DNA of 64,000 nucleotides, from NCBI GenBank assembly GCA_018818205.1, contig JAHISJ010000006.1:41817-105816 (forward strand), in the 5' to 3' direction. The notes beneath the pieces were generated by a model, which was given only the letters and a program-made list of their open reading frames with translations, ran no database searches and was not told where the DNA came from. Positions 1 to 64,000 of this stretch are shown piece after piece (the first letter of the stretch is position 1; each line of letters begins with the position of its first letter). The position numbers were made by a program, and so were the translations under genes. This stretch comes from Patescibacteria group bacterium. Lineage in GTDB: Bacteria > Patescibacteriota > JABMPQ01 > JAHIRA01.

Positions 1-23
1 GGATTGTCGCAAGGGATCGTCAG

Positions 24-449
24 ATGGAAGAAGATGCGAGACGACGAGAGAATGCAAATACACAGACAGACCTACAGAGTTTTGAAGAAGTTCAACCAAT
101 GGTAGAAGAAGAGGGGGATACTCCCTATGACAGGAGTAATCGAGATCCTATGAAAGAGAGGATCCACTTTGACGCTGATCAGACACGGAGTGTATTAAAA
201 GAAGTAATAGCTCAAATCGATGATCCTGAGATTAAGGCTCGATATGAAACACAATTGGCTCTCTTAGAGCAGGGGAACAAGGATGAGGACGCATCTCAGG
301 AAAAATCAGGCCTACCACCTAAAGAACGTTTACGAAAGCTACAAGAATCATACACACAAAATAAAGATAACATGAGTGATAAGGAGCGTGGGGCCTTTCT
401 TCTGGCAATTGACAAGCTTCAAGAACAGTTGGGCCCGGACAGTAGGTAA
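24..449 (+). CDS. hypothetical acidic protein, paralog of the next ORF (possibly 5'-truncated by window edge)
   Basis: ORF 141 aa; C-terminal ~40 aa (ERLRKLQESYTQNKDNMSDKERGAFLLAIDKLQEQLG) aligns ~50% with C-terminus of ORF 472..1104; E/K/D-rich, coiled-coil like; no recognisable family. Confidence 0.4.
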   Translation: MEEDARRRENANTQTDLQSFEEVQPMVEEEGDTPYDRSNRDPMKERIHFDADQTRSVLKEVIAQIDDPEIKARYETQLALLEQGNKDEDASQEKSGLPPKERLRKLQESYTQNKDNMSDKERGAFLLAIDKLQEQLGPDSR

Positions 450-471
450 ATAACACGCGTAATATAAGACG

Positions 472-1104
472 ATGAAGGAAGGTATGCCAGGGGATGTCTT
501 TCCTCAAGAAGAAACACCGAGAAATATGGATGAACGATTACCACTTCCGAGTGATGTTGATAATTTTGTGTTGCTCCAAAGTGCAACAGAGCAGTACGAA
601 CACGAGCAGGATCCTCACGAAAAAGAAAAATATAGGAAAGTTGTTGCAATGATTGAACGAAGCATAGAAGAAAAGCGTCAACATGACTTAAGAAGTGCAC
701 AAAGTGGTGAAAAAGCGTCTTCTGCCAAGCAACACTATAGATCTGCCACAGGGGAGTCAGACGTATTTGAAGAGTCTGAAGCAAAGGTACAGGGGCAGGA
801 ATCTTTCCCGGAAGCCTCTGACCTATTAAGGGGGTATACAGAAGAAGATCTTGAGGACGCCAAAAAGACTTTAGCTAAAGAAACTGATCTGGAAGAGAAG
901 GAAAAATGGCAAGCGGTGGTTGAGATAATTGAAAGAGTACTTAAAAGTCAACGAGATACCAGTGAGCACGCCAAGAGGGAGCGGCTGGAAGCACTCCAAG
1001 AAACGTATCGTCAAAATAACGAACGTATGACTGAAAAAGAACAGAACAGTTTTCTTGAAGCAATAGTTGCTCTTGAAGAAGAGCTGGGAGTTGAAAGAGA
1101 ATAA
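472..1104 (+). CDS. hypothetical acidic protein with internal repeats, paralog of 24..449
   Basis: ORF 210 aa; repeated motif (DPHEKEKYRKVVAMIERS / EEKEKWQAVVEIIERV) and shared C-terminal module ERLEALQETYRQNNERMTEKEQNSFLEAIVALEEELG. Confidence 0.45.
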   Translation: MKEGMPGDVFPQEETPRNMDERLPLPSDVDNFVLLQSATEQYEHEQDPHEKEKYRKVVAMIERSIEEKRQHDLRSAQSGEKASSAKQHYRSATGESDVFEESEAKVQGQESFPEASDLLRGYTEEDLEDAKKTLAKETDLEEKEKWQAVVEIIERVLKSQRDTSEHAKRERLEALQETYRQNNERMTEKEQNSFLEAIVALEEELGVERE

Positions 1105-1162
1105 AAGTATCCGCTATATTTGCTGTTGACATTGTCTTTGAGTATGGTATTATTATTACATA

Positions 1163-1185
1163 AAGAGCCCGGCAGGGGCTTTTTA
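1163..1185 (+). terminator. putative intrinsic terminator (AGCCC-ggcag-GGGCT + T-run)
   Basis: short GC stem followed by TTTTT after the stop of ORF 472..1104. Confidence 0.4.
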
Positions 1186-1239
1186 AAAAACTCAAAAATT
1201 TGGTATACTTACTCTATATCATTTGTAACATTTTGACCT

Positions 1240-1437
1240 ATGACATTTAGTCTAACTGAGAACAAAGTCGTTACCTTTTTAAAAGAAGCACGTGTAGAGC
1301 TTTCTAAGGTAGTCTGGCCTACACGGCAAGAGCTTATTAGACACACTGCAATTGTTATTGGTATATCACTTGGTACTGCGTTGTATCTTGGAGTATTAGA
1401 CTTAATCTTCCAAGGAATTCTTGAGAGAGTGATATAA
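1240..1437 (+). CDS. secE: preprotein translocase subunit SecE
   Basis: 65 aa, single C-terminal TM helix (IVIGISLGTALYLGVLDLIF), KVVWP motif typical of SecE; immediately upstream of nusG as in the conserved secE-nusG cluster; TGgTATACT extended -10 at 1201-1209. Confidence 0.8.
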   Translation: MTFSLTENKVVTFLKEARVELSKVVWPTRQELIRHTAIVIGISLGTALYLGVLDLIFQGILERVI

Positions 1438-1498
1438 CACCACACTTTTCTTTGAATATAAAATTGATTATTAACTATTGTAATATTAATTCGTCTAT

Positions 1499-2044
1499 AT
1501 GCCTAAGCAAGTAGGAAAACAGGAGCGAGCGTGGTACGTTTTACATACTTATTCCGGGTATGAAGAAAACGTTGCAGAAAATTTGGACCAACGTATTGAG
1601 TCCATGAACATGAAGGACAGGATTTTTAATATCATTGTCCCTAAAGAAAAGAAGATCAAAATTAGAAACGGTAAACGTCATATTGTTGAAGAAAAGGTGT
1701 ATCCCGGTTATGTTTTGGTTGAGATGATAGTTACCGATGATTCCTGGTACGTGGTTAGAAATACGCCAAACGTCACGGGTTTTGTTGGGTCAGGAACAAC
1801 ACCAACACCTATTGAGCAAGAAGAGATGGATCTTCTTAAGAAACGTATGGGTGTTGAGGAACCTAAATATACCATTGAACTTTCAAATGGCGATCCGGTC
1901 AAAGTTACTGATGGACCATTTAAGGACTTTGATGGTCGTGTCGAGTCTGTTGATGAAGAAAAAGGAAAAATAAAAGTACTGGTGAACATGTTTGGCCGCG
2001 AAACACCAGTTGAACTTGATTATCTACAAGTTAAAAAGTTGTAA
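1499..2044 (+). CDS. nusG: transcription termination/antitermination factor NusG
   Basis: 181 aa; N-terminal NGN (WYVLHTYSGYEENV) and C-terminal KOW (GDPVKVTDGPFKDFDGRVESVDEEKGKIKV) motifs; synteny with secE/rplK. Confidence 0.9.
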   Translation: MPKQVGKQERAWYVLHTYSGYEENVAENLDQRIESMNMKDRIFNIIVPKEKKIKIRNGKRHIVEEKVYPGYVLVEMIVTDDSWYVVRNTPNVTGFVGSGTTPTPIEQEEMDLLKKRMGVEEPKYTIELSNGDPVKVTDGPFKDFDGRVESVDEEKGKIKVLVNMFGRETPVELDYLQVKKL

Positions 2045-2050
2045 CACCCT

Positions 2051-2605
2051 ATGGGGGTACTTCTGTTTTTACTACAATTGCTCTGGCTGTGCTTGCCTGG
2101 TGCGCTTGCAAATATGGCTCCGGTATTGCTTAAGAATCATTTTTCTGTTTTGGCGGTTCCTATTGACCTCGGAAAAAAGTGGCGCGGAAAACCAATTTTT
2201 GGTAGCCATAAGACGTTTCGGGGGTTTCTCTTTGGGACGCTTGCAGGAGTCATCATTGGAACGCTCCAGGGGGTGTTGTATCATAATTTTGAAGTGTTCA
2301 GGACGATTTCTGTTGTGGATTTTGATGTGTTCCCTGGATGGCTTCTTGGTTTATTGATGGGGTTTGGTGCTCTTTTTGGTGACGCGGTTAAAAGCCTTAT
2401 TAAGCGGAGGCTAAGCGTTGCTCCGGGGAAGCCGTTTTTCCCGTGGGATCAGCTCGATGCGTACTTTGGCGCGATACTGTTTGTTCTTCCGTTTGTGCCG
2501 CTTCCACTCGACATCGTTATTGGAGGAGTGATTTTTGTTCCTTGTTTTCATATTATTTCAAACACTGTAGGCTATTTACTTGGCCTTAAGAAAAGTATTA
2601 TTTAA
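2051..2605 (+). CDS. CarS-like (DUF46, CDP-archaeol synthase family) CTP-transferase membrane protein
   Basis: 184 aa, ~5 TM segments; motif GSHKTFRGFLFGTLAG...GDAVKSLIKRRLSVAPGKPFFPWDQLD resembles the GDGKTxRG / GDxxxSFxKRR / DQxD signature of CarS/DUF46 proteins (recalled from memory, not searched). Confidence 0.5.
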   Translation: MGVLLFLLQLLWLCLPGALANMAPVLLKNHFSVLAVPIDLGKKWRGKPIFGSHKTFRGFLFGTLAGVIIGTLQGVLYHNFEVFRTISVVDFDVFPGWLLGLLMGFGALFGDAVKSLIKRRLSVAPGKPFFPWDQLDAYFGAILFVLPFVPLPLDIVIGGVIFVPCFHIISNTVGYLLGLKKSII

Positions 2606-2607
2606 TC

Positions 2608-2637
2608 TTTACAAATACCAAGATTCTTTGGTAGAAT
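2608..2637 (+). promoter_or_regulatory. candidate sigma70 promoter for rplK (TTTACA-N18-TGgTAGAAT)
   Basis: extended -10 TGGTAGAAT at 2629-2637 with -35-like TTTACA 2608-2613; ~65 nt leader before rplK ATG. Confidence 0.45.
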
Positions 2638-2702
2638 GAACGGTATTCGACATTAGAAACTTTGTAACTCTCATGATTATGGCAAAAAAAGAGGTAAAAA
2701 CG

Positions 2703-3107
2703 ATGATCAAGCTTCAGATCCAAGCAGGGAAGGCGAATCCAGCTCCTCCTGTTGGGCCAGCGCTTGGTCAGCACGGCATTAATATTCAAGATTTTTGTAC
2801 GCAGTTTAACGACAAAACTAAAGATCAGGGTGGTGATGTAATCCCTGTTGAAATTACTGTCTATGAGGACAGAAGCTTTGATTTTGTCTTAAAAACACCG
2901 CCTGCTGCAGAACTTATTAAAAAAGCTGCTGGTCTTAAAAAAGCTTCCGCGGAGCCTCATAAAGATAAAGTAGGAAAGATTACCAAAAAACAAGCTCAGG
3001 AGATTGCAGAACGTAAAATGCAAGATCTTAATGCACATGATTTAGACGCAGCAACCAAGATTATTGCGGGAACAGCACGAAGTATGGGGATTGAAGTTAA
3101 GGGTTAG
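2703..3107 (+). CDS. rplK: 50S ribosomal protein L11
   Basis: [28 protein letters not shown]... canonical L11 N-terminus; start moved to ATG 2703 which has GAGGT RBS 7 nt upstream (ORF track start 2673 lacks RBS). Confidence 0.9.
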
Positions 3108-3140
3108 GCTTTAACACAGTGACAAAACATGGTATTGTTG

Positions 3141-3170
3141 AAAGCGCCTGAAGGGCGCTTTGTTTGTTTG
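3141..3170 (+). terminator. intrinsic terminator after rplK (AAAGCGCC-tgaa-GGGCGCTT + T-rich)
   Basis: perfect GC hairpin followed by TTGTTTGTTTG; unexpectedly separates rplK from downstream genes. Confidence 0.6.
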
Positions 3171-3756
3171 TAAAACGTTTTATATGTTTATCTCCTGGGC
3201 AAAAAAGAAGACTGACAAGCAAATTCCTCGAAAATCGTTTAGAGTGCTCTATTCATGGGGATTTACGCCAAATCGACTGACATTTTTGTCAGCAGTTTTT
3301 AAAGTACTTGCTGGGTACTTTTTTTATACTGGTATGTTTATGTGGGGAGGGTTTGCCATTATTTTTGACTATTTTTTTGATTTTCTTGACGGTGGTATTG
3401 CAAGACATTTAAATAAAACAACAAAGCGTGGGGCTATTTATGATTTTTTAGCGGATAGGGTTTTAAGAGAAGGATGGATAATTGCGCTGGCGTTTGGTGG
3501 ATGGATATCATTTGAACTTGCGCTTATAGTGGTGCTTGTTGATGCGTTTTCATACTTTTTCCATGACTACGCTGAGCTTAACAAGCTTAAGCAAATCGAT
3601 TGGCTTCCGGCAAATCATAAATTTGTTGTCTATGGTGCTTTTTTAGGACACATGCCCTTATTTTTAATGATTGGTATAGTGGTTAATGCAATTTTTACGG
3701 TTACAAACGTTGTTTCGCTTATTGTTTTGAATAAGGAGGAGAGAGACAAAGAATAG
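3160..3756 (+). CDS. CDP-alcohol phosphatidyltransferase family protein
   Basis: 198 aa polytopic membrane protein; motif DFLDGGIARHLNKTTKRGAIYDFLADRV matches D-G-x2-A-R-x8-G-x3-D-x3-D signature of CDP-alcohol phosphatidyltransferases; exact start uncertain (3160 or 3184). Confidence 0.7.
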   Translation: MFVCKTFYMFISWAKKKTDKQIPRKSFRVLYSWGFTPNRLTFLSAVFKVLAGYFFYTGMFMWGGFAIIFDYFFDFLDGGIARHLNKTTKRGAIYDFLADRVLREGWIIALAFGGWISFELALIVVLVDAFSYFFHDYAELNKLKQIDWLPANHKFVVYGAFLGHMPLFLMIGIVVNAIFTVTNVVSLIVLNKEERDKE

Positions 3757-3977
3757 ACTGCTGTTGGCTTCAGTATCTTGATCATCACATCATACAGTTT
3801 CCAGCCAGGAAACTGGAGCTAACAATTTTTAACTCAAAATACCTCTTGAACAGTACGTTTCTTCCTGCTACACTACGAAGGTACAAATATCGTTTGTACT
3901 CATTTAATAAGTCATGTGGGACCAAGTGCCGACCGTTAGGTCTGGTACATGGGTTTGCACCACATAACACTACATAT

Positions 3978-4658
3978 ATGTCAAAAAGAGGTAAGAAGTA
4001 TACAGAGGCGCAAGAATTAATAGGTGCAGATGAGTATTCGTTAGCAGATGCCGTTGATAAAGTTATTGAGACATCCAAAACATCGTTTGACTCATCGGTT
4101 GAATTACATATGGCACTTGGGATTGATCCATCAAAAGGAGATCAACTAGTGAGAGGCACAGTTACCCTTCCGCATGGTACGGGTAAAAAGCTTAGAATAG
4201 CCGCGTTCGTGCCGCAAGACAAAGTAAAAGAGGCAGAAGATGCGGGCGCAGCACTTGTTGGCTCTGAAGAGCTTATTGACAAGATTCAAAAGTCCGGGAA
4301 GTGTGATTTTGATATTGCTGTCGCAACCCCTGATATGATGCGCTTTCTTGGTAAGGTTGCTAAGATTTTAGGACCAAAAGGACTTATGCCTAACCCAAAA
4401 AATGAGACGGTGACGCCGGATCCAGCAAATGTGATTAAAGAGCTTTCTCAAGGTAAAGTCAGTTTTAGAAACGATGACGGAGGCAATATGCACCAGGTCA
4501 TTGGTAAAGTTTCGTTTGGGAAAGACGCACTGCTTGAAAATGCCGAAGCCTATCTTGCTATTATCAAAAAAAACAAACCGTCTTCATCTAAGGGAGTCTT
4601 TTTAAAGAAGGTAGTTCTTTGCTCTTCAATGGGGCCTTCTGTTCGAGTTAAGATCTAA
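3978..4658 (+). CDS. rplA: 50S ribosomal protein L1
   Basis: MSKRGKKYTEAQELIG...typical L1; ORF track start 3846 gives non-homologous N-extension, ATG at 3978 chosen. Confidence 0.9.
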   Translation: MSKRGKKYTEAQELIGADEYSLADAVDKVIETSKTSFDSSVELHMALGIDPSKGDQLVRGTVTLPHGTGKKLRIAAFVPQDKVKEAEDAGAALVGSEELIDKIQKSGKCDFDIAVATPDMMRFLGKVAKILGPKGLMPNPKNETVTPDPANVIKELSQGKVSFRNDDGGNMHQVIGKVSFGKDALLENAEAYLAIIKKNKPSSSKGVFLKKVVLCSSMGPSVRVKI

Positions 4659-4663
4659 TCTCT

Positions 4664-5098
4664 ATGCTTTCAAACGGAAAACTCAAGATTAAGCAGCTTA
4701 TAGAAGATGCAATGATTCCGACATACAATCATGACACTGATGCCGGACTTGATTTGTATAGCTGCGAAGATACGTTAGTTGCGCCAGGTGAGCGTAGAGC
4801 GGTAGGTACGGGCATTTCTGTTGCATTGCCCAGAGGTCACGTAGGGCTTGTCTGGGATAGATCCGGCCTGGCATTAAAACAAGGACTCACCACATTTGGT
4901 GGAGTGATTGACGAGGGGTATCGGGGAGAAATTAAAGTGATTTTGTATAATACTACGTCTCAGTACGTAGAAATAAAAAAACACGACAGGATTGCACAAT
5001 TGCTTCTGCAGCGCGTTGAAAAACCAAAAATAGAGATTGTCAATTATCTTGCAGATTCCGATCGGGGAGAGAAGGGATTTGGTTCAAGCGGCAAGTAG
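4664..5098 (+). CDS. dut: dUTP diphosphatase
   Basis: 144 aa; dUTPase motifs AGLDLYS, GxGISVALPRGHVGLVWDRSG, GVIDEGYRGEIKVIL. Confidence 0.9.
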   Translation: MLSNGKLKIKQLIEDAMIPTYNHDTDAGLDLYSCEDTLVAPGERRAVGTGISVALPRGHVGLVWDRSGLALKQGLTTFGGVIDEGYRGEIKVILYNTTSQYVEIKKHDRIAQLLLQRVEKPKIEIVNYLADSDRGEKGFGSSGK

Positions 5099-5165
5099 TT
5101 TTTTTGCGTATACTTCGTTTGATTGGTATACTAAAGAAAAGAATAACTATACTAAATAAAACAAA

Positions 5166-5942
5166 ATGGCTCAGGAAAAAAATTCAGTGATGAATATTGT
5201 CTCGGTGCTTTTGATGATTGTGCTTATTTTTATTCTTGGTGCAGGGCTGGTTCTGTTTTTAGTTAAAGATTCTGTTAAAGTACAGCTTTCCGGCATTCCC
5301 GGTAAGGAAGAAGACAGAGGTATCACCGTTTCCGGAACCGGCACAGTAGAAGCAGTGCCTGACATTGCGTCGTTTACTGTAACGGTGAATTCCGAGGCAA
5401 GTACACTTGAAGCAGCAAGGGACGATGCAACAAATAGAATGAATCGTGTTATTTCCATGCTCAAAGATGAAGGTATAGATGATGAGGATCTGGTCACATC
5501 GTCTTATGACGTAAAGCCAAAATACAAATATGATGATAGTTATAATAGAGAGATAGATGGCTATACCGCAACACAAACGCTGACAGTGAAGGTACGAGAT
5601 ACAGAAAAAGCAGGAGAGCTTCTTACAAAAACCACAGAAAGTGGCGCAACTAAGGTTTCTAGTCTTTCATTTACCGTTGATGACAGAGAAAAATTGGAGG
5701 ATGAAGCACGAGTAAAAGCCATTGAAGATGCAAAACAGCGAGCAGAAATGATGGCAGGAGCTGTCGATCAAAAGGTAGGTGCGATTATTTCTATCTCGGA
5801 AGGATCAACGCCAGGCGGGTTTAATTATTCAGGGGTTGCAGCAAAAGAAACAGCGGATGCAGAAGCACCGCCAGAGCCACAAATTGAACCGGGCGAGCAA
5901 GAAATTGTAAAAACTGTTTCAGTGCGGTTTGAGATTTTGTAA
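5166..5942 (+). CDS. SIMPL/DUF541 (BP26/OMP28-like) periplasmic protein with N-terminal signal anchor
   Basis: 258 aa; N-terminal TM; GTGTVEAVPDIASFTVTV...YTATQTLTVKVRD...VKAIEDAKQRAEMMAGA pattern of the SIMPL/DUF541 family. Confidence 0.7.
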   Translation: MAQEKNSVMNIVSVLLMIVLIFILGAGLVLFLVKDSVKVQLSGIPGKEEDRGITVSGTGTVEAVPDIASFTVTVNSEASTLEAARDDATNRMNRVISMLKDEGIDDEDLVTSSYDVKPKYKYDDSYNREIDGYTATQTLTVKVRDTEKAGELLTKTTESGATKVSSLSFTVDDREKLEDEARVKAIEDAKQRAEMMAGAVDQKVGAIISISEGSTPGGFNYSGVAAKETADAEAPPEPQIEPGEQEIVKTVSVRFEIL

Positions 5943-5945
5943 CAT

Positions 5946-6557
5946 ATGAATAATCTTCAAGACCAAGAAGAATATCCGGGGAACCTTATTGTTCTCTACG
6001 GGGTAAACAACTGCGGAAAAACAACTCAAGCCAACATGCTTGTTGAATCTGTACAGGAGCTTGGGTATGATGCAGAGCATTTAAAGTACCCGATTTATGA
6101 CATCAACCCAAGTGGTGAGTATATCAATGAGGTTTTGCGTAAAGGAAAAAAAGTTTCGCCAAAAGAATTGCAGCTCTGGTATGCGCTTAATCGGCATCAA
6201 TATGAAGAACAATTGTTTAAAAAGCTACAAGAGGGCATTGTGGTCATTGCAGAAGACTATATAGGCACTGGCATTGCATGGGGGATGGCACATGGGGTTC
6301 CCAAGGAGACGTTAAGAGAAATAAATAAGGACTTATATCCCGAGGATCTAGGGATATTGCTTCGAGGTGCACGTTACACCGATGCGGTCGAGAAGGGGCA
6401 TTTGCACGAGGAAGATGATGAACTCGTGGAGCGATGCACAGAGATTCATAATGAATTGGCGGCGCAGTATGGCTGGGTACCAATAAATGCCGCTCAAGAG
6501 AAAGAGAACGTGCATAAAGACATTATGCGCGTCGTTGATCCATTTTTAGATCTATAA
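5946..6557 (+). CDS. tmk: thymidylate kinase-like P-loop kinase
   Basis: 203 aa; P-loop LYGVNNCGKTTQ, DRY-like region EDYIGTGIAWG, lid/LID-like region; sits next to dut (dUTP->dUMP->dTMP->dTDP logic). Confidence 0.55.
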   Translation: MNNLQDQEEYPGNLIVLYGVNNCGKTTQANMLVESVQELGYDAEHLKYPIYDINPSGEYINEVLRKGKKVSPKELQLWYALNRHQYEEQLFKKLQEGIVVIAEDYIGTGIAWGMAHGVPKETLREINKDLYPEDLGILLRGARYTDAVEKGHLHEEDDELVERCTEIHNELAAQYGWVPINAAQEKENVHKDIMRVVDPFLDL

Positions 6558-6572
6558 CTAACATTTCAAGAA

Positions 6573-8075
6573 ATGAGCTCTACGTCATCTCAGATTGTCA
6601 TTGGGCTTGAGGTCCATATTCAGCTTTCAACAAAAAGTAAGTTGTTTTGTAGTTGTTCAAATGACTCGTTTAATGTAGCACCAAATACACATGTATGTCC
6701 GCTTTGTATGGGACATCCGGGGACATTGCCGGTACCTAATATGAAGGCTATTGAATATGCAATAAAAGCAGGGCTTGCGTTTAACTCTGAGATTCCTCAT
6801 GAAACCAAGTTTGATAGGAAAAATTATTTTTATCCCGATCTGCCAAAAGGCTACCAAATTTCTCAATATGATCAGCCTTGCTGCGTGGGAGGATTCATTG
6901 ATGTTCCACTAGACGATGATAAGAAACGTGTGAGACTCAGACGTGTGCATCTTGAGGAAGATGCAGGAAAGTTGGTACATCCAGTTGGTGCTAATTATAG
7001 CCTCGTTGACTATAATCGCTCCGGAACGCCGCTTATAGAAATAGTTACTGAACCAGATATTAGCTCAAGTGAGGAAGCGTATTTACTTGCTCAGAAGGTT
7101 CAGGAGGTATGCAGATATATTTCCGTATCAGATGTTGATATGGAAAAGGGGCACATGCGGTTTGATATGAACATCAGCTTAAATGATGGTGACGGAAACC
7201 AGGTTACGGAGATTTCTGAAATAAAAAACCTCAATTCTTTTAGAAGTCTTAAAAAAGCGATTGAGTTTGAGGCAGTGAGACACAAAGAAGCGTATGAAAA
7301 AGGGGAGCGGCTGATTCATGAAACTAGAGGGTGGGATGATGACAAGGAAGCAAGTGTTTCTCAGCGGAGTAAAGAAGATGCACCTGACTACCGGTATTTT
7401 CCTGAACCGGATATTCCTAAAATCGTCTTATCCAGTGATCTTGTTTCTAAGATTAAGCGTACACTTCCGGAAATGCCAGAAGAAAGAAAAGCAAGGTTCG
7501 TGGAAGAGTATGGTATTTCTAAAAAAGAAGCCGGGACAATCATTGCCAATAAGTATGTCGCAGAGTTTTTTGAAAACACTCTCTCAGAGCTTATTGAGTG
7601 GGCAAGCACACTTGAGGGCAAAGAGTCAAAAAAAGATGATGAGAAGAAAAAACTAGCAAAGCTTGCTTCAAATTGGCTTCTTTCTGAACTCTACGGCCTA
7701 ATGAGACCAGAAAGGGTCAAAATTCAAGAAATAAAGATAACTGCAGAGAACTTTGCTGAGCTTATCGCGCTGGTATATGAAAAGAAGGTAAACTCAAGTG
7801 CAGCCCAAGAGATACTAAAAGAGATGTTTATGACCGGCAATGACCCCACGCACATTATGAATGAGAAGGGTTTAAAGCAGGTTGATGATATTGATGAGCT
7901 TTCACTGGTTTGCGATACGGTTATTCAAGAAAATAATGAAGTTGTAGAGAGTATTAAAGAGGGCAAAGAGAGCGCATTGCAGTTTTTGATGGGACAGGTT
8001 ATGGCAAAGACCAAAGGGAGTGCCAACCCTCAAAAGGTAATGGAAATTCTGAAGACTAAGATTATTGGTGGATAA
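6573..8075 (+). CDS. gatB: aspartyl/glutamyl-tRNA(Asn/Gln) amidotransferase subunit B
   Basis: 500 aa; VIGLEVHIQL...CSCSN...HVCPLCMGHPGTLPVPN signature of GatB. Confidence 0.9.
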   Translation: MSSTSSQIVIGLEVHIQLSTKSKLFCSCSNDSFNVAPNTHVCPLCMGHPGTLPVPNMKAIEYAIKAGLAFNSEIPHETKFDRKNYFYPDLPKGYQISQYDQPCCVGGFIDVPLDDDKKRVRLRRVHLEEDAGKLVHPVGANYSLVDYNRSGTPLIEIVTEPDISSSEEAYLLAQKVQEVCRYISVSDVDMEKGHMRFDMNISLNDGDGNQVTEISEIKNLNSFRSLKKAIEFEAVRHKEAYEKGERLIHETRGWDDDKEASVSQRSKEDAPDYRYFPEPDIPKIVLSSDLVSKIKRTLPEMPEERKARFVEEYGISKKEAGTIIANKYVAEFFENTLSELIEWASTLEGKESKKDDEKKKLAKLASNWLLSELYGLMRPERVKIQEIKITAENFAELIALVYEKKVNSSAAQEILKEMFMTGNDPTHIMNEKGLKQVDDIDELSLVCDTVIQENNEVVESIKEGKESALQFLMGQVMAKTKGSANPQKVMEILKTKIIGG

Positions 8076-8082
8076 CACACAA

Positions 8083-8111
8083 TTGACACGGGCACAAATC
8101 TATGCTACAAT
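8083..8111 (+). promoter_or_regulatory. near-consensus sigma70 promoter TTGACA-N17-TACAAT
   Basis: TTGACA 8083-8088, 17-nt spacer, TACAAT 8106-8111, ~55 nt upstream of ATG 8166. Confidence 0.6.
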
Positions 8112-8165
8112 AAAAGCAACTCAAAAAGCGTTCTTTACAAAAAAACAAAAATAAAACTAAATACA

Positions 8166-11003
8166 ATGAAGAAACATCGAGTTAAAGCGCTTGTCGCGCT
8201 TGTTCTTGCAGGGGTTATGTCCTTTGCAACCTATTACTATGTGGTTCCAAATCAACCACAGGATTTAGATTTGAGTGCAAAAGAGGCTGAGGCACTCACG
8301 CAAAATTGGGATCAAGTGTCCCCAGTGGGAATTAATGCAAATGCAGCAAATATTGGTAAAGCCACAGATACTTTAACGGCTTCCGGAAGCTATCTTTATG
8401 CTACTGCAAGAAGGACCGATCCGATATTGCCATCACTTTGGCGATACGAATATGTTAATAGTCAAAATTCATGGACACAGATTACTGAGGATGCCTGTGG
8501 TGCTTCTGCTGAAGCAGAATATTTTACTGCATCGGTTGATTTTGAAGGTGATTACGTTGCAGCAGTTTTTGATGAAACAAATGGTGCTTCCGTTGTTAAA
8601 ATAAACAATGGGCAAGTAGGCTGTACTGCAGCAAATAAGTTGGGTACAACGGGGCTTGGGTATGGAAGTGACCTTTCAAACATTACTGACTTGTTTGTGC
8701 TCGAAGGTACTCTGTATGCCTTTGGTACTTTTGATACAGGTCATTCAGGAGCAGTCTTGCTTCAATATAACGAAGGATCAGGTACATGGTCGCATGTTGC
8801 ATCTCGTGAGGATGGACAGTTTGGCGCGACAACTACTGATTCTCAGCGGTGTGATGTTTCTGAAAGTCGAGCATACTGTACTTTTATGGGTAGCTCAGGT
8901 ATCCAGTTTTATACTGCAAGTGTAGGGAATATGCAAACTTGGGAGCAGCTAGGTCCACAAGGAAATAAAGATGGGTTTGGTGATCCGGGTAATGTACTTG
9001 CATGGGGGGTTGCTTTCACCTACGGGAAAGTATACGTTGGAACATCCCATCCTACAGGTGGGCAGCTTTGGCAGTATGTTGAAGGAAGTGCACATGACTC
9101 AATGAAGCAGATAAATCAGAATGGCTTTGGATCAGCAAATAACCAACATGTATGGGATATTGCAGAGCTGAATGGATACGTGTGGGCGACGGTATTTGAT
9201 ACCAATAGGAAGGCAAGCGTGTATCGTCTACAAGATCCGGATGCGAAAACTTGGGAATTGGCAAATATGCAAGGAGGGAGTTTTAAAGCAACAAATGAAC
9301 CTGTAATTGCGCTTACAAATTACAACAACAATATGTATGCGCTTGGGTATGACTATGATGGAGCTACAGACAGTTATATACAGGCGTATCGTTTTAAAGA
9401 CTATACCAAGCCTGAAGTATCAAACCGTGATCCCATGCCTTTATCTGGAGCAATCGTTGCACGTCCGGAAATGAAGTTTACCACAACTGATGATGAAACG
9501 GGAAACGATGTTGGAACTATTGCGGTAACTGTTACTGGTCAAACGAGTGGACAGCATGCTAATTTAACGATTGGCAAAACGCTTGCATCTGCTACTGAGA
9601 CAAACGCGCGAGTGTACAACTGGACTGTTCAATCGGACAAGGATTTTGCTTCAAGTGAGTTTGTCACTATTGATGTAACGATTTGTGACCGGTTTGTGTT
9701 GCAAAATTGTACAACCGATTCATGGGACTTTAGAGCACTTGCTATAGTTCCTGGTGGTCCAGGTGGTATTCTCAGGTTCAAAGCCCCAAGTGGTGTATGG
9801 CAAAATGACGACAAAACATATCAAGCTAAGGGAATGGTGCAGGTTGGTGTATTAGATGTGAGTGGCATCAAACAGGTCAGGTACACAGTTGATGGCTCAA
9901 ATCCAAATCAAAATTCAAAAGAACTTAAGAAGTGTGAGACGCTGTCATTTGTTAAGGATACTGTACTTAAGTATATTACGATTGATGACAGCGGAAACGT
10001 ATCTGAAGTATACTCGGTAAATATTCTTCTTCCAACGTCTACGGCAAATAAAACTCCCTTCATAGCAACAGCCCCCGGTAAAACAGGTGGTCCTGATGTC
10101 AAAGTATTTGACAAGAATGGAAATATGCAAGCTGAGTGGAATGCATTTGCCAAGGACTTACGCTGTGGTGCACGAGTAACTACCGGTGACATAAACGGTG
10201 ACGGTACTGATGAAGTCATTGTTGGATCCGGTGAAGGATGTACATCTCACGTGAGAGTATTCTCACCAAACGGTGTCGCAAAGCCTATTGATTACTTTCC
10301 GTTTGGCACTGACTCACGTACCGGTGCGGATGTTGCCGCAGGTGATGTTGACGGTGATGGTAAAGATGAAATTGCTATGATGCAATTTAGAAACGGTGAG
10401 ACTTGGGTAAAGGTGTATCGTTACAACAATCCTAGAGACATTGTTGGTGAGTGGCGAGCATACGAGGCTGGACAAGAATTTGGTGGAACTGTAGCTATGG
10501 GTGACTTTGACTACGATGGTAAAGCAGAGGTAGTAACCGGTGCCGGACCATCAGGCGATCCTCATATACGAATGTTTGAAGCAGACGGAGCGTTTAAAGG
10601 TGATCTCTACGCATTCCCACATTATGGTCTTGGATGGGAGCGTGAGGATGTCAGACGCGGCATAGACGTTTCAGCAGGCGACACTGATTTTGATGGTAAA
10701 GATGAAATTATGGCAACCGTTGCTGAAGGCGCACAAGCATACATGAAGGTCTACAGATGGAACAAGAGACGAAACATCATCATGGAAAACAAAGCATATG
10801 ACGCGCATGTTGGTACCAATGGATCACTCGGCGACGTTGACCAAGATGGATTTGCTGAGGCAGTCTCAGGTCCCGGATTTGGCGGCGGCCCTCAGGTGAG
10901 AGCGTTTGAAATGAACAAAGAACCTATAGAAAACACCGACTTCTTTGCCTACCTGAAATCATTCAGAGGTGGTACGGACATAGAGGTTGGGTATAGAAAG
11001 TAA
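8166..11003 (+). CDS. large secreted protein with C-terminal FG-GAP/VCBS-type beta-propeller repeats
   Basis: 945 aa; N-terminal signal peptide (KALVALVLAGVMSFA); >=5 repeats of GD(I/V/F/T)(N/D)GDG(T/K)DE(V/I) with intervening FG-like segments typical of FG-GAP repeats. Confidence 0.7.
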   Translation: MKKHRVKALVALVLAGVMSFATYYYVVPNQPQDLDLSAKEAEALTQNWDQVSPVGINANAANIGKATDTLTASGSYLYATARRTDPILPSLWRYEYVNSQNSWTQITEDACGASAEAEYFTASVDFEGDYVAAVFDETNGASVVKINNGQVGCTAANKLGTTGLGYGSDLSNITDLFVLEGTLYAFGTFDTGHSGAVLLQYNEGSGTWSHVASREDGQFGATTTDSQRCDVSESRAYCTFMGSSGIQFYTASVGNMQTWEQLGPQGNKDGFGDPGNVLAWGVAFTYGKVYVGTSHPTGGQLWQYVEGSAHDSMKQINQNGFGSANNQHVWDIAELNGYVWATVFDTNRKASVYRLQDPDAKTWELANMQGGSFKATNEPVIALTNYNNNMYALGYDYDGATDSYIQAYRFKDYTKPEVSNRDPMPLSGAIVARPEMKFTTTDDETGNDVGTIAVTVTGQTSGQHANLTIGKTLASATETNARVYNWTVQSDKDFASSEFVTIDVTICDRFVLQNCTTDSWDFRALAIVPGGPGGILRFKAPSGVWQNDDKTYQAKGMVQVGVLDVSGIKQVRYTVDGSNPNQNSKELKKCETLSFVKDTVLKYITIDDSGNVSEVYSVNILLPTSTANKTPFIATAPGKTGGPDVKVFDKNGNMQAEWNAFAKDLRCGARVTTGDINGDGTDEVIVGSGEGCTSHVRVFSPNGVAKPIDYFPFGTDSRTGADVAAGDVDGDGKDEIAMMQFRNGETWVKVYRYNNPRDIVGEWRAYEAGQEFGGTVAMGDFDYDGKAEVVTGAGPSGDPHIRMFEADGAFKGDLYAFPHYGLGWEREDVRRGIDVSAGDTDFDGKDEIMATVAEGAQAYMKVYRWNKRRNIIMENKAYDAHVGTNGSLGDVDQDGFAEAVSGPGFGGGPQVRAFEMNKEPIENTDFFAYLKSFRGGTDIEVGYRK

Positions 11004-11009
11004 ACAGTA

Positions 11010-11092
11010 GGGGCGCCCCTTGTGGGCGCCCATCTAATAATTGTATCGCATTCAATACGGGCGCCCACAAGGGGCGCCCGTACGTTTTTTTT
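11010..11092 (+). terminator. GC-rich 21-22 bp palindromic hairpin + T8 run (terminator / REP-like element)
   Basis: arms GGGGCGCCCCTTGTGGGCGCCC (11010-11031) and GGGCGCCCACAAGGGGCGCCC (11059-11079), 27-nt loop, followed by TTTTTTTT; between convergent genes. Confidence 0.55.
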
Positions 11093-11978
11093 ATTTTAAA
11101 AACGTTTCAATAAGAGACACAGCCTCTTCCTTATTCTTGATCTGGTGAACATTTTTGTATCGCTTAAACCAAGTAAGTTGCCTTTTTGCATATCTTCTTG
11201 TTTCCTTCTTTATGTCTTTGATTGCGTGATCTAGCTCAATTTCACCGTCTAAATAGGGGAATAATTGCTTGTATCCAAGCGAAGAAAGTGCTGGTAGATT
11301 TTTAGGATATCTTTTAAGCAGTTCTTTTGTTTCATCTATGAGACCTTCCTCAATCATCTTATCTACACGCGTGTTGATTTGTTTGTACAGATTAAACCGT
11401 GAGATCTTTGGCATAAGGTAGAGCGGTTCTAAGAAAGGTTCTCCAGGTTTGTAATAAAAGGAAAAAGGTTTATCTGATTTTTTACATACCTCGAGTGCTC
11501 TAATAACCCGTCTGGGATTTTTTGGATCGACAATATTTTTTGAATCAGGATCTAATGTAATAAGTTCTTTGTAGAGTGTTTTGAGGCCATCTTTTTTAAT
11601 TCTTTGCTCAAGCGTGTGTCTTAATTTTTTGTCAGGTGGAATGTTTGGAAAATTGAGATTCTTAACTAACGCATCAATATAGAGGCCTGTTCCTCCGACC
11701 AAGAAGGGGAGACCTTGCTTGGTGTCAATAATGCTCTTTGAATCTTTTTTAAAGTGAGAAACGGTATAGTCTTCATCAGGACGTACCATATCAATAAGAT
11801 AATGGGGGACTAACTTTCTCTCTTTCTCACTTGTTTTTGCGGTCCCTATATTCATACCGGTATACACTTGTCTGGAATCAGCGGAAATAATGTATCCTTG
11901 GAATTTTTTTGCGAGGAATAAAGACAAATCGGTTTTCCCTGATGCGGTTGGTCCCAATATGACGATTATTTTTTTCAT
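11091..11978 (-). CDS. miaA: tRNA dimethylallyltransferase
   Basis: 295 aa; IVILGPTASGKTDLS...IISADSRQVYTGMNIGTAK canonical MiaA. Confidence 0.9.
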   Translation of the reverse strand: MKKIIVILGPTASGKTDLSLFLAKKFQGYIISADSRQVYTGMNIGTAKTSEKERKLVPHYLIDMVRPDEDYTVSHFKKDSKSIIDTKQGLPFLVGGTGLYIDALVKNLNFPNIPPDKKLRHTLEQRIKKDGLKTLYKELITLDPDSKNIVDPKNPRRVIRALEVCKKSDKPFSFYYKPGEPFLEPLYLMPKISRFNLYKQINTRVDKMIEEGLIDETKELLKRYPKNLPALSSLGYKQLFPYLDGEIELDHAIKDIKKETRRYAKRQLTWFKRYKNVHQIKNKEEAVSLIETFLK

Positions 11979-13267
11979 GCGCGTACCACTTCTCCCTCAA
12001 ACCCCCAGTCACGTGCATTTGTTATTGCTACTCTAACAAACTGGCCGGTTTCTATAGGCTTTTTGGAGTTACATTTAACTGTTTTAAACGGTGCCGTTTT
12101 GCCAATATAGAGAGTGTTTTTTTCTTCGCGTGTTTTAGTGACAATTTGTTTGTCTATGAGTACGGTGACTGTTTCTCCAATCATCTTTTTATTGTTTTGT
12201 ATATTTTTGTTTTTTAAGATATCCAGTATCAAATGTTCACGTTCTTTTTTTCCCTGTGGCGAGACCGTTTCTTCCAGTAATGCTGCCTTAGTTCCCGGAC
12301 GGGGAGAAAATCTGCTAATGTACGCCATGTTAAAGTCGATTCGTTTACATAAATCGAGCGTATCATCAAAATCTTTTGTAGTCTCACCGGGGAATCCAAC
12401 TATGATATCAGTTGAGAGGGATACGTTTGGGATTGTAGCCTTAATATAGTCCGTGAGTTCAATGCAGTGATTATGGGTATAATGACGATTCATTGCTTTT
12501 AAAATAGTATCTGATCCTGATTGCACCGCAAAGTGAATATACGAACACAGTTTTTGTTCACGTGCTATGGTGTTGATCAATTCTTTTGACATGTCTTTAG
12601 GATGTGATGATACAAACCATATCCAAAAATCAGCATCTATTGCACAGATTCTTCTGAGCAGTTGTTCAAAATTAATATCTTCTTCAAGGTTTTTGCCGTA
12701 TGAGTTAACGTTTTGTCCAATGAGTGTAAACGCTTTATATCCCTTTTTCACCAGTTCATTGATTTCTTGAATGATGTTTTCTGATTTTCGTGATACTTCT
12801 CGACCTCGAGAATAGGGGACAACGCAGTATGAGCAAAAATTATCACAGCCGCTCATGATTGGGATATACGCATGGATTTTTGATTCAAGGCTAGGAGCAA
12901 TGTTTAAGTAGTCTGCAGAATCAATTGTTACTGCTTTAGTGGTTTGTTTTCCTATTATTTGTGGTAAATTCTCTAAATCTTTTATTTCAAAGCAAAACGA
13001 TGCCTTCTCGCTCAGCTTTTTTTTCTGTATGTTGACCATGCAGCCGGTAACACCAATGGTAGGACCATCTGACTTTTTATTGCGCGATAAAAAGGTAAAT
13101 ACGCGATCTTCAGCAGACTTTCTTATTGAGCAGGTGTTTAGAATAATCACATCAGCATCTTCTGGGCAGTCAACGTGAGTCATGGAAGCGTTTTGTAGGG
13201 TGGTGACAATGCGCTCAGAATCTGATTTGTTCATCTGACAGCCAAATGTTTTGATAAAGAAATTCAT
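11975..13267 (-). CDS. miaB: tRNA-i6A37 methylthiotransferase (radical SAM)
   Basis: 430 aa; N-terminal MTTase FFIKTFGCQMN, radical-SAM CDNFCSYCVVP, TRAM C-terminus; 4-nt overlap with miaA. Confidence 0.9.
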   Translation of the reverse strand: MNFFIKTFGCQMNKSDSERIVTTLQNASMTHVDCPEDADVIILNTCSIRKSAEDRVFTFLSRNKKSDGPTIGVTGCMVNIQKKKLSEKASFCFEIKDLENLPQIIGKQTTKAVTIDSADYLNIAPSLESKIHAYIPIMSGCDNFCSYCVVPYSRGREVSRKSENIIQEINELVKKGYKAFTLIGQNVNSYGKNLEEDINFEQLLRRICAIDADFWIWFVSSHPKDMSKELINTIAREQKLCSYIHFAVQSGSDTILKAMNRHYTHNHCIELTDYIKATIPNVSLSTDIIVGFPGETTKDFDDTLDLCKRIDFNMAYISRFSPRPGTKAALLEETVSPQGKKEREHLILDILKNKNIQNNKKMIGETVTVLIDKQIVTKTREEKNTLYIGKTAPFKTVKCNSKKPIETGQFVRVAITNARDWGFEGEVVRA

Positions 13268-13361
13268 ACAAAATGGTTTTTAGGGTTTCTAAACGATATC
13301 GAGAAACCATGGAAAAGTCAAATACATTTGTGCTATACTACTACCTAGATAATCAAAAAAT

Positions 13362-14714
13362 ATGCCAAACTCAAATCAACCACAAAAAAAAGCACAGGCG
13401 CCGCAGGATTTGCCACTTTCCGGACAAGGAGGAGTGCCGCAGACGCCAGCGAGTCCACCTGAACCAAAGGTTCCCTCTGCAAGTGAACCTAATAAACAGC
13501 AACCTGAGCCGCAAAAACCAGTTGAGCCTACTATGAAACCACAGCCGCAGGCAGCAGCACCGGAACCCGCAGCTCAGCCTAAGCCGGCTGAAGCTCCGAT
13601 GCAGGGGAATGTACCCCCAGATAAACCTCTCATGGACGATGTATTAAAGCCAAAAGAAGCACCACGTCCTAATCCTTCTTTGCAAAAAGAGCCCCCCACT
13701 CCAAGCATGGAGCCAATTGAAGGTGTACCTCAGTCGTCTAATGAGGCTTCATTGCCACCTGAGCCGTTTGCTGAAAAAACACCAGAGGTACCTGAACCAG
13801 GAGCTCCCATTGCTGATGCCCCGCTTGAGGAAGTGCCGCAAGGAGGGAGTCCAGAGGACATAATGGAATCACTTTCAGATAAGACTATTGCGTCTTCTGA
13901 ACGCAAGGTTTTACTCTACAAAATCGTAACGGTTCTTATTGTGGTACTTATTTTGGGGGGATTGGTATTTGGTGGTGTTTTTGTGTACAACAGGTGGGTA
14001 AAACCGTCACTTGATAAAGATGTTGTTGAGGAGCAGGGTGGTGTTGTTCCATCTAATGAACAAGGTACTGGTACCGGGCAGGCGACTGATTTAGATAAAG
14101 ATGGTCTTCCAAATGACTGGGAGACAAACCATGGGTTAAATCCCAATGATCCCGCAGATGCGTTTGATGATCCTGATTTTGATCAGCTAAACAACAGTGA
14201 AGAGTATAAATATGGTTCCGATCCAGACAATCCAGATACGGATAGAGACGGGTTTAGAGATGGGATAGAAGTACAAAAAGGCTATAATCCAAGTGGAGAA
14301 GGCAAGATCGGAGACGGAAGCACTACCGATCAGGGGGGTGGGAGTGATTTTGCAGACGTTGCTGGTTCCTGGAAGGGTATAATGACTGGAGCACAGTATA
14401 CTGCAGATGATCTTGAGTTTACAATCAATAATGATGGCACCATTTTGGCCACGTATAATCTCAAACGTGCAGGTGGAGGTGACCCGGTTTTTAGTAGAGG
14501 TAAGGGTACATTTACGTATAGTAAGAGCACCCGCGTTTTTACTTCTGAGCTTTCTGTAAAAGGATTTTTTCAGCAGGATAGCGTTGATTATGCATTAAAG
14601 CTTAACGGGCAATCAAAGGGAGACGGATCGATTTCTGGAACATGGAATCTGGTTCCATCGCGTGAAGTGCCATGGCTTTTAAAGGATGGTGGAACGTTTA
14701 CGTTGAATCAATAA
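13362..14714 (+). CDS. type-II membrane protein with Pro-rich cytoplasmic tail and thrombospondin-type-3-like Ca-binding repeats (family member 1)
   Basis: 450 aa; PQ/PE-rich N-terminus, one TM (IVTVLIVVLILGGLVFGGVFV), then DLDKDGLPNDWE...DPDNPDTDRDGFRDGIEVQKGYNPSGEGKIGD; paralogous to 17397..18599 and 18623..19552. Confidence 0.6.
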   Translation: MPNSNQPQKKAQAPQDLPLSGQGGVPQTPASPPEPKVPSASEPNKQQPEPQKPVEPTMKPQPQAAAPEPAAQPKPAEAPMQGNVPPDKPLMDDVLKPKEAPRPNPSLQKEPPTPSMEPIEGVPQSSNEASLPPEPFAEKTPEVPEPGAPIADAPLEEVPQGGSPEDIMESLSDKTIASSERKVLLYKIVTVLIVVLILGGLVFGGVFVYNRWVKPSLDKDVVEEQGGVVPSNEQGTGTGQATDLDKDGLPNDWETNHGLNPNDPADAFDDPDFDQLNNSEEYKYGSDPDNPDTDRDGFRDGIEVQKGYNPSGEGKIGDGSTTDQGGGSDFADVAGSWKGIMTGAQYTADDLEFTINNDGTILATYNLKRAGGGDPVFSRGKGTFTYSKSTRVFTSELSVKGFFQQDSVDYALKLNGQSKGDGSISGTWNLVPSREVPWLLKDGGTFTLNQ

Positions 14715-14735
14715 CATTTGTACGAATATCAATAT

Positions 14736-14760
14736 AAAAACGCCCTTGCGGGCGTTTTTT
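14736..14760 (+). terminator. intrinsic terminator (AACGCCC-ttgc-GGGCGTT + T6)
   Basis: perfect GC hairpin and T-run 22 nt after stop of 13362..14714. Confidence 0.7.
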
Positions 14761-14763
14761 CGT

Positions 14764-14846
14764 TTGTTATCGTAGGGGCGCGTCTATTGTACGGACGTGC
14801 CTATGTATCGTACGGGTGCGCCGCGGCGCACCCGTACGATAACAAT
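14764..14846. repeat. GC-rich nested palindromic element (36-nt perfect palindrome inside 11-bp outer inverted repeat)
   Basis: TATCGTACGGGTGCGCCGCGGCGCACCCGTACGATA (14806-14841) is a perfect palindrome; outer arms TTGTTATCGTA (14764-14774)/TACGATAACAA (14835-14845); no T-run on either strand; shares CGTACGGG(C/T)GC core with element at 11059-11084. Confidence 0.5.
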
Positions 14847-14847
14847 G

Positions 14848-16059
14848 TTATGAAATAACGTTCAATTCTTTACCGACCTTCTCAAATGCGGCAATACCGG
14901 TGTCTAAGTCTTCTTTGGTATGCGATGCGGAAGGCATGACTCGGATTCGTGCGGTTCCTTTTGGTACCATAGGAAACTTAATGGCCGTTGCGTATATGTT
15001 GTTTTCAAAGAGTTTAGTGCTAAAATCCTTTGCGGTGTTTTCATCACCAATCATGACGGGGGTAATAGGGCTTTCGCTTTTACCGGTGTCAAACCCAAGG
15101 GCCTTAAGCTCTTTTTTGAGATACTCAGCATTTTCCCACAGTTTTTTCACTAGTTCGTCCGACTCTTCCAAAGTGTTTACTGATGCAATAAGTGCAGCTG
15201 CATCAGGAACTGAGAGGCCGTTTGAGAAAAGAAACTGTCGTCCTTTTTGGCGGTAATACTCAATTAACTCTTTTTTCCCGGTAATAAATCCACCCATAAC
15301 GCCAAATGCTTTTGACATAGTGCCAACTTCAATATCTACTTCACCATCGAGGTTAAAATGGTTAACAATACCGCGACCATGATCACCTAAAACTCCCTCG
15401 CCATGAGCGTCATCTACCATCGTAAATGCATCGTACTTTTTGGCGAGCTCGACTATGTGTGGCAGGGGAGCAAGGTCACCGTCCATAGAAAAAACTCCAT
15501 CAGTAATAATGAGGATTCTCTTTTGACCACCATCTGACCGTAATTCCTTTTGAGCTTCTTTTGCTTCTTCTAGCCTTTTAGAGAGATCATCCATATTTGC
15601 ATGAGCATAGATGAACTTTGTTTTAACTCCTGAAAGTCGTACACCATCAATGATTGATGCATGGTTGAGCTCGTCAGAAATAACAATATCTTCTTTACCA
15701 ATGATGGTTTGTATTGCACAAAGATTAGCCATGTAGCCGCCGGTAAGGGCAAGAGCTGCCTCAGCGTGTTTAAAGTGTGCAAGCTTCTCTTCCAGTTCAA
15801 TATGAAGAGCGTTTGTACCGGAGAGTGCTCGTACTGAACCGGTACCAACACCGTATTTTTCTACCGCTTCTAGCACTGCCTTTTTTAAATTGTCATGTGC
15901 AGCAAGCCCGAGGTAATTATTTGAACAGAGATTAAGCTTTTTCTCTCCATCAATAGTAAGCCATGCACCCTGGCTCGACTCGATAACTTTAATGGTGTTA
16001 AAGAGTCCGTCTTCTTTCATTTGCTCTATTTCTTGAGCAAACACGTGGTATTTATCCAT
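14848..16059 (-). CDS. kbl: 2-amino-3-ketobutyrate CoA ligase (glycine C-acetyltransferase), class-II aminotransferase
   Basis: [11 protein letters not shown]...[12 protein letters not shown]...TMSKAFG (PLP lysine) typical of Kbl/BioF family; adjacent to tdh; start set to ATG 16059 (MDKYHV...) because the upstream 49 codons of the ORF-track call run through a MITE-like repeat. Confidence 0.8.
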
Positions 16060-16094
16060 AATTTTTTGTGAGTTCTTAATACTATTTTTTATTC

Positions 16095-16201
16095 TGTCAT
16101 CCCGGACAGTCTTTCCTGAGACTGATTCGGGATCTCCTTGCTTACAGACTAAACCACACGATTCCGGATAGTCACTTAAGAAAGTGGATTCCGGGATGAC
16201 A
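16095..16201. mobile_element. MITE-like element copy 1 (107 bp, perfect 12-bp TIRs TGTCATCCCGGA/TCCGGGATGACA)
   Basis: terminal inverted repeats plus internal hairpin modules (CAGTCTTTCCTGAGACTG; CACTTAAGAAAGTG) and a central module TTCGGGATCTCCTTGCTTACAGACT shared with copy at 47225-47333; located in the tdh-kbl intergenic region. Confidence 0.6.
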
Positions 16202-16221
16202 ATCACTATTTGAGTGTGTTT

Positions 16222-17238
16222 TTACGGCGTAAGAATTATTTTACCTGCTTCACCACTCTTCATAATCTCCATAGCTTTTTCAAATTCCTCGAGTTTAAGT
16301 TCATGTGTGATAATTTTACCTAGATCCACTTTTTTGGAAAGCAGAAGATCAGAGGTTCTGTGCCACGTGTCCCAAATCATGCGACCAAAAATGCTCTTTA
16401 TGGTGAGCTCTTTATTAATCATATACTTACCCCAATCAATACATATTTTTTCCTTTGGGATACCAAAAGCTATGATTGTACCGCACAGCCTTGCAGCCTC
16501 AAACGCTTCTTCTGTTGCTTGCTTGTTTCCTGACATTTCAAGGACAATATCAAATGACCCCAATCTCTCCTTGGAAACAGCATCAAATGTTTCATCACAC
16601 CCCATTTCTTTTCCGAGGTTTTGTCTAAATTTGCTGGGGTCAATGCCGGTTACCACATGAGCACCGTATGCTTTGGCAACTGCAGCAGCACACAGTCCTG
16701 TTGGGCCAAGCCCATATATCAAGACTCGTTTTCCGGGAACGTTAGCAGTGGTAACAACATTAACCGCATTTCCGAGTGGTTCTTGTACGCTCATTTGGTC
16801 TACGGGGATCGTGGGGTCGTTTTTCCAGGTTGTTGCAATGGGGAGTGTTGCGTATTCGGCAAATGCACCATCTCTGCTGATACCAAAGAGTTTCATATTT
16901 TCACAAATATGCGCATTGCCGACGCCACATTGATAGCATTGCCCGCAATAAATATGTGTTTCTGAAGATACGAGATCACCTATTTTAAGGTCTCTTGGGT
17001 CATCAGAATTTATTTCCAGTATTTCTCCTACAACTTCATGACCAATCACAATTGGCGGTGTAATATGTCCCTTTGCCCAGTCACCCCAGTCGTAAATACC
17101 AATATCGGTACCACAGATGGATGCCTTAATGACTTTAATAAGTACTTCGTCTTTTTTGGCCTCAGGAACGGGAACATCTGTGATAGAAACACCTGGTTCA
17201 GGTTTGTTTTTTACCACAGCTCGCATTGTGTCTTTCAT
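16222..17238 (-). CDS. tdh: L-threonine 3-dehydrogenase (zinc-dependent MDR alcohol dehydrogenase family)
   Basis: 338 aa; GHEVVGEI and CGTDIGIY Zn-ADH motifs, NAD GxGxxG (GLGPTGL); operonic with kbl (threonine -> glycine + acetyl-CoA). Confidence 0.8.
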   Translation of the reverse strand: MKDTMRAVVKNKPEPGVSITDVPVPEAKKDEVLIKVIKASICGTDIGIYDWGDWAKGHITPPIVIGHEVVGEILEINSDDPRDLKIGDLVSSETHIYCGQCYQCGVGNAHICENMKLFGISRDGAFAEYATLPIATTWKNDPTIPVDQMSVQEPLGNAVNVVTTANVPGKRVLIYGLGPTGLCAAAVAKAYGAHVVTGIDPSKFRQNLGKEMGCDETFDAVSKERLGSFDIVLEMSGNKQATEEAFEAARLCGTIIAFGIPKEKICIDWGKYMINKELTIKSIFGRMIWDTWHRTSDLLLSKKVDLGKIITHELKLEEFEKAMEIMKSGEAGKIILTP

Positions 17239-17316
17239 ATGATTTTGTTAAATAGTACACGGTAAGTGTAACGTGTTTTGTGTATCGTTGAAAGGGAAAC
17301 TGTGAACTATTTGGAG

Positions 17317-17345
17317 TTGACTCGGTTCATAAAATATGCTATAAT
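17317..17345 (+). promoter_or_regulatory. near-consensus sigma70 promoter TTGACT-N17-(TGc)TATAAT
   Basis: TTGACT 17317-17322, 17-nt spacer, extended -10 TGCTATAAT 17337-17345, ~50 nt upstream of ATG 17397. Confidence 0.6.
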
Positions 17346-17396
17346 GAGAGTGAACATATCTGGATTTTCTAGTTCAAGACAAAATAACAATGTAAT

Positions 17397-18599
17397 ATGA
17401 ATACTATACAGAGATCAGACTCTGATGTTTCTGGTCGTGAGTCTTCTAAATCTGAAGAAAATCAAACAGCTTCTAATCCTGAAAAGGTAGATTTTGTGAA
17501 AACACAAGCAGAAGATTTTCATGTTGAAACCATGCCACGTGCAAGCGGTGGTGGTGGAGGAGGCGTCAAAAACAAAAAGAAGCGAGTAGTTGTAGTAGTT
17601 ATTATTCTTGCCGTTTTTATTTTAATACTGAGCGGTGTTTTTGCTTATCTCTATAGAGAACAACTCGGAATTTCTACTCTTTTGGGTACAAAAGTAACTC
17701 CCGTGGTAGAGACAGAAACGAAGGTTACCAAAGAGGTTACTGGTCCTGATGATCAAATGCATATTTATGAAGAACTTACTAAGCGCGTTGCACTTCTTGA
17801 AAAAGGAAAAGATGGTGACACCGTGGTTCTTCTTGAAGGAAAAATTACTAAAATTGAGACTTATCTCAAACAAACTGACACTGATGAGGATGGAATCTCT
17901 GACTATGAAGAAATTGTTGATCATGAAACGGACCCTGATAATAAAGACACTGACGGTGACGGTTTTAATGACGGAGATGAAATAAATAATGGGTACAATC
18001 CCAATGGTGAAGGCGAAATTGGGGACGATACTTCTGATGTACAAGATGAATCGACAGATAATGATCAAGAAATTGTCGATGAACCAGCTGACGATACAGA
18101 TGGTCAAGACGTCCCTGATGATACAGACACTAATGGTTTACATGAGAAAGGCTTTAACTCAGCGGTCCCAGGTGACTACGTAGGTCGTTTTGCCTTGACA
18201 GATGTGGAAGTTTCTGGTAATGATATAAAGCTTACCATAAATGAAATTGGTGAGGTTTCAGGGAGTTTTACCTTTGAATACGATGGTTCCGCGTATCGCA
18301 CCGAGTTTAATGGTGCGCTCGAGGTAGATGACTCAGGTGAACAGTACTATACGAGCTTGGAGGCAAAAACGATATCTGGATCTAATCAAGATGATCTAAA
18401 AGTAGATATGTTTTTGACCTTTAACGCAGACAAGAGTGAGTTAAATGGGGTAATGCAGTTTTTAGACAGTGACTATGCATTCCTCAACGATCAGAAGGGT
18501 GAAGTATTCTTAAATCAAGGGGAAATAGCGTTAAACGGTATTTCCATTACTACTGAGGATGCAGGTGGAAACGAGGCGACAACTGTATTGCTCCAGTAA
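17397..18599 (+). CDS. type-II membrane protein with thrombospondin-type-3-like Ca-binding repeats (family member 2)
   Basis: 400 aa; Gly-run then TM (VVVVVIILAVFILILSGVFAYL); TDTDEDGISDYEE...DPDNKDTDGDGFNDGDEINNGYNPNGEGEIGD; acidic linker; C-terminal beta-rich domain alignable to that of 13362..14714. Confidence 0.6.
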   Translation: MNTIQRSDSDVSGRESSKSEENQTASNPEKVDFVKTQAEDFHVETMPRASGGGGGGVKNKKKRVVVVVIILAVFILILSGVFAYLYREQLGISTLLGTKVTPVVETETKVTKEVTGPDDQMHIYEELTKRVALLEKGKDGDTVVLLEGKITKIETYLKQTDTDEDGISDYEEIVDHETDPDNKDTDGDGFNDGDEINNGYNPNGEGEIGDDTSDVQDESTDNDQEIVDEPADDTDGQDVPDDTDTNGLHEKGFNSAVPGDYVGRFALTDVEVSGNDIKLTINEIGEVSGSFTFEYDGSAYRTEFNGALEVDDSGEQYYTSLEAKTISGSNQDDLKVDMFLTFNADKSELNGVMQFLDSDYAFLNDQKGEVFLNQGEIALNGISITTEDAGGNEATTVLLQ

Positions 18600-18622
18600 A
18601 TTTTTTGTGAAAAATAGCAAAT

Positions 18623-19552
18623 ATGATTGATATTATTCCCGCAGCAGCCTTTGACTCAGGAATGCATGCCAAGGAGATGGATGAGCAAGGCAAAAGCGCG
18701 GATCAAAAATTAGAGGTGACCCTTAAAGAAGAGAAGAATCTTACTTCTCCTCCTTTGGATACTGAAAAAAAAGGAGAAATAAAACCGCCAAAGAAGAAAC
18801 GTCCTTGGGGTGCGTATGTTGGGTTTATTGCGTTGATCCTTGTTTTGATTGCAGGCGTTTTAGTCGGATATATTCAGCGAGATACCATCGCTAAACTTTT
18901 TAGTACAAGCGATGCGGGTTTTACTGACGATGAAAAAAAGTCCTTTGGCTATCTTGATGAAGATAATGACGGGTTAACGACCCTTGAAGAAATGGCGTCA
19001 GGAACGCTCGTGCTTGAGCCTGACACAGATGGCGATGAACTCCCTGATGGATATGAAGTTCAGTTTGGCTTAAACCCTCTTGATCCTGCCGATGCGCTGT
19101 ATGATCAAGACAAAGACGATCTTAAGAATATAGACGAATACTATTACGAGACAAATATCAGTGACCCCGATACTGATAATGATGGGTTTAAGGACGGTAG
19201 TGAAGTAAAAGATGGATACAACCCCAAAGGGACAGGTGCACTTAAAAAGCCACAAAAGGATGGGGTTCCCGTTGAGCGGGTTTCTAGCGAAGGTATGATT
19301 AAGATTCTCACCGGAGAATTTAATCCAGAGTTTATCAGAATCAAAGAAGGGGATAGTCTTACGTTTGTTAATGAAGATACCGTGACTCACTTTGTGACAG
19401 GACCGGAAATTGAAACTGATGCTATCCAACCGGGATCATCCTTTACCATATCCTTTCAAAAAGAAGGTGTGTATGAGTTTTATGATCGTGATGATGCTCG
19501 GTATAAAGGTAAAATTATTGTTGAAAAAATGGTGCAAAACGATGAGGAGTAA
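18623..19552 (+). CDS. type-II membrane protein with thrombospondin-type-3-like Ca-binding repeats and cupredoxin-like C-terminal domain lacking Cys ligand (family member 3)
   Basis: 309 aa; TM (VGFIALILVLIAGVLVGYI); LDEDNDGLTTLEE...DPDTDNDGFKDGSEVKDGYNPKGTGALKKP; C-terminal ~90 aa with plastocyanin-like strand pattern (no Cys). Confidence 0.55.
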   Translation: MIDIIPAAAFDSGMHAKEMDEQGKSADQKLEVTLKEEKNLTSPPLDTEKKGEIKPPKKKRPWGAYVGFIALILVLIAGVLVGYIQRDTIAKLFSTSDAGFTDDEKKSFGYLDEDNDGLTTLEEMASGTLVLEPDTDGDELPDGYEVQFGLNPLDPADALYDQDKDDLKNIDEYYYETNISDPDTDNDGFKDGSEVKDGYNPKGTGALKKPQKDGVPVERVSSEGMIKILTGEFNPEFIRIKEGDSLTFVNEDTVTHFVTGPEIETDAIQPGSSFTISFQKEGVYEFYDRDDARYKGKIIVEKMVQNDEE

Positions 19553-20827
19553 TCACTCTGAAGCGGGAAATTTCTTTAAAATTTCACCAACAAAATAGAG
19601 CGAGCCGGTCACAATGACCGGTTTTTTGTTATGTGTTATTTGAGCCAAACACTCATTCATGGTACACGAGAGTAGCCTAGGAAACTCTTTTTGAATGTCG
19701 TTTGATTTTAATTGATTATGTATGCCAGTGTCTACAAGAAGTATGTCTCGAGTAATGGTGAGTAAGAGGGTTATGTTTTTCTTGTACTCTTTATTTTTTT
19801 TTGAAGAAAAAAAGATAGTAGGTTCTTGTATGTCTAGATCACGTAGTGTCTTAATGAGCGTTTTTATGCCTGCGGGATTGTGCGCACCGTCAATCAAAAC
19901 AAGCGGATCTTTTTTTATTATCTGACATCTGCCGGGCCAAGATGTATGTGCAAGGGCCCTTCTCACACTCTTAGTTTTTGGTTTATTGGAGAAATATTTT
20001 TTGTGTACGAGCGTTTCAAATGCATACAGGGCAAGTGCGGCATTACAGGCTTGATGTGCTCCAAGAAGTGAGAGTTTGAGATTTTTGTATGTGTTTATTT
20101 TTGAAGTGTAGTCAAACCGTGTGTATTTCTGAGTAACGTTACGCATATGTACATAAGTGCTTTTTAGGATATATAATGATGCATTTTTCTTATCACACAT
20201 CTTCTGTATGACGTTTTGTATCTCTGGCTGATTATGCATGAACACGCACGAATTTTTTTTAATAATCCCTGCTTTTTCCCGAGCTATTTTTTCAAGCGTA
20301 TCTCCTAAATAGTCTTGATGGTCTAAGCTTACCTGGGTAATGATTTCAGCAAAAGAGGGGATCACGTTTGTGGCGTCAAGTCTGCCTCCAAGACCGGTCT
20401 CAATAACGCTTACATCTACGTTTTTTTCTTTAAAATACAAAATCGCTGCAGTAGTAAGTGCTTCAAAGAGAGTAAGCTCTACATTGTTCTTTTGTCTTGT
20501 TTTATAAATCTCACTAAGGAGTGCGAGCAGTTTTTTTTCACTGATTTTTTTGCGGTCTATTTGAATTCGCTCAGTGTAGGAAATGAGGTGTGGTGAGGTA
20601 ACAAGTCCCGTTTTAAGCCCATGTTCTATGAGCAAGCTGTGCAACACTGCTGCTGTTGATCCTTTGCCATTAGTACCTGCTATGTGGATTGTTTTAAGGT
20701 CCTTTTCCGGATTTTTGAGGTGTTTTAAAAAGCGAGTGATGTTCTTGAGTGACACATCACAAGCGCTTACGTGCTCCATGCCAAAAGCATCTTCAAAGTC
20801 TGTAAAGGATCGTAATGTAGCTGGCAT
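19553..20827 (-). CDS. folC: folylpolyglutamate synthase/dihydrofolate synthase (Mur ligase family)
   Basis: 424 aa; IHIAGTNGKGST P-loop, Mur-ligase middle/C domains; 4-nt gap after thrS stop. Confidence 0.8.
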   Translation of the reverse strand: MPATLRSFTDFEDAFGMEHVSACDVSLKNITRFLKHLKNPEKDLKTIHIAGTNGKGSTAAVLHSLLIEHGLKTGLVTSPHLISYTERIQIDRKKISEKKLLALLSEIYKTRQKNNVELTLFEALTTAAILYFKEKNVDVSVIETGLGGRLDATNVIPSFAEIITQVSLDHQDYLGDTLEKIAREKAGIIKKNSCVFMHNQPEIQNVIQKMCDKKNASLYILKSTYVHMRNVTQKYTRFDYTSKINTYKNLKLSLLGAHQACNAALALYAFETLVHKKYFSNKPKTKSVRRALAHTSWPGRCQIIKKDPLVLIDGAHNPAGIKTLIKTLRDLDIQEPTIFFSSKKNKEYKKNITLLLTITRDILLVDTGIHNQLKSNDIQKEFPRLLSCTMNECLAQITHNKKPVIVTGSLYFVGEILKKFPASE

Positions 20828-20830
20828 GCG

Positions 20831-22600
20831 TTAAAAGATAGTTCTCTTGGTAATATCGTCTTTAACAAGGGTGGCAAAATCATCAACTGAGTACTCTTTG
20901 ATCTCTTTTTCATCTCTTTTTCGTACGGCAATGTTGCCCGATTTTGCTTCTTTCTCACCTAACACAACAATGTAAGGCACTTTATCTTTAATCGCGTCAG
21001 CTATTTTTTTACCTACAGATTCTTCGCGCAGATCTTCTTCTATGCGAAGTCCGCGATCTTTGAGCGTTTGTACTAGAGTGTGTGTTTCTTTGAGCACTTT
21101 TTCTGATACAGAAAGTACTTTTACGTGATAGGGTGCAAGCCAGACAGGGAACTTCCCAGCGTATTCCTCTATGAGGATTGCCATGAGTCTCTCTGCCGAA
21201 CCAATAATGCCACGGTGAATCATTACTGGCCTTCTCTCTGTGCCATCCTTGTCTATATAGGTGAGATCAAATCGCTCTGGCATGTTTTTGTCTATCTGTA
21301 CGGTACAGATTTGCCATTCTCTCATGAGGCAGTCCTTGACGATAATATCCACTTTAGGACCGTAAAATGCCGCTTCGCCAATTTCTTCTTTAAAAGTGAT
21401 GTTAGTTTCTGTAAGGAGGTCTCTTAATAATGACTCAGATTCGTCCCATATTGTATCATCACCGATGTACTTTTCTTTTTTCTCTGGATCTCTAAGTGAT
21501 AGTCGTATTGAGTAGTCGGTAAGGCCATATGTTTTAAGCGCTTCTGTAATAACATCCATAACTTTGATAAACTCATCTTTGACCTGATCTTCAGAGCAAA
21601 AGCAGTGCCCATCATCGACTGCAAAATACTTAAGCCTGGTAAGCCCTGCAAGTTCTCCTGGTTTTTCATCGCGATAAACATTTGCGAAGTCTGAAAACCT
21701 AAGAGGCAGGTCCTTGTAACTTCTCTTTTTTGCAGCAAAAATTTGCGTATGCTGAGGACAATTCATTGGCTTAAGGTAGTACTTTTCTTCTGTGTAATGA
21801 GAATGTACCTCGAGCATGTCATCTTTATACTTCTCGTAATGCCCTGAGACTTTAAATAATTCTGCTTTATTTATATTGGGTGTGTGAACCTCCTCATAGC
21901 CAATCTTCGTGTTGAGTTCCCGAGAGTAGTTTATAATTTCGTTTCTAACAATGAATCCTTTTGGTGTATAGAGGGGGAGACCCGGACCAATAAGATCAGA
22001 AAAGGTGAATAGATCAAGCTCTTTACCAAGCTTTCTATGATCTCTCTTTGCAGCTTCCTTTTTTAGAGCTACAAAGGTGCGTAGTTCTTTTGGGGTATCA
22101 AATGCGAGTCCATAAATTCTTTGGAGCATGGGGTTTTTCTCATCTCCACGCCAATACGCGCCAGAAGTTTTCTCTAGTGAAAATGATTTTTGGTTTAGCT
22201 CACCAGAAGATTCTACATGAGGGCCTGAACATAAATCAACAAATGAACCGGTACGGTAAATAATGACTTCATCTTCACCTTCTTTTTTAAGTTCATTGAT
22301 GAGTTCGATTTTATAGGGCTGATTTGCTTTTTCAAACGCACTAAGTGCATCAGGTATTGATATCACTTCCTTTTCAAAGGGGAGGTTTTGACTGATAAGT
22401 GATTTCATTTTCTCTTCAAGGAGTGGGAGATCCTCTGGGATAAGTGTTCTAGGCAGCTCAAAATCATAGTAAAACCCAGTATCTATTGCTGGGCCAATGC
22501 CAAGCTTTGCTTCAGGAAACATCTCTAAAACGGCGGCTGCGAGGATATGGGAGAGCGAATGTCGCTTAATCTCTAGTGTAGGTTGATTATTTTTGCTCAT
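20831..22600 (-). CDS. thrS: threonine--tRNA ligase (short form lacking N-terminal TGS domain)
   Basis: 589 aa; HSLSHILAAAV (editing-domain HxxxH), class-II aaRS motifs, C-terminal anticodon-binding domain. Confidence 0.9.
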   Translation of the reverse strand: MSKNNQPTLEIKRHSLSHILAAAVLEMFPEAKLGIGPAIDTGFYYDFELPRTLIPEDLPLLEEKMKSLISQNLPFEKEVISIPDALSAFEKANQPYKIELINELKKEGEDEVIIYRTGSFVDLCSGPHVESSGELNQKSFSLEKTSGAYWRGDEKNPMLQRIYGLAFDTPKELRTFVALKKEAAKRDHRKLGKELDLFTFSDLIGPGLPLYTPKGFIVRNEIINYSRELNTKIGYEEVHTPNINKAELFKVSGHYEKYKDDMLEVHSHYTEEKYYLKPMNCPQHTQIFAAKKRSYKDLPLRFSDFANVYRDEKPGELAGLTRLKYFAVDDGHCFCSEDQVKDEFIKVMDVITEALKTYGLTDYSIRLSLRDPEKKEKYIGDDTIWDESESLLRDLLTETNITFKEEIGEAAFYGPKVDIIVKDCLMREWQICTVQIDKNMPERFDLTYIDKDGTERRPVMIHRGIIGSAERLMAILIEEYAGKFPVWLAPYHVKVLSVSEKVLKETHTLVQTLKDRGLRIEEDLREESVGKKIADAIKDKVPYIVVLGEKEAKSGNIAVRKRDEKEIKEYSVDDFATLVKDDITKRTIF

Positions 22601-22633
22601 ATGCGTGTTTTGTGATGATTATTTTTCGCTATT

Positions 22634-22793
22634 TCTTCAAAATCTCTCCTCCCTCTTTTTTTAGTTTTAAGGCCTCGGTTTCTTTTTAGCTTTGACGGTG
22701 TAATAGCAGAATATGAACATGGAGTGGACTTTTTAGTGTATGGAGGGAGGCACAGAGAAAAACTAAAAAAAGAGGGAGGAGAGATTTTGAAGA
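22634..22793. repeat. 160-bp element with perfect 35-bp terminal inverted repeats (MITE-like or long RNA stem) in thrS upstream region
   Basis: TCTTCAAAATCTCTCCTCCCTCTTTTTTTAGTTTT (22634-22668) is the exact reverse complement of 22759-22793; 90-nt spacer. Confidence 0.6.
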
Positions 22794-22863
22794 GGAAATG
22801 ATATTTTTTGTCCTAAATAAACAAAAAAACAGCTAGTAGTTACTTCTACTGTTTACTGTACCG

Positions 22864-24009
22864 CTATTTGACGAGAATTTCAATATTGCTGTCGCTTGAG
22901 GGCACTTTGGTTACCCAAAAAGGAGAGTAGGCGATGTCTACTGAGTCTACTTCCGGGAACTGTTTGTAGTAGGCAACCAAGTCGCCGTAATTTCTGCCTT
23001 GCAGCGGTGCTTTCTCGAATGCTTTTGACGGGATTTTGTTTATTGTTGCGGCTGATGCAGAGATGGTGACAATGGCACTTCTTTTTTCTTCGTCAATAGA
23101 GGCAAGTGAGTAGGATAAATCATCAGTGTTGAAGGATATTATTTCTTTTGCTTCGCTTATTTGTTTTTGGATTTTTTCTTCAGCGATTGTCTTCATTTGG
23201 GCTGTGTTGAAGGATACAAGAGTCAATTTTATTTTTTCTGTTACCTCAAACGCAGGGGTAATATCATCCTCTTTTACTTTTGGTGTAGCGTTAATAATTT
23301 CATAGTGTGTAGTTTTGGGGACGATAATTTCACTTGGAGGGAGCGTTTCTTTGATTTTGGCAATCTCTTCTTGGATGATTTGCGTTGCCACGTCTTCTTT
23401 AGCCTTCTCGATCGTCTCTGCAGTAACCACAAAGTCTTCAACACGTCCTCCGGTCATGGGAGTGTTGCTTTCTGCATAGATTAACTCTTGCCAGTTTGCC
23501 CAGAGCTTAACGATGACAAAATGTGTTGGCGCCACGTTGCCTTGTGCGCCTTTTTCTGCTGCGGTAACGGGAATATCAATTTTTCCTTTTGCGGGTACTT
23601 GTGCCCATGTATCAATTTTGAAAAGAACGCCACTATCACTTAGTAGTTGTGTTTTTTGCTTGAGTGGCTGAGGTTCGCTTCTGTTGTTGTAGATAGTGAC
23701 CGTTCCTTTTGCATACGAATCGACCTCCTTTTTTTCTACCGCATCAAACGTTTTGGTAGCGTCGATTGTTTTTTCAATAATTTGTCCTTTTACCGCATTG
23801 AACGCGGTGAGGTTTCCATCGGCGTCAGGGGAGATGGTGACATTGAGTGACGCATTGGTTGTATCTTCTTTTGGGTGAAGTGTTATTTCTGCTTTTGATA
23901 TGGTTGTATGTATTACAAAAGCGATAAGTACCAGCGATGCAATGATAAATAGGATAAGGTAGGGCTTATAGGAGGGGCCTTGTTTTATTTTTCCAAGATC
24001 AACACTCAT
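22864..24009 (-). CDS. hypothetical membrane-anchored (N-in, C-out) protein
   Basis: 381 aa; single N-terminal TM (YLILFIIASLVLIAFVI), large T/K/E-rich extracytoplasmic domain; 4-nt overlap with upstream HExxH gene. Confidence 0.5.
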   Translation of the reverse strand: MSVDLGKIKQGPSYKPYLILFIIASLVLIAFVIHTTISKAEITLHPKEDTTNASLNVTISPDADGNLTAFNAVKGQIIEKTIDATKTFDAVEKKEVDSYAKGTVTIYNNRSEPQPLKQKTQLLSDSGVLFKIDTWAQVPAKGKIDIPVTAAEKGAQGNVAPTHFVIVKLWANWQELIYAESNTPMTGGRVEDFVVTAETIEKAKEDVATQIIQEEIAKIKETLPPSEIIVPKTTHYEIINATPKVKEDDITPAFEVTEKIKLTLVSFNTAQMKTIAEEKIQKQISEAKEIISFNTDDLSYSLASIDEEKRSAIVTISASAATINKIPSKAFEKAPLQGRNYGDLVAYYKQFPEVDSVDIAYSPFWVTKVPSSDSNIEILVK

Positions 24010-24503
24010 CTAAGATAGCGTGAAAGTTTAGATACAATTTGGGAGAGGGGATCACGGTTAACGTATACGCGTCTTCTCCTTTGAATGTGGTAACCGTTTT
24101 TTTGAAGGTAGCTTTGCCAGTTGTCTTTGATCCACTTTTTTGATTTTGTGTGGAGTTCTAGTAGACCACGAGCCTCAAACTCTCTGCGCATTATACCATG
24201 CTTGTGTGGGTACTCATAGGATTTTTTAAGTGGGGAGCTAAAGCCGTGTGCATAGTGAATAAATTCATGGACAATAGTTTCTTCAACAACATAGGAGGGG
24301 ACTTTGGGATCTTTAAACAACCCCGATATGGTAATGAGGGTTGATTTGTCTGGAAGCATTTTGATTGATCCGAGCTGTCTTTTAGCTTTTTTGCCAAAGC
24401 GAATAGTAATAGCGTTTTTAATGGGGACATCACAAAAGTGATTTTCTGTATAGTGGGCGAGTGCGTTTTCTAAGTCAGCGTTGGCTCTCATATTGTTTCT
24501 CAA
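24006..24503 (-). CDS. SprT-like/DUF45-like zinc metallopeptidase-fold protein (HExxH)
   Basis: 165 aa; VHEFIHYAHG HExxH motif preceded by beta-rich region as in SprT/WLM/DUF45 minimal metallopeptidases. Confidence 0.5.
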   Translation of the reverse strand: MRNNMRANADLENALAHYTENHFCDVPIKNAITIRFGKKAKRQLGSIKMLPDKSTLITISGLFKDPKVPSYVVEETIVHEFIHYAHGFSSPLKKSYEYPHKHGIMRREFEARGLLELHTKSKKWIKDNWQSYLQKNGYHIQRRRRVYVNRDPLSQIVSKLSRYLR

Positions 24504-24538
24504 AAAAAAGATGGCCGCAGAAAAAAAATTTCCTTGGC

Positions 24539-24814
24539 CTAAGCAGCAGCAGCCTGGTCGGCGGCTGGCTTTTGTATAATATGCGCTTGAGGAGCGGGAA
24601 CAAAATCAAACTTTGTGTTCAATGTGACGTTTTGGTTACTCGTAATGTACCAACTGGCGCCTTGCCCAGTTGGAAAGGCCCAAACTGGTCCGGCAGGATG
24701 TTCGCCAAATTTTTGGGTTAATTCCATCAATTGTAATCGCTTTTTAAGCCGCATAAGCTTTGCGGCAGCATGGTTTTGCATGGGTCCCTCCGTATTTGAG
24801 ATGCTTGTAGACAT
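24539..24814 (-). CDS. small hypothetical protein (weak call)
   Basis: 91 aa ORF, weak RBS (GGAA); competes with antisense ORF 24461..24721; no family recognised. Confidence 0.25.
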   Translation of the reverse strand: MSTSISNTEGPMQNHAAAKLMRLKKRLQLMELTQKFGEHPAGPVWAFPTGQGASWYITSNQNVTLNTKFDFVPAPQAHIIQKPAADQAAAA

Positions 24815-24876
24815 AGTTCCTTCTATTAAAACACTAATATATATAGTTTAAACTGTCAATTGTTAATAACTCTTTA

Positions 24877-26904
24877 TTATCTTTGATCTTCACTATAAAC
24901 GACTTTTTTCATTTCTTCTTCTACATCTTTTCCTCCGATTACTACTTGATCGCGTCCGGAAACCTTAGCTTTTTTAAGTGCAACGTTTGCTCTTTCAAAC
25001 ATTTTTTTGGTGGTTGGTTCATTTTTTTCATCTCTGTACCCCTTGATATCTGCAAGACCCATTGAAGCAGTTACTTTTTTTGTGGTTTCTTCATCTACAG
25101 AAAACTTTGTAGCACGCAATACCTCCATAAATCTCTCTTCAATACGTTCCTTGGCACGTTTTGCATCCATACCTGGCAGGAGAATAACAAATTCCTCACC
25201 ACCTTGTCTTCCGGGAGTACCGTTTACGTGGTGTCGTCTTCCGGAGCCTACCACATCTAAATCTCCGCGTTTTCTTCTTTGATCTTCGCCGTTAAATTCT
25301 CCTTCATCTGTCCTAAAAATTTCCTTAAGAATTCTTCCAAGTTGTCTTAATACTTTATCACCGACTTTATGACCATATGCGTCGTTTAAATCTTTAAAAT
25401 GGTCTAGGTCAAGAATAGCTATTGTTAGATTTTCTCCGCTTTTAGCTGTCTTGTAGAAGAGCTTGTGGAATTCTTTTCCGATAATCTCACGGTTTTTAAG
25501 TCCGGTAAGTGAATCGGTGTTTGCCTTTTCACCAAATATGTACGCTTCTACCTCGGCAAATTGAGCATATTGCCACCATATTTTTTCTGTTCCAGAAATA
25601 GCCATTTCATCATTTTGCAGTCTTTCTGAAATTTCTTTTTCCAATTTAGACACTTCCGGAAACTCTCCGTAATCAAGGGGGTCTTGAACCAGTTCAGCAA
25701 AATCTAGCAAGTCAGCCCCACTTAATGCGAGCTCTGGATTGGGTTCAATGTCTTTCTTTTTTTCGATTTGTTCCTTGATTTCAGTTGATGTAACAAAGGT
25801 TCGTGGTTCTTGAAATGTTTCAAACTCTCCAGATTCTCTTGCGGTTTTTAGGACGAGGTCTTCTTTTTTTCTTTTTGTAAGCTCCACTTTACGTCTTCTT
25901 TGTACATCATCCGAGTATATTCTTGAGCCATCACCAAATTCACGTTTACCATCTTCTGCTTCAAATCCATGTTTTTTAACGTCAACGGCGGCTTGTTCTG
26001 CTTCATCTAAAAGGTGTTCAGCATTGTCTTTGGGCGTCAAGTTTTCTTGGACACGTAGTACGGTAATGCCTGCGCTTGCAGTGACCCCAACACTGTCAAC
26101 TGTCTCTTCACCTTCGCTATTTAGTATTTTTTCGGTTGCAAAGATGTGTTTTGGAAGCTCTTTAACATTTTCAGTTTGTCTTTTTAGCGTGGTATCTATG
26201 GTTCTAATAGCTTCGAGTACTTGTTCCGCTCTATTTTGAAGCATACGTTCCAAATTTTCTTCAGCTTGTTTTTTTTCGTCTGGAGAAAAATCGTTTTCAG
26301 TAAAAATAAAGACGAGTTCCTCGCCTCTATCGTGCTTTCTTGCTGCCATACCGGTTCCCTCAAATGCTCTACAGATTTGTCCAACGTGTCTCAGCACATC
26401 ATCACCACCGCTATAACCATATACCTCGTTAAAGAGCTTGAACTTATCAATATCAATATGAATTGCACCCATCTTTGAGCCTTTTCTAATTTCAGAAATC
26501 ATGTATTCTCTAAGTGCGCCGTCTCGTTTAAGCTGGGTAAGGCCATCTACCGTAAGAGCAAACTGTTCAGCACGACCCTCCGCGCGGTTAACCGCAGCGA
26601 CTGCTTTTGCAATAGTTATTCTTTTTTCTATGGATTCTGAATCTTCCCCTGGAATAGTTTTTAAAAAAGCGCTACGGATTTCTCTGGCACTGCTTCCTTG
26701 TTCTTGTAGCGCGTTAAATTGTTCTAGGTGGTCAGTATTTTGTTCTTTGTCGAGCGTACGAATTGCGTCCTCTCTGTCCTCAATTTCTGCAAGTCGTTCA
26801 AGTTGTGTAACAACATGGACTTTGTGTAGCTCAGTAGGAGTTTCTACTTTCTCCATCTCAGAAATCGATTGAAACATTCTTTCTTTTTTTGAATTTTCAG
26901 CCAT
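24877..26904 (-). CDS. tandem GGDEF-domain protein: N-terminal degenerate GGDEF-like domain (RGEEL) + C-terminal diguanylate cyclase domain (GGEEF)
   Basis: 675 aa soluble protein; domain 1 ~aa130-300 with DIDKFKLFNEVYGYSGGDDVL...RGEELVFIF; domain 2 ~aa470-620 with DLDHFKDLNDAYGHKVGDKVL...RQGGEEFVILLPG and an R/K-rich insertion. Confidence 0.8.
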   Translation of the reverse strand: MAENSKKERMFQSISEMEKVETPTELHKVHVVTQLERLAEIEDREDAIRTLDKEQNTDHLEQFNALQEQGSSAREIRSAFLKTIPGEDSESIEKRITIAKAVAAVNRAEGRAEQFALTVDGLTQLKRDGALREYMISEIRKGSKMGAIHIDIDKFKLFNEVYGYSGGDDVLRHVGQICRAFEGTGMAARKHDRGEELVFIFTENDFSPDEKKQAEENLERMLQNRAEQVLEAIRTIDTTLKRQTENVKELPKHIFATEKILNSEGEETVDSVGVTASAGITVLRVQENLTPKDNAEHLLDEAEQAAVDVKKHGFEAEDGKREFGDGSRIYSDDVQRRRKVELTKRKKEDLVLKTARESGEFETFQEPRTFVTSTEIKEQIEKKKDIEPNPELALSGADLLDFAELVQDPLDYGEFPEVSKLEKEISERLQNDEMAISGTEKIWWQYAQFAEVEAYIFGEKANTDSLTGLKNREIIGKEFHKLFYKTAKSGENLTIAILDLDHFKDLNDAYGHKVGDKVLRQLGRILKEIFRTDEGEFNGEDQRRKRGDLDVVGSGRRHHVNGTPGRQGGEEFVILLPGMDAKRAKERIEERFMEVLRATKFSVDEETTKKVTASMGLADIKGYRDEKNEPTTKKMFERANVALKKAKVSGRDQVVIGGKDVEEEMKKVVYSEDQR

Positions 26905-26913
26905 AATTTTTTC

Positions 26914-29900
26914 TTACGTTACTTTTCCTCGTCCCACAAGCTCCTCAATCTCACTAATGACCTCTGGGCGAGGATCAATATTGATACTTGTGTGAAGGCG
27001 TTTCATTGCACCTTCAGGACTTTTTACGTTTAAAAATACTTTTTTATCGCCTGGGTAATTTGCCAGCGTAGTTTTAAGGGAGACAAAAAATTGCTTTGTT
27101 GCCTTATTTGGTACGGCGATTTCAATAAAATCCTTTATTTTCTTTTTTTGAGGAAGGTTTTGAGGTTTCTTTTTTTCCCATTTTTTGATGGTTTCATCAG
27201 AGAGGGGATACACTTTTTCTGCCAGGACTTTTATTTCACCGTCTTTATCATTGAGACGACCCTTAATAAGTACCAAGGAGTCTTCATTCCATATTTCAGG
27301 ATCTTTTTTTAGGATTGAGGGAAACACTAAGACTTCTGTTGAGCCGGTATGATCTTCAAGGGTTGCAAAGAGCATCGGTTCATTGCTTTTGGTAATAATT
27401 TTTTTTGTGCTAATAATGACGCCGCCAACCAAAGCCTTAGTATCTGATGCGCTGTTTTTAAGTTCAGTGCAGAGTGTTGTATGAGCGCTTAAAAAATCTT
27501 TATACTCATCAACCGGGTGCTCGCTTACGTACACGCCTAGAAGTTCCTTTTCCCAAGAGAGCCGATCTTTTTTTGAAGCTGTTTCGACTTGATCTAGCAT
27601 GAGATGGGGGAGAGCGGCTGACTTTTTAGTATTACCAAACAAATCCTTTTGGCCGGAAAGCGCATTCTTTTGTGCGTTTTTTGAAAAGGAAAGGAGCTTA
27701 TCCATAGAGGCGAGTACCTGGTTTCTCTCGGCAAGGCTATCAAATGCTCCTGACTTGGCAAATGCCTCAATCGATTTTTTATTTAAATCCTTACAGAGCA
27801 CGTGTGAAAGGAGTTCATCGAGTGATTTGAATCGACCCTCCTTTTTTCTAACGTTGATTATTTCTTTTATTGCTCCGTTACCGACATTCTTTATTGCTGA
27901 GAGCCCAAATCGAATAATTGGTTTGTCGTCAGTGTTTTTAACAACAGTAAAATTTGCAAAACTTTCATTGATGTCCGGGGGAAGCACTGTAATACCCATT
28001 TGTTCACATTCAGCAATCTCGATTGCAACGCGGTCAGTGTTTTGTTGGTCGGCGGTGAGCAGTGCAGCCATAAAATCAACGGGGTAATGTGCCTTAAGAT
28101 ATGCCGTTTGATAGCCAATAAGTGCGTAGCATGCAGCGTGACTTCTGTTAAAGCCGTAGCCGGCAAACGGCTCAATAAACTCAAATATTTTCTTTGCAAT
28201 GCTTATCTTTACGCCATTTTTCTTGCATCCCTTGATAAAGTTTTGTTTCTGTTCCATGAGCAGTGACTTGATTTTTTTGCCCACTGCTTTTCTTAGCAGG
28301 TCAGCTTCACCAAGTGAGAACCCGGCAAGTTCCTGTGCAATCTTCATGACTTGTTCTTGATAGATTGCAACACCGTACGTTTTTTCTAAAATAGGTTTTA
28401 GTTTAGGGTGGATGTAGTTTGCCTCTTTTTTGCCGTGCTTTCCAGCGATGTAATCTGGAATCCACTCCATAGGTCCAGGCCGGTACAGAGAGACCATAGC
28501 AATAATATCTTCAAATTCAGTAGGCCTCAGCATTTTGAGATAGCGTTTCATTCCCGATGATTCCAACTGAAATACTCCGGTTGTTTGTCCTTTTTGGAGA
28601 AGCTCGAACGTTTTTTTGTCATCAAAGTCAGTTTTGGGAATCGCAACTTTTTTCCCGTGGATTTTCTCAATAAGCTCGAGCGTGTTTTGAATGATAGTGA
28701 GGTTTTTAAGTCCCAAAAAATCCATTTTAAGGAGGCCAAGAGACTCAAGGATTTGCCCGGGGTACTGAGTGACAATACTCTCTTTGTCTTGAGTCGACAG
28801 CTGAAGTGGGACGTAGTTTGTCAGTTTTTGTTTGGTGATTACGACGCCACAGGCATGGGTGGATGCATGGCGGGCTGCTCCCTCAAGCTTCTTTGCCGCA
28901 TCTACCATGCGTTTGGCTTGTGGATCACCGTCGTACAGTTCTTTGAGTTCAGAGTTTATATCCAGTGCTTGCTCAAGCGAGCGGAACTGAGGAATCATCT
29001 TTGCAATGCGATCACAATAGTCATACGGGTAGCCAAGGACGCGACCAACATCGCGAATGGCAGCGCGTGCTGCCATGGTTCCAAACGTAATTATCTGAGC
29101 CACGTTATTATGGCCATATTTTTCTGTGACATACGAAATAACTTCATCGCGACGGGTATCAGCAAAATCTAAGTCGATATCAGGCATACTCACACGTGCC
29201 GGATTTAGAAACCTTTCAAAGAGAAGGTCATATTTGAGTGGATCTATATCGGTAATATTGGTCAGGTATGATACCAAGCTTCCTGCAGCGCTACCTCTTC
29301 CGGGACCAACAATAATCCCTTTGTTTTTAGCGAAATTTACAAAATCCTGCACAATGAGGAAGTACGTAGCATAGCCGGTTTTTTTAATGATCGAGAGTTC
29401 ATAGTCGATTCTATCATTAATTTCTTTACTGTTTTCTGGATCGTTACCATATCTGTCTTCAATTCCTTTTTTGCATAGCTCTTTTAAATAATCGTTTGCA
29501 TCCTTTTTCTTTGGGACTGCATAAGCGGGGAGAATAGGTTTCCCGAGTTCAAGCTCAAGGTCACACTTGTCTGCAATTTCTACGGAATGGGTAAGTACTT
29601 CCGGATTATCTTTAAAGACGTCAAGCATTGCGTCGGTCGTTTTGATAGAGTAATCATCACCAATCATAGATAGTCGGTCTTTTTCATCGATTGTTTTTTG
29701 TGTTTGTATGCAGCACAGAATATCTTGAAATTGATCATCATTTGGAGCGAGGTAGTGCGTGTCGTTTGTAGCAACGGTGTTTAGGCCATATTTTGAGGCA
29801 ATACTAAACATACCTTCATTAACTTGTCCTTGCTTGTCAATGCTGGGGTGATGCTGAACTTCCAGGTAAAAGTTCTCTTCGCCAAAAAGTGACGTGTATC

Positions 29901-30381
29901 TCTTAATAACGTCATCAATCTCTTTTTTATTCTCTTTTAATATGGCTTGTGGCAGGTGACCTTGGATGCAAGCAGTTGAGGCAATGAGGCCGGAAGAATG
30001 TTTCTTAAGCAGCTCATAATCAATTCGAGGTTTGTAATAAAACCCCTCAGTATGTGCTCTAGTGGTAAGTTCAAGGAGATTTTTGTATCCCTCTTCGTTT
30101 TTTGCGAGCAAGATGAGATGGTAGGGGGAGACGTCTATTCGTGCGCGTTTGTTTTTTCTGCCATTTTTGGCAATATACATCTCACAGCCAATGATAGGCT
30201 TTATCCCTGCTGCTTTTGCTTTTTGATAAAATTCCACCGCACCATACATGACGCCATGATCAGTAAGGGCAATAGCCTTCATATTAAGCTCTTTTGCGCG
30301 TGCGATAATATCATCAATTTTGGGGAGCCCGTCAAGGAGACTATAGTGGCTATGGACGTGGAGATGGACAAAATCAGACAT
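26914..30381 (-). CDS. dnaE: DNA polymerase III subunit alpha
   Basis: 1155 aa; N-terminal PHP domain ([13 protein letters not shown]), polymerase core, OB fold. Confidence 0.95.
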
Positions 30382-30383
30382 TG

Positions 30384-31052
30384 CTACTTGGTGTTAGAGT
30401 TGTCAGAGGAAAAAGAGCTTTCGGTGCTGGCTATTACTTTTTTCCTTCTTTTTTCAAAATAGAAAAAGGTACTTAAAATAATGGTGAGAACTCCGGCAAC
30501 CAACAGAAAGGTAAAGAGTATCCACGAGAAGAGGAAGTGGGAGACAGAAACAAGACCTGACACCGCTTTTTTCCCGACTTGTGTTGAATCAAGAATGTAG
30601 ACTAGGAGGAAAAAGGCAAAAAAACCGATAATAAGACGAGTCATTGTTTTTTTGAACTTTCCTTTGCTCTTTTCTACACGCGCAATAACTTTGTTTTTGA
30701 GTGATGCATGCGCATGCTTTTCTGTCTCAGTGAGTGATCTGATTGCATCCATGTAGACGCGAAGTACCTCTTCTGCTTCTTTTTCTGATATTTCTGCGTT
30801 AAGATCGTTTTTGAGTTTTGACGTTACACGTCGAGCAATGATAAGCTCTTTTACATTATCCATTACTCCCGATGCAGCACGGACTTTCTCAGTTGTTTTT
30901 TTCCCCGTATAACCGAGTTTTTCTAAAAGAGCGTCGAGTACTTTATCGGTTTCTATGACAGCCATAGCTGAACCAGCGGGCGTTTTCTCGTTTAAATACG
31001 CTTGCACTGTATCCCAATCGAGTTTTTCTGCATTGATTTTTTTCTCTTTCAT
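30384..31052 (-). CDS. hypothetical protein, soluble N-terminal helical domain + two C-terminal TM helices
   Basis: 222 aa; 2-nt gap to dnaE start (co-transcribed); N-terminal ~130 aa helical domain, then [11 protein letters not shown] / [18 protein letters not shown] pair. Confidence 0.45.
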
Positions 31053-31136
31053 GTGTGTCTCATTTCATTAGTGTCATCTTTCATTTTACCGCACTTACGT
31101 GGGGAGATGCAAGTGTGATAATCTCTGCCTTTTTGA

Positions 31137-31178
31137 ATAAAAAAACCTACTTCTTTGGCTTTACGAAGTAGGTTTTTT
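31137..31178. terminator. bidirectional intrinsic terminator (A-run, CCTACTTC-loop-GAAGTAGG, T-run)
   Basis: perfect 8-bp stem flanked by A7 and T6. Confidence 0.65.
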
Positions 31179-31201
31179 AGAAAATTATTTGGGAGATCTT
31201 T

Positions 31202-31480
31202 TTAGTTCTTCTTAAATGCCTTCTTTGCTTTATACGCTTTATCTCGAGCTTCTTCAACACTTTCATCAATTTTTTCCTTGAAAAGACCTGCTTTTTCCAT
31301 TGCTTCCTTTTTTGCAAGATGACCTTTTATTTTTGCCTCGTCAGCTTTTTGCTTGAGTTGTTTTCTTGTCTTATCACCGCTTTGTGGTGCATAGAGAAGT
31401 GCAATTCCGGCTCCAAGCAGTCCTCCTACAAGAAAACCTGCAAAGAATCCTTTTGGTGACATACAACTGTTGTTTGACAT
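31202..31480 (-). CDS. YtxH-like small membrane/stress protein
   Basis: 92 aa; GFLVGGLLGAGIALLYAPQSGDKTRKQLKQK matches YtxH-family N-terminal motif (GxxxGxxxALLxAPxSGxxTR). Confidence 0.55.
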   Translation of the reverse strand: MSNNSCMSPKGFFAGFLVGGLLGAGIALLYAPQSGDKTRKQLKQKADEAKIKGHLAKKEAMEKAGLFKEKIDESVEEARDKAYKAKKAFKKN

Positions 31481-31491
31481 ATACTCTATAA

Positions 31492-31824
31492 TTATTTTTT
31501 CTTTTTATTAAATAAATCCATACCTTCTTTAATATTTGATGCCGTTTGCTTGATACCTTTTACTACACCTGCAAGCGATGCAATCGGCTTTAGAACATTT
31601 TCATTTATTGTCTGTACGCTTTTATTGATGTCGGTTAGTGTGGTGACTGTTTCATCTACCACCGGGTCCACACGTTTGAGCTTGCCATTAACATCCTCGA
31701 GAGTTTTTTGTGATTCTTGTACTGTTTTAGTAAGGGCATAAATAAAATAGCACAAAAAACCGGTAAACGCGAGAAGTGCTAATGAACCGCACAAATAAAG
31801 GACATCTGAACTTGTTTGTAGCAT
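31492..31824 (-). CDS. DUF948-like membrane protein
   Basis: 110 aa; N-terminal TM then coiled region, architecture of DUF948 (YtxG-like) proteins that commonly pair with YtxH. Confidence 0.45.
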   Translation of the reverse strand: MLQTSSDVLYLCGSLALLAFTGFLCYFIYALTKTVQESQKTLEDVNGKLKRVDPVVDETVTTLTDINKSVQTINENVLKPIASLAGVVKGIKQTASNIKEGMDLFNKKKK

Positions 31825-31926
31825 TTTCTTTTTATTTAAAATGACTTAATCGCTACGTTCATTGTATCATATTATTTCCACTTTGTCAAAGGAGAAATCC
31901 TGTGGTATATTGTAATCGATTAATAA

Positions 31927-32826
31927 TTGACACACATGCCATTTGGAATTGGGAAGAAGCCCGAGGAGCCGCTTTCTCCGCTTGATCAGAGGAAGAAGCA
32001 GGTAGAGGCCAAGGAGCAAGATATAGACAAAGAGTATGATCGAAAGCTCTTTATTGTGAAATATAAGAGACCTTTTATCTATGGTGCTATCGCTGTTATT
32101 TTGGGTATAGTGCTTACTATTGGTATTATAAATGGTGCTAAATACATTGAATCTTTTTTCCCTGAAGAGGATACGACTCCTATTGTAGAGGAGGAGAAGC
32201 CTTCTGCTGATTTTAAGATTACGTCAAAGGATGTGACGATTATTTCAGAAACTGATGATTCCTATGATGTATTTATGCGTCTTGTCAATACCGATCCGGT
32301 GTGGGGGGTAAGTAAGCTAGCATATACGGTCGTACTTAAAGATGCTGCGGGACAGGAAGTTGGGAGAAAAAGTGGAACTACATACAGTGCGCCTCGATCT
32401 ACGAGGACGCTTGCGGTGCTTGGCGTTGATGTTGCTGCAGAACCTGCTTCGATAGAGGTGCTTTTAGACCCGGTGATGGTCCAAAAGCTCAAAGATTTTG
32501 GTTCGATTCAGCTGACGCTTAAAAATGTTAGATACGAAGATTTTAGAGGGAGGGGGAGAGTAACGGGAACATTGGTAAACGATTCGCCGTTTAGTTTTAA
32601 TCAGGTTGACTTAGATGTGGTACTTTTTAATAAGCAGCAAGAGATAGTTGGTATTAATCATACCAACGTGAATGCGATACGTTCTGGTGAAGAGCGCGAT
32701 TTTGTGGTGACATGGCCGGATTATTTAGGCGAGTCAACTCAGGCTATTGTTGAGCCAAGTGTTGACGTATTTTCGTCTTCGGCGTTTATGAACGAATATC
32801 AAGAGGGGCAGGAACTCAGTTATTAA
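31927..32826 (+). CDS. hypothetical membrane-anchored protein
   Basis: 299 aa; one TM (FIYGAIAVILGIVLTIGII), beta-rich extracytoplasmic domain; immediately upstream of ftsW/rodA homolog. Confidence 0.45.
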   Translation: MTHMPFGIGKKPEEPLSPLDQRKKQVEAKEQDIDKEYDRKLFIVKYKRPFIYGAIAVILGIVLTIGIINGAKYIESFFPEEDTTPIVEEEKPSADFKITSKDVTIISETDDSYDVFMRLVNTDPVWGVSKLAYTVVLKDAAGQEVGRKSGTTYSAPRSTRTLAVLGVDVAAEPASIEVLLDPVMVQKLKDFGSIQLTLKNVRYEDFRGRGRVTGTLVNDSPFSFNQVDLDVVLFNKQQEIVGINHTNVNAIRSGEERDFVVTWPDYLGESTQAIVEPSVDVFSSSAFMNEYQEGQELSY

Positions 32827-32836
32827 GAGATAACGT

Positions 32837-33955
32837 ATGAGACGATTTTTTGAGATTATTAAAAATATGGATTGGCTGCTATTTGCAACCGTCTGTATTT
32901 TGGTAATTTTAGGTCTTGTACTGATATACTCTACAACAACAACTGAGGAAGCTCGGTGGAGCACTGAGTTTATTAAGCAGCTTGTAGCGTTTGGGATAGG
33001 CGTCATTTTAATCTTTGTTCTCGCTATTGTTGATTACAATACGTTTAAAAACTATGCATATGTGTTATATGCATTTTTAATTATTCTTTTAATTGCTGTG
33101 CTGTTCTTAGGCCAAGAAGTACGGGGGACGCGTGGTTGGTTTGATCTTGGGATTTTTCAGTTTCAGCCTTCTGAGCTTGGGAAAGTAATTTTGCTTATTA
33201 TCTTGTCTCGGTATTTTGCAAGTGTTTCCGGACGGGTGAGTCGGTTTCAGTTTGTTCTTGTTTCTGGTTTGATTACTGCAATTCCTTTTACCCTGGTGAT
33301 GTTTCAGCCCGATCTTGGGTCGGCCCTTGTGTATATTGCCATTTGGATTGGGCTTTTACTTTTTTCTGGAATTAAGAAAATTTATGCTTTTTTTCTCTTT
33401 GTCAGCGGTGCGGCACTCACAGTCTTTGCATGGCTCTTTTTTTTAAAAGACTATCAAAAGCAGCGCATCATCAGTTTTTTAAATCCAGCGTCTGATCCGC
33501 TTGGAGCAGGGTATAATATTATTCAGTCGAAAATTGCGGTTGGATCTGGTGGGTTTTTTGGACAGGGGCTTGGCCATGGTACGCAAAGTCAGCTCAGGTT
33601 CTTGCCGGAGCGTCACACAGATTTTATTTTTGCTGTGCTTACGGAAGAGCTTGGCTTTCTTGGGGGTATTATTATGCTTCTTGTCTTCTTTGTCATCTTT
33701 TGGCGTATTATTAGTATTGGAAGGCATTCACGCGACGAGTTTGGTATTATGCTTGTAATTGGTGCCGTCGTTATGTTTGTTTTTCAGATTTTTGTAAATA
33801 TTGGTATGAACCTGGGTATTATGCCTATAACCGGTATTCCACTTGTCCTAGTGAGCTATGGAGGAAGTGCGTTGGTTATGACGCTTATTGTTATTGGGAT
33901 TATTCAGAGTATTAAGGTGAGAGGCAGGAAAGACCAGGAACATATTGTTGAATAA
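32837..33955 (+). CDS. SEDS-family peptidoglycan glycosyltransferase (FtsW/RodA/SpoVE)
   Basis: 372 aa, ~10 TM; SKIAVGSGGFFGQGLGHGTQSQLRFLPERHTDFIFAVLTEELGFLGG signature. Confidence 0.85.
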   Translation: MRRFFEIIKNMDWLLFATVCILVILGLVLIYSTTTTEEARWSTEFIKQLVAFGIGVILIFVLAIVDYNTFKNYAYVLYAFLIILLIAVLFLGQEVRGTRGWFDLGIFQFQPSELGKVILLIILSRYFASVSGRVSRFQFVLVSGLITAIPFTLVMFQPDLGSALVYIAIWIGLLLFSGIKKIYAFFLFVSGAALTVFAWLFFLKDYQKQRIISFLNPASDPLGAGYNIIQSKIAVGSGGFFGQGLGHGTQSQLRFLPERHTDFIFAVLTEELGFLGGIIMLLVFFVIFWRIISIGRHSRDEFGIMLVIGAVVMFVFQIFVNIGMNLGIMPITGIPLVLVSYGGSALVMTLIVIGIIQSIKVRGRKDQEHIVE

Positions 33956-33993
33956 AAAAAGGCCACGCTTTCCTAAGGGAGAGGTGGCTTTTG
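33953..33993. terminator. bidirectional terminator (A-run GGCCAC...GTGGC T-run)
   Basis: hairpin between convergent genes. Confidence 0.5.
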
Positions 33994-34023
33994 TAATGTT
34001 GGCGTTTTTAAACATTTGTTGAA

Positions 34024-34599
34024 CTACTCTTCTGCAAGATAACTCGCGAGTGCAGAAGCGAGGTTTCTTAATGCTGTAAGTTCAAACGGTGAAATAGAAA
34101 ATGTTCCTTTTTGATGTTGTAAGAATCCTGCCATAAGCACTTCAACAGCAATGTGGTATGCGTCTCCTGCTTGAATAGTGCTTTTCAGCACTGTCTCAGC
34201 ACCTTCAATAGCGGTTTTAAGCCCAAGCTTAGATAACAATGAATGTAATGTTTCGCCCGGTTTGTTGTTTCCGAATTTAGAGAGCTCAACAAGCATGGCA
34301 ATGCCTAACCAAAACGGTAAGCAGTGGAAGATTGTGATAAAAAGGATTCGTTCTTGGTCAATTGTTTTGAGTGACGCAATTTTTTCTGAGCCCAAATACT
34401 TACTAGGATACAATGCGTGTTTGCAATTTGGAAAACATTGAACAATAGAAAATGGTCTACCTTCTGGCCTGGAATGCCAGATAATACCTTCAGAATTTTC
34501 TACGCCGTAGCCCACGATATCGGGGTTGCAATTTTGAACAAAAGGGAGATGAATCGTGGCAAGAGCGCTCTCTACGAGCGCGCGAGGGTTTTTGCACAT
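34024..34599 (-). CDS. hypothetical protein
   Basis: 191 aa ORF, Cys/His-containing, no recognised family. Confidence 0.4.
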   Translation of the reverse strand: MCKNPRALVESALATIHLPFVQNCNPDIVGYGVENSEGIIWHSRPEGRPFSIVQCFPNCKHALYPSKYLGSEKIASLKTIDQERILFITIFHCLPFWLGIAMLVELSKFGNNKPGETLHSLLSKLGLKTAIEGAETVLKSTIQAGDAYHIAVEVLMAGFLQHQKGTFSISPFELTALRNLASALASYLAEE

Positions 34600-34678
34600 T
34601 TTGGTCCTCCTGTGTGAAAAAAATCTACTACTATTAGCGGGTTATTATATGTGAAGGGTGGCTATTTGTCAATGTCCT

Positions 34679-36333
34679 TCAATCTACCTCATATACCCAC
34701 ACCAATTCATCTTCATAAACTCTTTTTAGTCCAAACGTTTCAACTATTTCAGCATCCATCCCATTTTCCAACACAACATATTTAACGTCCATATCCCTAA
34801 GAATTTCTTGTGCAATAAAAGCATCTGGGGTAGATACAGTAATTTCTTTTTTCCCGGTGAGCTCAGCAATAACTGGAGTAGCGTTTAAAAACGCTTGTGA
34901 CATGGTGGTTTTTCTTGATATGTATCCATCTACCATTTTTTTGCCATGAATCGTCTGAAAGTAGAGTGGCTTAGTGTAGTTTTCATGCAGATCAATAATG
35001 GCAAAGTCTCCTGGCTCTTTTGCAAGATCGTAGTAAAAAGACGAGACGGGATAGTGCGTTACGGTAAACGGGAATGCGGCAAGTTCAAGTACTAAAAATG
35101 TGCTTACGATTGTCATGAGAATGAGTCTTTTTCTTATATTTTTTGATCTTTTCAGCAAATAAGTAAGTCCTATGGCCGCAAGGATACTGATGCAAAAGAT
35201 CACCAAAGCAGTGAATCTTGTTGGAACGCCTGTAAGGGAAAATCCGGGGATATGTTTATACAAAAGTATATATGGAAGAGGAATAATAGAAATCGCACCA
35301 GCAAAATGCACGTGTGGCCCAAGTGCTAAAATGCCAAAAATAATAGTTGCACCTGCCAGAAAACGTACGAGCATCTTTTTTCTGTATTTCCACACAGCAA
35401 CTCCGGCAAAAAATAATGCTCCGTATCCTATATAGTTATTATTTTCTGATGCGTTTCCAATAAAATGCTTGGTAAGATTTTGAAAGAATGTGCCAATGGT
35501 TTGTATTTGGCTGGGCACAAAGAAGCTGAGTACGTCTGCTGACCATTCTTCTGGGTTTCTTTCTGCCACAAACTCGTGTGAAACAAGAGCACTTCCAATA
35601 TAGGCAATAAGTGGAGCAAGTACTACTAGACTTATTGCTATAATCGGAACACTATCTCTTATATAGGTAACCGTTTTGTGTCGACTTTTAAGCGAAAGAT
35701 ATATAAAAATTAATGCTGAAAGAAAAACAAGAAATGCTGCGTAGTATATTGATGATAGGGCAGTGAGTATAAAAAAGAGTGCTGCATGCCCCGCGTTTTT
35801 AAACGAGTATGCTTTAAACGTTTTAGGAGGTAAAGCACAAAAAGTGGCATCCACCCAAGAGAAATAAGATTCATATGACCGAGTCCATGGCCAAGGTGGT
35901 AGGGAGAAAAGGCAAAAATACACCCGGCAACAAAAGCTGCAAATCGATTTTTAGTGAGATAAAAGGCAAGAAGGTACATACTAAAGCCGCTCAAGGCAAA
36001 GTTAGCAAGAAAAACCACATTGTAGGACTCAGTAAAACTTATTACGTATGAAAGCAGCGCGCCAATAACACTATTTAATGGGGAGAGGGTGTGAAGCGCC
36101 AATGTGGTCCCATGTGGGTGGTGTAAAAGGTCAGTATAGTAAGGATTTTGAGCCTTTTCTAGCACAGTCGTTTTTACCCAGTAAATATTCCAAACGTTTT
36201 GCCAGGCGTCACCTTTGTTTCCGGCAACATGTGTGTTGAAGTTCAAAATGACTGAGTAAAACTGGATGCATGTAAGTACTACAAAGAGGAGTAGGATAAA
36301 GAAGTGCTTACTTGTTATGCGGTCTGGTTTCAT
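34679..36333 (-). pseudogene. large polytopic membrane protein (GT-C/YfhO-like architecture) split by a frameshift into 35710..36333 and 34679..35923
   Basis: two same-strand ORFs overlapping by 214 nt in different frames, both encoding multi-TM segments; ORF2 only has a GTG start with no RBS; both frames open across 35710-35950; A6 homopolymer at 35771-35776. Confidence 0.5.
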
Positions 36334-36523
36334 TTAAGACAAATTAAAATCCAAGAAAATCTTATAAACTAATAATGCTAACATATTGTTGCAAAACAAA
36401 AAATAAAGTTTTTTGATTTCAAAATAAGGGAAAAAGGTGCTTGACTTGAAGTTGAAGATATGACATTAATGCTGTAACTTAGAAGATTTCTGAGTTTTGC
36501 TGTACTTTTTAAGGAGGAAAAAG

Positions 36524-37483
36524 TTGAAAAATGAAGTAGAGGAAATTAAAAGTGAAATTAATAAGATTGGTGCAGATGGACATGAAGTAGATCCAGGTGT
36601 ATTTGATCGGTTGCTAGAGTTAGGGAAGAAAGTTCTTGATACCCCCTGGGCCTCAAGTGTTTGGACAGAGATTTCGAGCGTTCCTGGACTAACTATGCAA
36701 CAACTTGGAGAGATAGCAGGATTCTATGTCGATTATGATTTACTCAGGTCTATTATTAAAAAAATAGCACACTTGCATACTCAAACAGCACCTCATGTTG
36801 CAGAGGGAGACCAATTATTCCATGAACTTCTTTTTGGTGTTGCTCTTCAGGCGAGCAGGTTAAGTGATCCTCACGCTATTACGCAATGTCTCTTAACACA
36901 TGTTGATCTTGAGCTCCTTACTCTTGAGCAATTGTGTATTCTTGCGCATGGCACATGTGAATCTAGAGAGAGTGAGTTGGGAAGAGATACCGTTTTCCAA
37001 AAAGATGTATTCTTGACGATTATCAAAGCTTTTAGCAATTTTGATGAGGAAAGGTTAGCTAGAATTGTACAAGACGATTCGAGCAGATATGTTCTGAGAT
37101 TGGCGGCAGTTGCTTCTGGACGGGTAACGGTTGACGTTGCAGCGTCGGTATTTAATGCCAAAGATTTTGTTATCGTTCTTGACAATCTTCTTCTAGTTGG
37201 ACCTAAGACATATGAATTTTTGGTGAGACTGGCAAAGCACTATGACGACGACGAAGTGTATGCTGAACTTGCCAAGGAACTAACCTGGGCAGAGCTTGAC
37301 ATTGGTGCAGGTATTGATCTTTGCGTTCTTGCAGGGGAAGAAGTGTTTTGGGAGACTTTTTGCTCTAAGCTCAATGTCGATCTGGTTATTGGTTCGCATG
37401 TTCTAAGGTTTTTTGCCGATGCTCCAGGTACTATCTTTAGTTTTTTTACTACACGTATAAAAATGGATATTCATGGTTTGTAA
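36524..37483 (+). CDS. hypothetical protein
   Basis: ~319 aa from TTG start 36524 preceded by AAGGAGG RBS (36511-36517); terminator at 37503-37532. Confidence 0.45.
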   Translation: MKNEVEEIKSEINKIGADGHEVDPGVFDRLLELGKKVLDTPWASSVWTEISSVPGLTMQQLGEIAGFYVDYDLLRSIIKKIAHLHTQTAPHVAEGDQLFHELLFGVALQASRLSDPHAITQCLLTHVDLELLTLEQLCILAHGTCESRESELGRDTVFQKDVFLTIIKAFSNFDEERLARIVQDDSSRYVLRLAAVASGRVTVDVAASVFNAKDFVIVLDNLLLVGPKTYEFLVRLAKHYDDDEVYAELAKELTWAELDIGAGIDLCVLAGEEVFWETFCSKLNVDLVIGSHVLRFFADAPGTIFSFFTTRIKMDIHGL

Positions 37484-37502
37484 CACATGTTTTGTTGAAT
37501 TG

Positions 37503-37532
37503 CGAGCTTGTATGGGGGAGCTCGTTTTTTTT
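37503..37532 (+). terminator. intrinsic terminator (CGAGCT-loop-AGCTCG + T8)
   Basis: stem-loop followed by TTTTTTTT. Confidence 0.65.
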
Positions 37533-37613
37533 GTGCATTATTAGTGATTAGAAGTTATCAACTGTACATTTATTAGTGTCCAGTATAGGCTGTTTTTGGG
37601 CCAAAGATCAGGC

Positions 37614-37642
37614 TTGTATTTTTGGTAAAAATTTGCTATAAT
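37614..37642 (+). promoter_or_regulatory. sigma70 promoter TTGTAT-N17-(TGc)TATAAT
   Basis: -35 37614-37619, extended -10 TGCTATAAT 37634-37642, ~33 nt before ATG 37676. Confidence 0.55.
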
Positions 37643-37675
37643 ATAAGTACATTAACGATTTTTAAGAACATATAA

Positions 37676-38035
37676 ATGGTAGAAGGATTCGACGATAAAA
37701 ATCCAGACGGGCAAAATCCTCAAAATGGGAACGCTCGCTTTGCATCTGCATGCCCAATGTGTGGCACCGAGTATGCTCCTGAGGAAGCACGCGTTGTTTC
37801 TGAAAAAGAAGGTGCATTTCTTATTCACACTAATTGTAAGAAATGTCGCTGTTCTGTGGTAGCAACGCTTGTTGCAAATCAAATGGGTGTGAGCTCAGTT
37901 GGTCTTATTACTGATCTTACGTACGAGGATGTGATTAAATTTAAAGATGGGTCTGATATTACTGCTGATGATATTTTGCGTGTGTATACCGTTCTTTCAG
38001 AAGATAATCGAATAGAGAAGGCACTTAAAGTATAG
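37676..38035 (+). CDS. hypothetical zinc-ribbon protein (CPMC...CKKC)
   Basis: 119 aa; CxxC (CPMCG) and CxxC (CKKCRC) pairs. Confidence 0.45.
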   Translation: MVEGFDDKNPDGQNPQNGNARFASACPMCGTEYAPEEARVVSEKEGAFLIHTNCKKCRCSVVATLVANQMGVSSVGLITDLTYEDVIKFKDGSDITADDILRVYTVLSEDNRIEKALKV

Positions 38036-38174
38036 TTTCTCAATTGTTTCATGTGTATGTGAGACGTCTTTCTGGGCGTTTTTTTGTTTGGTCCAATTAT
38101 CAACAATGATTTTTACTTGCAATACTTGTGGTTACTGATATAATAGGATTCGTTTAAGGGTTAGCAAAAATTTT

Positions 38175-38915
38175 ATGGAATCAAAAAAACTCAAAGCACT
38201 TACGAGGGATAAAAAAGTAAACGCTGTACGGAATGAAGGATACGTTCCTGCTATTGTGTATGGGCATGACGTAACATCAACGAGCATCCAAATTCCTGAA
38301 AACGTTTTTACGAAGCTTTATTTAGAGATAGGTGAAAGTACCATTATTGATCTTGATGTTGATGGCAAGGTTCATAATGTACTCATTAAAGACGTTCAAG
38401 CAGACCCGGTAACCGGTGATTATTTGCACGTTGATTTTTATGCAATCAAAATGGACGAGGAGATTACTGCAGAGGTTGAACTTGAATACGTAGGGGAATC
38501 TAAGGCAGTCAAAGATGAAGACGGCATTTTGGTTAAAAACATCGATACACTTAACGTTACCTGTCTACCAGCAAATCTTCCTAAAAATATTTCGGTTGAT
38601 ATTTCTGTACTTGGTACCTTTGATGATGTTATCTCTGTTAAGGATCTTGTTTTGTCACCTGGCGTTACTGTCGATCGCGATAAAGACGATACCGTTGCAA
38701 CGGTAACACCTCCACGAAGTGAAGAAGAGCTCGCTGAGCTTGATGAAGCAGTTGAGGAAGATGTTGAGGGAGTTGAGGGTGTTGCTAAGGAAGGTGAGGA
38801 TGAGGAAGGTGAAGCAACAGAAAAGGAAGCCGCAGCCAGCCCGGAAAAGAAGGATGAGAAAGACGAGAAAGCCGAAGGTGAGCAAGATAAGGGTAAGACG
38901 GAAGAGAAAAAGTAA
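38175..38915 (+). CDS. rplY: 50S ribosomal protein L25/general stress protein Ctc with acidic C-terminal extension
   Basis: 246 aa; N-terminal L25 fold (VRNEGYVPAIVYG...DFYAI), E/K/D-rich tail. Confidence 0.85.
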   Translation: MESKKLKALTRDKKVNAVRNEGYVPAIVYGHDVTSTSIQIPENVFTKLYLEIGESTIIDLDVDGKVHNVLIKDVQADPVTGDYLHVDFYAIKMDEEITAEVELEYVGESKAVKDEDGILVKNIDTLNVTCLPANLPKNISVDISVLGTFDDVISVKDLVLSPGVTVDRDKDDTVATVTPPRSEEELAELDEAVEEDVEGVEGVAKEGEDEEGEATEKEAAASPEKKDEKDEKAEGEQDKGKTEEKK

Positions 38916-38958
38916 CCTAAAGAAAACAATAAAAGTCATTAATACAAGAACTACGTCG

Positions 38959-39276
38959 ATGATTAAAAATCCTTTAGAACATATTAAAAAAGCAGAAGAG
39001 AAAGCTTCCAAAGATCTTGAGGAAGCACAAAGAGAGGCACAGGAGCAGGTAGCTTCCGCAAAAAATGCGCAGGAAGAAGAACTGCTCAGCATAAAGAACA
39101 AAGCCAGTGAGAGCAGAAAAAAAGCGCTTGTTGGCGTTGAAGGGAAGATTACTGACCTTAAAGAGAAGAAAGTCGTTGAGATTAAGAAGAATTTAGAGGA
39201 CGTACAAAAACAGGGCGAGCAGAATATGGATAAGGCAGTTGATGCGGTGGTGTCCTCATTTATTAAACAAAATTAA
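38959..39276 (+). CDS. A/V-type ATPase peripheral-stalk subunit (G/H-like), coiled coil
   Basis: ~105 aa E/K/Q-rich helical protein immediately upstream of subunit I, position equivalent to atpG/ntpF-type stalk subunit; ORF-track N-extension (from 38719) is an out-of-frame readthrough of rplY tail; start uncertain. Confidence 0.4.
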   Translation: MIKNPLEHIKKAEEKASKDLEEAQREAQEQVASAKNAQEEELLSIKNKASESRKKALVGVEGKITDLKEKKVVEIKKNLEDVQKQGEQNMDKAVDAVVSSFIKQN

Positions 39277-39295
39277 GTAGTGATGTAATACGGAT

Positions 39296-41344
39296 ATGGC
39301 GGTATCTAAAATTGTTAAAATTGATTTAATTTCGCTTAAGAAGCACGAGGGTAAGATACTCGATTTTCTTCATAACACCGGTTTTGTCCAAATTATTGAC
39401 AAACAGCGGATGGAAGGAGAGGAAGTGGCACGTGAAGAAAAGGAAGATTTTGAGAGAAGAGCCTTGGACGTTGATTATGTGCTTTCTGTACTTGGGCCCT
39501 ATGCAAAAAAAGAAAAAGTAAGTCTGGCTGACAAAGTGGCGCTTGGCGGAAAGATTAAACTCACCACAAAAGAGTATGAGGATGTGGTGCTTAATTATGA
39601 CTACAAATCGGTTGTCTCATCAGTCAAAAAAGTTGAATCACACATTCAATTTATATCCGAAACAAACAGTTCGCTTATAGAAGAGCAGGAACTTCTTAAA
39701 AAATGGATTAATATTGATTTTGATCTTTCGTCTGTGAGAGAGAGTTTGCGTGGACAGCTTATTTTTGGAAAGCTCCCTAAAAAACAAGAAAACGATTTTG
39801 TAAAAAAAGTCGGTCATGAAATCTCAGAAATTGAGGTACTTACCGTTGATTCGGATGAGAGCAGCGCGTATATGCTGGTGACATTCAATAAAGAGAAACG
39901 TGGATTATTTGATGAGCATGCTTTTGAATTTGGTTTTGAAGAAGTTGACTTGCCAAGTAAGGGTGATACACCAAGAAAGCATATCGCAAGCCTTGAAAAG
40001 ACTATAAAAGAGAATACAGCCGAGATTAAGAAGCTTAAAAAAGAGCTCAAGGGTATTGCAGAAAAAGATATGCGTGCGCTTAAAGTTACGTATGACTATT
40101 TTACGTGGCAAAAAGACATGGATAATGCCCGTATTCATTTTGATTTAACCAATAAGTCGTTTCTTGTGTCGTGTTGGGTACAAAAGAGTCACTTAAGTAC
40201 TCTTAGCGAAGGACTTAAAACAATTACCACAGATTTTTATATTCAAGAAGTAAAACCAAACAAGAGTGAGAAGACTCCCGTGCTCATTGAGAACAGAAAT
40301 TTTATTAAGCCGTTTGAGACGGTAACCAAGATTTACGGACTTCCCAAGACAAACGAAGTCGACCCAACTCCATATCTTGCGCCGTTTTTTATTGTCTACT
40401 TTGCATTGTGTCTTACCGATGCAGGATATGGATTACTCCTTGCAGTCGGCACATTTCTTGCGATTAAACTCTTAAAGATTCCCAAAGAGAAGCAACGGCT
40501 GCTCAAACTGCTTATGTATGGAGGTATCATGACGTTTATTATTGGAGCACTATTTGGTGGATGGTTCGGTATTGAGTCTCAGTATTTGCCGCCTTTCTTA
40601 CAATCAATCCAAGTTATAAATCCGCTTGATGATGTTATGCTGGTTCTTGGTCTTGCCGCATCACTCGGGTTTATTCAGATTCTGGTGGGTATTTTGATTA
40701 AACTGTACTGGAGTGCTAAAAATAAGGATTATTCAAAAGAAGTGCTTATTGATGCGCTTTGGTTTGTTATTCTTCTCTCAGGTGCGCTGTGGATTCTATG
40801 TAACAGTGTATTCCATATTGCTGTTGCAGCTCAGATACTGTTGATTCTACTGCTTGCCGCGGCGTTTGTTGTGGTGTGGATATCTGGTAATAATGTTTTC
40901 AAAAATAAGATTACTGGTATTAAAGAGAAAGAGGGGAAGTCTACACGGTATTATACCTGGCTTATTCTCGGCACTATTATTGGTTTTCCCATTAGAATCC
41001 TCACGGGTATTTTGGGGCTTTACACGGTTGTTGGGTATGTGTCAGATGTGCTTTCATATTCTCGTCTCTTGGCTCTTGGCCTTGCAACGGGCATTATTGC
41101 TATGGCAATCAATATTATTGCGTTGCTCGTTAAAGATATGGTACCGTATGCGGGATATGTACTGATGATTTTGGTACTGGTTGGTGGGCATACGTTTAAT
41201 ATTGCTATTAACGTACTGGGAGCGTATATCCATTCCGGTCGTTTGCAGTTTGTTGAGTTTTTCCCTAAATTTCTTGAAGGTGGTGGTGAAGTCTTTATTC
41301 CGTTTGAAAGAAAAGGAAAATATATTGAACTTACTGCAAAGTAG
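39296..41344 (+). CDS. ntpI: A/V-type ATPase subunit I (a-subunit)
   Basis: 682 aa; hydrophilic N-terminal half, ~7-8 TM C-terminal half; start MAVSKIVKIDLISLKKHEGKILDFLHNTGFVQII typical. Confidence 0.85.
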   Translation: MAVSKIVKIDLISLKKHEGKILDFLHNTGFVQIIDKQRMEGEEVAREEKEDFERRALDVDYVLSVLGPYAKKEKVSLADKVALGGKIKLTTKEYEDVVLNYDYKSVVSSVKKVESHIQFISETNSSLIEEQELLKKWINIDFDLSSVRESLRGQLIFGKLPKKQENDFVKKVGHEISEIEVLTVDSDESSAYMLVTFNKEKRGLFDEHAFEFGFEEVDLPSKGDTPRKHIASLEKTIKENTAEIKKLKKELKGIAEKDMRALKVTYDYFTWQKDMDNARIHFDLTNKSFLVSCWVQKSHLSTLSEGLKTITTDFYIQEVKPNKSEKTPVLIENRNFIKPFETVTKIYGLPKTNEVDPTPYLAPFFIVYFALCLTDAGYGLLLAVGTFLAIKLLKIPKEKQRLLKLLMYGGIMTFIIGALFGGWFGIESQYLPPFLQSIQVINPLDDVMLVLGLAASLGFIQILVGILIKLYWSAKNKDYSKEVLIDALWFVILLSGALWILCNSVFHIAVAAQILLILLLAAAFVVVWISGNNVFKNKITGIKEKEGKSTRYYTWLILGTIIGFPIRILTGILGLYTVVGYVSDVLSYSRLLALGLATGIIAMAINIIALLVKDMVPYAGYVLMILVLVGGHTFNIAINVLGAYIHSGRLQFVEFFPKFLEGGGEVFIPFERKGKYIELTAK

Positions 41345-41397
41345 GACTATACTTACTAAACTTAGTTTATTTATAAGTTAATTAATTAAGCAAAACG

Positions 41398-41871
41398 ATG
41401 GTAGGATTAGCATTAGCAATCGCAGGCGCAGCATTTGCTGCTATATTTGCTGGAATCGGTTCAGCAGTTGGAGTGGGAACTGCAGGACGAGCCGGCGCGG
41501 GCGTTGTGTCAGAAAAACCTGAGCTCTTTGGTAAAGTTCTTCTTTTGGAAGCACTTCCTGGAACGCAGGGTATTTATGGATTTCTTGTAGCATTTATTGT
41601 AATGCTTCAAACTGGTCTTTTAGGTGGTGAGCCAGTAGAGCTTTCTGTTGGCCAGGGACTTGTCATTTTTGCCGCATGTCTTCCTGTTGCTTTTGGGGGA
41701 TTATTTTCTGGTATTCACCAGGGTAAGGTTTCTGCAGCAGGTCTAAACATTGTTGCAAAACAGCCTGATAAATCGGGTAATGCAGTTATTCTCTCAGCTA
41801 TGGTTGAGACGTATGCACTTCTCGGTTTGGTTATCTCAATTCTTACAGTCTTATTCTTCAAATTAGATTAG
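41398..41871 (+). CDS. ntpK: A/V-type ATPase proteolipid subunit K (4-TM c-subunit)
   Basis: 157 aa duplicated hairpin; PGTQGIYGF in TM2 and METYALLG (Glu) in TM4. Confidence 0.85.
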   Translation: MVGLALAIAGAAFAAIFAGIGSAVGVGTAGRAGAGVVSEKPELFGKVLLLEALPGTQGIYGFLVAFIVMLQTGLLGGEPVELSVGQGLVIFAACLPVAFGGLFSGIHQGKVSAAGLNIVAKQPDKSGNAVILSAMVETYALLGLVISILTVLFFKLD

Positions 41872-41879
41872 GAATAACG

Positions 41880-42443
41880 ATGGCATTAGACGACATAATC
41901 ACATCAATTGACAAAGAGAACAAGAAAGAGATTGCAAAACTGCAAAAGGAAGCAGACAATCGTGCAAAGGATATTCAGGTAGAAACTGACGCTAAGAAGA
42001 AAGAGCTTCACAGCGTGATTTTGGAAGAAGTCACCAAAGAAGCAGAAACCTTTGTTGCACAGGCTGAGTATGCCCTGAGAATGAAGCAAAAGAATGCTCT
42101 CTTGCAAAAAAAGCAAGCACTTATCACCGAGGCATATGATAAGGCGCTTTTGAAGCTCAAAGATCTTGATGACGCTCAGTATGGTGATATTGTTTCACGT
42201 CTCCTTAAGGAAATGGGTACGGGTGATTTTGAGATTGTTCCTGCAAAAGGAAGGGAAGATATCACCAAAAGGGCAGTGGAAGCTGCGGGAAAGGGATATA
42301 CAGTGAGCAGTGAGACAATAGAGGCAGTAGGCGGGTTTAAAGCAGTATCAAAGGACGTAGAAATAGACAACACCTTTGGATCATTGCTTGAATCCATGAA
42401 GGATGACCTTGACGTTACTGTTTCTGAAACTCTCTTTACTTAA
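41880..42443 (+). CDS. ntpE: A/V-type ATPase subunit E
   Basis: 187 aa, N-terminal long helix (K/E/A-rich) + C-terminal globular domain; operon position. Confidence 0.7.
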   Translation: MALDDIITSIDKENKKEIAKLQKEADNRAKDIQVETDAKKKELHSVILEEVTKEAETFVAQAEYALRMKQKNALLQKKQALITEAYDKALLKLKDLDDAQYGDIVSRLLKEMGTGDFEIVPAKGREDITKRAVEAAGKGYTVSSETIEAVGGFKAVSKDVEIDNTFGSLLESMKDDLDVTVSETLFT

Positions 42444-42459
42444 GTTTTCTCTATAACTA

Positions 42460-43482
42460 GTGAAATCATCAATGAAAAGTACTGCTGACTACATTTTGGC
42501 CACTGGTCGTATTAGGGTGCTCGAGAAGGATCTTATTACTTCTGATGCGTTAACTCGTATGATTGAAGCACGAGACGAAGAAGAGGCTTTTAAGGTTTTG
42601 AGTGAGTTCGATTATTCTGACGAGCTTTTAAAGGAAAGTAATCCTGAAAAATACGAACAGGTGCTTGCACACGATATGATGCAGACGAGGCAGTTTGTTA
42701 AGGAAGTTGTGGATGACGAACGTGTTTTGAATTGGCTCTTTTCTGAGCATGATTTTCACAATGCAAAATGCATGTTTAAGCAGAAGTTTTTTGAGGAAGA
42801 TCTCTCCAGTTACATATCAAAGCTTGGAAATGTGGATGTAGAAAAACTACGAGAAGCTATTGTGGATGAGTCAGATTCGCTGCCTGAGGGGGAATTTAAA
42901 ACGATTATTCAAGATGCTCAAGAGTTTTTCTCTACTGATGAGACAAAACACCCTGAGCGAGTGGATGCGTATCTTGATCAGCAGTACTATGGGTATCTTC
43001 TCATGACTGCAAAAGAACTTAATGACGAATTTGTGCTTAATCTCACCAAGAAGCGCATTGATCTTGCAAATAGTAAACTCATGGTACGAGGGAAAGAGCT
43101 CGAGAAGGACTTTGCGTTTATTGAAGAGCGTTTTATTGATGGGGGAACCTTAAACGTAGATCTGTATCGTTCCAGATTTGAAGATGAGAGTAATGAAACG
43201 TTTTTGCTTGAAGTGTCACATATCTTTGTATCACCGATTGTTGAAGAGTATATCAAACAGGCACTTGAAACTGGTTCATACTACTTACTAGAGAAAGCAT
43301 TTGAGGTTTTTGAGGCAAGCATTGCTAGTGAAGGAAAGAAGGAAGCGTTTGGCTTAGAGGTACTTCTTGCGTACGTTCTTGCTAAAAAGATTGCCAACAT
43401 GAACATCAGGAAAGTAATGGTCGGAAAGATTAACGGCATTCCAAAAGAACAGATTCTTGATAGAATAATTGAGTTTGCTTAA
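42460..43482 (+). CDS. ntpC: A/V-type ATPase subunit C (d-subunit)
   Basis: 340 aa helical protein at the C position of the operon. Confidence 0.7.
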   Translation: MKSSMKSTADYILATGRIRVLEKDLITSDALTRMIEARDEEEAFKVLSEFDYSDELLKESNPEKYEQVLAHDMMQTRQFVKEVVDDERVLNWLFSEHDFHNAKCMFKQKFFEEDLSSYISKLGNVDVEKLREAIVDESDSLPEGEFKTIIQDAQEFFSTDETKHPERVDAYLDQQYYGYLLMTAKELNDEFVLNLTKKRIDLANSKLMVRGKELEKDFAFIEERFIDGGTLNVDLYRSRFEDESNETFLLEVSHIFVSPIVEEYIKQALETGSYYLLEKAFEVFEASIASEGKKEAFGLEVLLAYVLAKKIANMNIRKVMVGKINGIPKEQILDRIIEFA

Positions 43483-43487
43483 AACCA

Positions 43488-43811
43488 ATGAAGACGTATC
43501 ACATTGCTATTTTAGGATCAAAAGACGCTATTTTAGGGTTTAAAGCTATTGGCGTAAAACCGGTATCTGTCACGTCCAAGACAGAGATGCTTGAGAAGCT
43601 CGAGAAGCTTTGTGATTCCGGAGAGTATGCCGTTTTGTTGATTACTGAAGACTTTTTTGCGCAGGGCAAAGATGAGGTATTTGAGTTAAGTAAGAGACCA
43701 CTTCCTGCAATTATCCCCATTCCGTCACACAGGGGAAGTGAAGGTCTTGGTCAAGAAAAGATCAAGCGTATTGTTGAGCAAGCTGTTGGTAGTGATATTT
43801 TAGATAAGTAA
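43488..43811 (+). CDS. ntpF: A/V-type ATPase subunit F
   Basis: 107 aa; MKTYHIAILGSKDAILGFKAIGVKPV Rossmann-like start typical of subunit F. Confidence 0.75.
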   Translation: MKTYHIAILGSKDAILGFKAIGVKPVSVTSKTEMLEKLEKLCDSGEYAVLLITEDFFAQGKDEVFELSKRPLPAIIPIPSHRGSEGLGQEKIKRIVEQAVGSDILDK

Positions 43812-43931
43812 TTCGCTTAAGGTGGGCTTATCCCACGTTGCGTGAATAATTTCTAATGTTCGATTTTCAATACGGTTTAGAGGAAGGTTTTGGAAATTGA
43901 ACATTAGCAATTGAAAATTAAATAATGTGTT

Positions 43932-45704
43932 ATGTCTGAAGAAAACAATAACGTTCACGGTACTATTGTTAAAGTCTCTGGTCCACTAGTTGTTGCCAAG
44001 GGGATGAATGGTGCAAGAATGTTTGATGTGGTTAAGGTTTCTGATAAAAAACTGACCGGTGAAATCATTGAACTTGCAGGTGATACCGCTTCTATTCAGG
44101 TCTATGAGGAGACTTCAGGTATTGGTGCTGGAGAGCCAGTATACTCAACGGGTATTCCGCTGTCTGTAGAACTTGCTCCAGGTCTTATTTCATCCATTTA
44201 CGATGGTATCCAAAGACCGCTTAACCTTCTTAAAGAAGTTGCAGGTGATTATATTACTCGTGGAATCGAGGTCCCAGGCATTGATCATGAAAAAAAATGG
44301 ACATTTAAACCACTAGTGAGTGTTGGTGACGAGGTTTTCTCGGGTGATTTCCTTGGTGAAGTAGAAGAGACGGTAACGGTTCTGCACAAGGTCATGGTGC
44401 CGGTTGGTACTCAAGGCAAGGTGAAGGATATTAAAGAGGGTGATTTTAACGTTACTGATACAATCGCTGTTATTGAAACAGAAGATGGCGACAAGGAAGT
44501 CGCTATGCTTCAAAAGTGGCCGATTCGCGATCCGCGCCCGGTTAAAGAAAAACTGGTGCCAAAAGAGCCGCTTATTACCGGACAGCGTGTTATTGATACA
44601 TTTTTCCCCATTGTAAAAGGTGGTGCGGGTTGTGTACCGGGACCGTTTGGTGCAGGAAAAACAGTTATTCAACATCAACTTGCTAAGTGGGCAGATGCAG
44701 ATATTGTGGTTTTTATTGGCTGTGGTGAACGTGGAAATGAGATGACCGATGTGCTTATGGAGTTTCCGGAGCTTAAAGATCCACGGTCGGGTGAACCACT
44801 TATGAAGAGAACAGTGCTTATTGCAAATACGTCAAATATGCCGGTTGCTGCCCGTGAGGCATCTATTTATACCGGTATTACCATTGCTGAATACTACAGG
44901 GACATGGGATTTAAAGTAGCACTTATGGCTGATTCAACATCACGTTGGGCAGAGGCACTGAGAGAAGTCTCCGGACGCCTTGCCGAAATGCCGGGTGAAG
45001 AAGGGTATCCCGCATACCTTGGTTCAAGAACAGCAAGTTTTTATGAACGAGCCGGTAAAGTCGAATGTCTTTCAAGCAAGGGGAGAGAAGGCTCGCTTAC
45101 GGTTGTTGGTGCGGTGTCTCCTCCTGGTGGTGACCTTTCTGAACCGGTTACGCAAAATACGCTTCGGGTTACCAAAGTATTTTGGGGGCTTGATGCAGCG
45201 CTTGCTTATAAGCGACACTTTCCCGCAATTAACTGGCTTACGAGTTACTCACTCTATTTAGATGATATTAAAGGATATCTAGCAAAAGAGGCAGGTGAGG
45301 ACTTTCCGGATCTTCAATCAGAAGCTATGAAGATTTTGCAGCACGAGGCTGAACTTGAAGAAATAGTCCGATTGGTGGGTATTGATGCATTGTCACCAAA
45401 AGAACAGTTGGTACTTAACACGGCAAAGTCAATTAGGGAGGATTTTCTCCATCAAAACGCCTTTGATGATGTAGACACCTATTCATCAATCAAGAAGCAG
45501 TACCTCATGATGAAAGCCATCTTAACGTTTCACAATAAAGGTGTAGATGTGCTTGAGAAGGGCGCGGATCTTAAGGATCTGTTAAAACTTCCGGTCCTAG
45601 AAAAGATTGGTCGAAGTAAAATGACGCCAGAAGATAAACTTGATGAACTCGAAGCTATGGTTGCCAAAGCAGCATCTGAGCCAGAGAGCGTCACATTGAA
45701 ATAA
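43932..45704 (+). CDS. ntpA: A/V-type ATPase catalytic subunit A
   Basis: 590 aa; Walker A GPFGAGKT, non-homologous region insert, Walker B. Confidence 0.95.
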
Positions 45705-45760
45705 TGTATTTTTGGGCGCGGATGACGCGTGAATGCACATAATTAGCTAATTTACGTAGT

Positions 45761-47212
45761 ATGCTTAAAGAATATAAAACAGTCAAAGAGATCACCGGAC
45801 CGCTCGTTATAGTTGAAGGCGTGTCTGACGTGAAATATGAGGAGCTCGTTGACATTGAGCTTCAAGACGGATCAAAAAGAAGAGGCCGGGTACTTGAGGT
45901 AGATGGGGACAAAGCGGTTATTCAGCTTTTTGAGGAAACCCGTGGTATTTCTGTAGAGGGTACTAAAGCAAAGTTTCTTGGTAAAACAATGGAGCTTCCC
46001 GTTTCTGAAGAGATGCTTGGCCGCGTTTTTGATGGTTCAGGAAGACCAAAAGATAAGGGACCAAAAATAATTCCTGAAAAGAAACTCGATATTAATGGTG
46101 CTCCGCTTAATCCGTATGCTCGTGATTATCCAAATGACTTTATTCAGACCGGTGTTTCAACCATTGATGGTATGAACACGTTGGTTCGTGGCCAAAAGCT
46201 TCCTATCTTTTCCGGTTCCGGACTTCCGCATGCAGAGCTTGCTGCAATGATTGCACGGCAAGCAAAGGTAACAAAACCGGGAGAAAAAGACGGTGACGGA
46301 GGAGAATTTGCAGTGGTGTTTGGTGCTATGGGAATTACCTTTGCTGAATCGGAATTCTTTATCAATGAATTTAGGAAAACAGGTGCTATTGAGCGCGCAA
46401 CTCTCTTTGTAAACTTGGCAGATGATCCGGTAGTTGAGCGAATCATTCTTCCTCGTCTTGCGCTTACTGCCGCTGAGTATCTTGCGTTTGAAAAGGGAAT
46501 GCACGTACTGGTTATTTTGACTGATCTCACCAATTACTGTGAGGCACTCAGAGAAGTGAGTGCGGCGCGTAAAGAGGTACCGGGAAGACGTGGATATCCT
46601 GGTTATTTGTATACTGATCTTGCTACGCTGTATGAGCGAGCTGGTCGTATTAAAGGAAAGCCGGGTTCGATTACGCAGATTCCTATTCTCTCCATGCCAG
46701 AAGATGATAAAACGCATCCAATCCCAGATCTTACCGGATATATTACTGAAGGACAGATTATGCTTTCTCGCGAACTGCACAATAAAGGCATTTTCCCTCC
46801 GATTGATGTGCTTCCATCTCTTTCTCGTCTAAAAGATAAGGGTATTGGTGAAGGAAAGACGAGAGAAGATCATTCCGGTGTGTTGAATCAGTTATTTGCT
46901 GCATATGCTCGGGGAAAAGATGCAAAAGAACTTGCCGTTATTCTTGGCGAGGCTGCACTTTCTGATGCAGACAAAAAATTTGCAAAATTTGCCGATGAAT
47001 TTGAGAATCGATTTGTCAGACAGAAATCAGATGAAGATAGATCAATTATCGAGACACTGACATTGGGCTGGGAGCTTATGTCAATTCTCCCAGAATCTGA
47101 GCTTAAGCGTGTAAAAGAAGAGCAGATAAAGAAGTATCTTCCGAGTGCTAAAAAAGAGGAAAAGAAGATAGAGAAGGTTGAGGAAGAAGAGAAAGAAAAG
47201 GAGCTCGTCTAG
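45761..47212 (+). CDS. ntpB: A/V-type ATPase subunit B
   Basis: 483 aa; regulatory B-subunit signature [18 protein letters not shown]-rich C-terminal tail. Confidence 0.95.
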
Positions 47213-47224
47213 AAGAATTTTTTA

Positions 47225-47333
47225 CTGTCATCCCGGAATTTCACTTCTGAGTGAAACATCCGGGATCTCGTGGCTTACAGACTGTAAGCGATAAGACTCC
47301 GGTTCAGTCTTAGGAAAGACTGTCCGGAATGAC
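47225..47333. mobile_element. MITE-like element copy 2 (109 bp; TIRs TGTCATCCCGGA / TCCGGAATGACA)
   Basis: same TIRs and central module CCGGGATCTCGTGGCTTACAGACT as copy 1, hairpin modules (CACTTCTGAGTG; CAGTCTTAGGAAAGACTG) in swapped positions; sits between ATPase B and D genes. Confidence 0.6.
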
Positions 47334-47351
47334 ACCTAACGCATTACTACC

Positions 47352-47969
47352 ATGGCTAAACTTAACGTCAATCCGACTCGCATGGAGCTTCTTAAGCTCA
47401 AAAAGCGAGCTAAGACAGCAACAAGGGGGCATAAGCTTCTCAAAGAAAAACGTGATGGGCTCATGAAGAGCTTCATGTCGATTATTAGAGAAGCAAAAGA
47501 TCTTCGCTCTACAGTTGAGCGTGATCTTGGCGAGGCGTTTAAGAATTTTATGTTTGCATCGGCATCAATGAAAACCGAGGCGCTTAACGAGTCGCTTGCT
47601 GTTCCTAGTCAAAAAATGAAACTTGAAGCGTCGACTAAGAACGTTATGAGTGTTAATATCCCTGAGTTTAAGTCGTCAGTTGAGGGTGATTTTGTGTGTT
47701 ACAGTTTAGCTTCTACAAGTGTAGAGCTTGATGGTTCGCTCAAAACATTTTCTCATGTGTTAAGTGATATTATTAGACTTGCCGAAATAGAGCACTCTGC
47801 GTATCTTTTGGCGTGTGAAATCGAAAAAACAAGAAGACGGGTAAATGCGCTTGAACATGTTATGATCCCGAATATGGAAGAAACGGTGAAGTATATCACC
47901 ATGAAGCTTTCTGAGCAAGAACGAGCAGCTATTACGAGCATTATGGCCATCAAAGATAGACTTGGTTAG
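47352..47969 (+). CDS. ntpD: A/V-type ATPase subunit D
   Basis: 205 aa; MAKLNVNPTRMELLKLKKR canonical subunit D N-terminus. Confidence 0.85.
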   Translation: MAKLNVNPTRMELLKLKKRAKTATRGHKLLKEKRDGLMKSFMSIIREAKDLRSTVERDLGEAFKNFMFASASMKTEALNESLAVPSQKMKLEASTKNVMSVNIPEFKSSVEGDFVCYSLASTSVELDGSLKTFSHVLSDIIRLAEIEHSAYLLACEIEKTRRRVNALEHVMIPNMEETVKYITMKLSEQERAAITSIMAIKDRLG

Positions 47970-48007
47970 TAGCCAGCGCTTTTTAGCTACTATCTAACTA
48001 ATAACAA

Positions 48008-48472
48008 ATGACAACATATACGTGTGAATATTGTGAACGCAAGAAAGCTGAGGCTCTTGCGATTTTTTGTATGGATTATCGGTTTCACGATGCACTCCAT
48101 GATTACATAAAAAATACTCTGGGCATTAAGCATTATGATCGCGTTGCTGTTGCCGGAGCAGGGAAGAGCTTGCTCGAGACGCATCATCACCCCGATTATA
48201 TCGTTCTTAAAAAGCAGATAGATCTTTCCGCAAAGTTACATGATATACAGAAGGTGATTATTGTACATCATACTGATTGTGGGGCGTACGGTGGTGTAAA
48301 GGCATTTGAGGACACGGAGCATGAAAAGACAAAGCATTTGCATGATATGAATAACATTGCAAAAGTCATACAAGAAGAAATACTTCCGGGCATTGAGATT
48401 ATTCAGGTTTTTCTCAATCTAAATGTTGAAGGAAATAATAAAAAAATTCGAGCTGAAGTGATTTCAAAATAA
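48008..48472 (+). CDS. beta-carbonic-anhydrase-like protein (CxDxR ... HxxCG)
   Basis: 154 aa; CMDYRF and HHTDCGAYGG motifs match the beta-CA zinc-ligand signature; shorter than canonical beta-CA. Confidence 0.45.
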   Translation: MTTYTCEYCERKKAEALAIFCMDYRFHDALHDYIKNTLGIKHYDRVAVAGAGKSLLETHHHPDYIVLKKQIDLSAKLHDIQKVIIVHHTDCGAYGGVKAFEDTEHEKTKHLHDMNNIAKVIQEEILPGIEIIQVFLNLNVEGNNKKIRAEVISK

Positions 48473-49155
48473 TGTCTACATTAAGATCAGTACTCAATTT
48501 TTTTGGGTTTTCTGTCTGTCATCAGATTCCCAGTAAAACATATTCGGCATTTGGTGTGCCGATTTGTTTTTGTGCTCGGTGTCTGGGCATATACACTGCG
48601 TTTTTTTTAGTCTTTACCTATTACTTCGGCATTAAAAGAGCCATTTTAGGAAAACACGCAAACAACGCACTACCGAGAGGGTACTATCTTTTTTCATTTG
48701 GGCTTGTTGTGCTTATGCCTCTTGATGTGTTGTTTCAAGCCATCGGATTGTACCATAGCAATACAATGAGACTTATAACGGGGCTTCTTTTTGGCTTTGG
48801 TATGGCCCAAATTATCCTGATGCTGTATGTGGATATTTTTAGGAGTGGTACAAAAAAAGTCAGGCAAGCTATTTTCAGTAGGTTAGAATTTTTGATTCAA
48901 CTGATTAGTATCGTTTTCATTGCCTGTATCATTCTTTTCCAAAACGATTATATTCTTTTTGGAACAAGTATTTTAGCTGTTTTGGGTCTTGTAATGCTGG
49001 GGATTGTTGTTCATCTTATTGCTTTTGCTATTTTCTCTGAATTCATACTAAAAAAGAAAATAACACGGGTATCCGTGCCACTTTTTATTCTTGCAGTAGT
49101 GTTTGTGATGGGTGAATTAGCCTTTTTGTATTTCCTGCACAAAACATTAGTCTAA
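48472..49155 (+). CDS. DUF2085-family membrane protein
   Basis: 227 aa; N-terminal CHQIPSKTYS...CARCLGIY motif typical of DUF2085, 5-6 TM. Confidence 0.55.
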   Translation: MSTLRSVLNFFGFSVCHQIPSKTYSAFGVPICFCARCLGIYTAFFLVFTYYFGIKRAILGKHANNALPRGYYLFSFGLVVLMPLDVLFQAIGLYHSNTMRLITGLLFGFGMAQIILMLYVDIFRSGTKKVRQAIFSRLEFLIQLISIVFIACIILFQNDYILFGTSILAVLGLVMLGIVVHLIAFAIFSEFILKKKITRVSVPLFILAVVFVMGELAFLYFLHKTLV

Positions 49156-49202
49156 ATACAAAACAAAAAGAGCAAAATTGTTTTACTCTTTTTGTTTTTG
49201 TT

Positions 49203-49544
49203 TTAGTACGTGTATGTGTTTGTAGTAACAGCATCACCAAAAAATGATAGACCGCCACCAAAAAGAACCATTACGAGCCAGCAAATACACGGGATAAGTG
49301 CAAAGATAATACCGACGGTAAGACAAATCTTACCAAACTTCTTTACCTCTTCACCTTCCTTGGTCATGTAAACGATACCTAAAATGATACCAACGAGAGG
49401 AATAACAGCTGAGAGGATATAGAACAGCCAAGTAGGATTCGGTGGTTTCGCAGGACCTTGTGGCGCTTTCTCAGTGCTTTGCGTAGGTTTTTGTTCCTCG
49501 GTTGGTTGTGTTTGTGTTGGTTGTGTTTCTTCCATTAGACTCAC
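49203..49544 (-). CDS. small membrane protein with T/Q/P-rich N-terminus
   Basis: 113 aa; 3 TM helices; TQPTQTQPTEEQKPTQ low-complexity head. Confidence 0.4.
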   Translation of the reverse strand: MSLMEETQPTQTQPTEEQKPTQSTEKAPQGPAKPPNPTWLFYILSAVIPLVGIILGIVYMTKEGEEVKKFGKICLTVGIIFALIPCICWLVMVLFGGGLSFFGDAVTTNTYTY

Positions 49545-49706
49545 CCCCTTTCAAAAAGGTTTTTTGTTTTTAATATGCCTATGTACTATTATAGCACATT
49601 TTTTAAAATTTTTAAAGTGTTTTTACAAAAACATGTGCAGAAGCAAATAGTTCTTTTTGCTACATGAATAATGTGATATACTTTTTGTGTTAATATATTT
49701 TAAACT

Positions 49707-50780
49707 ATGACAAAAAAACAATCATTTTTAACTCGTCTTAAAAGTGACCGGAAGACGCAAATAACGGTTTTTGTTGTTTGTCTTCTTGTTGTCTTTCTCA
49801 TTGTTGTTGTTGCGTATTTTGTGCGAAGGGATAGTGAAGAGACAGGTAAGATTGATGTTGAAGAGAAAGATACATTAGGTCTTATCTCTAGACACCTGGA
49901 TGGTGTACTAGTTGACGTAGAACATGCTAACCCATATCCTGAAGCAGTAATGATAGAAAACTTAAAAAGCGTGCGTCCTCAATCAGGTTTATCTGAGGCC
50001 GGAGTGGTGTATGAGGCATTGGCGGAAGGAGGTATCACTCGGTTTATGGCGATGTATGCAGGAGGTACATCAGATGTTATTGGCCCAGTGAGAAGTGCAC
50101 GGCCGTATTTTGTGGATTTAGCATCAGAGTATAACGCACTGTATGTGCATGCTGGCGGTAGCCCCGAATCTCTTTTAAAAATTCCTGGTTCAGATATCTA
50201 TAGTATCAATCAAATAGGTGGTGATCATGCGTATTATTGGAGGGATAAGAGCTTAAAGGCACCTCACAATCTGTTTACTAAATCCGAGCTTTTAGAATAT
50301 GCATTGAGAGATAAAAACCTGCTTGATAAAAAGCCGGAGTATCAGACATGGACGTTTGAAGATGAAGCTAGTTTAACCGCAAGGCCAGAGGGAGAAAAGG
50401 AGATGACTATTCCATTTTCTTCTGAGGCGTATGAAGTAGTATATATGTATGATCGAGATAAAAACGTGTATAAGCGATTCAATGGTGGCAATCCGCATGT
50501 AGACGCAACAACTGGTGAACAGCTTGAGGCAAAAAATGTGATAGTGCAGTATGCAGAAAAGAAAGTGGTTGACGATGAGGGAAGGCTTGAAGTTGAAGTC
50601 ATAGGAGAGGGTGATGCACTGTATGCTAAAAATGGAGAGGTTGCACAGGGAACTTGGAAAAAGGAAAATACAAATGCGAGAACAGAGTTTCTTGATGAAG
50701 ATGGTAACCCTGTCGCATTTGCGCGAGGGCAACTGTGGATAGAAATTGTTCCAACGGACAAGGAAGTTATCTATAATTAG
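49707..50780 (+). CDS. DUF3048 (YerB-like) domain protein, signal-anchored, paralog 1
   Basis: 357 aa; N-terminal TM; MIENLKSVRPQSGLSEAGVVYEALAEGGITRFMAMY...GPVRSARPYF motifs of DUF3048. Confidence 0.6.
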   Translation: MTKKQSFLTRLKSDRKTQITVFVVCLLVVFLIVVVAYFVRRDSEETGKIDVEEKDTLGLISRHLDGVLVDVEHANPYPEAVMIENLKSVRPQSGLSEAGVVYEALAEGGITRFMAMYAGGTSDVIGPVRSARPYFVDLASEYNALYVHAGGSPESLLKIPGSDIYSINQIGGDHAYYWRDKSLKAPHNLFTKSELLEYALRDKNLLDKKPEYQTWTFEDEASLTARPEGEKEMTIPFSSEAYEVVYMYDRDKNVYKRFNGGNPHVDATTGEQLEAKNVIVQYAEKKVVDDEGRLEVEVIGEGDALYAKNGEVAQGTWKKENTNARTEFLDEDGNPVAFARGQLWIEIVPTDKEVIYN

Positions 50781-50805
50781 ACAGTAACGTAATACAAAAA
50801 TTATT

Positions 50806-52041
50806 ATGGCAGCAGATACAATCGATTTATCACAAGGAAAAAAGTCAGGGAAGAAGCCTGTTTCCTCGTCTTCAAACCCTATGACTCAAAGAAAGTCTGA
50901 TGGTCCGTCACCAAAAATGACCAATGGAAAACCTGGTGGCAAGCAGGGTTTTTTTGCACGCGCAAAAGAAACGATAAAGAATAATCGAGCGCTTCAAGTT
51001 GTTCTCATATTTGTCGGCATCTTTTTGATTGCTGGCCTTACCTACGCTGCTCAGCAACTGTTCTTTAACAATAAGCCATTAGATGTAGTAGAGATAGAGG
51101 AAGAAAAGATAGAAGCAGTAGTAGATATGGGTAATCCACTTGAGAGAAGAACTGATGGAGTTTTGGTTGATAGTGAGTTGGAGGCGAATAAGTATCCAGT
51201 TGCGATTATGATTGAGAACTTATCATCAGTCAGGCCGCAATCCGGACTCTCCGTTGCAAACATAGTGTATGAAACTCTTGCTGAAGGGGGTATTACACGA
51301 TTTATGGCAATCTTTGCGGGTGATGCTGCAAAAGAAATACATCCCGTGAGAAGTGCACGGCCATACTATTTAGAATGGGTTCAGGAGTACAAAGCGCTAT
51401 ACGGACATGCCGGTGGGTCACCACAAGCGCTGGAAGCTATTTCTGGCTTAGGTGTCCATGATTTGAATGCATTGTCTAACGACGGGAAATATTTTTGGCG
51501 AGGACCTGGAAGTGCGCCACATAACTTGTATACTTCTACAACCCTTATAGAGCGCGCAGTGCGTGATAAAGGTCTTTTGGAAGAGGAAGCTGACTTTGAG
51601 CCTTGGCTCTTTGCTGATGCTAAATCTTCATCTGATAGGCCAGATGAAGAAAAACGCATTGAACTTGATTTCTCAAATGGCAATTACAATGTGAGGTATA
51701 CGTATGATCATGAAAATAACTGCTACAAACGATATCATGTAGCAACTGAGCATATTGATAGGGAAGACGGTGAGCAGCTTTGCCCAACTAATGTTGTAGT
51801 TCAGATAGTCCCTCCGGAGATTTCTGCGGGTGAAAAAGGAAGAATTGCACTCGATGTTACTGGCGAAGGAGATGTAATTGTGTTTAACAATGGTGAAGTA
51901 GCAAAAGGAACCTGGAAGAAGGAAGACAGAGATGCACGGACAAAGTTTCTTGATGAAGAAGGAAACGAGATTCCGCTTGCACGAGGGCAGGTATGGATAG
52001 AGGTTATTCCTAATGACAAGCGTGTTGTGTATGATGAGTAA
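50806..52041 (+). CDS. DUF3048 (YerB-like) domain protein, signal-anchored, paralog 2
   Basis: 411 aa; same motifs (MIENLSSVRPQSGLSVANIVYETLAEGGITRFMAIF...HPVRSARPYY) with longer basic N-terminus. Confidence 0.6.
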   Translation: MAADTIDLSQGKKSGKKPVSSSSNPMTQRKSDGPSPKMTNGKPGGKQGFFARAKETIKNNRALQVVLIFVGIFLIAGLTYAAQQLFFNNKPLDVVEIEEEKIEAVVDMGNPLERRTDGVLVDSELEANKYPVAIMIENLSSVRPQSGLSVANIVYETLAEGGITRFMAIFAGDAAKEIHPVRSARPYYLEWVQEYKALYGHAGGSPQALEAISGLGVHDLNALSNDGKYFWRGPGSAPHNLYTSTTLIERAVRDKGLLEEEADFEPWLFADAKSSSDRPDEEKRIELDFSNGNYNVRYTYDHENNCYKRYHVATEHIDREDGEQLCPTNVVVQIVPPEISAGEKGRIALDVTGEGDVIVFNNGEVAKGTWKKEDRDARTKFLDEEGNEIPLARGQVWIEVIPNDKRVVYDE

Positions 52042-52070
52042 AGTTTGCTAAAGAAAACATAGACTGATTT

Positions 52071-52100
52071 AAACCCCAGGGCAGTACTCTGGGGTTTTTT
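52071..52100 (+). terminator. intrinsic terminator (CCCCAG-loop-CTGGGG + T6)
   Basis: perfect 6-bp GC stem and T-run 30 nt after stop at 52041. Confidence 0.75.
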
Positions 52101-52117
52101 GTGGGAAGTGAAGTCTC

Positions 52118-52146
52118 TTGACAAAATATCTATTTTATGTTATAGT
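52118..52146 (+). promoter_or_regulatory. near-consensus sigma70 promoter TTGACA-N17-TATAGT
   Basis: TTGACA 52118-52123, 17-nt spacer, TATAGT 52141-52146; AGGAGG RBS 52204-52209 and ATG 52214 downstream. Confidence 0.65.
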
Positions 52147-52213
52147 TTTTATGCTATTTTGCATCAACTGTATGCATGTAGCACGGCTTGGGCAAGTTTT
52201 GCTAGGAGGAATC

Positions 52214-52645
52214 ATGTATAAAAAAGTGAGTGTTTTTATTCTTGTTATTATTCTTGTTATTTTGGGTGTCTATATGTTGAAGTCTCTCGATGAATCGAAA
52301 GCGAAAGCTGATAAAAAGATTAAGCTGTGCTTGACATTGAAAGCGAAAGCTCGCGAAAGCAATGTTGTTCTCGCGAAGAGAGTAACGAAACTTGTTGAAA
52401 AATTATCTGTTGATGTTGTTACTGTACATGCGAGCGCGGTGCAAAACGCGCGCGTACAAATTAAAGAACGGAAGTTGTTATGCGAACGATATTCCACTTC
52501 TCCCTGTTCTGAGTGGGCGGCGACCGTGATTTCTGAGTACAAATTTCTTATTGAGATTTGTCAGAACCGCGGATTAAAACACTGCCCCTCAAAGAAAAGT
52601 TGGCGTAAATTGTGGCACCAGATCATTAAAGTAAACTGTAACTAA
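52214..52645 (+). CDS. hypothetical signal-anchored Cys-rich small protein
   Basis: 144 aa from ATG with AGGAGG RBS; N-terminal TM (VSVFILVIILVILGVYML); 8 Cys in C-terminal half. Confidence 0.45.
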   Translation: MYKKVSVFILVIILVILGVYMLKSLDESKAKADKKIKLCLTLKAKARESNVVLAKRVTKLVEKLSVDVVTVHASAVQNARVQIKERKLLCERYSTSPCSEWAATVISEYKFLIEICQNRGLKHCPSKKSWRKLWHQIIKVNCN

Positions 52646-52732
52646 AAAAGAAGCTTTGCCCAAGCCTCTTTTTTTTATGCTAAAAAATATGAATGCTGTA
52701 GCAGAATTTAGGATAGTAGGTACAAAAAGAAT

Positions 52733-53617
52733 TTATCTAACAATCGTTGCTGCAAGTCCAATCTTAATCTTCTTAGCATTTTTTCTTTTTGGTGAACTCA
52801 AAGCCTCAATAGGGGCTATTTTTGTTTTTGGATATTTTTTGGTAATTAGTTTTTTGAGTGCAGTATACTGATGTGGGTCGATTTCTAAAAAGAGGAGCAT
52901 TTTCTTGTCTATAAAAGGCTCAAGCGACTCTATAAGCTCTTCGTAAAAATAAAGTCCGTAATTTTTTGCAACCAATGCTTCTTTTGGTTCATAATGTATT
53001 TCTGGTTGTACATCAAGATATACATCTTCAGAAAGATAGGGAAGATTGGCAATGACGGTGTTAATCTTTAAGTCCTTGGGATATTTTTTGAGCAAGTCGC
53101 TTAAAAGAATCGTGACATTGGATACAGTATGTTTATCTAGATTTGCTTTTACGACGCTGAGTACTTTTTTAGAAATGTCAGATGCAATGATAGTGGTTTT
53201 TGGGAACAGTTTTCCCAGTGTCACTGCGATAGCTCCTGACCCAGTCCCCACATCAGCAATACAGTAGTGCTTTTTATTTTTAGTATCTTTTTTTATGACG
53301 TTTTTTGCGTACTCAATAATTGTTTCTGTTTCAGGACGGGGGATGAGCACATCTTGGCTCACAATAATTTTGAGTCCATAAAATTCTTTCTCACTAGTAA
53401 GATATGCAATGGGAATATGAATTTTTCGTTTTTTAATAAGTGAATCAAATCGACTTGCTTGTTTTTTGGTTAGTTTCCTTTTTGGATGAGCAAGGAGCTT
53501 TGTTCTGGGTGCATTGAGGGTGTGCATAAGTAATACTTCTGCATCAAGGGGAGCGGTCTTAATCCCTGCATCTTCCAACGTTTGTGTTCCTTTTTTTAAG
53601 GCGTCTTTGATGATCAT
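52733..53617 (-). CDS. prmC: release-factor glutamine N5-methyltransferase (PrmC/HemK)
   Basis: 294 aa; SAM motif I ADVGTGSGAIAV, catalytic (N/D)PPY-like VIANLPYL; downstream of prfA on same strand. Confidence 0.7.
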   Translation of the reverse strand: MIIKDALKKGTQTLEDAGIKTAPLDAEVLLMHTLNAPRTKLLAHPKRKLTKKQASRFDSLIKKRKIHIPIAYLTSEKEFYGLKIIVSQDVLIPRPETETIIEYAKNVIKKDTKNKKHYCIADVGTGSGAIAVTLGKLFPKTTIIASDISKKVLSVVKANLDKHTVSNVTILLSDLLKKYPKDLKINTVIANLPYLSEDVYLDVQPEIHYEPKEALVAKNYGLYFYEELIESLEPFIDKKMLLFLEIDPHQYTALKKLITKKYPKTKIAPIEALSSPKRKNAKKIKIGLAATIVR

Positions 53618-53638
53618 TTTTTTTCTTTAATAATATGT

Positions 53639-54892
53639 CTATCCTGTCCAATATGAGTTAACAAAGAGCATGATAATAATCACAGAGAGCATGATTGAGA
53701 GGATTAGATACAGACTTTTCCACGGCTCTTTGCGAGTAATTTTAGCAAGAAATATGAATGCGGGAAACAACACAACGGTGAACCTACCCATGCTGATGTA
53801 ACTTTGTGTCATGCTGGCCATAATGAGAGAAAAGAACATAAACACTCCATACGATTTTCTGAGTTTAAAGAAAATGACGATACTCAGGATAAAGAAAATA
53901 ACAAACGAAAGGAAATCAAATGCATTGGTAAAGTAGTATGCGGCAAATTCTTGTGAGTAGGTGACAAAGTCGTGTAAGTATGTGAAGAACGTTTTAATAA
54001 ACCCCGTGATTGATAAATCCGTAGACCTGCCCCATGCCTCTTGTGCTTTAGCAAAAAGGAGGGGATCGCCAAATTTTGCGTAGAGAAAATACATAAAAGC
54101 ACCAATGCCAAGAGGAGTGAGTCCGATCCATAGAATGTTTGGCTTAATACTTTTAACCCTAAATTCTCGTTGTTCAAAATACTCAACGAGTAATACCAAG
54201 ATAAGGATTATTCCTGTGGGACGAGTGGCTGTTGCCAGTGCTGCAAACGTACCCGCAAAAAACCATTTGTCTTTTCTGGCAAAGTAGAGTGATGCAAGTA
54301 CTGTAAGAAGAAAAAGGGATTCGGTGTAGACGCATACTAAGAAGAACGCGTAGGGGAATATGAGGAGGTAAAGTACGCTACGATAGGCAAGTGATGATTT
54401 TGTGAGATCCTTTTTGGCAAGGAAATACAAAATAATACAGGCAAAAAAGAGTGCAGCAGTTGAGATAAGCATGCCCGCAATAAGATGGTTGCCACCAAGG
54501 AGATTCCCAATATATCGCATAAGAAGCGGGTAGAGGGGAAAGAATACGATATTAGATGGCTCTGCGGAGCCGCTAACATAGTATCCATTTTCTGCAATAG
54601 ATAAATACCATCCTGAATCCCATCTGGCAAAGAGGTTTAAAATGCCAGAAAGAGCTGGTTTCCATGGACTTTCTGGAACCCACGGATATGCGGTGTCTTT
54701 GGAAAGATTAAATCGATTTGCAGCAATGAAACCGATGATCCAGACAATGATGCGCCAACCCAAAAAAAGACCGGTAACCACAAGAAGTTCTTTTTTGTGG
54801 TGAACAAGTCTTTTGCGAAAAGAGCTCAGCGCTCGTTTAATTTTTGTTGGGATGGGCATGTTCAAGCTTTTGTTTTTGATCTTCCTCAGCAA
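53639..54892 (-). CDS. polytopic membrane protein, GT-C-like (mannosyl/glycosyltransferase-like fold)
   Basis: 417 aa, >=9 TM; start likely internal Met (MPIPTK...) overlapping prfA stop. Confidence 0.4.
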
Positions 54893-55916
54893 GTTTCTCT
54901 GTTATTCTTTCTATATTGCCATCTAAGAAATCTGGGAGGTTTTTTTGTGTTTCGGTGATCCGGTGGTCAGTTACGCGATCTTGGGGAAAGTTATATGTTC
55001 TAATTTTTTCACTTCTGTCTCCAGAACCTACTTGAATTTTTCTTTCAGTTCCGCGTTTATTTGCCTCTGCTTCACGTTTTGCTGCAAGAAGTCTTGTTCT
55101 TAAAACCTTCATTGCTTTCATCTTGTTTTTAAGCTGAGATCTCTCGTCCTGACAGATAACAACGGTATCTGTGGGGATATGTACAATGCGTACGGCTGAA
55201 TAGGTAGTGTTTACACTTTGTCCACCGTGACCGGAAGCGCAGAACGTGTCGATCCGTAAGTCTTTTGGCTCTATTTTTAGATCAACTTCTTCAGCTTCGG
55301 GGAGTACTGCAACTGTTATTGTTGAGGTATGAATACGTCCCGACTTTTCTGTCTCGGGGACTCGTTGTACTCTATGTACTCCGCTTTCGTATTTTAGGTG
55401 TTTATATACGTTTTTACCTTTCACTGAAAAGATAATTTCTTTATAGCCACCAATACCACTTCTGTTTGAGTTTAAAATTTCGACTTTGTATCCTTTTTTC
55501 TCTCCGTAACGCTCATACATTCTAAAAAGATCTGCGGCAAAAAGACCTGCTTCATCACCACCTGCTCCTGCACGAATTTCAATAATAATATCTTTTGAGT
55601 CGCTTGAATCTTTTGGGATGAGGGCAACCTTAATTTCTTCTTCGAGTTTTTCTTTTTCGCTTGATAGAGTAGAGAGTTCTTCCTCAGCAAGAGAGAGGAG
55701 CTCTTTGTCACTTTCTTCAGCAAGTAAGTCTTTTGCTTCCCTAATATTAGTTACTGTAGTTATGTAGCGGAGTGCGAGGTCATGCATTTCTTCAAGCTCA
55801 GAGAGTCTAATAGAAAGGTCTTTATATTTTTTTGGATCAGAAGAAACACTCGGGTCAGAGAGTTTTGTATTAAGTGAGTCGTATTCTTCTATGACTTTTT
55901 TAAGCTTTTCTTCCAT
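54837..55916 (-). CDS. prfA: peptide chain release factor 1
   Basis: 359 aa; GGQ motif ([11 protein letters not shown]), PxT-type anticodon mimic region consistent with RF1. Confidence 0.9.
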
Positions 55917-56038
55917 AGTTTTTCTTATCTAACAACAAAATTGTACCGCGGGGAAGGTGAAATGAAAAGAGCTTCTAGACTTACGTGTACAAAAAAGAAC
56001 AAGCGTGAACTTGTTCTTTGTAATACAAAATTGCGAAG

Positions 56039-56341
56039 CTATTTAACCTTGAGCTCGCTTAGATCTTTTTTAAGGCTTTTTTCCTGCTTCTTTGAAACTT
56101 TTTTACCTGCTGTTGGCTTTTTTAGCGATGCTTTAAGGGATTTGGTCTTCTTCATGCGTTCCTTAAACTTATCTACCATTCCTGCAGTATCAACGAGTTT
56201 TTGCTTACCTGTGTAGAAAGGATGACACATTGAGCAGATTTCAACGGGAATCTTTTCTTCTGTTGAACCTACCTCAAACGTGTTTCCGCATGCGCAGGTT
56301 ACGGTTGCCTTATAGTACTTTGGGTGAATGTTTTTCTTCAT
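56039..56341 (-). CDS. rpmE: 50S ribosomal protein L31 (with K-rich C-terminal extension)
   Basis: [10 protein letters not shown]...CxxC...[13 protein letters not shown] zinc-ribbon L31. Confidence 0.85.
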
Positions 56342-56403
56342 ACGTTTTAAAAAATGGATATAGACCTATTATATAGAAGTTCTAGCGTTTGACAAGGGAA
56401 TAA

Positions 56404-58059
56404 TTACTTATTCTTAAGACATTTTATCATGTACGTTTCACGGAGGCGATATCCAATTTTTCGATAATAATTTCTGGCTCCAATCCCAGAAATAACCGTT
56501 ATTCTTGAGAGATTACATTCTTTATTTGTTATTTTTTCAGCTTCTGTGATGAGTAGTTTACCGTAGCCTACGTGTTGAGAAGCTCGTTTCTTTCTATCCG
56601 AGAATTCAAGCGTTTCTCCATAAGTATGCACTTCTCTAATAATCGATGCGTTTTTAAGTACTGGGATAAATACATCAAGGGAGGGGATCCTAAGCCTAAG
56701 GAGTGCAATAAGTTTATCTTTCTTAGTATCTTCAAAACTTAAAAATATTTCGGTACCGCCTGATGCGTTATAGTCTCTGCGGACCATTTTTATATTTTCT
56801 TTGATGATTTTTTCGTCACGTATTTCTCTACATCTAATGCACTGACATTTTGCATGCTCTGTTTCCATTTTTTGGTGTACGATTTGCCTGATATTTGACA
56901 GTTTATTTCCTCCAATAATGTCTGGAGCAGGTATGTCTCTTCCAAGTCGCATGATACGTACGTAAGGTGGGATTACTTTCTTAATATTCATAATAAGCTC
57001 AACGAGTTGAGCATTGGTGTACGGTGTGAACTTTTTCTCTCTATAGAGCTTTTCTAAGTCTGAATCGCGTGTTACAACACATGGATATATTTTGATAAGA
57101 TCAGGCTTAAAGTTGGGATTATTAAAAAGTGTTTCAAACATTTCAAGATCTCGTTTTATTGTTGATCCGTACAAATTTGGCATGAGGTGGTAGTTGATCT
57201 TAAGCCCTGCATCTTTGAGGAGCTTGGTTGCACGAATAGTCTCTTTAACACTATGGCCGCGCCTGTTTTTTTTAAGCACATCATCATAAATTGACTGAAC
57301 ACCAATTTCTACACGCGTTGCACCGAGCTCCCTAAACCATAGAATTTCCTTTTTGGTGATGTAATCGGGACGTGTTTCTAATGTTAGACCGATGATGCGA
57401 TTTTTGGCGGATTCGTTGCGTTTTTGGGCAGTCTGTAGAGACGCAAAATGTAGAGGCGCAAGATTTTGCGCCTCTACATTTTGCGCCTCTACAGACCCAT
57501 TCGCCGCGTCAAAACATCGTTTAATAAACCACGTTTGATACTTTTTTGGCAGGGTTGAGAACGTACCTCCCATGACAATAAGCTCAATTTTATTGGTGAG
57601 ATGACCGGTGATATTAAGTGCGTTGATTCTGGCTTGAACTTGTCTAAAGGGGTCAAATTCGGTGAGCACTGCGCGCATAACTGCAGGCTCATCAGAAAAA
57701 TAGCTTTTGGGCATACCTTTTTCTGTTGGACAGTAAAGGCAGTTTCCAGGGCATGGCCATGGTTTTGTCAGTACGGCAATTGAGGCAATGCCAGAGAGTG
57801 TACGTGTTTTTTGTTTTTGAAGAACCTTAAAGAGTTTTTTATCTGGTGCTATTTCTTTTTTTTCGAGCAATTCTCTGTACGCTGCAAGCAGTTCAATATT
57901 AGAAAAGCAGGGCATACTGTGTTTTTCAGCATATTCCCTTTTGCGTTTTTCAAAAAGCTTTGTCGTGGTATGATTACCCGTGGACACGTCTCTAATAAAA
58001 TGTTTGGCATGTTTTGACATGGCTGTATTTAACCATTTGTGATCAATTTTTACAAGCAT
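56404..58059 (-). CDS. Elp3-like radical-SAM/GNAT tRNA-modifying enzyme
   Basis: 551 aa; radical-SAM CxxxxCxxC (CPGNCLYCPTEKG), HAT/GNAT C-terminal domain (QHVGYGKLLITEAEKI). Confidence 0.8.
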   Translation of the reverse strand: MLVKIDHKWLNTAMSKHAKHFIRDVSTGNHTTTKLFEKRKREYAEKHSMPCFSNIELLAAYRELLEKKEIAPDKKLFKVLQKQKTRTLSGIASIAVLTKPWPCPGNCLYCPTEKGMPKSYFSDEPAVMRAVLTEFDPFRQVQARINALNITGHLTNKIELIVMGGTFSTLPKKYQTWFIKRCFDAANGSVEAQNVEAQNLAPLHFASLQTAQKRNESAKNRIIGLTLETRPDYITKKEILWFRELGATRVEIGVQSIYDDVLKKNRRGHSVKETIRATKLLKDAGLKINYHLMPNLYGSTIKRDLEMFETLFNNPNFKPDLIKIYPCVVTRDSDLEKLYREKKFTPYTNAQLVELIMNIKKVIPPYVRIMRLGRDIPAPDIIGGNKLSNIRQIVHQKMETEHAKCQCIRCREIRDEKIIKENIKMVRRDYNASGGTEIFLSFEDTKKDKLIALLRLRIPSLDVFIPVLKNASIIREVHTYGETLEFSDRKKRASQHVGYGKLLITEAEKITNKECNLSRITVISGIGARNYYRKIGYRLRETYMIKCLKNK

Positions 58060-58780
58060 GAAACAGGAATTTGCAGAAAAACTTATAGAGCAAAATCGGA
58101 AAAATTATAACTTTCTTTCCGAAGATTTTGCAAAAACACGCGCGTATCCATGGGAAGAAATGAAAGAGCTGTTAACGTACATAAAAAAGGGAGACGTTAT
58201 ATTAGACATTGGTTCAGGGAGCGGGAGAACATTTAAGCTGTTGCAGGGAATGGATGTTACATTTACCGGCATAGACATTTCTGAGAAAATGGTTATGCAC
58301 TGCAAAAAAGAATATGGAGATCATGCGCTTAAACCCACATTTGCCTGTCAAAATGCTGTTTCTCTGTCTTTCGACGATTCAATCTTTGACCGTGTTTTTG
58401 CTGTTGCGGTACTGCATCACATCCCTTCATATGATCTTAGGCTAAAAGCTATGCAAGAGTTTTATAGAGTGCTTAAAAAGGGTGGTTTGGTTCTTATGAC
58501 AAACTGGAATTTATGGCAGCCAAGGTATATTACAAAAGTGTTAAAAAATGGTGTCAAAAGTATTTTTGGTATGAGCAGGTACGATGTTGGCGATGTTATT
58601 GTACCGTGGATTACCAAGCGAGCGGTGCTTAAGCGCTATTATCATGCTTTTACTGTTAGTGAGCTTGAACGTCTTGCAAAGGAGGCCGGTTTCATGGTAG
58701 AAAGGAACTATCTTTTCCCGCAAAAAGGGAAGTCATCATATCTTAATTCAAGGAATATATGTACAGTATTAAAAAAATAG
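58058..58780 (+). CDS. class I SAM-dependent methyltransferase
   Basis: 240 aa; motif I VILDIGSGSGR, motif post-I; overlaps start of divergent Elp3 gene region. Confidence 0.7.
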   Translation: MKQEFAEKLIEQNRKNYNFLSEDFAKTRAYPWEEMKELLTYIKKGDVILDIGSGSGRTFKLLQGMDVTFTGIDISEKMVMHCKKEYGDHALKPTFACQNAVSLSFDDSIFDRVFAVAVLHHIPSYDLRLKAMQEFYRVLKKGGLVLMTNWNLWQPRYITKVLKNGVKSIFGMSRYDVGDVIVPWITKRAVLKRYYHAFTVSELERLAKEAGFMVERNYLFPQKGKSSYLNSRNICTVLKK

Positions 58781-59319
58781 TTACTATAGTGGTTCTTTTG
58801 TGTATGCTCAGTGTGGGTTTTTCTGCGTGTGGCAACAAAGCGCCTGATGGAGAGCTTGTGCCAACAGGCGAAGATCTTGAGGCAACCAAGGGAAGTCTTA
58901 TAGACAGTGCTCATCCAAGTGAGGAGTTTATGGAAGGCGTGTCTATTACACAAGTGTCTGATGATACGTTTGGATTTAATGGACCAGGAGGTGAGACAGT
59001 GATTGATGCGGAGCTTCCAGACGATTTTCCTGAGGATGTGCCGCAGGTGCTTAAAGGAGAGATCCTCTCATCTGCAAAAAGTAAGTCGGTTGATGGAGAA
59101 AAGACCGTTTTTACTGTTTTTTGGAGTTCAGGTGAGTCACTTGCTGACCTTGTTAAATATACAGAGACTATTAGAAGCCATGGATGGGAAGACAATGGTG
59201 CTGATGACTTTGAGACGTCTCAGTATTTTAGATATGCAAAAGACGGACGTGCCCTTGATTTTTCAGTTGCAGAAGCTGAAGAAGGTAAGCGAGAGGTCAT
59301 GGTCATGGTGGAGAAGTAG
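58759..59319 (+). CDS. putative lipoprotein
   Basis: 186 aa; signal + lipobox-like LSVGFSAC; acidic mature domain. Confidence 0.5.
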   Translation: MYSIKKIVTIVVLLCMLSVGFSACGNKAPDGELVPTGEDLEATKGSLIDSAHPSEEFMEGVSITQVSDDTFGFNGPGGETVIDAELPDDFPEDVPQVLKGEILSSAKSKSVDGEKTVFTVFWSSGESLADLVKYTETIRSHGWEDNGADDFETSQYFRYAKDGRALDFSVAEAEEGKREVMVMVEK

Positions 59320-59335
59320 TATAATCCAAGTAGTC

Positions 59336-59364
59336 TTGATCCTTTTTTTGTCCTTTGGTATAAT
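59336..59364 (+). promoter_or_regulatory. sigma70 promoter TTGATC-N17-(TGg)TATAAT for rpsB with ~125-nt leader
   Basis: -35 59336-59341, extended -10 TGGTATAAT 59356-59364; long leader before rpsB ATG 59491 (possible S2 autoregulatory leader). Confidence 0.55.
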
Positions 59365-59490
59365 CATCTTACTAATTTATAAGTCTATCACTCATGCTTT
59401 TCTGATTGTGAGGGTTCCTGTCCCACTTAGGTAAACCTACTTGGGTCTCTCTTACAAGATGACGAAAGCAGTGGCTAAGGAAAAATCATT

Positions 59491-60237
59491 ATGAAGGAAG
59501 TAACATTACAAGATTTGCTTAAAGCAGGTGTTCATTTTGGGCATCAGTCAAGCAAATGGGATCCCCGCATGGAACCATATATCTATGCGAAGCGAGAGGG
59601 GATTCATATTATTGATCTGCAAAAGACGTTAGACAAGCTTAACGAAGCATTAGAATATGCTAAAAAAACCGTAAAAGATGGTGGCATTATTCTTTTTGTT
59701 GGTACAAAAAAGCAGGCAAAAGACATCACCAAAAAACAAGCAGAGGAATGTGGTATGCCGTATATTGATGAGCGTTGGCTTGGGGGAACATTCACCAATT
59801 TTTCTGAAGTTAAAAAACAGATTGATAAGCTCAATAAACTCAGTGAGCAAGAAGAGAAGGGCGAGCTCAAAAAATATACAAAAAAGGAGCAACTTCAAAT
59901 TCATAAGAACATTGAGCGGTTAGAAAAGAAAGTTGGGGGTCTAAAGAAACTTAAGACTATCCCAGAGGCGCTGCTTGTAGTGGATACTATGGGTGAGAAG
60001 ATTGCGGTCGAGGAAGCAGTAAAGAAGCATGTTCCTATCATTGCGCTCATGGATACCAACGCCAATCCGGATCTTGTAACGTATCCGGTTCCCGCAAATG
60101 ACGATGCGATTAAAGCGATTGAGCTTATGTTGGGGACGTTTAGCGAGGCTATCAAGGAAAACTATGTTCCAAAGAAAGAACCTGATCCTAAACATCCAGA
60201 AAAGGGAAAGAAGAAATTTTTCCCAAAAAAGAAATAA
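59491..60237 (+). CDS. rpsB: 30S ribosomal protein S2
   Basis: 248 aa; MKEVTLQDLLKAGVHFGHQSSKWDPRMEPYIY canonical S2. Confidence 0.9.
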   Translation: MKEVTLQDLLKAGVHFGHQSSKWDPRMEPYIYAKREGIHIIDLQKTLDKLNEALEYAKKTVKDGGIILFVGTKKQAKDITKKQAEECGMPYIDERWLGGTFTNFSEVKKQIDKLNKLSEQEEKGELKKYTKKEQLQIHKNIERLEKKVGGLKKLKTIPEALLVVDTMGEKIAVEEAVKKHVPIIALMDTNANPDLVTYPVPANDDAIKAIELMLGTFSEAIKENYVPKKEPDPKHPEKGKKKFFPKKK

Positions 60238-60273
60238 ATTTGGTTACATTTGAAGCATTAACAATTAAAAGTC

Positions 60274-60861
60274 ATGGCTATACAACTTGAAGAGGTAAAA
60301 AAATTAAGAGAGATCACATCAGCGCCTATTACCGCTTGTAAGGAAGCACTTGAGGAAGCTGATGGGGATTTTGAGAAAGCACAGAAATTGTTACGAAAAC
60401 GTGGTGCAGAAGTAATGGATAAAAAAGCTGGGCGTGAATCTAAAGAAGGGTGGATTGGCTCATACGTCCATTCTAATGGTAAGATAGGGGTACTCGTAAA
60501 GATCTACTGCGAGACTGATTTTGTTGCAAGAAATGATGAGTTTAAAGCATTTGTTCATGATGTTGCTATACAGATAGCGGCTACCGGTGCTAACTATCTT
60601 AACCCTGAAGATGTTCCTGATGCAGATATTGATGAAGAAAAAAAAGGCATCATGGAAGCAGCAAAAAAAGAGGGTAAGCCAGAAGAAGTAATAGAAAAGA
60701 TTGTTGACGGTAAAATGAATAAAATGCGTGAGGAACGCTCATTGATGTTGCAACCGCTCGTTCGTGATTCTGAGCAAACGTTAAAAGATCTCCTTACCGA
60801 CATCACTGCAAAACTTGGTGAAAAAATAGAAATTGGCGAATTTGTTCGCTTTGAACTATAA
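60274..60861 (+). CDS. tsf: elongation factor Ts (short form)
   Basis: 195 aa; N-terminal UBA-like LREITSAPITACKEALEEADGDFEKAQKLLRKRG. Confidence 0.85.
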   Translation: MAIQLEEVKKLREITSAPITACKEALEEADGDFEKAQKLLRKRGAEVMDKKAGRESKEGWIGSYVHSNGKIGVLVKIYCETDFVARNDEFKAFVHDVAIQIAATGANYLNPEDVPDADIDEEKKGIMEAAKKEGKPEEVIEKIVDGKMNKMREERSLMLQPLVRDSEQTLKDLLTDITAKLGEKIEIGEFVRFEL

Positions 60862-60872
60862 ATAAAAATCAT

Positions 60873-61586
60873 ATGGAAACATCACCGTACAAAAAAGTTG
60901 TTCTCAAACTTTCCGGTGAGTTAATGATGGGAGATTTAGAATTTGGCGTCGATTTAAACTACATGAAGCAGTTTGCAGATGAGCTTATTGACGTTTCAAA
61001 ATCGGGGATTAAGCTGCTTGTTGAGGTTGGCGGCGGGAATATTTATCGTTGGCGGCAAGCACCTGAAGGTATGAAGAGAAACACCGCTGACATGATGGGT
61101 ATGCTTGGTTCTGTTATGACTGCGCTAAATTTGAGAGATGTAATAAACGATTCGTATCAGGCTGAGGCGCTTAGTCCTCTTTCTATGCCATATGTTATTC
61201 CACAGTATACGCCCAAGAAGGCTGCAGAGCTTTTAGATGAAGGCAAAATAGTTGTCGTAGGAGGTGGAACCGGTCAGCAATTCTTTACCACCGATTCAGG
61301 TGCAGCACTCCACGCTGCTCAAATTGATGCTGATATTGTGCTTAAAGGTACGGACGTTGATGGGGTGTATTCTGAAGATCCTCATGTAAATCCCAGTGCG
61401 ACAAAATATGACCACGTTTCATATTCTGAAGTGTTAGAAAAGAATCTCTCGGTTATGGATATGTCAGCGTTTGCATTACTCAGAGATGCATCTATTCCTA
61501 TTATGGTTTTTGATGTGCAAAACCATGGCAATATTTCCAAAGCTGTAATGGGTGAAAAAATTGGTACCATTGTTTCAGATAACTAG
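60873..61586 (+). CDS. pyrH: UMP kinase
   Basis: 237 aa; KVVLKLSGE amino-acid-kinase start, GGGTG nucleotide motif. Confidence 0.9.
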   Translation: METSPYKKVVLKLSGELMMGDLEFGVDLNYMKQFADELIDVSKSGIKLLVEVGGGNIYRWRQAPEGMKRNTADMMGMLGSVMTALNLRDVINDSYQAEALSPLSMPYVIPQYTPKKAAELLDEGKIVVVGGGTGQQFFTTDSGAALHAAQIDADIVLKGTDVDGVYSEDPHVNPSATKYDHVSYSEVLEKNLSVMDMSAFALLRDASIPIMVFDVQNHGNISKAVMGEKIGTIVSDN

Positions 61587-61594
61587 CTAAATGT

Positions 61595-62452
61595 ATGTTC
61601 AATTTGTTGCCCCCCATTATCATAGTCGTTGCTGTAGCGATTCTTATTGTTCTTATAGTCCGTAGGTTTCCTCGCGTGGAGGATGAAAAGGAACTTGACA
61701 CTTTGGTCAGTGAGAAGAAAAAAGAGGAAGAAGAGAAAAAGCAAAAGGAGCGAGTTGAGTATAAAGAGCAACCAATCGCAGACATCAAAAAAGAGGCTGA
61801 ATTAGGCATTGGGAAACAAGAAGAGGATAGTACAGAAAAAGAAGCTGTCCACGGCTCTGCTCAGCCCTCCTCTCCGAGTTTTGAGCTCAGTGTCGAAGAC
61901 TCTCAAAAAGAGAAGAAGGATGATAGGGAAGATGTCAGGATTGAAAAGGAGACTGAGCGGGCAGAGGCACTTAAAACAAAAAAAGAAATGCATAAAAATG
62001 TGCTCAAGGTTATTGATCGTGTTTCTTATCTTGGCAAGCGTGGAATTTCCGGAGTTAAAAGTGCTGGCTCTTCAGCGGTGAAAGCAGTTCGTGTAGGTAA
62101 AGCTAAACTTGCTAAAAAGAATAAGCCAGAATCGTTAGTGTCTGGAGAAAAAGTAGTCGATTTGCTTGAACGTGGTGCTAAGGATTTAGGCGCGGGAAAT
62201 TTTGGGGAGGCGGAGAAAAAATACATTGAGGTTATTAAAATGAATCCAAGAAATACACGTGCATACAAAGGGCTTGCAGAAGTTTTTGAAAAGCAGAAGA
62301 ATTATACCGATGCAATTTCTTCATTAAGACAAGTAGAAAAGTTGGATCCGCTGGATTACGAAGTGGGTAAAAAAATTACTGAACTTCAGTCAAAGTTAAA
62401 GAGTGGGATAGGTGTAAGCTCTACAAAAAGCAGTTCAGACGAGTTAAGCTAA
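61595..62452 (+). CDS. membrane-anchored protein with charged linker and C-terminal TPR-like repeat
   Basis: 285 aa; N-terminal TM, E/K-rich region, TPR-like AYKGLAEVFEKQKNYTDAISSLRQVEKLDP; occupies the position where frr usually follows pyrH. Confidence 0.45.
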   Translation: MFNLLPPIIIVVAVAILIVLIVRRFPRVEDEKELDTLVSEKKKEEEEKKQKERVEYKEQPIADIKKEAELGIGKQEEDSTEKEAVHGSAQPSSPSFELSVEDSQKEKKDDREDVRIEKETERAEALKTKKEMHKNVLKVIDRVSYLGKRGISGVKSAGSSAVKAVRVGKAKLAKKNKPESLVSGEKVVDLLERGAKDLGAGNFGEAEKKYIEVIKMNPRNTRAYKGLAEVFEKQKNYTDAISSLRQVEKLDPLDYEVGKKITELQSKLKSGIGVSSTKSSSDELS

Positions 62453-62453
62453 T

Positions 62454-62529
62454 GCCATCGTAGCTCAGTCGGTAGAGCGCATCCATGGTAAGGATGAGGT
62501 CACCGGTTCGATTCCGGTCGATGGCTCCA
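62454..62529 (+). tRNA. tRNA-Thr (anticodon GGU), CCA encoded
   Basis: cloverleaf: acceptor GCCATCG/CGATGGC, D-arm GCTC-AGTCGGTA-GAGC, anticodon stem CATCC/GGATG loop ATGGTAA, T-arm ACCGG-TTCGATT-CCGGT, 3' TCCA. Confidence 0.85.
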
Positions 62530-62574
62530 GTAATAGATGAGTGATTCGATATTATACTATTATTGCAGCAAAAA

Positions 62575-62619
62575 CGAGATCCCGGATATCCACTTAAGAA
62601 AGTGAATTCCAGGATGACA
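62575..62619. mobile_element. partial/rearranged copy 3 of the MITE-like element (right TIR TCCAGGATGACA + CACTTAAGAAAGTG hairpin + inverted central-module fragment)
   Basis: ACGAGATCCCGGATATCCACTTAAGAAAGTGAATTCCAGGATGACA matches right half of copy 1 and reverse complement of copy 2 central module; lacks left TIR. Confidence 0.45.
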
Positions 62620-62982
62620 GCTGGTTTTGGGGAAGAGGAAAAACATTCTAAAATCTTGCGTAGACCCCGGAGTGTAACTGAGTGGTACGTGAAAACAAGA
62701 GAATGGGCCCCCGCAAATTTCTGAATTTGTGGGGAAGAGGAGGAACACTATGGAAGTCGGAGTGGATCCCGTAGGCTTTGCGAAGGGATACACGCAGACT
62801 GGAATGATGGGCCCCCGAAAAGTTCCTACTTTTTGGGGAAGGGGAGAAACATCCTGGAAGCAGGAGTGTTGTATAAGAAAATGGAGGGGCCCCCGAGAAA
62901 TTCTGATTTCTTGGGGAAGAGGAGGAACACTATGTAAGTCGGAGCGGATCCCGAAGGCTTTGCGTAGGGATACGCGCAGACT
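62618..62982. repeat. degenerate tandem repeat array (~90-bp units alternating two subtypes; ~183-bp super-period) between tRNA-Thr and tRNA-Ser
   Basis: units beginning GGGCCCCCG...TTGGGGAAG(A/G)GGA(G/A)(G/A)AACA at 62705, 62809, 62888 plus diverged copy at ~62625; A-type units 62705-62800 and 62888-62982 ~88% identical. Confidence 0.6.
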
Positions 62983-63000
62983 TACATAGTGTTCCGACGA

Positions 63001-63091
63001 GGAGAGGTGCATGAGTGGCTTAAATGGACGGTTTGCTAAACCGTTGTACCGTGTTAAAGCGGTACCGAGGGTTCGAATCCCTCCCTCTCCG
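63001..63091 (+). tRNA. tRNA-Ser (anticodon GCU), type II with long variable arm, no encoded CCA
   Basis: acceptor GGAGAGG/CCTCTCC, anticodon stem ACGGT/ACCGT loop TTGCTAA, long variable arm, T-arm GAGGG-TTCGAAT-CCCTC. Confidence 0.85.
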
Positions 63092-63240
63092 AGGATATTT
63101 TAAATAGGAACACATCGATGTTCTTTTTTTGTGCTTAGAATAATGTCAGAAGTCAATTTCTTTGATAGAATGGATATGGACACTTTATCTTTTAAGCACC
63201 AAAGGGTTTGGAATATTCCTTGGACAATTTTTTGAAAATT

Positions 63241-64000
63241 ATGAACAATGCTAAAAAGCTATATTTAAAACAGGAATACATCTCACGAATTAATCTGGCA
63301 ATTAACTATATTGAACAGAATATTACTTCTGAATTGAACTTGGGGAATATTGCTGCCGCATCCGGATTTTCCGCATTTCATTTCCATAGAATATTTAAAG
63401 CTCTTGTGGGTGAGACACTTAATACTTTTATTAAGCGGGTTCGTGCTGAGAAAGCATCTATGATGCTTGTGTATAATCCAAAATATTCTATCACCCGTAT
63501 AGCATATATATATGGGTATTCAAGTTCTCAAACTTTTTCTCGGGCGTTTAAGGAATGCTTTAACATGAGTCCCAGTGAGTTTCGTGAAAAGGCTCAAGGA
63601 AAAAGCAAGATTTGCAACGACAAGAGCAAGAATCGAAACGACGCTTCTTTTGACCTTCGTTATGATCATAACGAAGGTCGACATATTATTACCATAAATA
63701 GAGGAAAAAAAATCAATATGAAGGTAGAAGTAAAGGATTTACCTGATATGGATGTAGCATATGTACGACATATTGGGCCGTATAAAGGAGATAGTAAGCT
63801 TTTTGAAGGACTCATTAATAAACTAACTAGTTTTGCAGGACCAAGAAATCTGTTTGGTCCAGATACAAAGTTTATGTCTCTGTATCATGATGATCCAAAA
63901 GTTACTGAAGATGCTAAGCTCAGACTCGATGTATGTATGACTGTTCCAAAAGACACAGAAGTCGATGGGGAAATAGGCAAACAAACACTTGCTGGTGGTA
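63241..64000 (+). CDS. AraC-family transcriptional regulator with GyrI-like effector-binding domain (3' end beyond window)
   Basis: not in ORF track (no stop in window); ATG 63241; HTH_AraC signature ...SGFSAFHFHRIFKALVGETLNTFIKRVRAEKA...IAYIYGYSSSQTFSRAFKECFNMSPSEFR, then GyrI-like domain (DVAYVRHIGPY...). Confidence 0.75.
   Translation, partial: MNNAKKLYLKQEYISRINLAINYIEQNITSELNLGNIAAASGFSAFHFHRIFKALVGETLNTFIKRVRAEKASMMLVYNPKYSITRIAYIYGYSSSQTFSRAFKECFNMSPSEFREKAQGKSKICNDKSKNRNDASFDLRYDHNEGRHIITINRGKKINMKVEVKDLPDMDVAYVRHIGPYKGDSKLFEGLINKLTSFAGPRNLFGPDTKFMSLYHDDPKVTEDAKLRLDVCMTVPKDTEVDGEIGKQTLAGG

Follow-up and report, generated by a model that had tools for sequence, protein, structure and literature searches.

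The spacer between a tRNA-Thr and a tRNA-Ser gene of a Patescibacteria genome consists of tandem copies of a non-coding structured element

So far, tRNA genes are known as a safe haven mainly for eukaryotic retrotransposons, whose insertions lie at some distance from the tRNA. In rolling-circle plasmids and ICEs, the single-strand origins adopt a strand-specific fold, and their structure is conserved while their sequence is variable. In bacteria, the tandem accretion of decayed elements at tRNA genes has been documented (PMC5704250), and theta ribozymes, which are HDV-like, occur beside phage tRNAs (PMC10879173). Finally, TIGR-Tas systems, which are known in CPR, combine two variable spacers of 8-12 nt, box C/D flanks and an adjacent Tas gene with a Nop domain (PMC12045711). 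Here, we describe a repeat that lies at the ends of tRNA genes in a Patescibacteria lineage and consider how it compares with these and other systems.

Layout of the tRNA-Thr to tRNA-Ser interval

The window, which is the whole 64-kb stretch of DNA that was analysed, contains near its end a tRNA-Thr and a tRNA-Ser gene that are 471 nt apart, and the preliminary description of this DNA was right in placing a non-coding stretch between them. The tRNA-Thr(GGT) gene starts 1 nt past the stop codon of an upstream gene for a TPR protein. The spacer is made up of tandem copies of a structured, non-coding element of ~115 nt, and the features of the locus are as follows:

62454..62529, plus strand: tRNA-Thr (GGT), CCA encoded (ARAGORN; Rfam tRNA, 69.9 bits)
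62560..63012, minus strand: 150-aa ORF, annotated as a gene in the source assembly but considered spurious; it starts inside tRNA-Ser
62578..62702, plus strand: U0, a degenerate distal unit (weak nhmmer match at 62625-62672)
62703..62810, plus strand: U1 (covariance model R1, 104.6 bits)
62750..62989, plus strand: 79-codon ORF through U1-U3, judged non-coding; it follows GAGGAGGAACACTATG
62807..62884, plus strand: U2 (nhmmer 62809-62868, E 1e-13)
62885..63000, plus strand: U3, a full-length element (covariance model R1, 129.9 bits, E 9e-30)
63001..63091, plus strand: tRNA-Ser (GCT), without encoded CCA (ARAGORN; Rfam)
63107..63130, plus strand: weak terminator-like hairpin GGAACACATCGATGTTC, then T7 (read from the sequence)
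63208..64000, plus strand: regulator of 330 aa, cut by the window end; context, outside the element

On its G strand, the element runs from 5′ to 3′ through a first hairpin (H1), a purine box (GGGGAAGAGGAGGAACA), a long hairpin (H2) and GACG-N. H1 is a GC-clamped hairpin of 11 bp (GGGGCCCCCG...UGGGG), the box is unpaired and has the form A(A/G)(A/G)AGGAGGAACA, and H2 is a hairpin of ~72 nt whose conserved internal loops are purine-rich. All of these parts are present in U3 (H1 62890-62916, G-box 62913-62930, H2 62924-62995), where the tail GACGA (62996-63000) abuts tRNA-Ser and thus separates the end of H2 from this gene by 5 nt. In U1 (H1 62708-62734, G-box 62731-62748, H2 62742-62808), H2 is without its terminal ~8 nt and the GACG tail is also missing. 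U2 retains H1 (62812-62838) and a variant of the G-box (62835-62852), with H2 shrunk to a short hairpin (62848-62870). In U0, a different hairpin (62578-62618) is followed by the G-box variant GGGGAAGAGGAAAAACAT (62629-62646), and its linker AAAACAAGAGAAT is shared with one copy on L145, a second contig from the same sample.

The repeats that had been reported here are therefore real, but not as about five units of ~90 bp: there are three clear units and a degenerate one, with distances of 102, 104 and 78 nt from G-box to G-box. Tandem Repeats Finder reported nothing on the array. The repeated SD-like box, GGGGAAGAGGAGGAACAC, was correctly noticed; it occurs twice exactly (62731, 62913) and twice with three mismatches (62629, 62835), that is, four matches in the array where 0.01 are expected, and is found nowhere in the rest of the 64-kb window. 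The perfect inverted repeat of 17 bp next to tRNA-Ser is only the outer part of a longer one, with arms of 29 nt that are 90% complementary (62924-62952/62967-62995), and its start had been placed off by 2. By contrast, the supposed MITE fragment finds no support. The hairpin at 62578-62618 is unique in the window, the left end (the GGGGCCCCC hairpin) and the right end (GUUCCGACG) of the element are unrelated, and none of the 14 full copies is flanked by a duplication.

Downstream of tRNA-Ser, the stem of the terminator-like hairpin repeats the GGAACA/TGTTC base of H2, and this hairpin would be the end of a Thr-array-Ser transcript. A scan for consensus promoters and terminators did not call it and showed nothing above background in the array. 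The gene that follows is, as had been described, of the AraC/GyrI type, with an AraC-HTH and a GyrI-like/Cass2 domain.

Fold, strand specificity and coding potential

Compensatory changes are seen in 23 of the 35 predicted base pairs. Paired cells amount to 96%, versus 84% in shuffles, and sliding the 3′ partners by 1-3 columns lowers them to 33-48%. In addition, paired columns vary more than unpaired ones (0.291 versus 0.237). Read on the G strand, the fold contains 33 G.U cells, spread over 16 columns, versus 5 A.C cells, although this asymmetry is partly inherited between copies and should be read as 16 versus 5 column-level events. The ratio is 14:1 among copies in sense orientation to their tRNA and likewise 14:1 among antisense copies; wobble pairs thus favour one strand of the element, independently of its orientation to the tRNA.

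With cmscan, Rfam 15 returned only tRNAs and chance matches (E ≤ 10 for the window locus and L145; E ≤ 1 for L137/L141 and L156), and no counterpart of the element was found in Rfam or in a limited literature search. Several identities were considered and set aside. Rfam is silent for SRP, 6S, tmRNA and RNase P RNAs, and an HDV-like or hammerhead ribozyme has neither an Rfam match nor a possible P1 pairing from the junction. H2 has the size of a tRNA, but it lacks T and D arm features and ARAGORN is silent, which speaks against a tRNA pseudogene. Likewise, integron attC sites are discounted by the lack of R′/R″ cores, and a CRISPR array by units of 78-116 nt that diverge throughout. Type III toxin-antitoxin (ToxI-like) repeats do not fit an array that precedes a tRNA and a terminator-like hairpin instead of a gene.

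The preliminary description had also raised the possibility that the SD-ATG units encode small basic peptides. In effect, a strong SD stands at an ideal spacing from an ATG in U1 and U3, and the 79-codon ORF that had been noted does open in U1. Nevertheless, this explanation is barely credible. Only 9 of 16 copies have the ATG, the remaining 7 having CTG or GTG (ACT in one misaligned copy), and its position pairs within the H2 stem, where compensatory changes occur. Diversity at codon positions 1, 2 and 3 is 0.318, 0.271 and 0.206, and is thus lowest at the third. The units are mutually out of frame (104-nt spacing), the end of the ORF depends on its context, and in U3 there is an immediate stop (the ATGTAA at 62932 that had been pointed out). 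Overall, the copies carry no coding signal, and a composite six-frame peptide query gave no matches.

The 150-aa ORF on the minus strand is without real homologues. A protein search returned only the ORF itself, an exhaustive search of representative proteins added P0122, which led to contig L145, and the sole ‘homologue’ is another ORF that overlies elements and tRNAs. Gene callers lay ORFs over these elements, and two such ‘proteins’ are present in public databases; in assemblies, breaks occur at the elements. A covariance model of the element is now usable for a census.

Distribution at tRNA genes and in mobile DNA

The Thr-Ser array is the local member of a dispersed family and is not specific to this locus. 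Using nhmmer and the covariance model, 19 strong copies (102-132 bits) were collected from the window contig, L145 and a relative, L007. L145 probably belongs to the same genome as the window contig, because its tetranucleotide composition correlates with that of the window at r 0.966. In this Patescibacteria lineage, the tail of the element faces the tRNA gene and stops ~1 nt short of the acceptor stem, with a sense copy at the tRNA 5′ end, as for U3 at tRNA-Ser, and an antisense copy at the tRNA 3′ end. All 14 full-length copies in these three contigs end 0-2 nt from a tRNA end with this fixed polarity. At least one copy is present at 11 of the 12 tRNAs of L145; a tRNA-Arg of that contig and the tRNA-Thr of the window have none. 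On the window contig, an additional copy abuts tRNA-Tyr, 5.3 kb past tRNA-Ser, and on L145 the tRNA Val-TAC has an element on both flanks. At this one doubly flanked tRNA, the -1 and discriminator bases are non-complementary, and a fold-back inverted duplication around the tRNA was discarded on this ground. On the G strand, the 5′ end of a tRNA resembles the complement of a tRNA 3′ end, in that both read as N and then a strand of the acceptor stem. In the window, and in about 95 kb of this genome overall, ordinary intergenic regions yielded no copies.

A truncated copy is always part of a tandem, distal to a full-length one. On L145, three copies share an identical stretch of about 85 nt yet differ in their H1 variant, and H1 and H2 variants reassort among copies, a pattern in the aligned sequences that would indicate recent copying or gene conversion.

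Among relatives, the interval after tRNA-Thr(GGT) differs. One has a 23S-IVS-protein gene between Thr and Ser, another has 7.3 kb of genes in that place, and in more distant relatives Thr-Tyr-Thr are directly adjacent; because of this variation, the 5.25 kb between Ser and Tyr that include the AraC gene are lineage-specific. In the relative L003, tRNA-Ser is without the element but keeps ~16 nt of its tail (GGTTATTCCACGACGT), and the same position holds a gene bracketed by an inverted repeat of 31 nt. In L007, the orthologous tRNA-Ser copy retains its structure, although pyrH is only 69% identical. The element is absent from more distant relatives and, being missing at the tRNA-Ser of L003 as well, it is dispensable.

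This placement would fit a module of pre-tRNAs that benefits the host, in which a stable hairpin, set 5 nt off the mature tRNA on either side, serves to guide processing or to protect it. It might be a barrier for RNase J or for a 3′ exonuclease, or a site for RNase III, and H1 with the SD-like box could be a 5′ stabiliser like STAB-SD; being palindromic, H2 would function in either orientation. The distance to the tRNA end is exact on both the 5′ and the 3′ side, and elements lie within apparently polycistronic tRNA operons, where separate promoters would not fit. At the doubly flanked Val-TAC, leader and trailer could pair and lengthen the acceptor stem. The structure is kept in L007, and the inverted repeat of L003 suggests that long stems between Thr and Ser are tolerated or used. 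We nevertheless consider such a role unlikely. The wobble bias is on the same DNA strand whichever way the tRNA is transcribed and, as it ignores this direction, antisense copies show no adaptation of the strand that is co-transcribed with the tRNA. Moreover, close and distant relatives live without the element, as do the tRNA-Thr of the window and a tRNA-Arg of L145; on the 3′ side, the tandem truncated copies and the conserved H1 and box lack an obvious role; and related modules occur in mobile elements away from tRNAs (see below).

A small RNA gene read on the G strand, with a 3′ end that RNase P cleavage at the cloverleaf of the adjacent tRNA or mirror tRNA would generate, is a still less probable alternative, which has parallels in tRNA-linked snoRNAs and in MALAT1-mascRNA. 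The AGGAGG/GGA exposed between the hairpins would then titrate 30S subunits or a GGA-binding protein, and the four-unit array would be a multivalent sponge. It is consistent with a fold that is specific to the G strand, with a conserved unpaired purine box between two stable hairpins and with a junction that on this strand is always GACG-N followed by the acceptor-stem strand. GGA is also in excess on the plus strand of the array (24 versus 13 expected, and 8 on the minus strand). However, antisense copies would need promoters that fire into tRNA operons. In one case, there are only 22 nt between H1 and the neighbouring tRNA, consistent -10/-35 sequences were not found, and the G strand of the Clostridial elements is at times antisense to the genes around it.

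These Clostridial members, and others in viral contigs, were found with element-derived patterns and score only 17-39 bits. Across phyla, neither the AGGA of the box nor the terminal GACG varies, and the members found elsewhere share the GACG-N junction. At human-gut loci (39 bits), an antisense element lies 1 nt from the 3′ end of tRNA-Asp. In five viral contigs, the tail adjoins a duplicated 3′ piece of a tRNA, CCA included, with an integrase alongside, and in a Christensenellaceae MAG (L063) it abuts an 80-nt duplicated 3′ half of tRNA-Pro; att-type tRNA repeats are thus present in distant relatives, in L063 and also in L156. Related modules are found in non-tRNA contexts within mobile elements, too. 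In the Clostridial L141 and L146, the module has a MobA/MobL relaxase gene on one side and the nick-like TAAGTGCGCCCT or TAATTGCGCCCT on the other, and is located on the strand with the MobQ-type nick sequence, just 5′ of it. The contig scan with TGGGGAAGRGGARRAACAY was too loose a pattern, with at least 118 single matches that were mostly coding and due to chance; among the matches listed, only that in L063 proved real, with the covariance model. Viral scans with H1-based patterns gave chance matches only, and blastn of the array against plasmids and phages gave none. Together, the modules in Clostridial integrative/mobilizable elements and in phage-like contigs suggest that the element may have originated in mobile DNA. 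Finding the same module at att cores and in MobQ oriT nick regions of gut Clostridia offers a testable link between conjugative or integrative DNA processing and tRNA-flank repeats.

In line with the earlier suggestion of an island edge or a decaying integrative element, the array might be what is left of the end of one or several such elements, accreted at a tRNA integration hotspot in the manner of CIMEs, with the AraC/GyrI gene in the island. The comparison with relatives bears this out in so far as gene content past tRNA-Thr is variable, with Thr and Tyr adjacent in distant relatives, and the module does occur at att-like tRNA duplications and in elements that bear an integrase or relaxase in Clostridia and viral contigs. 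The array itself, however, is not a site-specific relic. Neither an integrase nor a relaxase or transposase was found over the window and the following 8.5 kb, which for the integrase covers at least 60 kb upstream and 8.5 kb downstream, and there is no direct repeat of the Thr, Ser or Tyr tRNA end of 13 nt or more in 72 kb. Composition is not anomalous either (GC 0.375 versus 0.405; tetranucleotide r 0.93, within the range of the window itself). Because the element abuts 11 of 12 tRNAs on L145, at 5′ and 3′ ends and with 1-nt precision, independent decay of islands is excluded as its source. For the array, this explanation is largely refuted, and it is very improbable; support for the island and peptide readings is weak or lacking.

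Mode of propagation and comparison with known systems

The explanation that we favour, tentatively, is that the array is built from an element that propagates by copying, folds strand-specifically, is tied to tRNA ends and is cleared from pre-tRNAs by normal processing. As to mechanism, we infer a selfish or near-neutral repeat whose active form would be the folded, single-stranded G strand, more probably as ssDNA than as RNA. New copies would be put at the outer edge of the tRNA cloverleaf, or would survive only there, and repeated placement at one tRNA would shift older copies outward and produce tandem arrays. The host would tolerate the copies because, transcribed as leader, spacer or trailer of a pre-tRNA, they would be excised by RNase P and RNase Z. 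If this holds, the borders of tRNA genes are systematically occupied, in a fixed geometry, in at least one Patescibacteria lineage.

Some observations do not favour such propagation. No transposase, HUH enzyme, relaxase or extra recombinase is present in about 95 kb of this genome, where the only recombinase is a Xer-like gene at 1.2 kb from one tRNA cluster, and a Pfam scan of the 50 window ORFs gave no transposase, relaxase, integrase or reverse transcriptase. The two ends of the element share no terminal inverted repeats, and neither target-site duplications nor an empty/filled pair with clean boundaries were found. Copies in opposite orientations are present within 4 kb and where GC skew is uniform, which speaks against a strictly lagging-strand ssDNA mechanism like that of IS200/IS605. 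The structure kept at the tRNA-Ser of L007 could also reflect host-level selection instead of selfish persistence.

More specifically, the repeat could be a non-autonomous element that recognises the folded tRNA cloverleaf, in sense or mirror form and as ssDNA or RNA, and not its sequence. It would place itself 1 nt outside the acceptor stem, share ancestry with the Clostridial module of MobQ nicks and att cores, and be moved by a putative HUH-type enzyme or recombinase. We regard this extended proposal as possible but doubtful. If true, it would be a structure-guided mobile element of bacteria that targets tRNA ends, and a case of bacterial mobile or repeated DNA for which tRNA genes are a safe haven at nucleotide precision.

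Compared with described systems, the element resembles REP/BIME and BOX repeats in being short, non-coding, hairpin-forming and modular, with units that vary in number and combination; like them, it forms tandem intergenic clusters, which would be co-transcribed with their neighbours, and its copies are homogenised within the genome. The copies are palindromic, and about 95 kb contain at least 19 strong ones, which are found only at tRNA ends. In contrast to REP/BIME and BOX, it is bound to the ends of tRNA genes with fixed polarity and 1-nt spacing and, unlike REP/BIME, it has relatives in another phylum and in mobile elements. The GTAG of REP/BIME is absent from the feet of its hairpins, and there is no Y1 transposase or RAYT among the 50 window ORFs or the called genes of L001 and L145.

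The array recalls CIMEs (PMC5704250) as tandem remnants beside tRNA genes, and the Clostridial and viral relatives do so by adjoining att-type tRNA duplications, integrases and MobQ relaxases. The window array differs from them in having no att direct repeats and in that the element also occupies tRNA 5′ ends and most tRNAs of the genome. Theta ribozymes and tRNA-linked snoRNAs, which are processed by RNase Z/P, similarly abut a tRNA end and couple tRNA processing to their own, but the element is found on both sides of tRNAs and in opposite orientations. A TIGR-Tas array was rejected, since loops are conserved, stems covary, there are no spacers and the genes next to the array are those of a TPR protein and an AraC regulator.

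In L141 and L146, where both a nick sequence and a MobA/MobL gene accompany the module, the arrangement is that of a MobQ (RSF1010-type) oriT, in which the module separates the relaxase gene from the nick sequence and is on the strand with TAAGTGCGCCCT. The MobQ nick consensus is (T)AAGTGCGCCCT, and neither TGCGCCC nor AAGTGCG, nor a relaxase, is found with the array (62530-63000). As far as sequence comparison can tell, the element would also resemble single-strand origins in its strand-specific fold, conserved structure and variable sequence; their hallmarks RSB and CS-6 were not identified in the module.

Finally, the element can be compared with HUH elements that move as ssDNA. It differs from IS200/IS605 in having no constant target tetra- or pentanucleotide, its flank being the structure of a tRNA end, in occurring in both orientations in one replichore and in that no Y1, Y2 or Rep gene was found. 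Nevertheless, it has the subterminal hairpins (H1 and H2) and, with G.U and A.C cells at 33:5, the strand bias of an active strand that characterise IS200/IS605. As in IS200/IS605-derived and IS91/Helitron-like elements, the subterminal hairpins differ from one another and there are no terminal inverted repeats; as in HUH ssDNA elements at large, target duplication is absent, one end is at a specific target, the fold is strand-specific and a short conserved sequence, here GACG, lies between hairpin and junction.

The array between tRNA-Thr and tRNA-Ser

The spacer is flanked by two tRNA genes, as first described. Both lie on the forward strand, and ARAGORN and Rfam agree on both. The features of the locus are as follows.

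62454-62529, +: tRNA-Thr(GGT) (ARAGORN, Rfam)
62924-62995: last H2 hairpin, the inverted repeat noted earlier
63001-63091, +: tRNA-Ser(GCT) (ARAGORN, Rfam)
63107-63130: weak hairpin and a run of seven T, 3′ of tRNA-Ser

The spacer, of 471 nt, contains a purine box, GGGGAAGAGGAGGAACAC, in two exact copies and two with three mismatches, against 0.01 expected by chance. An 11-bp hairpin (H1), whose stems vary between copies through compensatory changes, lies 5′ of three boxes, and a long hairpin (H2) lies 3′ of two. Four units are present: U0, which is degenerate; U1; U2, with a shortened H2; and U3, which is complete and whose H2 is the inverted repeat next to tRNA-Ser. The boxes are 102, 104 and 78 nt apart, and Tandem Repeats Finder reported no repeat. 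On either strand, the predicted folding of the spacer is more stable than that of shuffled sequence (z of -5.3 and -7.3), and an Rfam search of it matched no family. In effect, the array is a tandem pile of one element inside the tRNA-Ser leader. In a Logan assembly of the same organism (L002), the contig breaks off within tRNA-Thr, 37 nt past the TPR-protein gene and just before the array, which suggests that the repeats interrupt short-read assemblies.

The stop codon of this TPR-protein gene is 1 nt 5′ of tRNA-Thr. Together with the hairpin and T run after tRNA-Ser, this points to an apparent single transcription unit of tRNA-Thr, spacer and tRNA-Ser. The terminator-like hairpin at 63107-63130 has a GGAACA/TGTTC stem base in common with H2, and may be what is left of an antisense copy on the 3′ side of tRNA-Ser.

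Layouts downstream of the TPR gene were compared among relatives, which are listed with their pyrH identity.

L003 and L004 (72%): tRNA-Thr, a 23S-rRNA-IVS-protein gene (PF05635) within a 31-nt inverted repeat, tRNA-Ser; about 16 nt similar to the element tail are left before tRNA-Ser
L007 (69%): tRNA-Thr, 7.3 kb of genes, one diverged element, tRNA-Ser
L148 and L149 (62%): tRNA-Thr(GGT), Tyr and Thr(TGT) adjacent, without the element
L150 (55%): the same tRNA order, also adjacent and without the element

The interval thus differs among relatives, and the 5.25-kb segment that separates tRNA-Ser from tRNA-Tyr and includes the AraC/GyrI gene is lineage-specific. This loosely supports the proposed island edge. 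By contrast, no integrase was found in the window or the next 8.5 kb, no direct repeats of at least 13 nt from tRNA-Thr, Ser or Tyr in 72 kb, and no compositional deviation, also not in the 5.25-kb block. A decayed island, the earlier view of the locus, is thus very unlikely.

The window belongs to a contig of 125 kb from a Patescibacteria bacterium, and L001 continues it for 8.5 kb. The lineage-specific block runs from window position 63092 to about 68342 (11498-16748 in L001). It encodes the AraC/GyrI regulator, DUF5320 and DUF134 proteins, a C15 pyroglutamyl peptidase, an SBF transporter and a CMD-like protein; tRNA-Thr directly neighbours tRNA-Tyr in the more distant relatives. In L003 (12414-12878), the PF05635 gene, of 124 aa, occupies the position of the array within its 84% complementary inverted repeat, much like an IVS cassette placed between tRNAs and not within 23S rRNA. 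Elsewhere in the window, CDP-archaeol-synthase-like (CarS-like, PF01864) and CDP-alcohol phosphatidyltransferase genes (2051-2605 and 3160-3756) lie among nusG, rplK and rplA; a full V/A-type ATPase operon (I, c, E, C, F, A, B, D), here in Patescibacteria, spans 39296-47969; and a 675-aa protein (24877-26904), with a GGDEF domain matched in three stretches, is followed by three ORFs without a Pfam match (22864-24814).

A structured element at tRNA ends

The 150-aa minus-strand ORF annotated over the array in the source assembly has no homologues except a 180-aa "protein" on L145, a second contig of the same sample. The tetranucleotide correlation of L145 with the window (r = 0.966) matches that of the window's own segments, and L145 therefore probably belongs to the same genome. 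It carries two tRNA clusters interleaved with the element. With nhmmer and a covariance model, 19 strong copies were recovered (102-132 bits), and all 14 full-length ones stop within 0-2 nt of a tRNA end. Read along the strand with the purine box, here termed the G strand, they invariably run H1, box, H2, GACG, N, tRNA. Sense copies lie at the 5′ ends of Ser (window), Val, Gly, Gly and Leu (L145) and Ser (L007). Antisense copies lie at the 3′ ends of Tyr (window contig, outside the window) and of Arg, Ala, Lys, Val, Leu, Val, Phe and Cys (L145), and in these N complements the discriminator base. On L145, 11 of the 12 tRNAs have at least one copy, and one is flanked on both sides. Truncated copies are seen only as tandem neighbours on the distal side of a full copy, as U0-U2 are of U3. 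The window array is one occurrence of a dispersed family. Near the elements, the sole recombinase seen is a Xer-type tyrosine recombinase gene (L145, 7604-8542); it lies 1.2 kb upstream of the first tRNA cluster rich in elements and is probably the chromosomal XerC/D.

For 16 copies, RNAalifold predicted 35 pairs, and compensatory changes occur in 23. Paired cells amount to 96%, compared with 84% in shuffled alignments (none of 500 reached 96%), and sliding the 3′ partners by 1-3 columns lowers them to 33-48%. Conservation is higher in the unpaired segments than in the stems; these segments are the box, GGA-rich internal loops, an apical G.AGGCUUUGCG.AGG and the GACG tail. On the G strand there are 33 G.U pairs against 5 A.C mismatches (16 against 5 columns), and the ratio is 14:1 in tRNA-sense and tRNA-antisense copies alike. 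As the ratio is equal in both orientations, the constrained strand is the G strand and not the one co-transcribed with the tRNA. The evidence for this is moderate, because the wobble asymmetry is partly inherited between copies. Small RNAs of the G strand, freed at the tRNA boundary and acting as sponges through SD or GGA motifs, are judged quite improbable; they would fit the conserved unpaired box and the constrained strand.

That the units encode peptides, as their SD-ATG motifs had suggested, is barely conceivable. An ATG follows the box in 9 of 16 copies, the others having CTG or GTG and one an ACT misaligned by a gap; it lies inside a stem where its pairing partner covaries. Diversity at the three codon positions is 0.318, 0.271 and 0.206, and the units are mutually out of frame. 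The element is non-coding, structurally constrained and multi-copy, with a fixed geometry to tRNA ends.

Members outside the lineage

Further loci came from one metagenome pattern scan and two viral scans, and one more match, in a Christensenellaceae MAG, from an otherwise uninformative pattern scan of genomes. Scored with the covariance model, the loci outside the lineage reach 17-39 bits, while about 85 box-only and five H1/box-pattern-only control loci stay below 16.

L135, L137, L140 (human gut): antisense, 1 nt from the tRNA-Asp 3′ end in a Gly-Val-Asp-Phe-Gly cluster
L155, L156, L159, L161, L162 (viral contigs): GACG tail against a duplicated tRNA 3′ fragment including CCA, beside a tyrosine integrase
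L063 (MAG contig JAZQWW010000162, 6011-6356): tail against an att-like duplicate (80 nt, 99% identical) of the 3′ half of tRNA-Pro and its terminator
L141, L146 (Clostridial elements): module flanked by a MobA/MobL relaxase gene on one side and a nick-like TAAGTGCGCCCT or TAATTGCGCCCT on the other, on the strand of that nick-like sequence

The remaining copies are in an ICE-like region and a phage intergenic region. All these members keep the box AGGA and terminal GACG invariant and have a GC-clamped H1, with the H2 sequence free; in the gut loci, H2 is rewritten from locus to locus with its pairing kept. About 1000 plasmids, almost all of them typed as mobilizable, match the L141 stretch that contains the nick-like sequence. 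In L063, tRNA-Pro and its terminator are followed by about 150 nt and then the duplicate, which looks like a miniature att-flanked insert with the H1-box-H2 module as its only recognisable content. In L156 (2580-3010), as in the other viral contigs, tandem duplicated blocks consist of a tRNA 3′ fragment and a terminator-like 63-nt repeat; the module comes right after CCA in one block and is absent from the other, both beside a prophage-type integrase. These blocks are a possible filled/empty pair, whose boundaries are not clean.

Proposed propagation and likeness to known systems

The reading we tentatively favour is that the element propagates by copying, its active form being the single-stranded G strand. 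Near-identical copies, H1 and H2 variants reassorted among them, the distal tandem placement of truncated copies and the mobile DNA around the outside relatives all argue for this. So does the absence of the element from relatives, which also speaks against the alternative of a host module for processing or stability, a reading that we consider unlikely. Along the G strand, the 5′ end of a tRNA and the complement of a 3′ end look the same, one nucleotide and then an acceptor-stem strand, so one rule would cover both orientations. RNase P and RNase Z remove tRNA leaders and trailers, and insertion at tRNA ends would thus be harmless. Against copy propagation, no mobilising enzyme, terminal inverted repeats, target duplications or clean empty/filled site pair were found, and both orientations occur within one replichore.

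The element is not in Rfam 15, and a limited full-text literature search found no description of it. It partially resembles REP/BIME and BOX repeats, HUH-mobilised hairpin elements, CIMEs, oriT or single-strand-origin regions and tRNA-abutting ribozymes, but differs from each in one or more of the defining traits that were tested. We rate it as a kind of interspersed structured repeat, whose distinctive trait is its strict polar abutment to tRNA ends.
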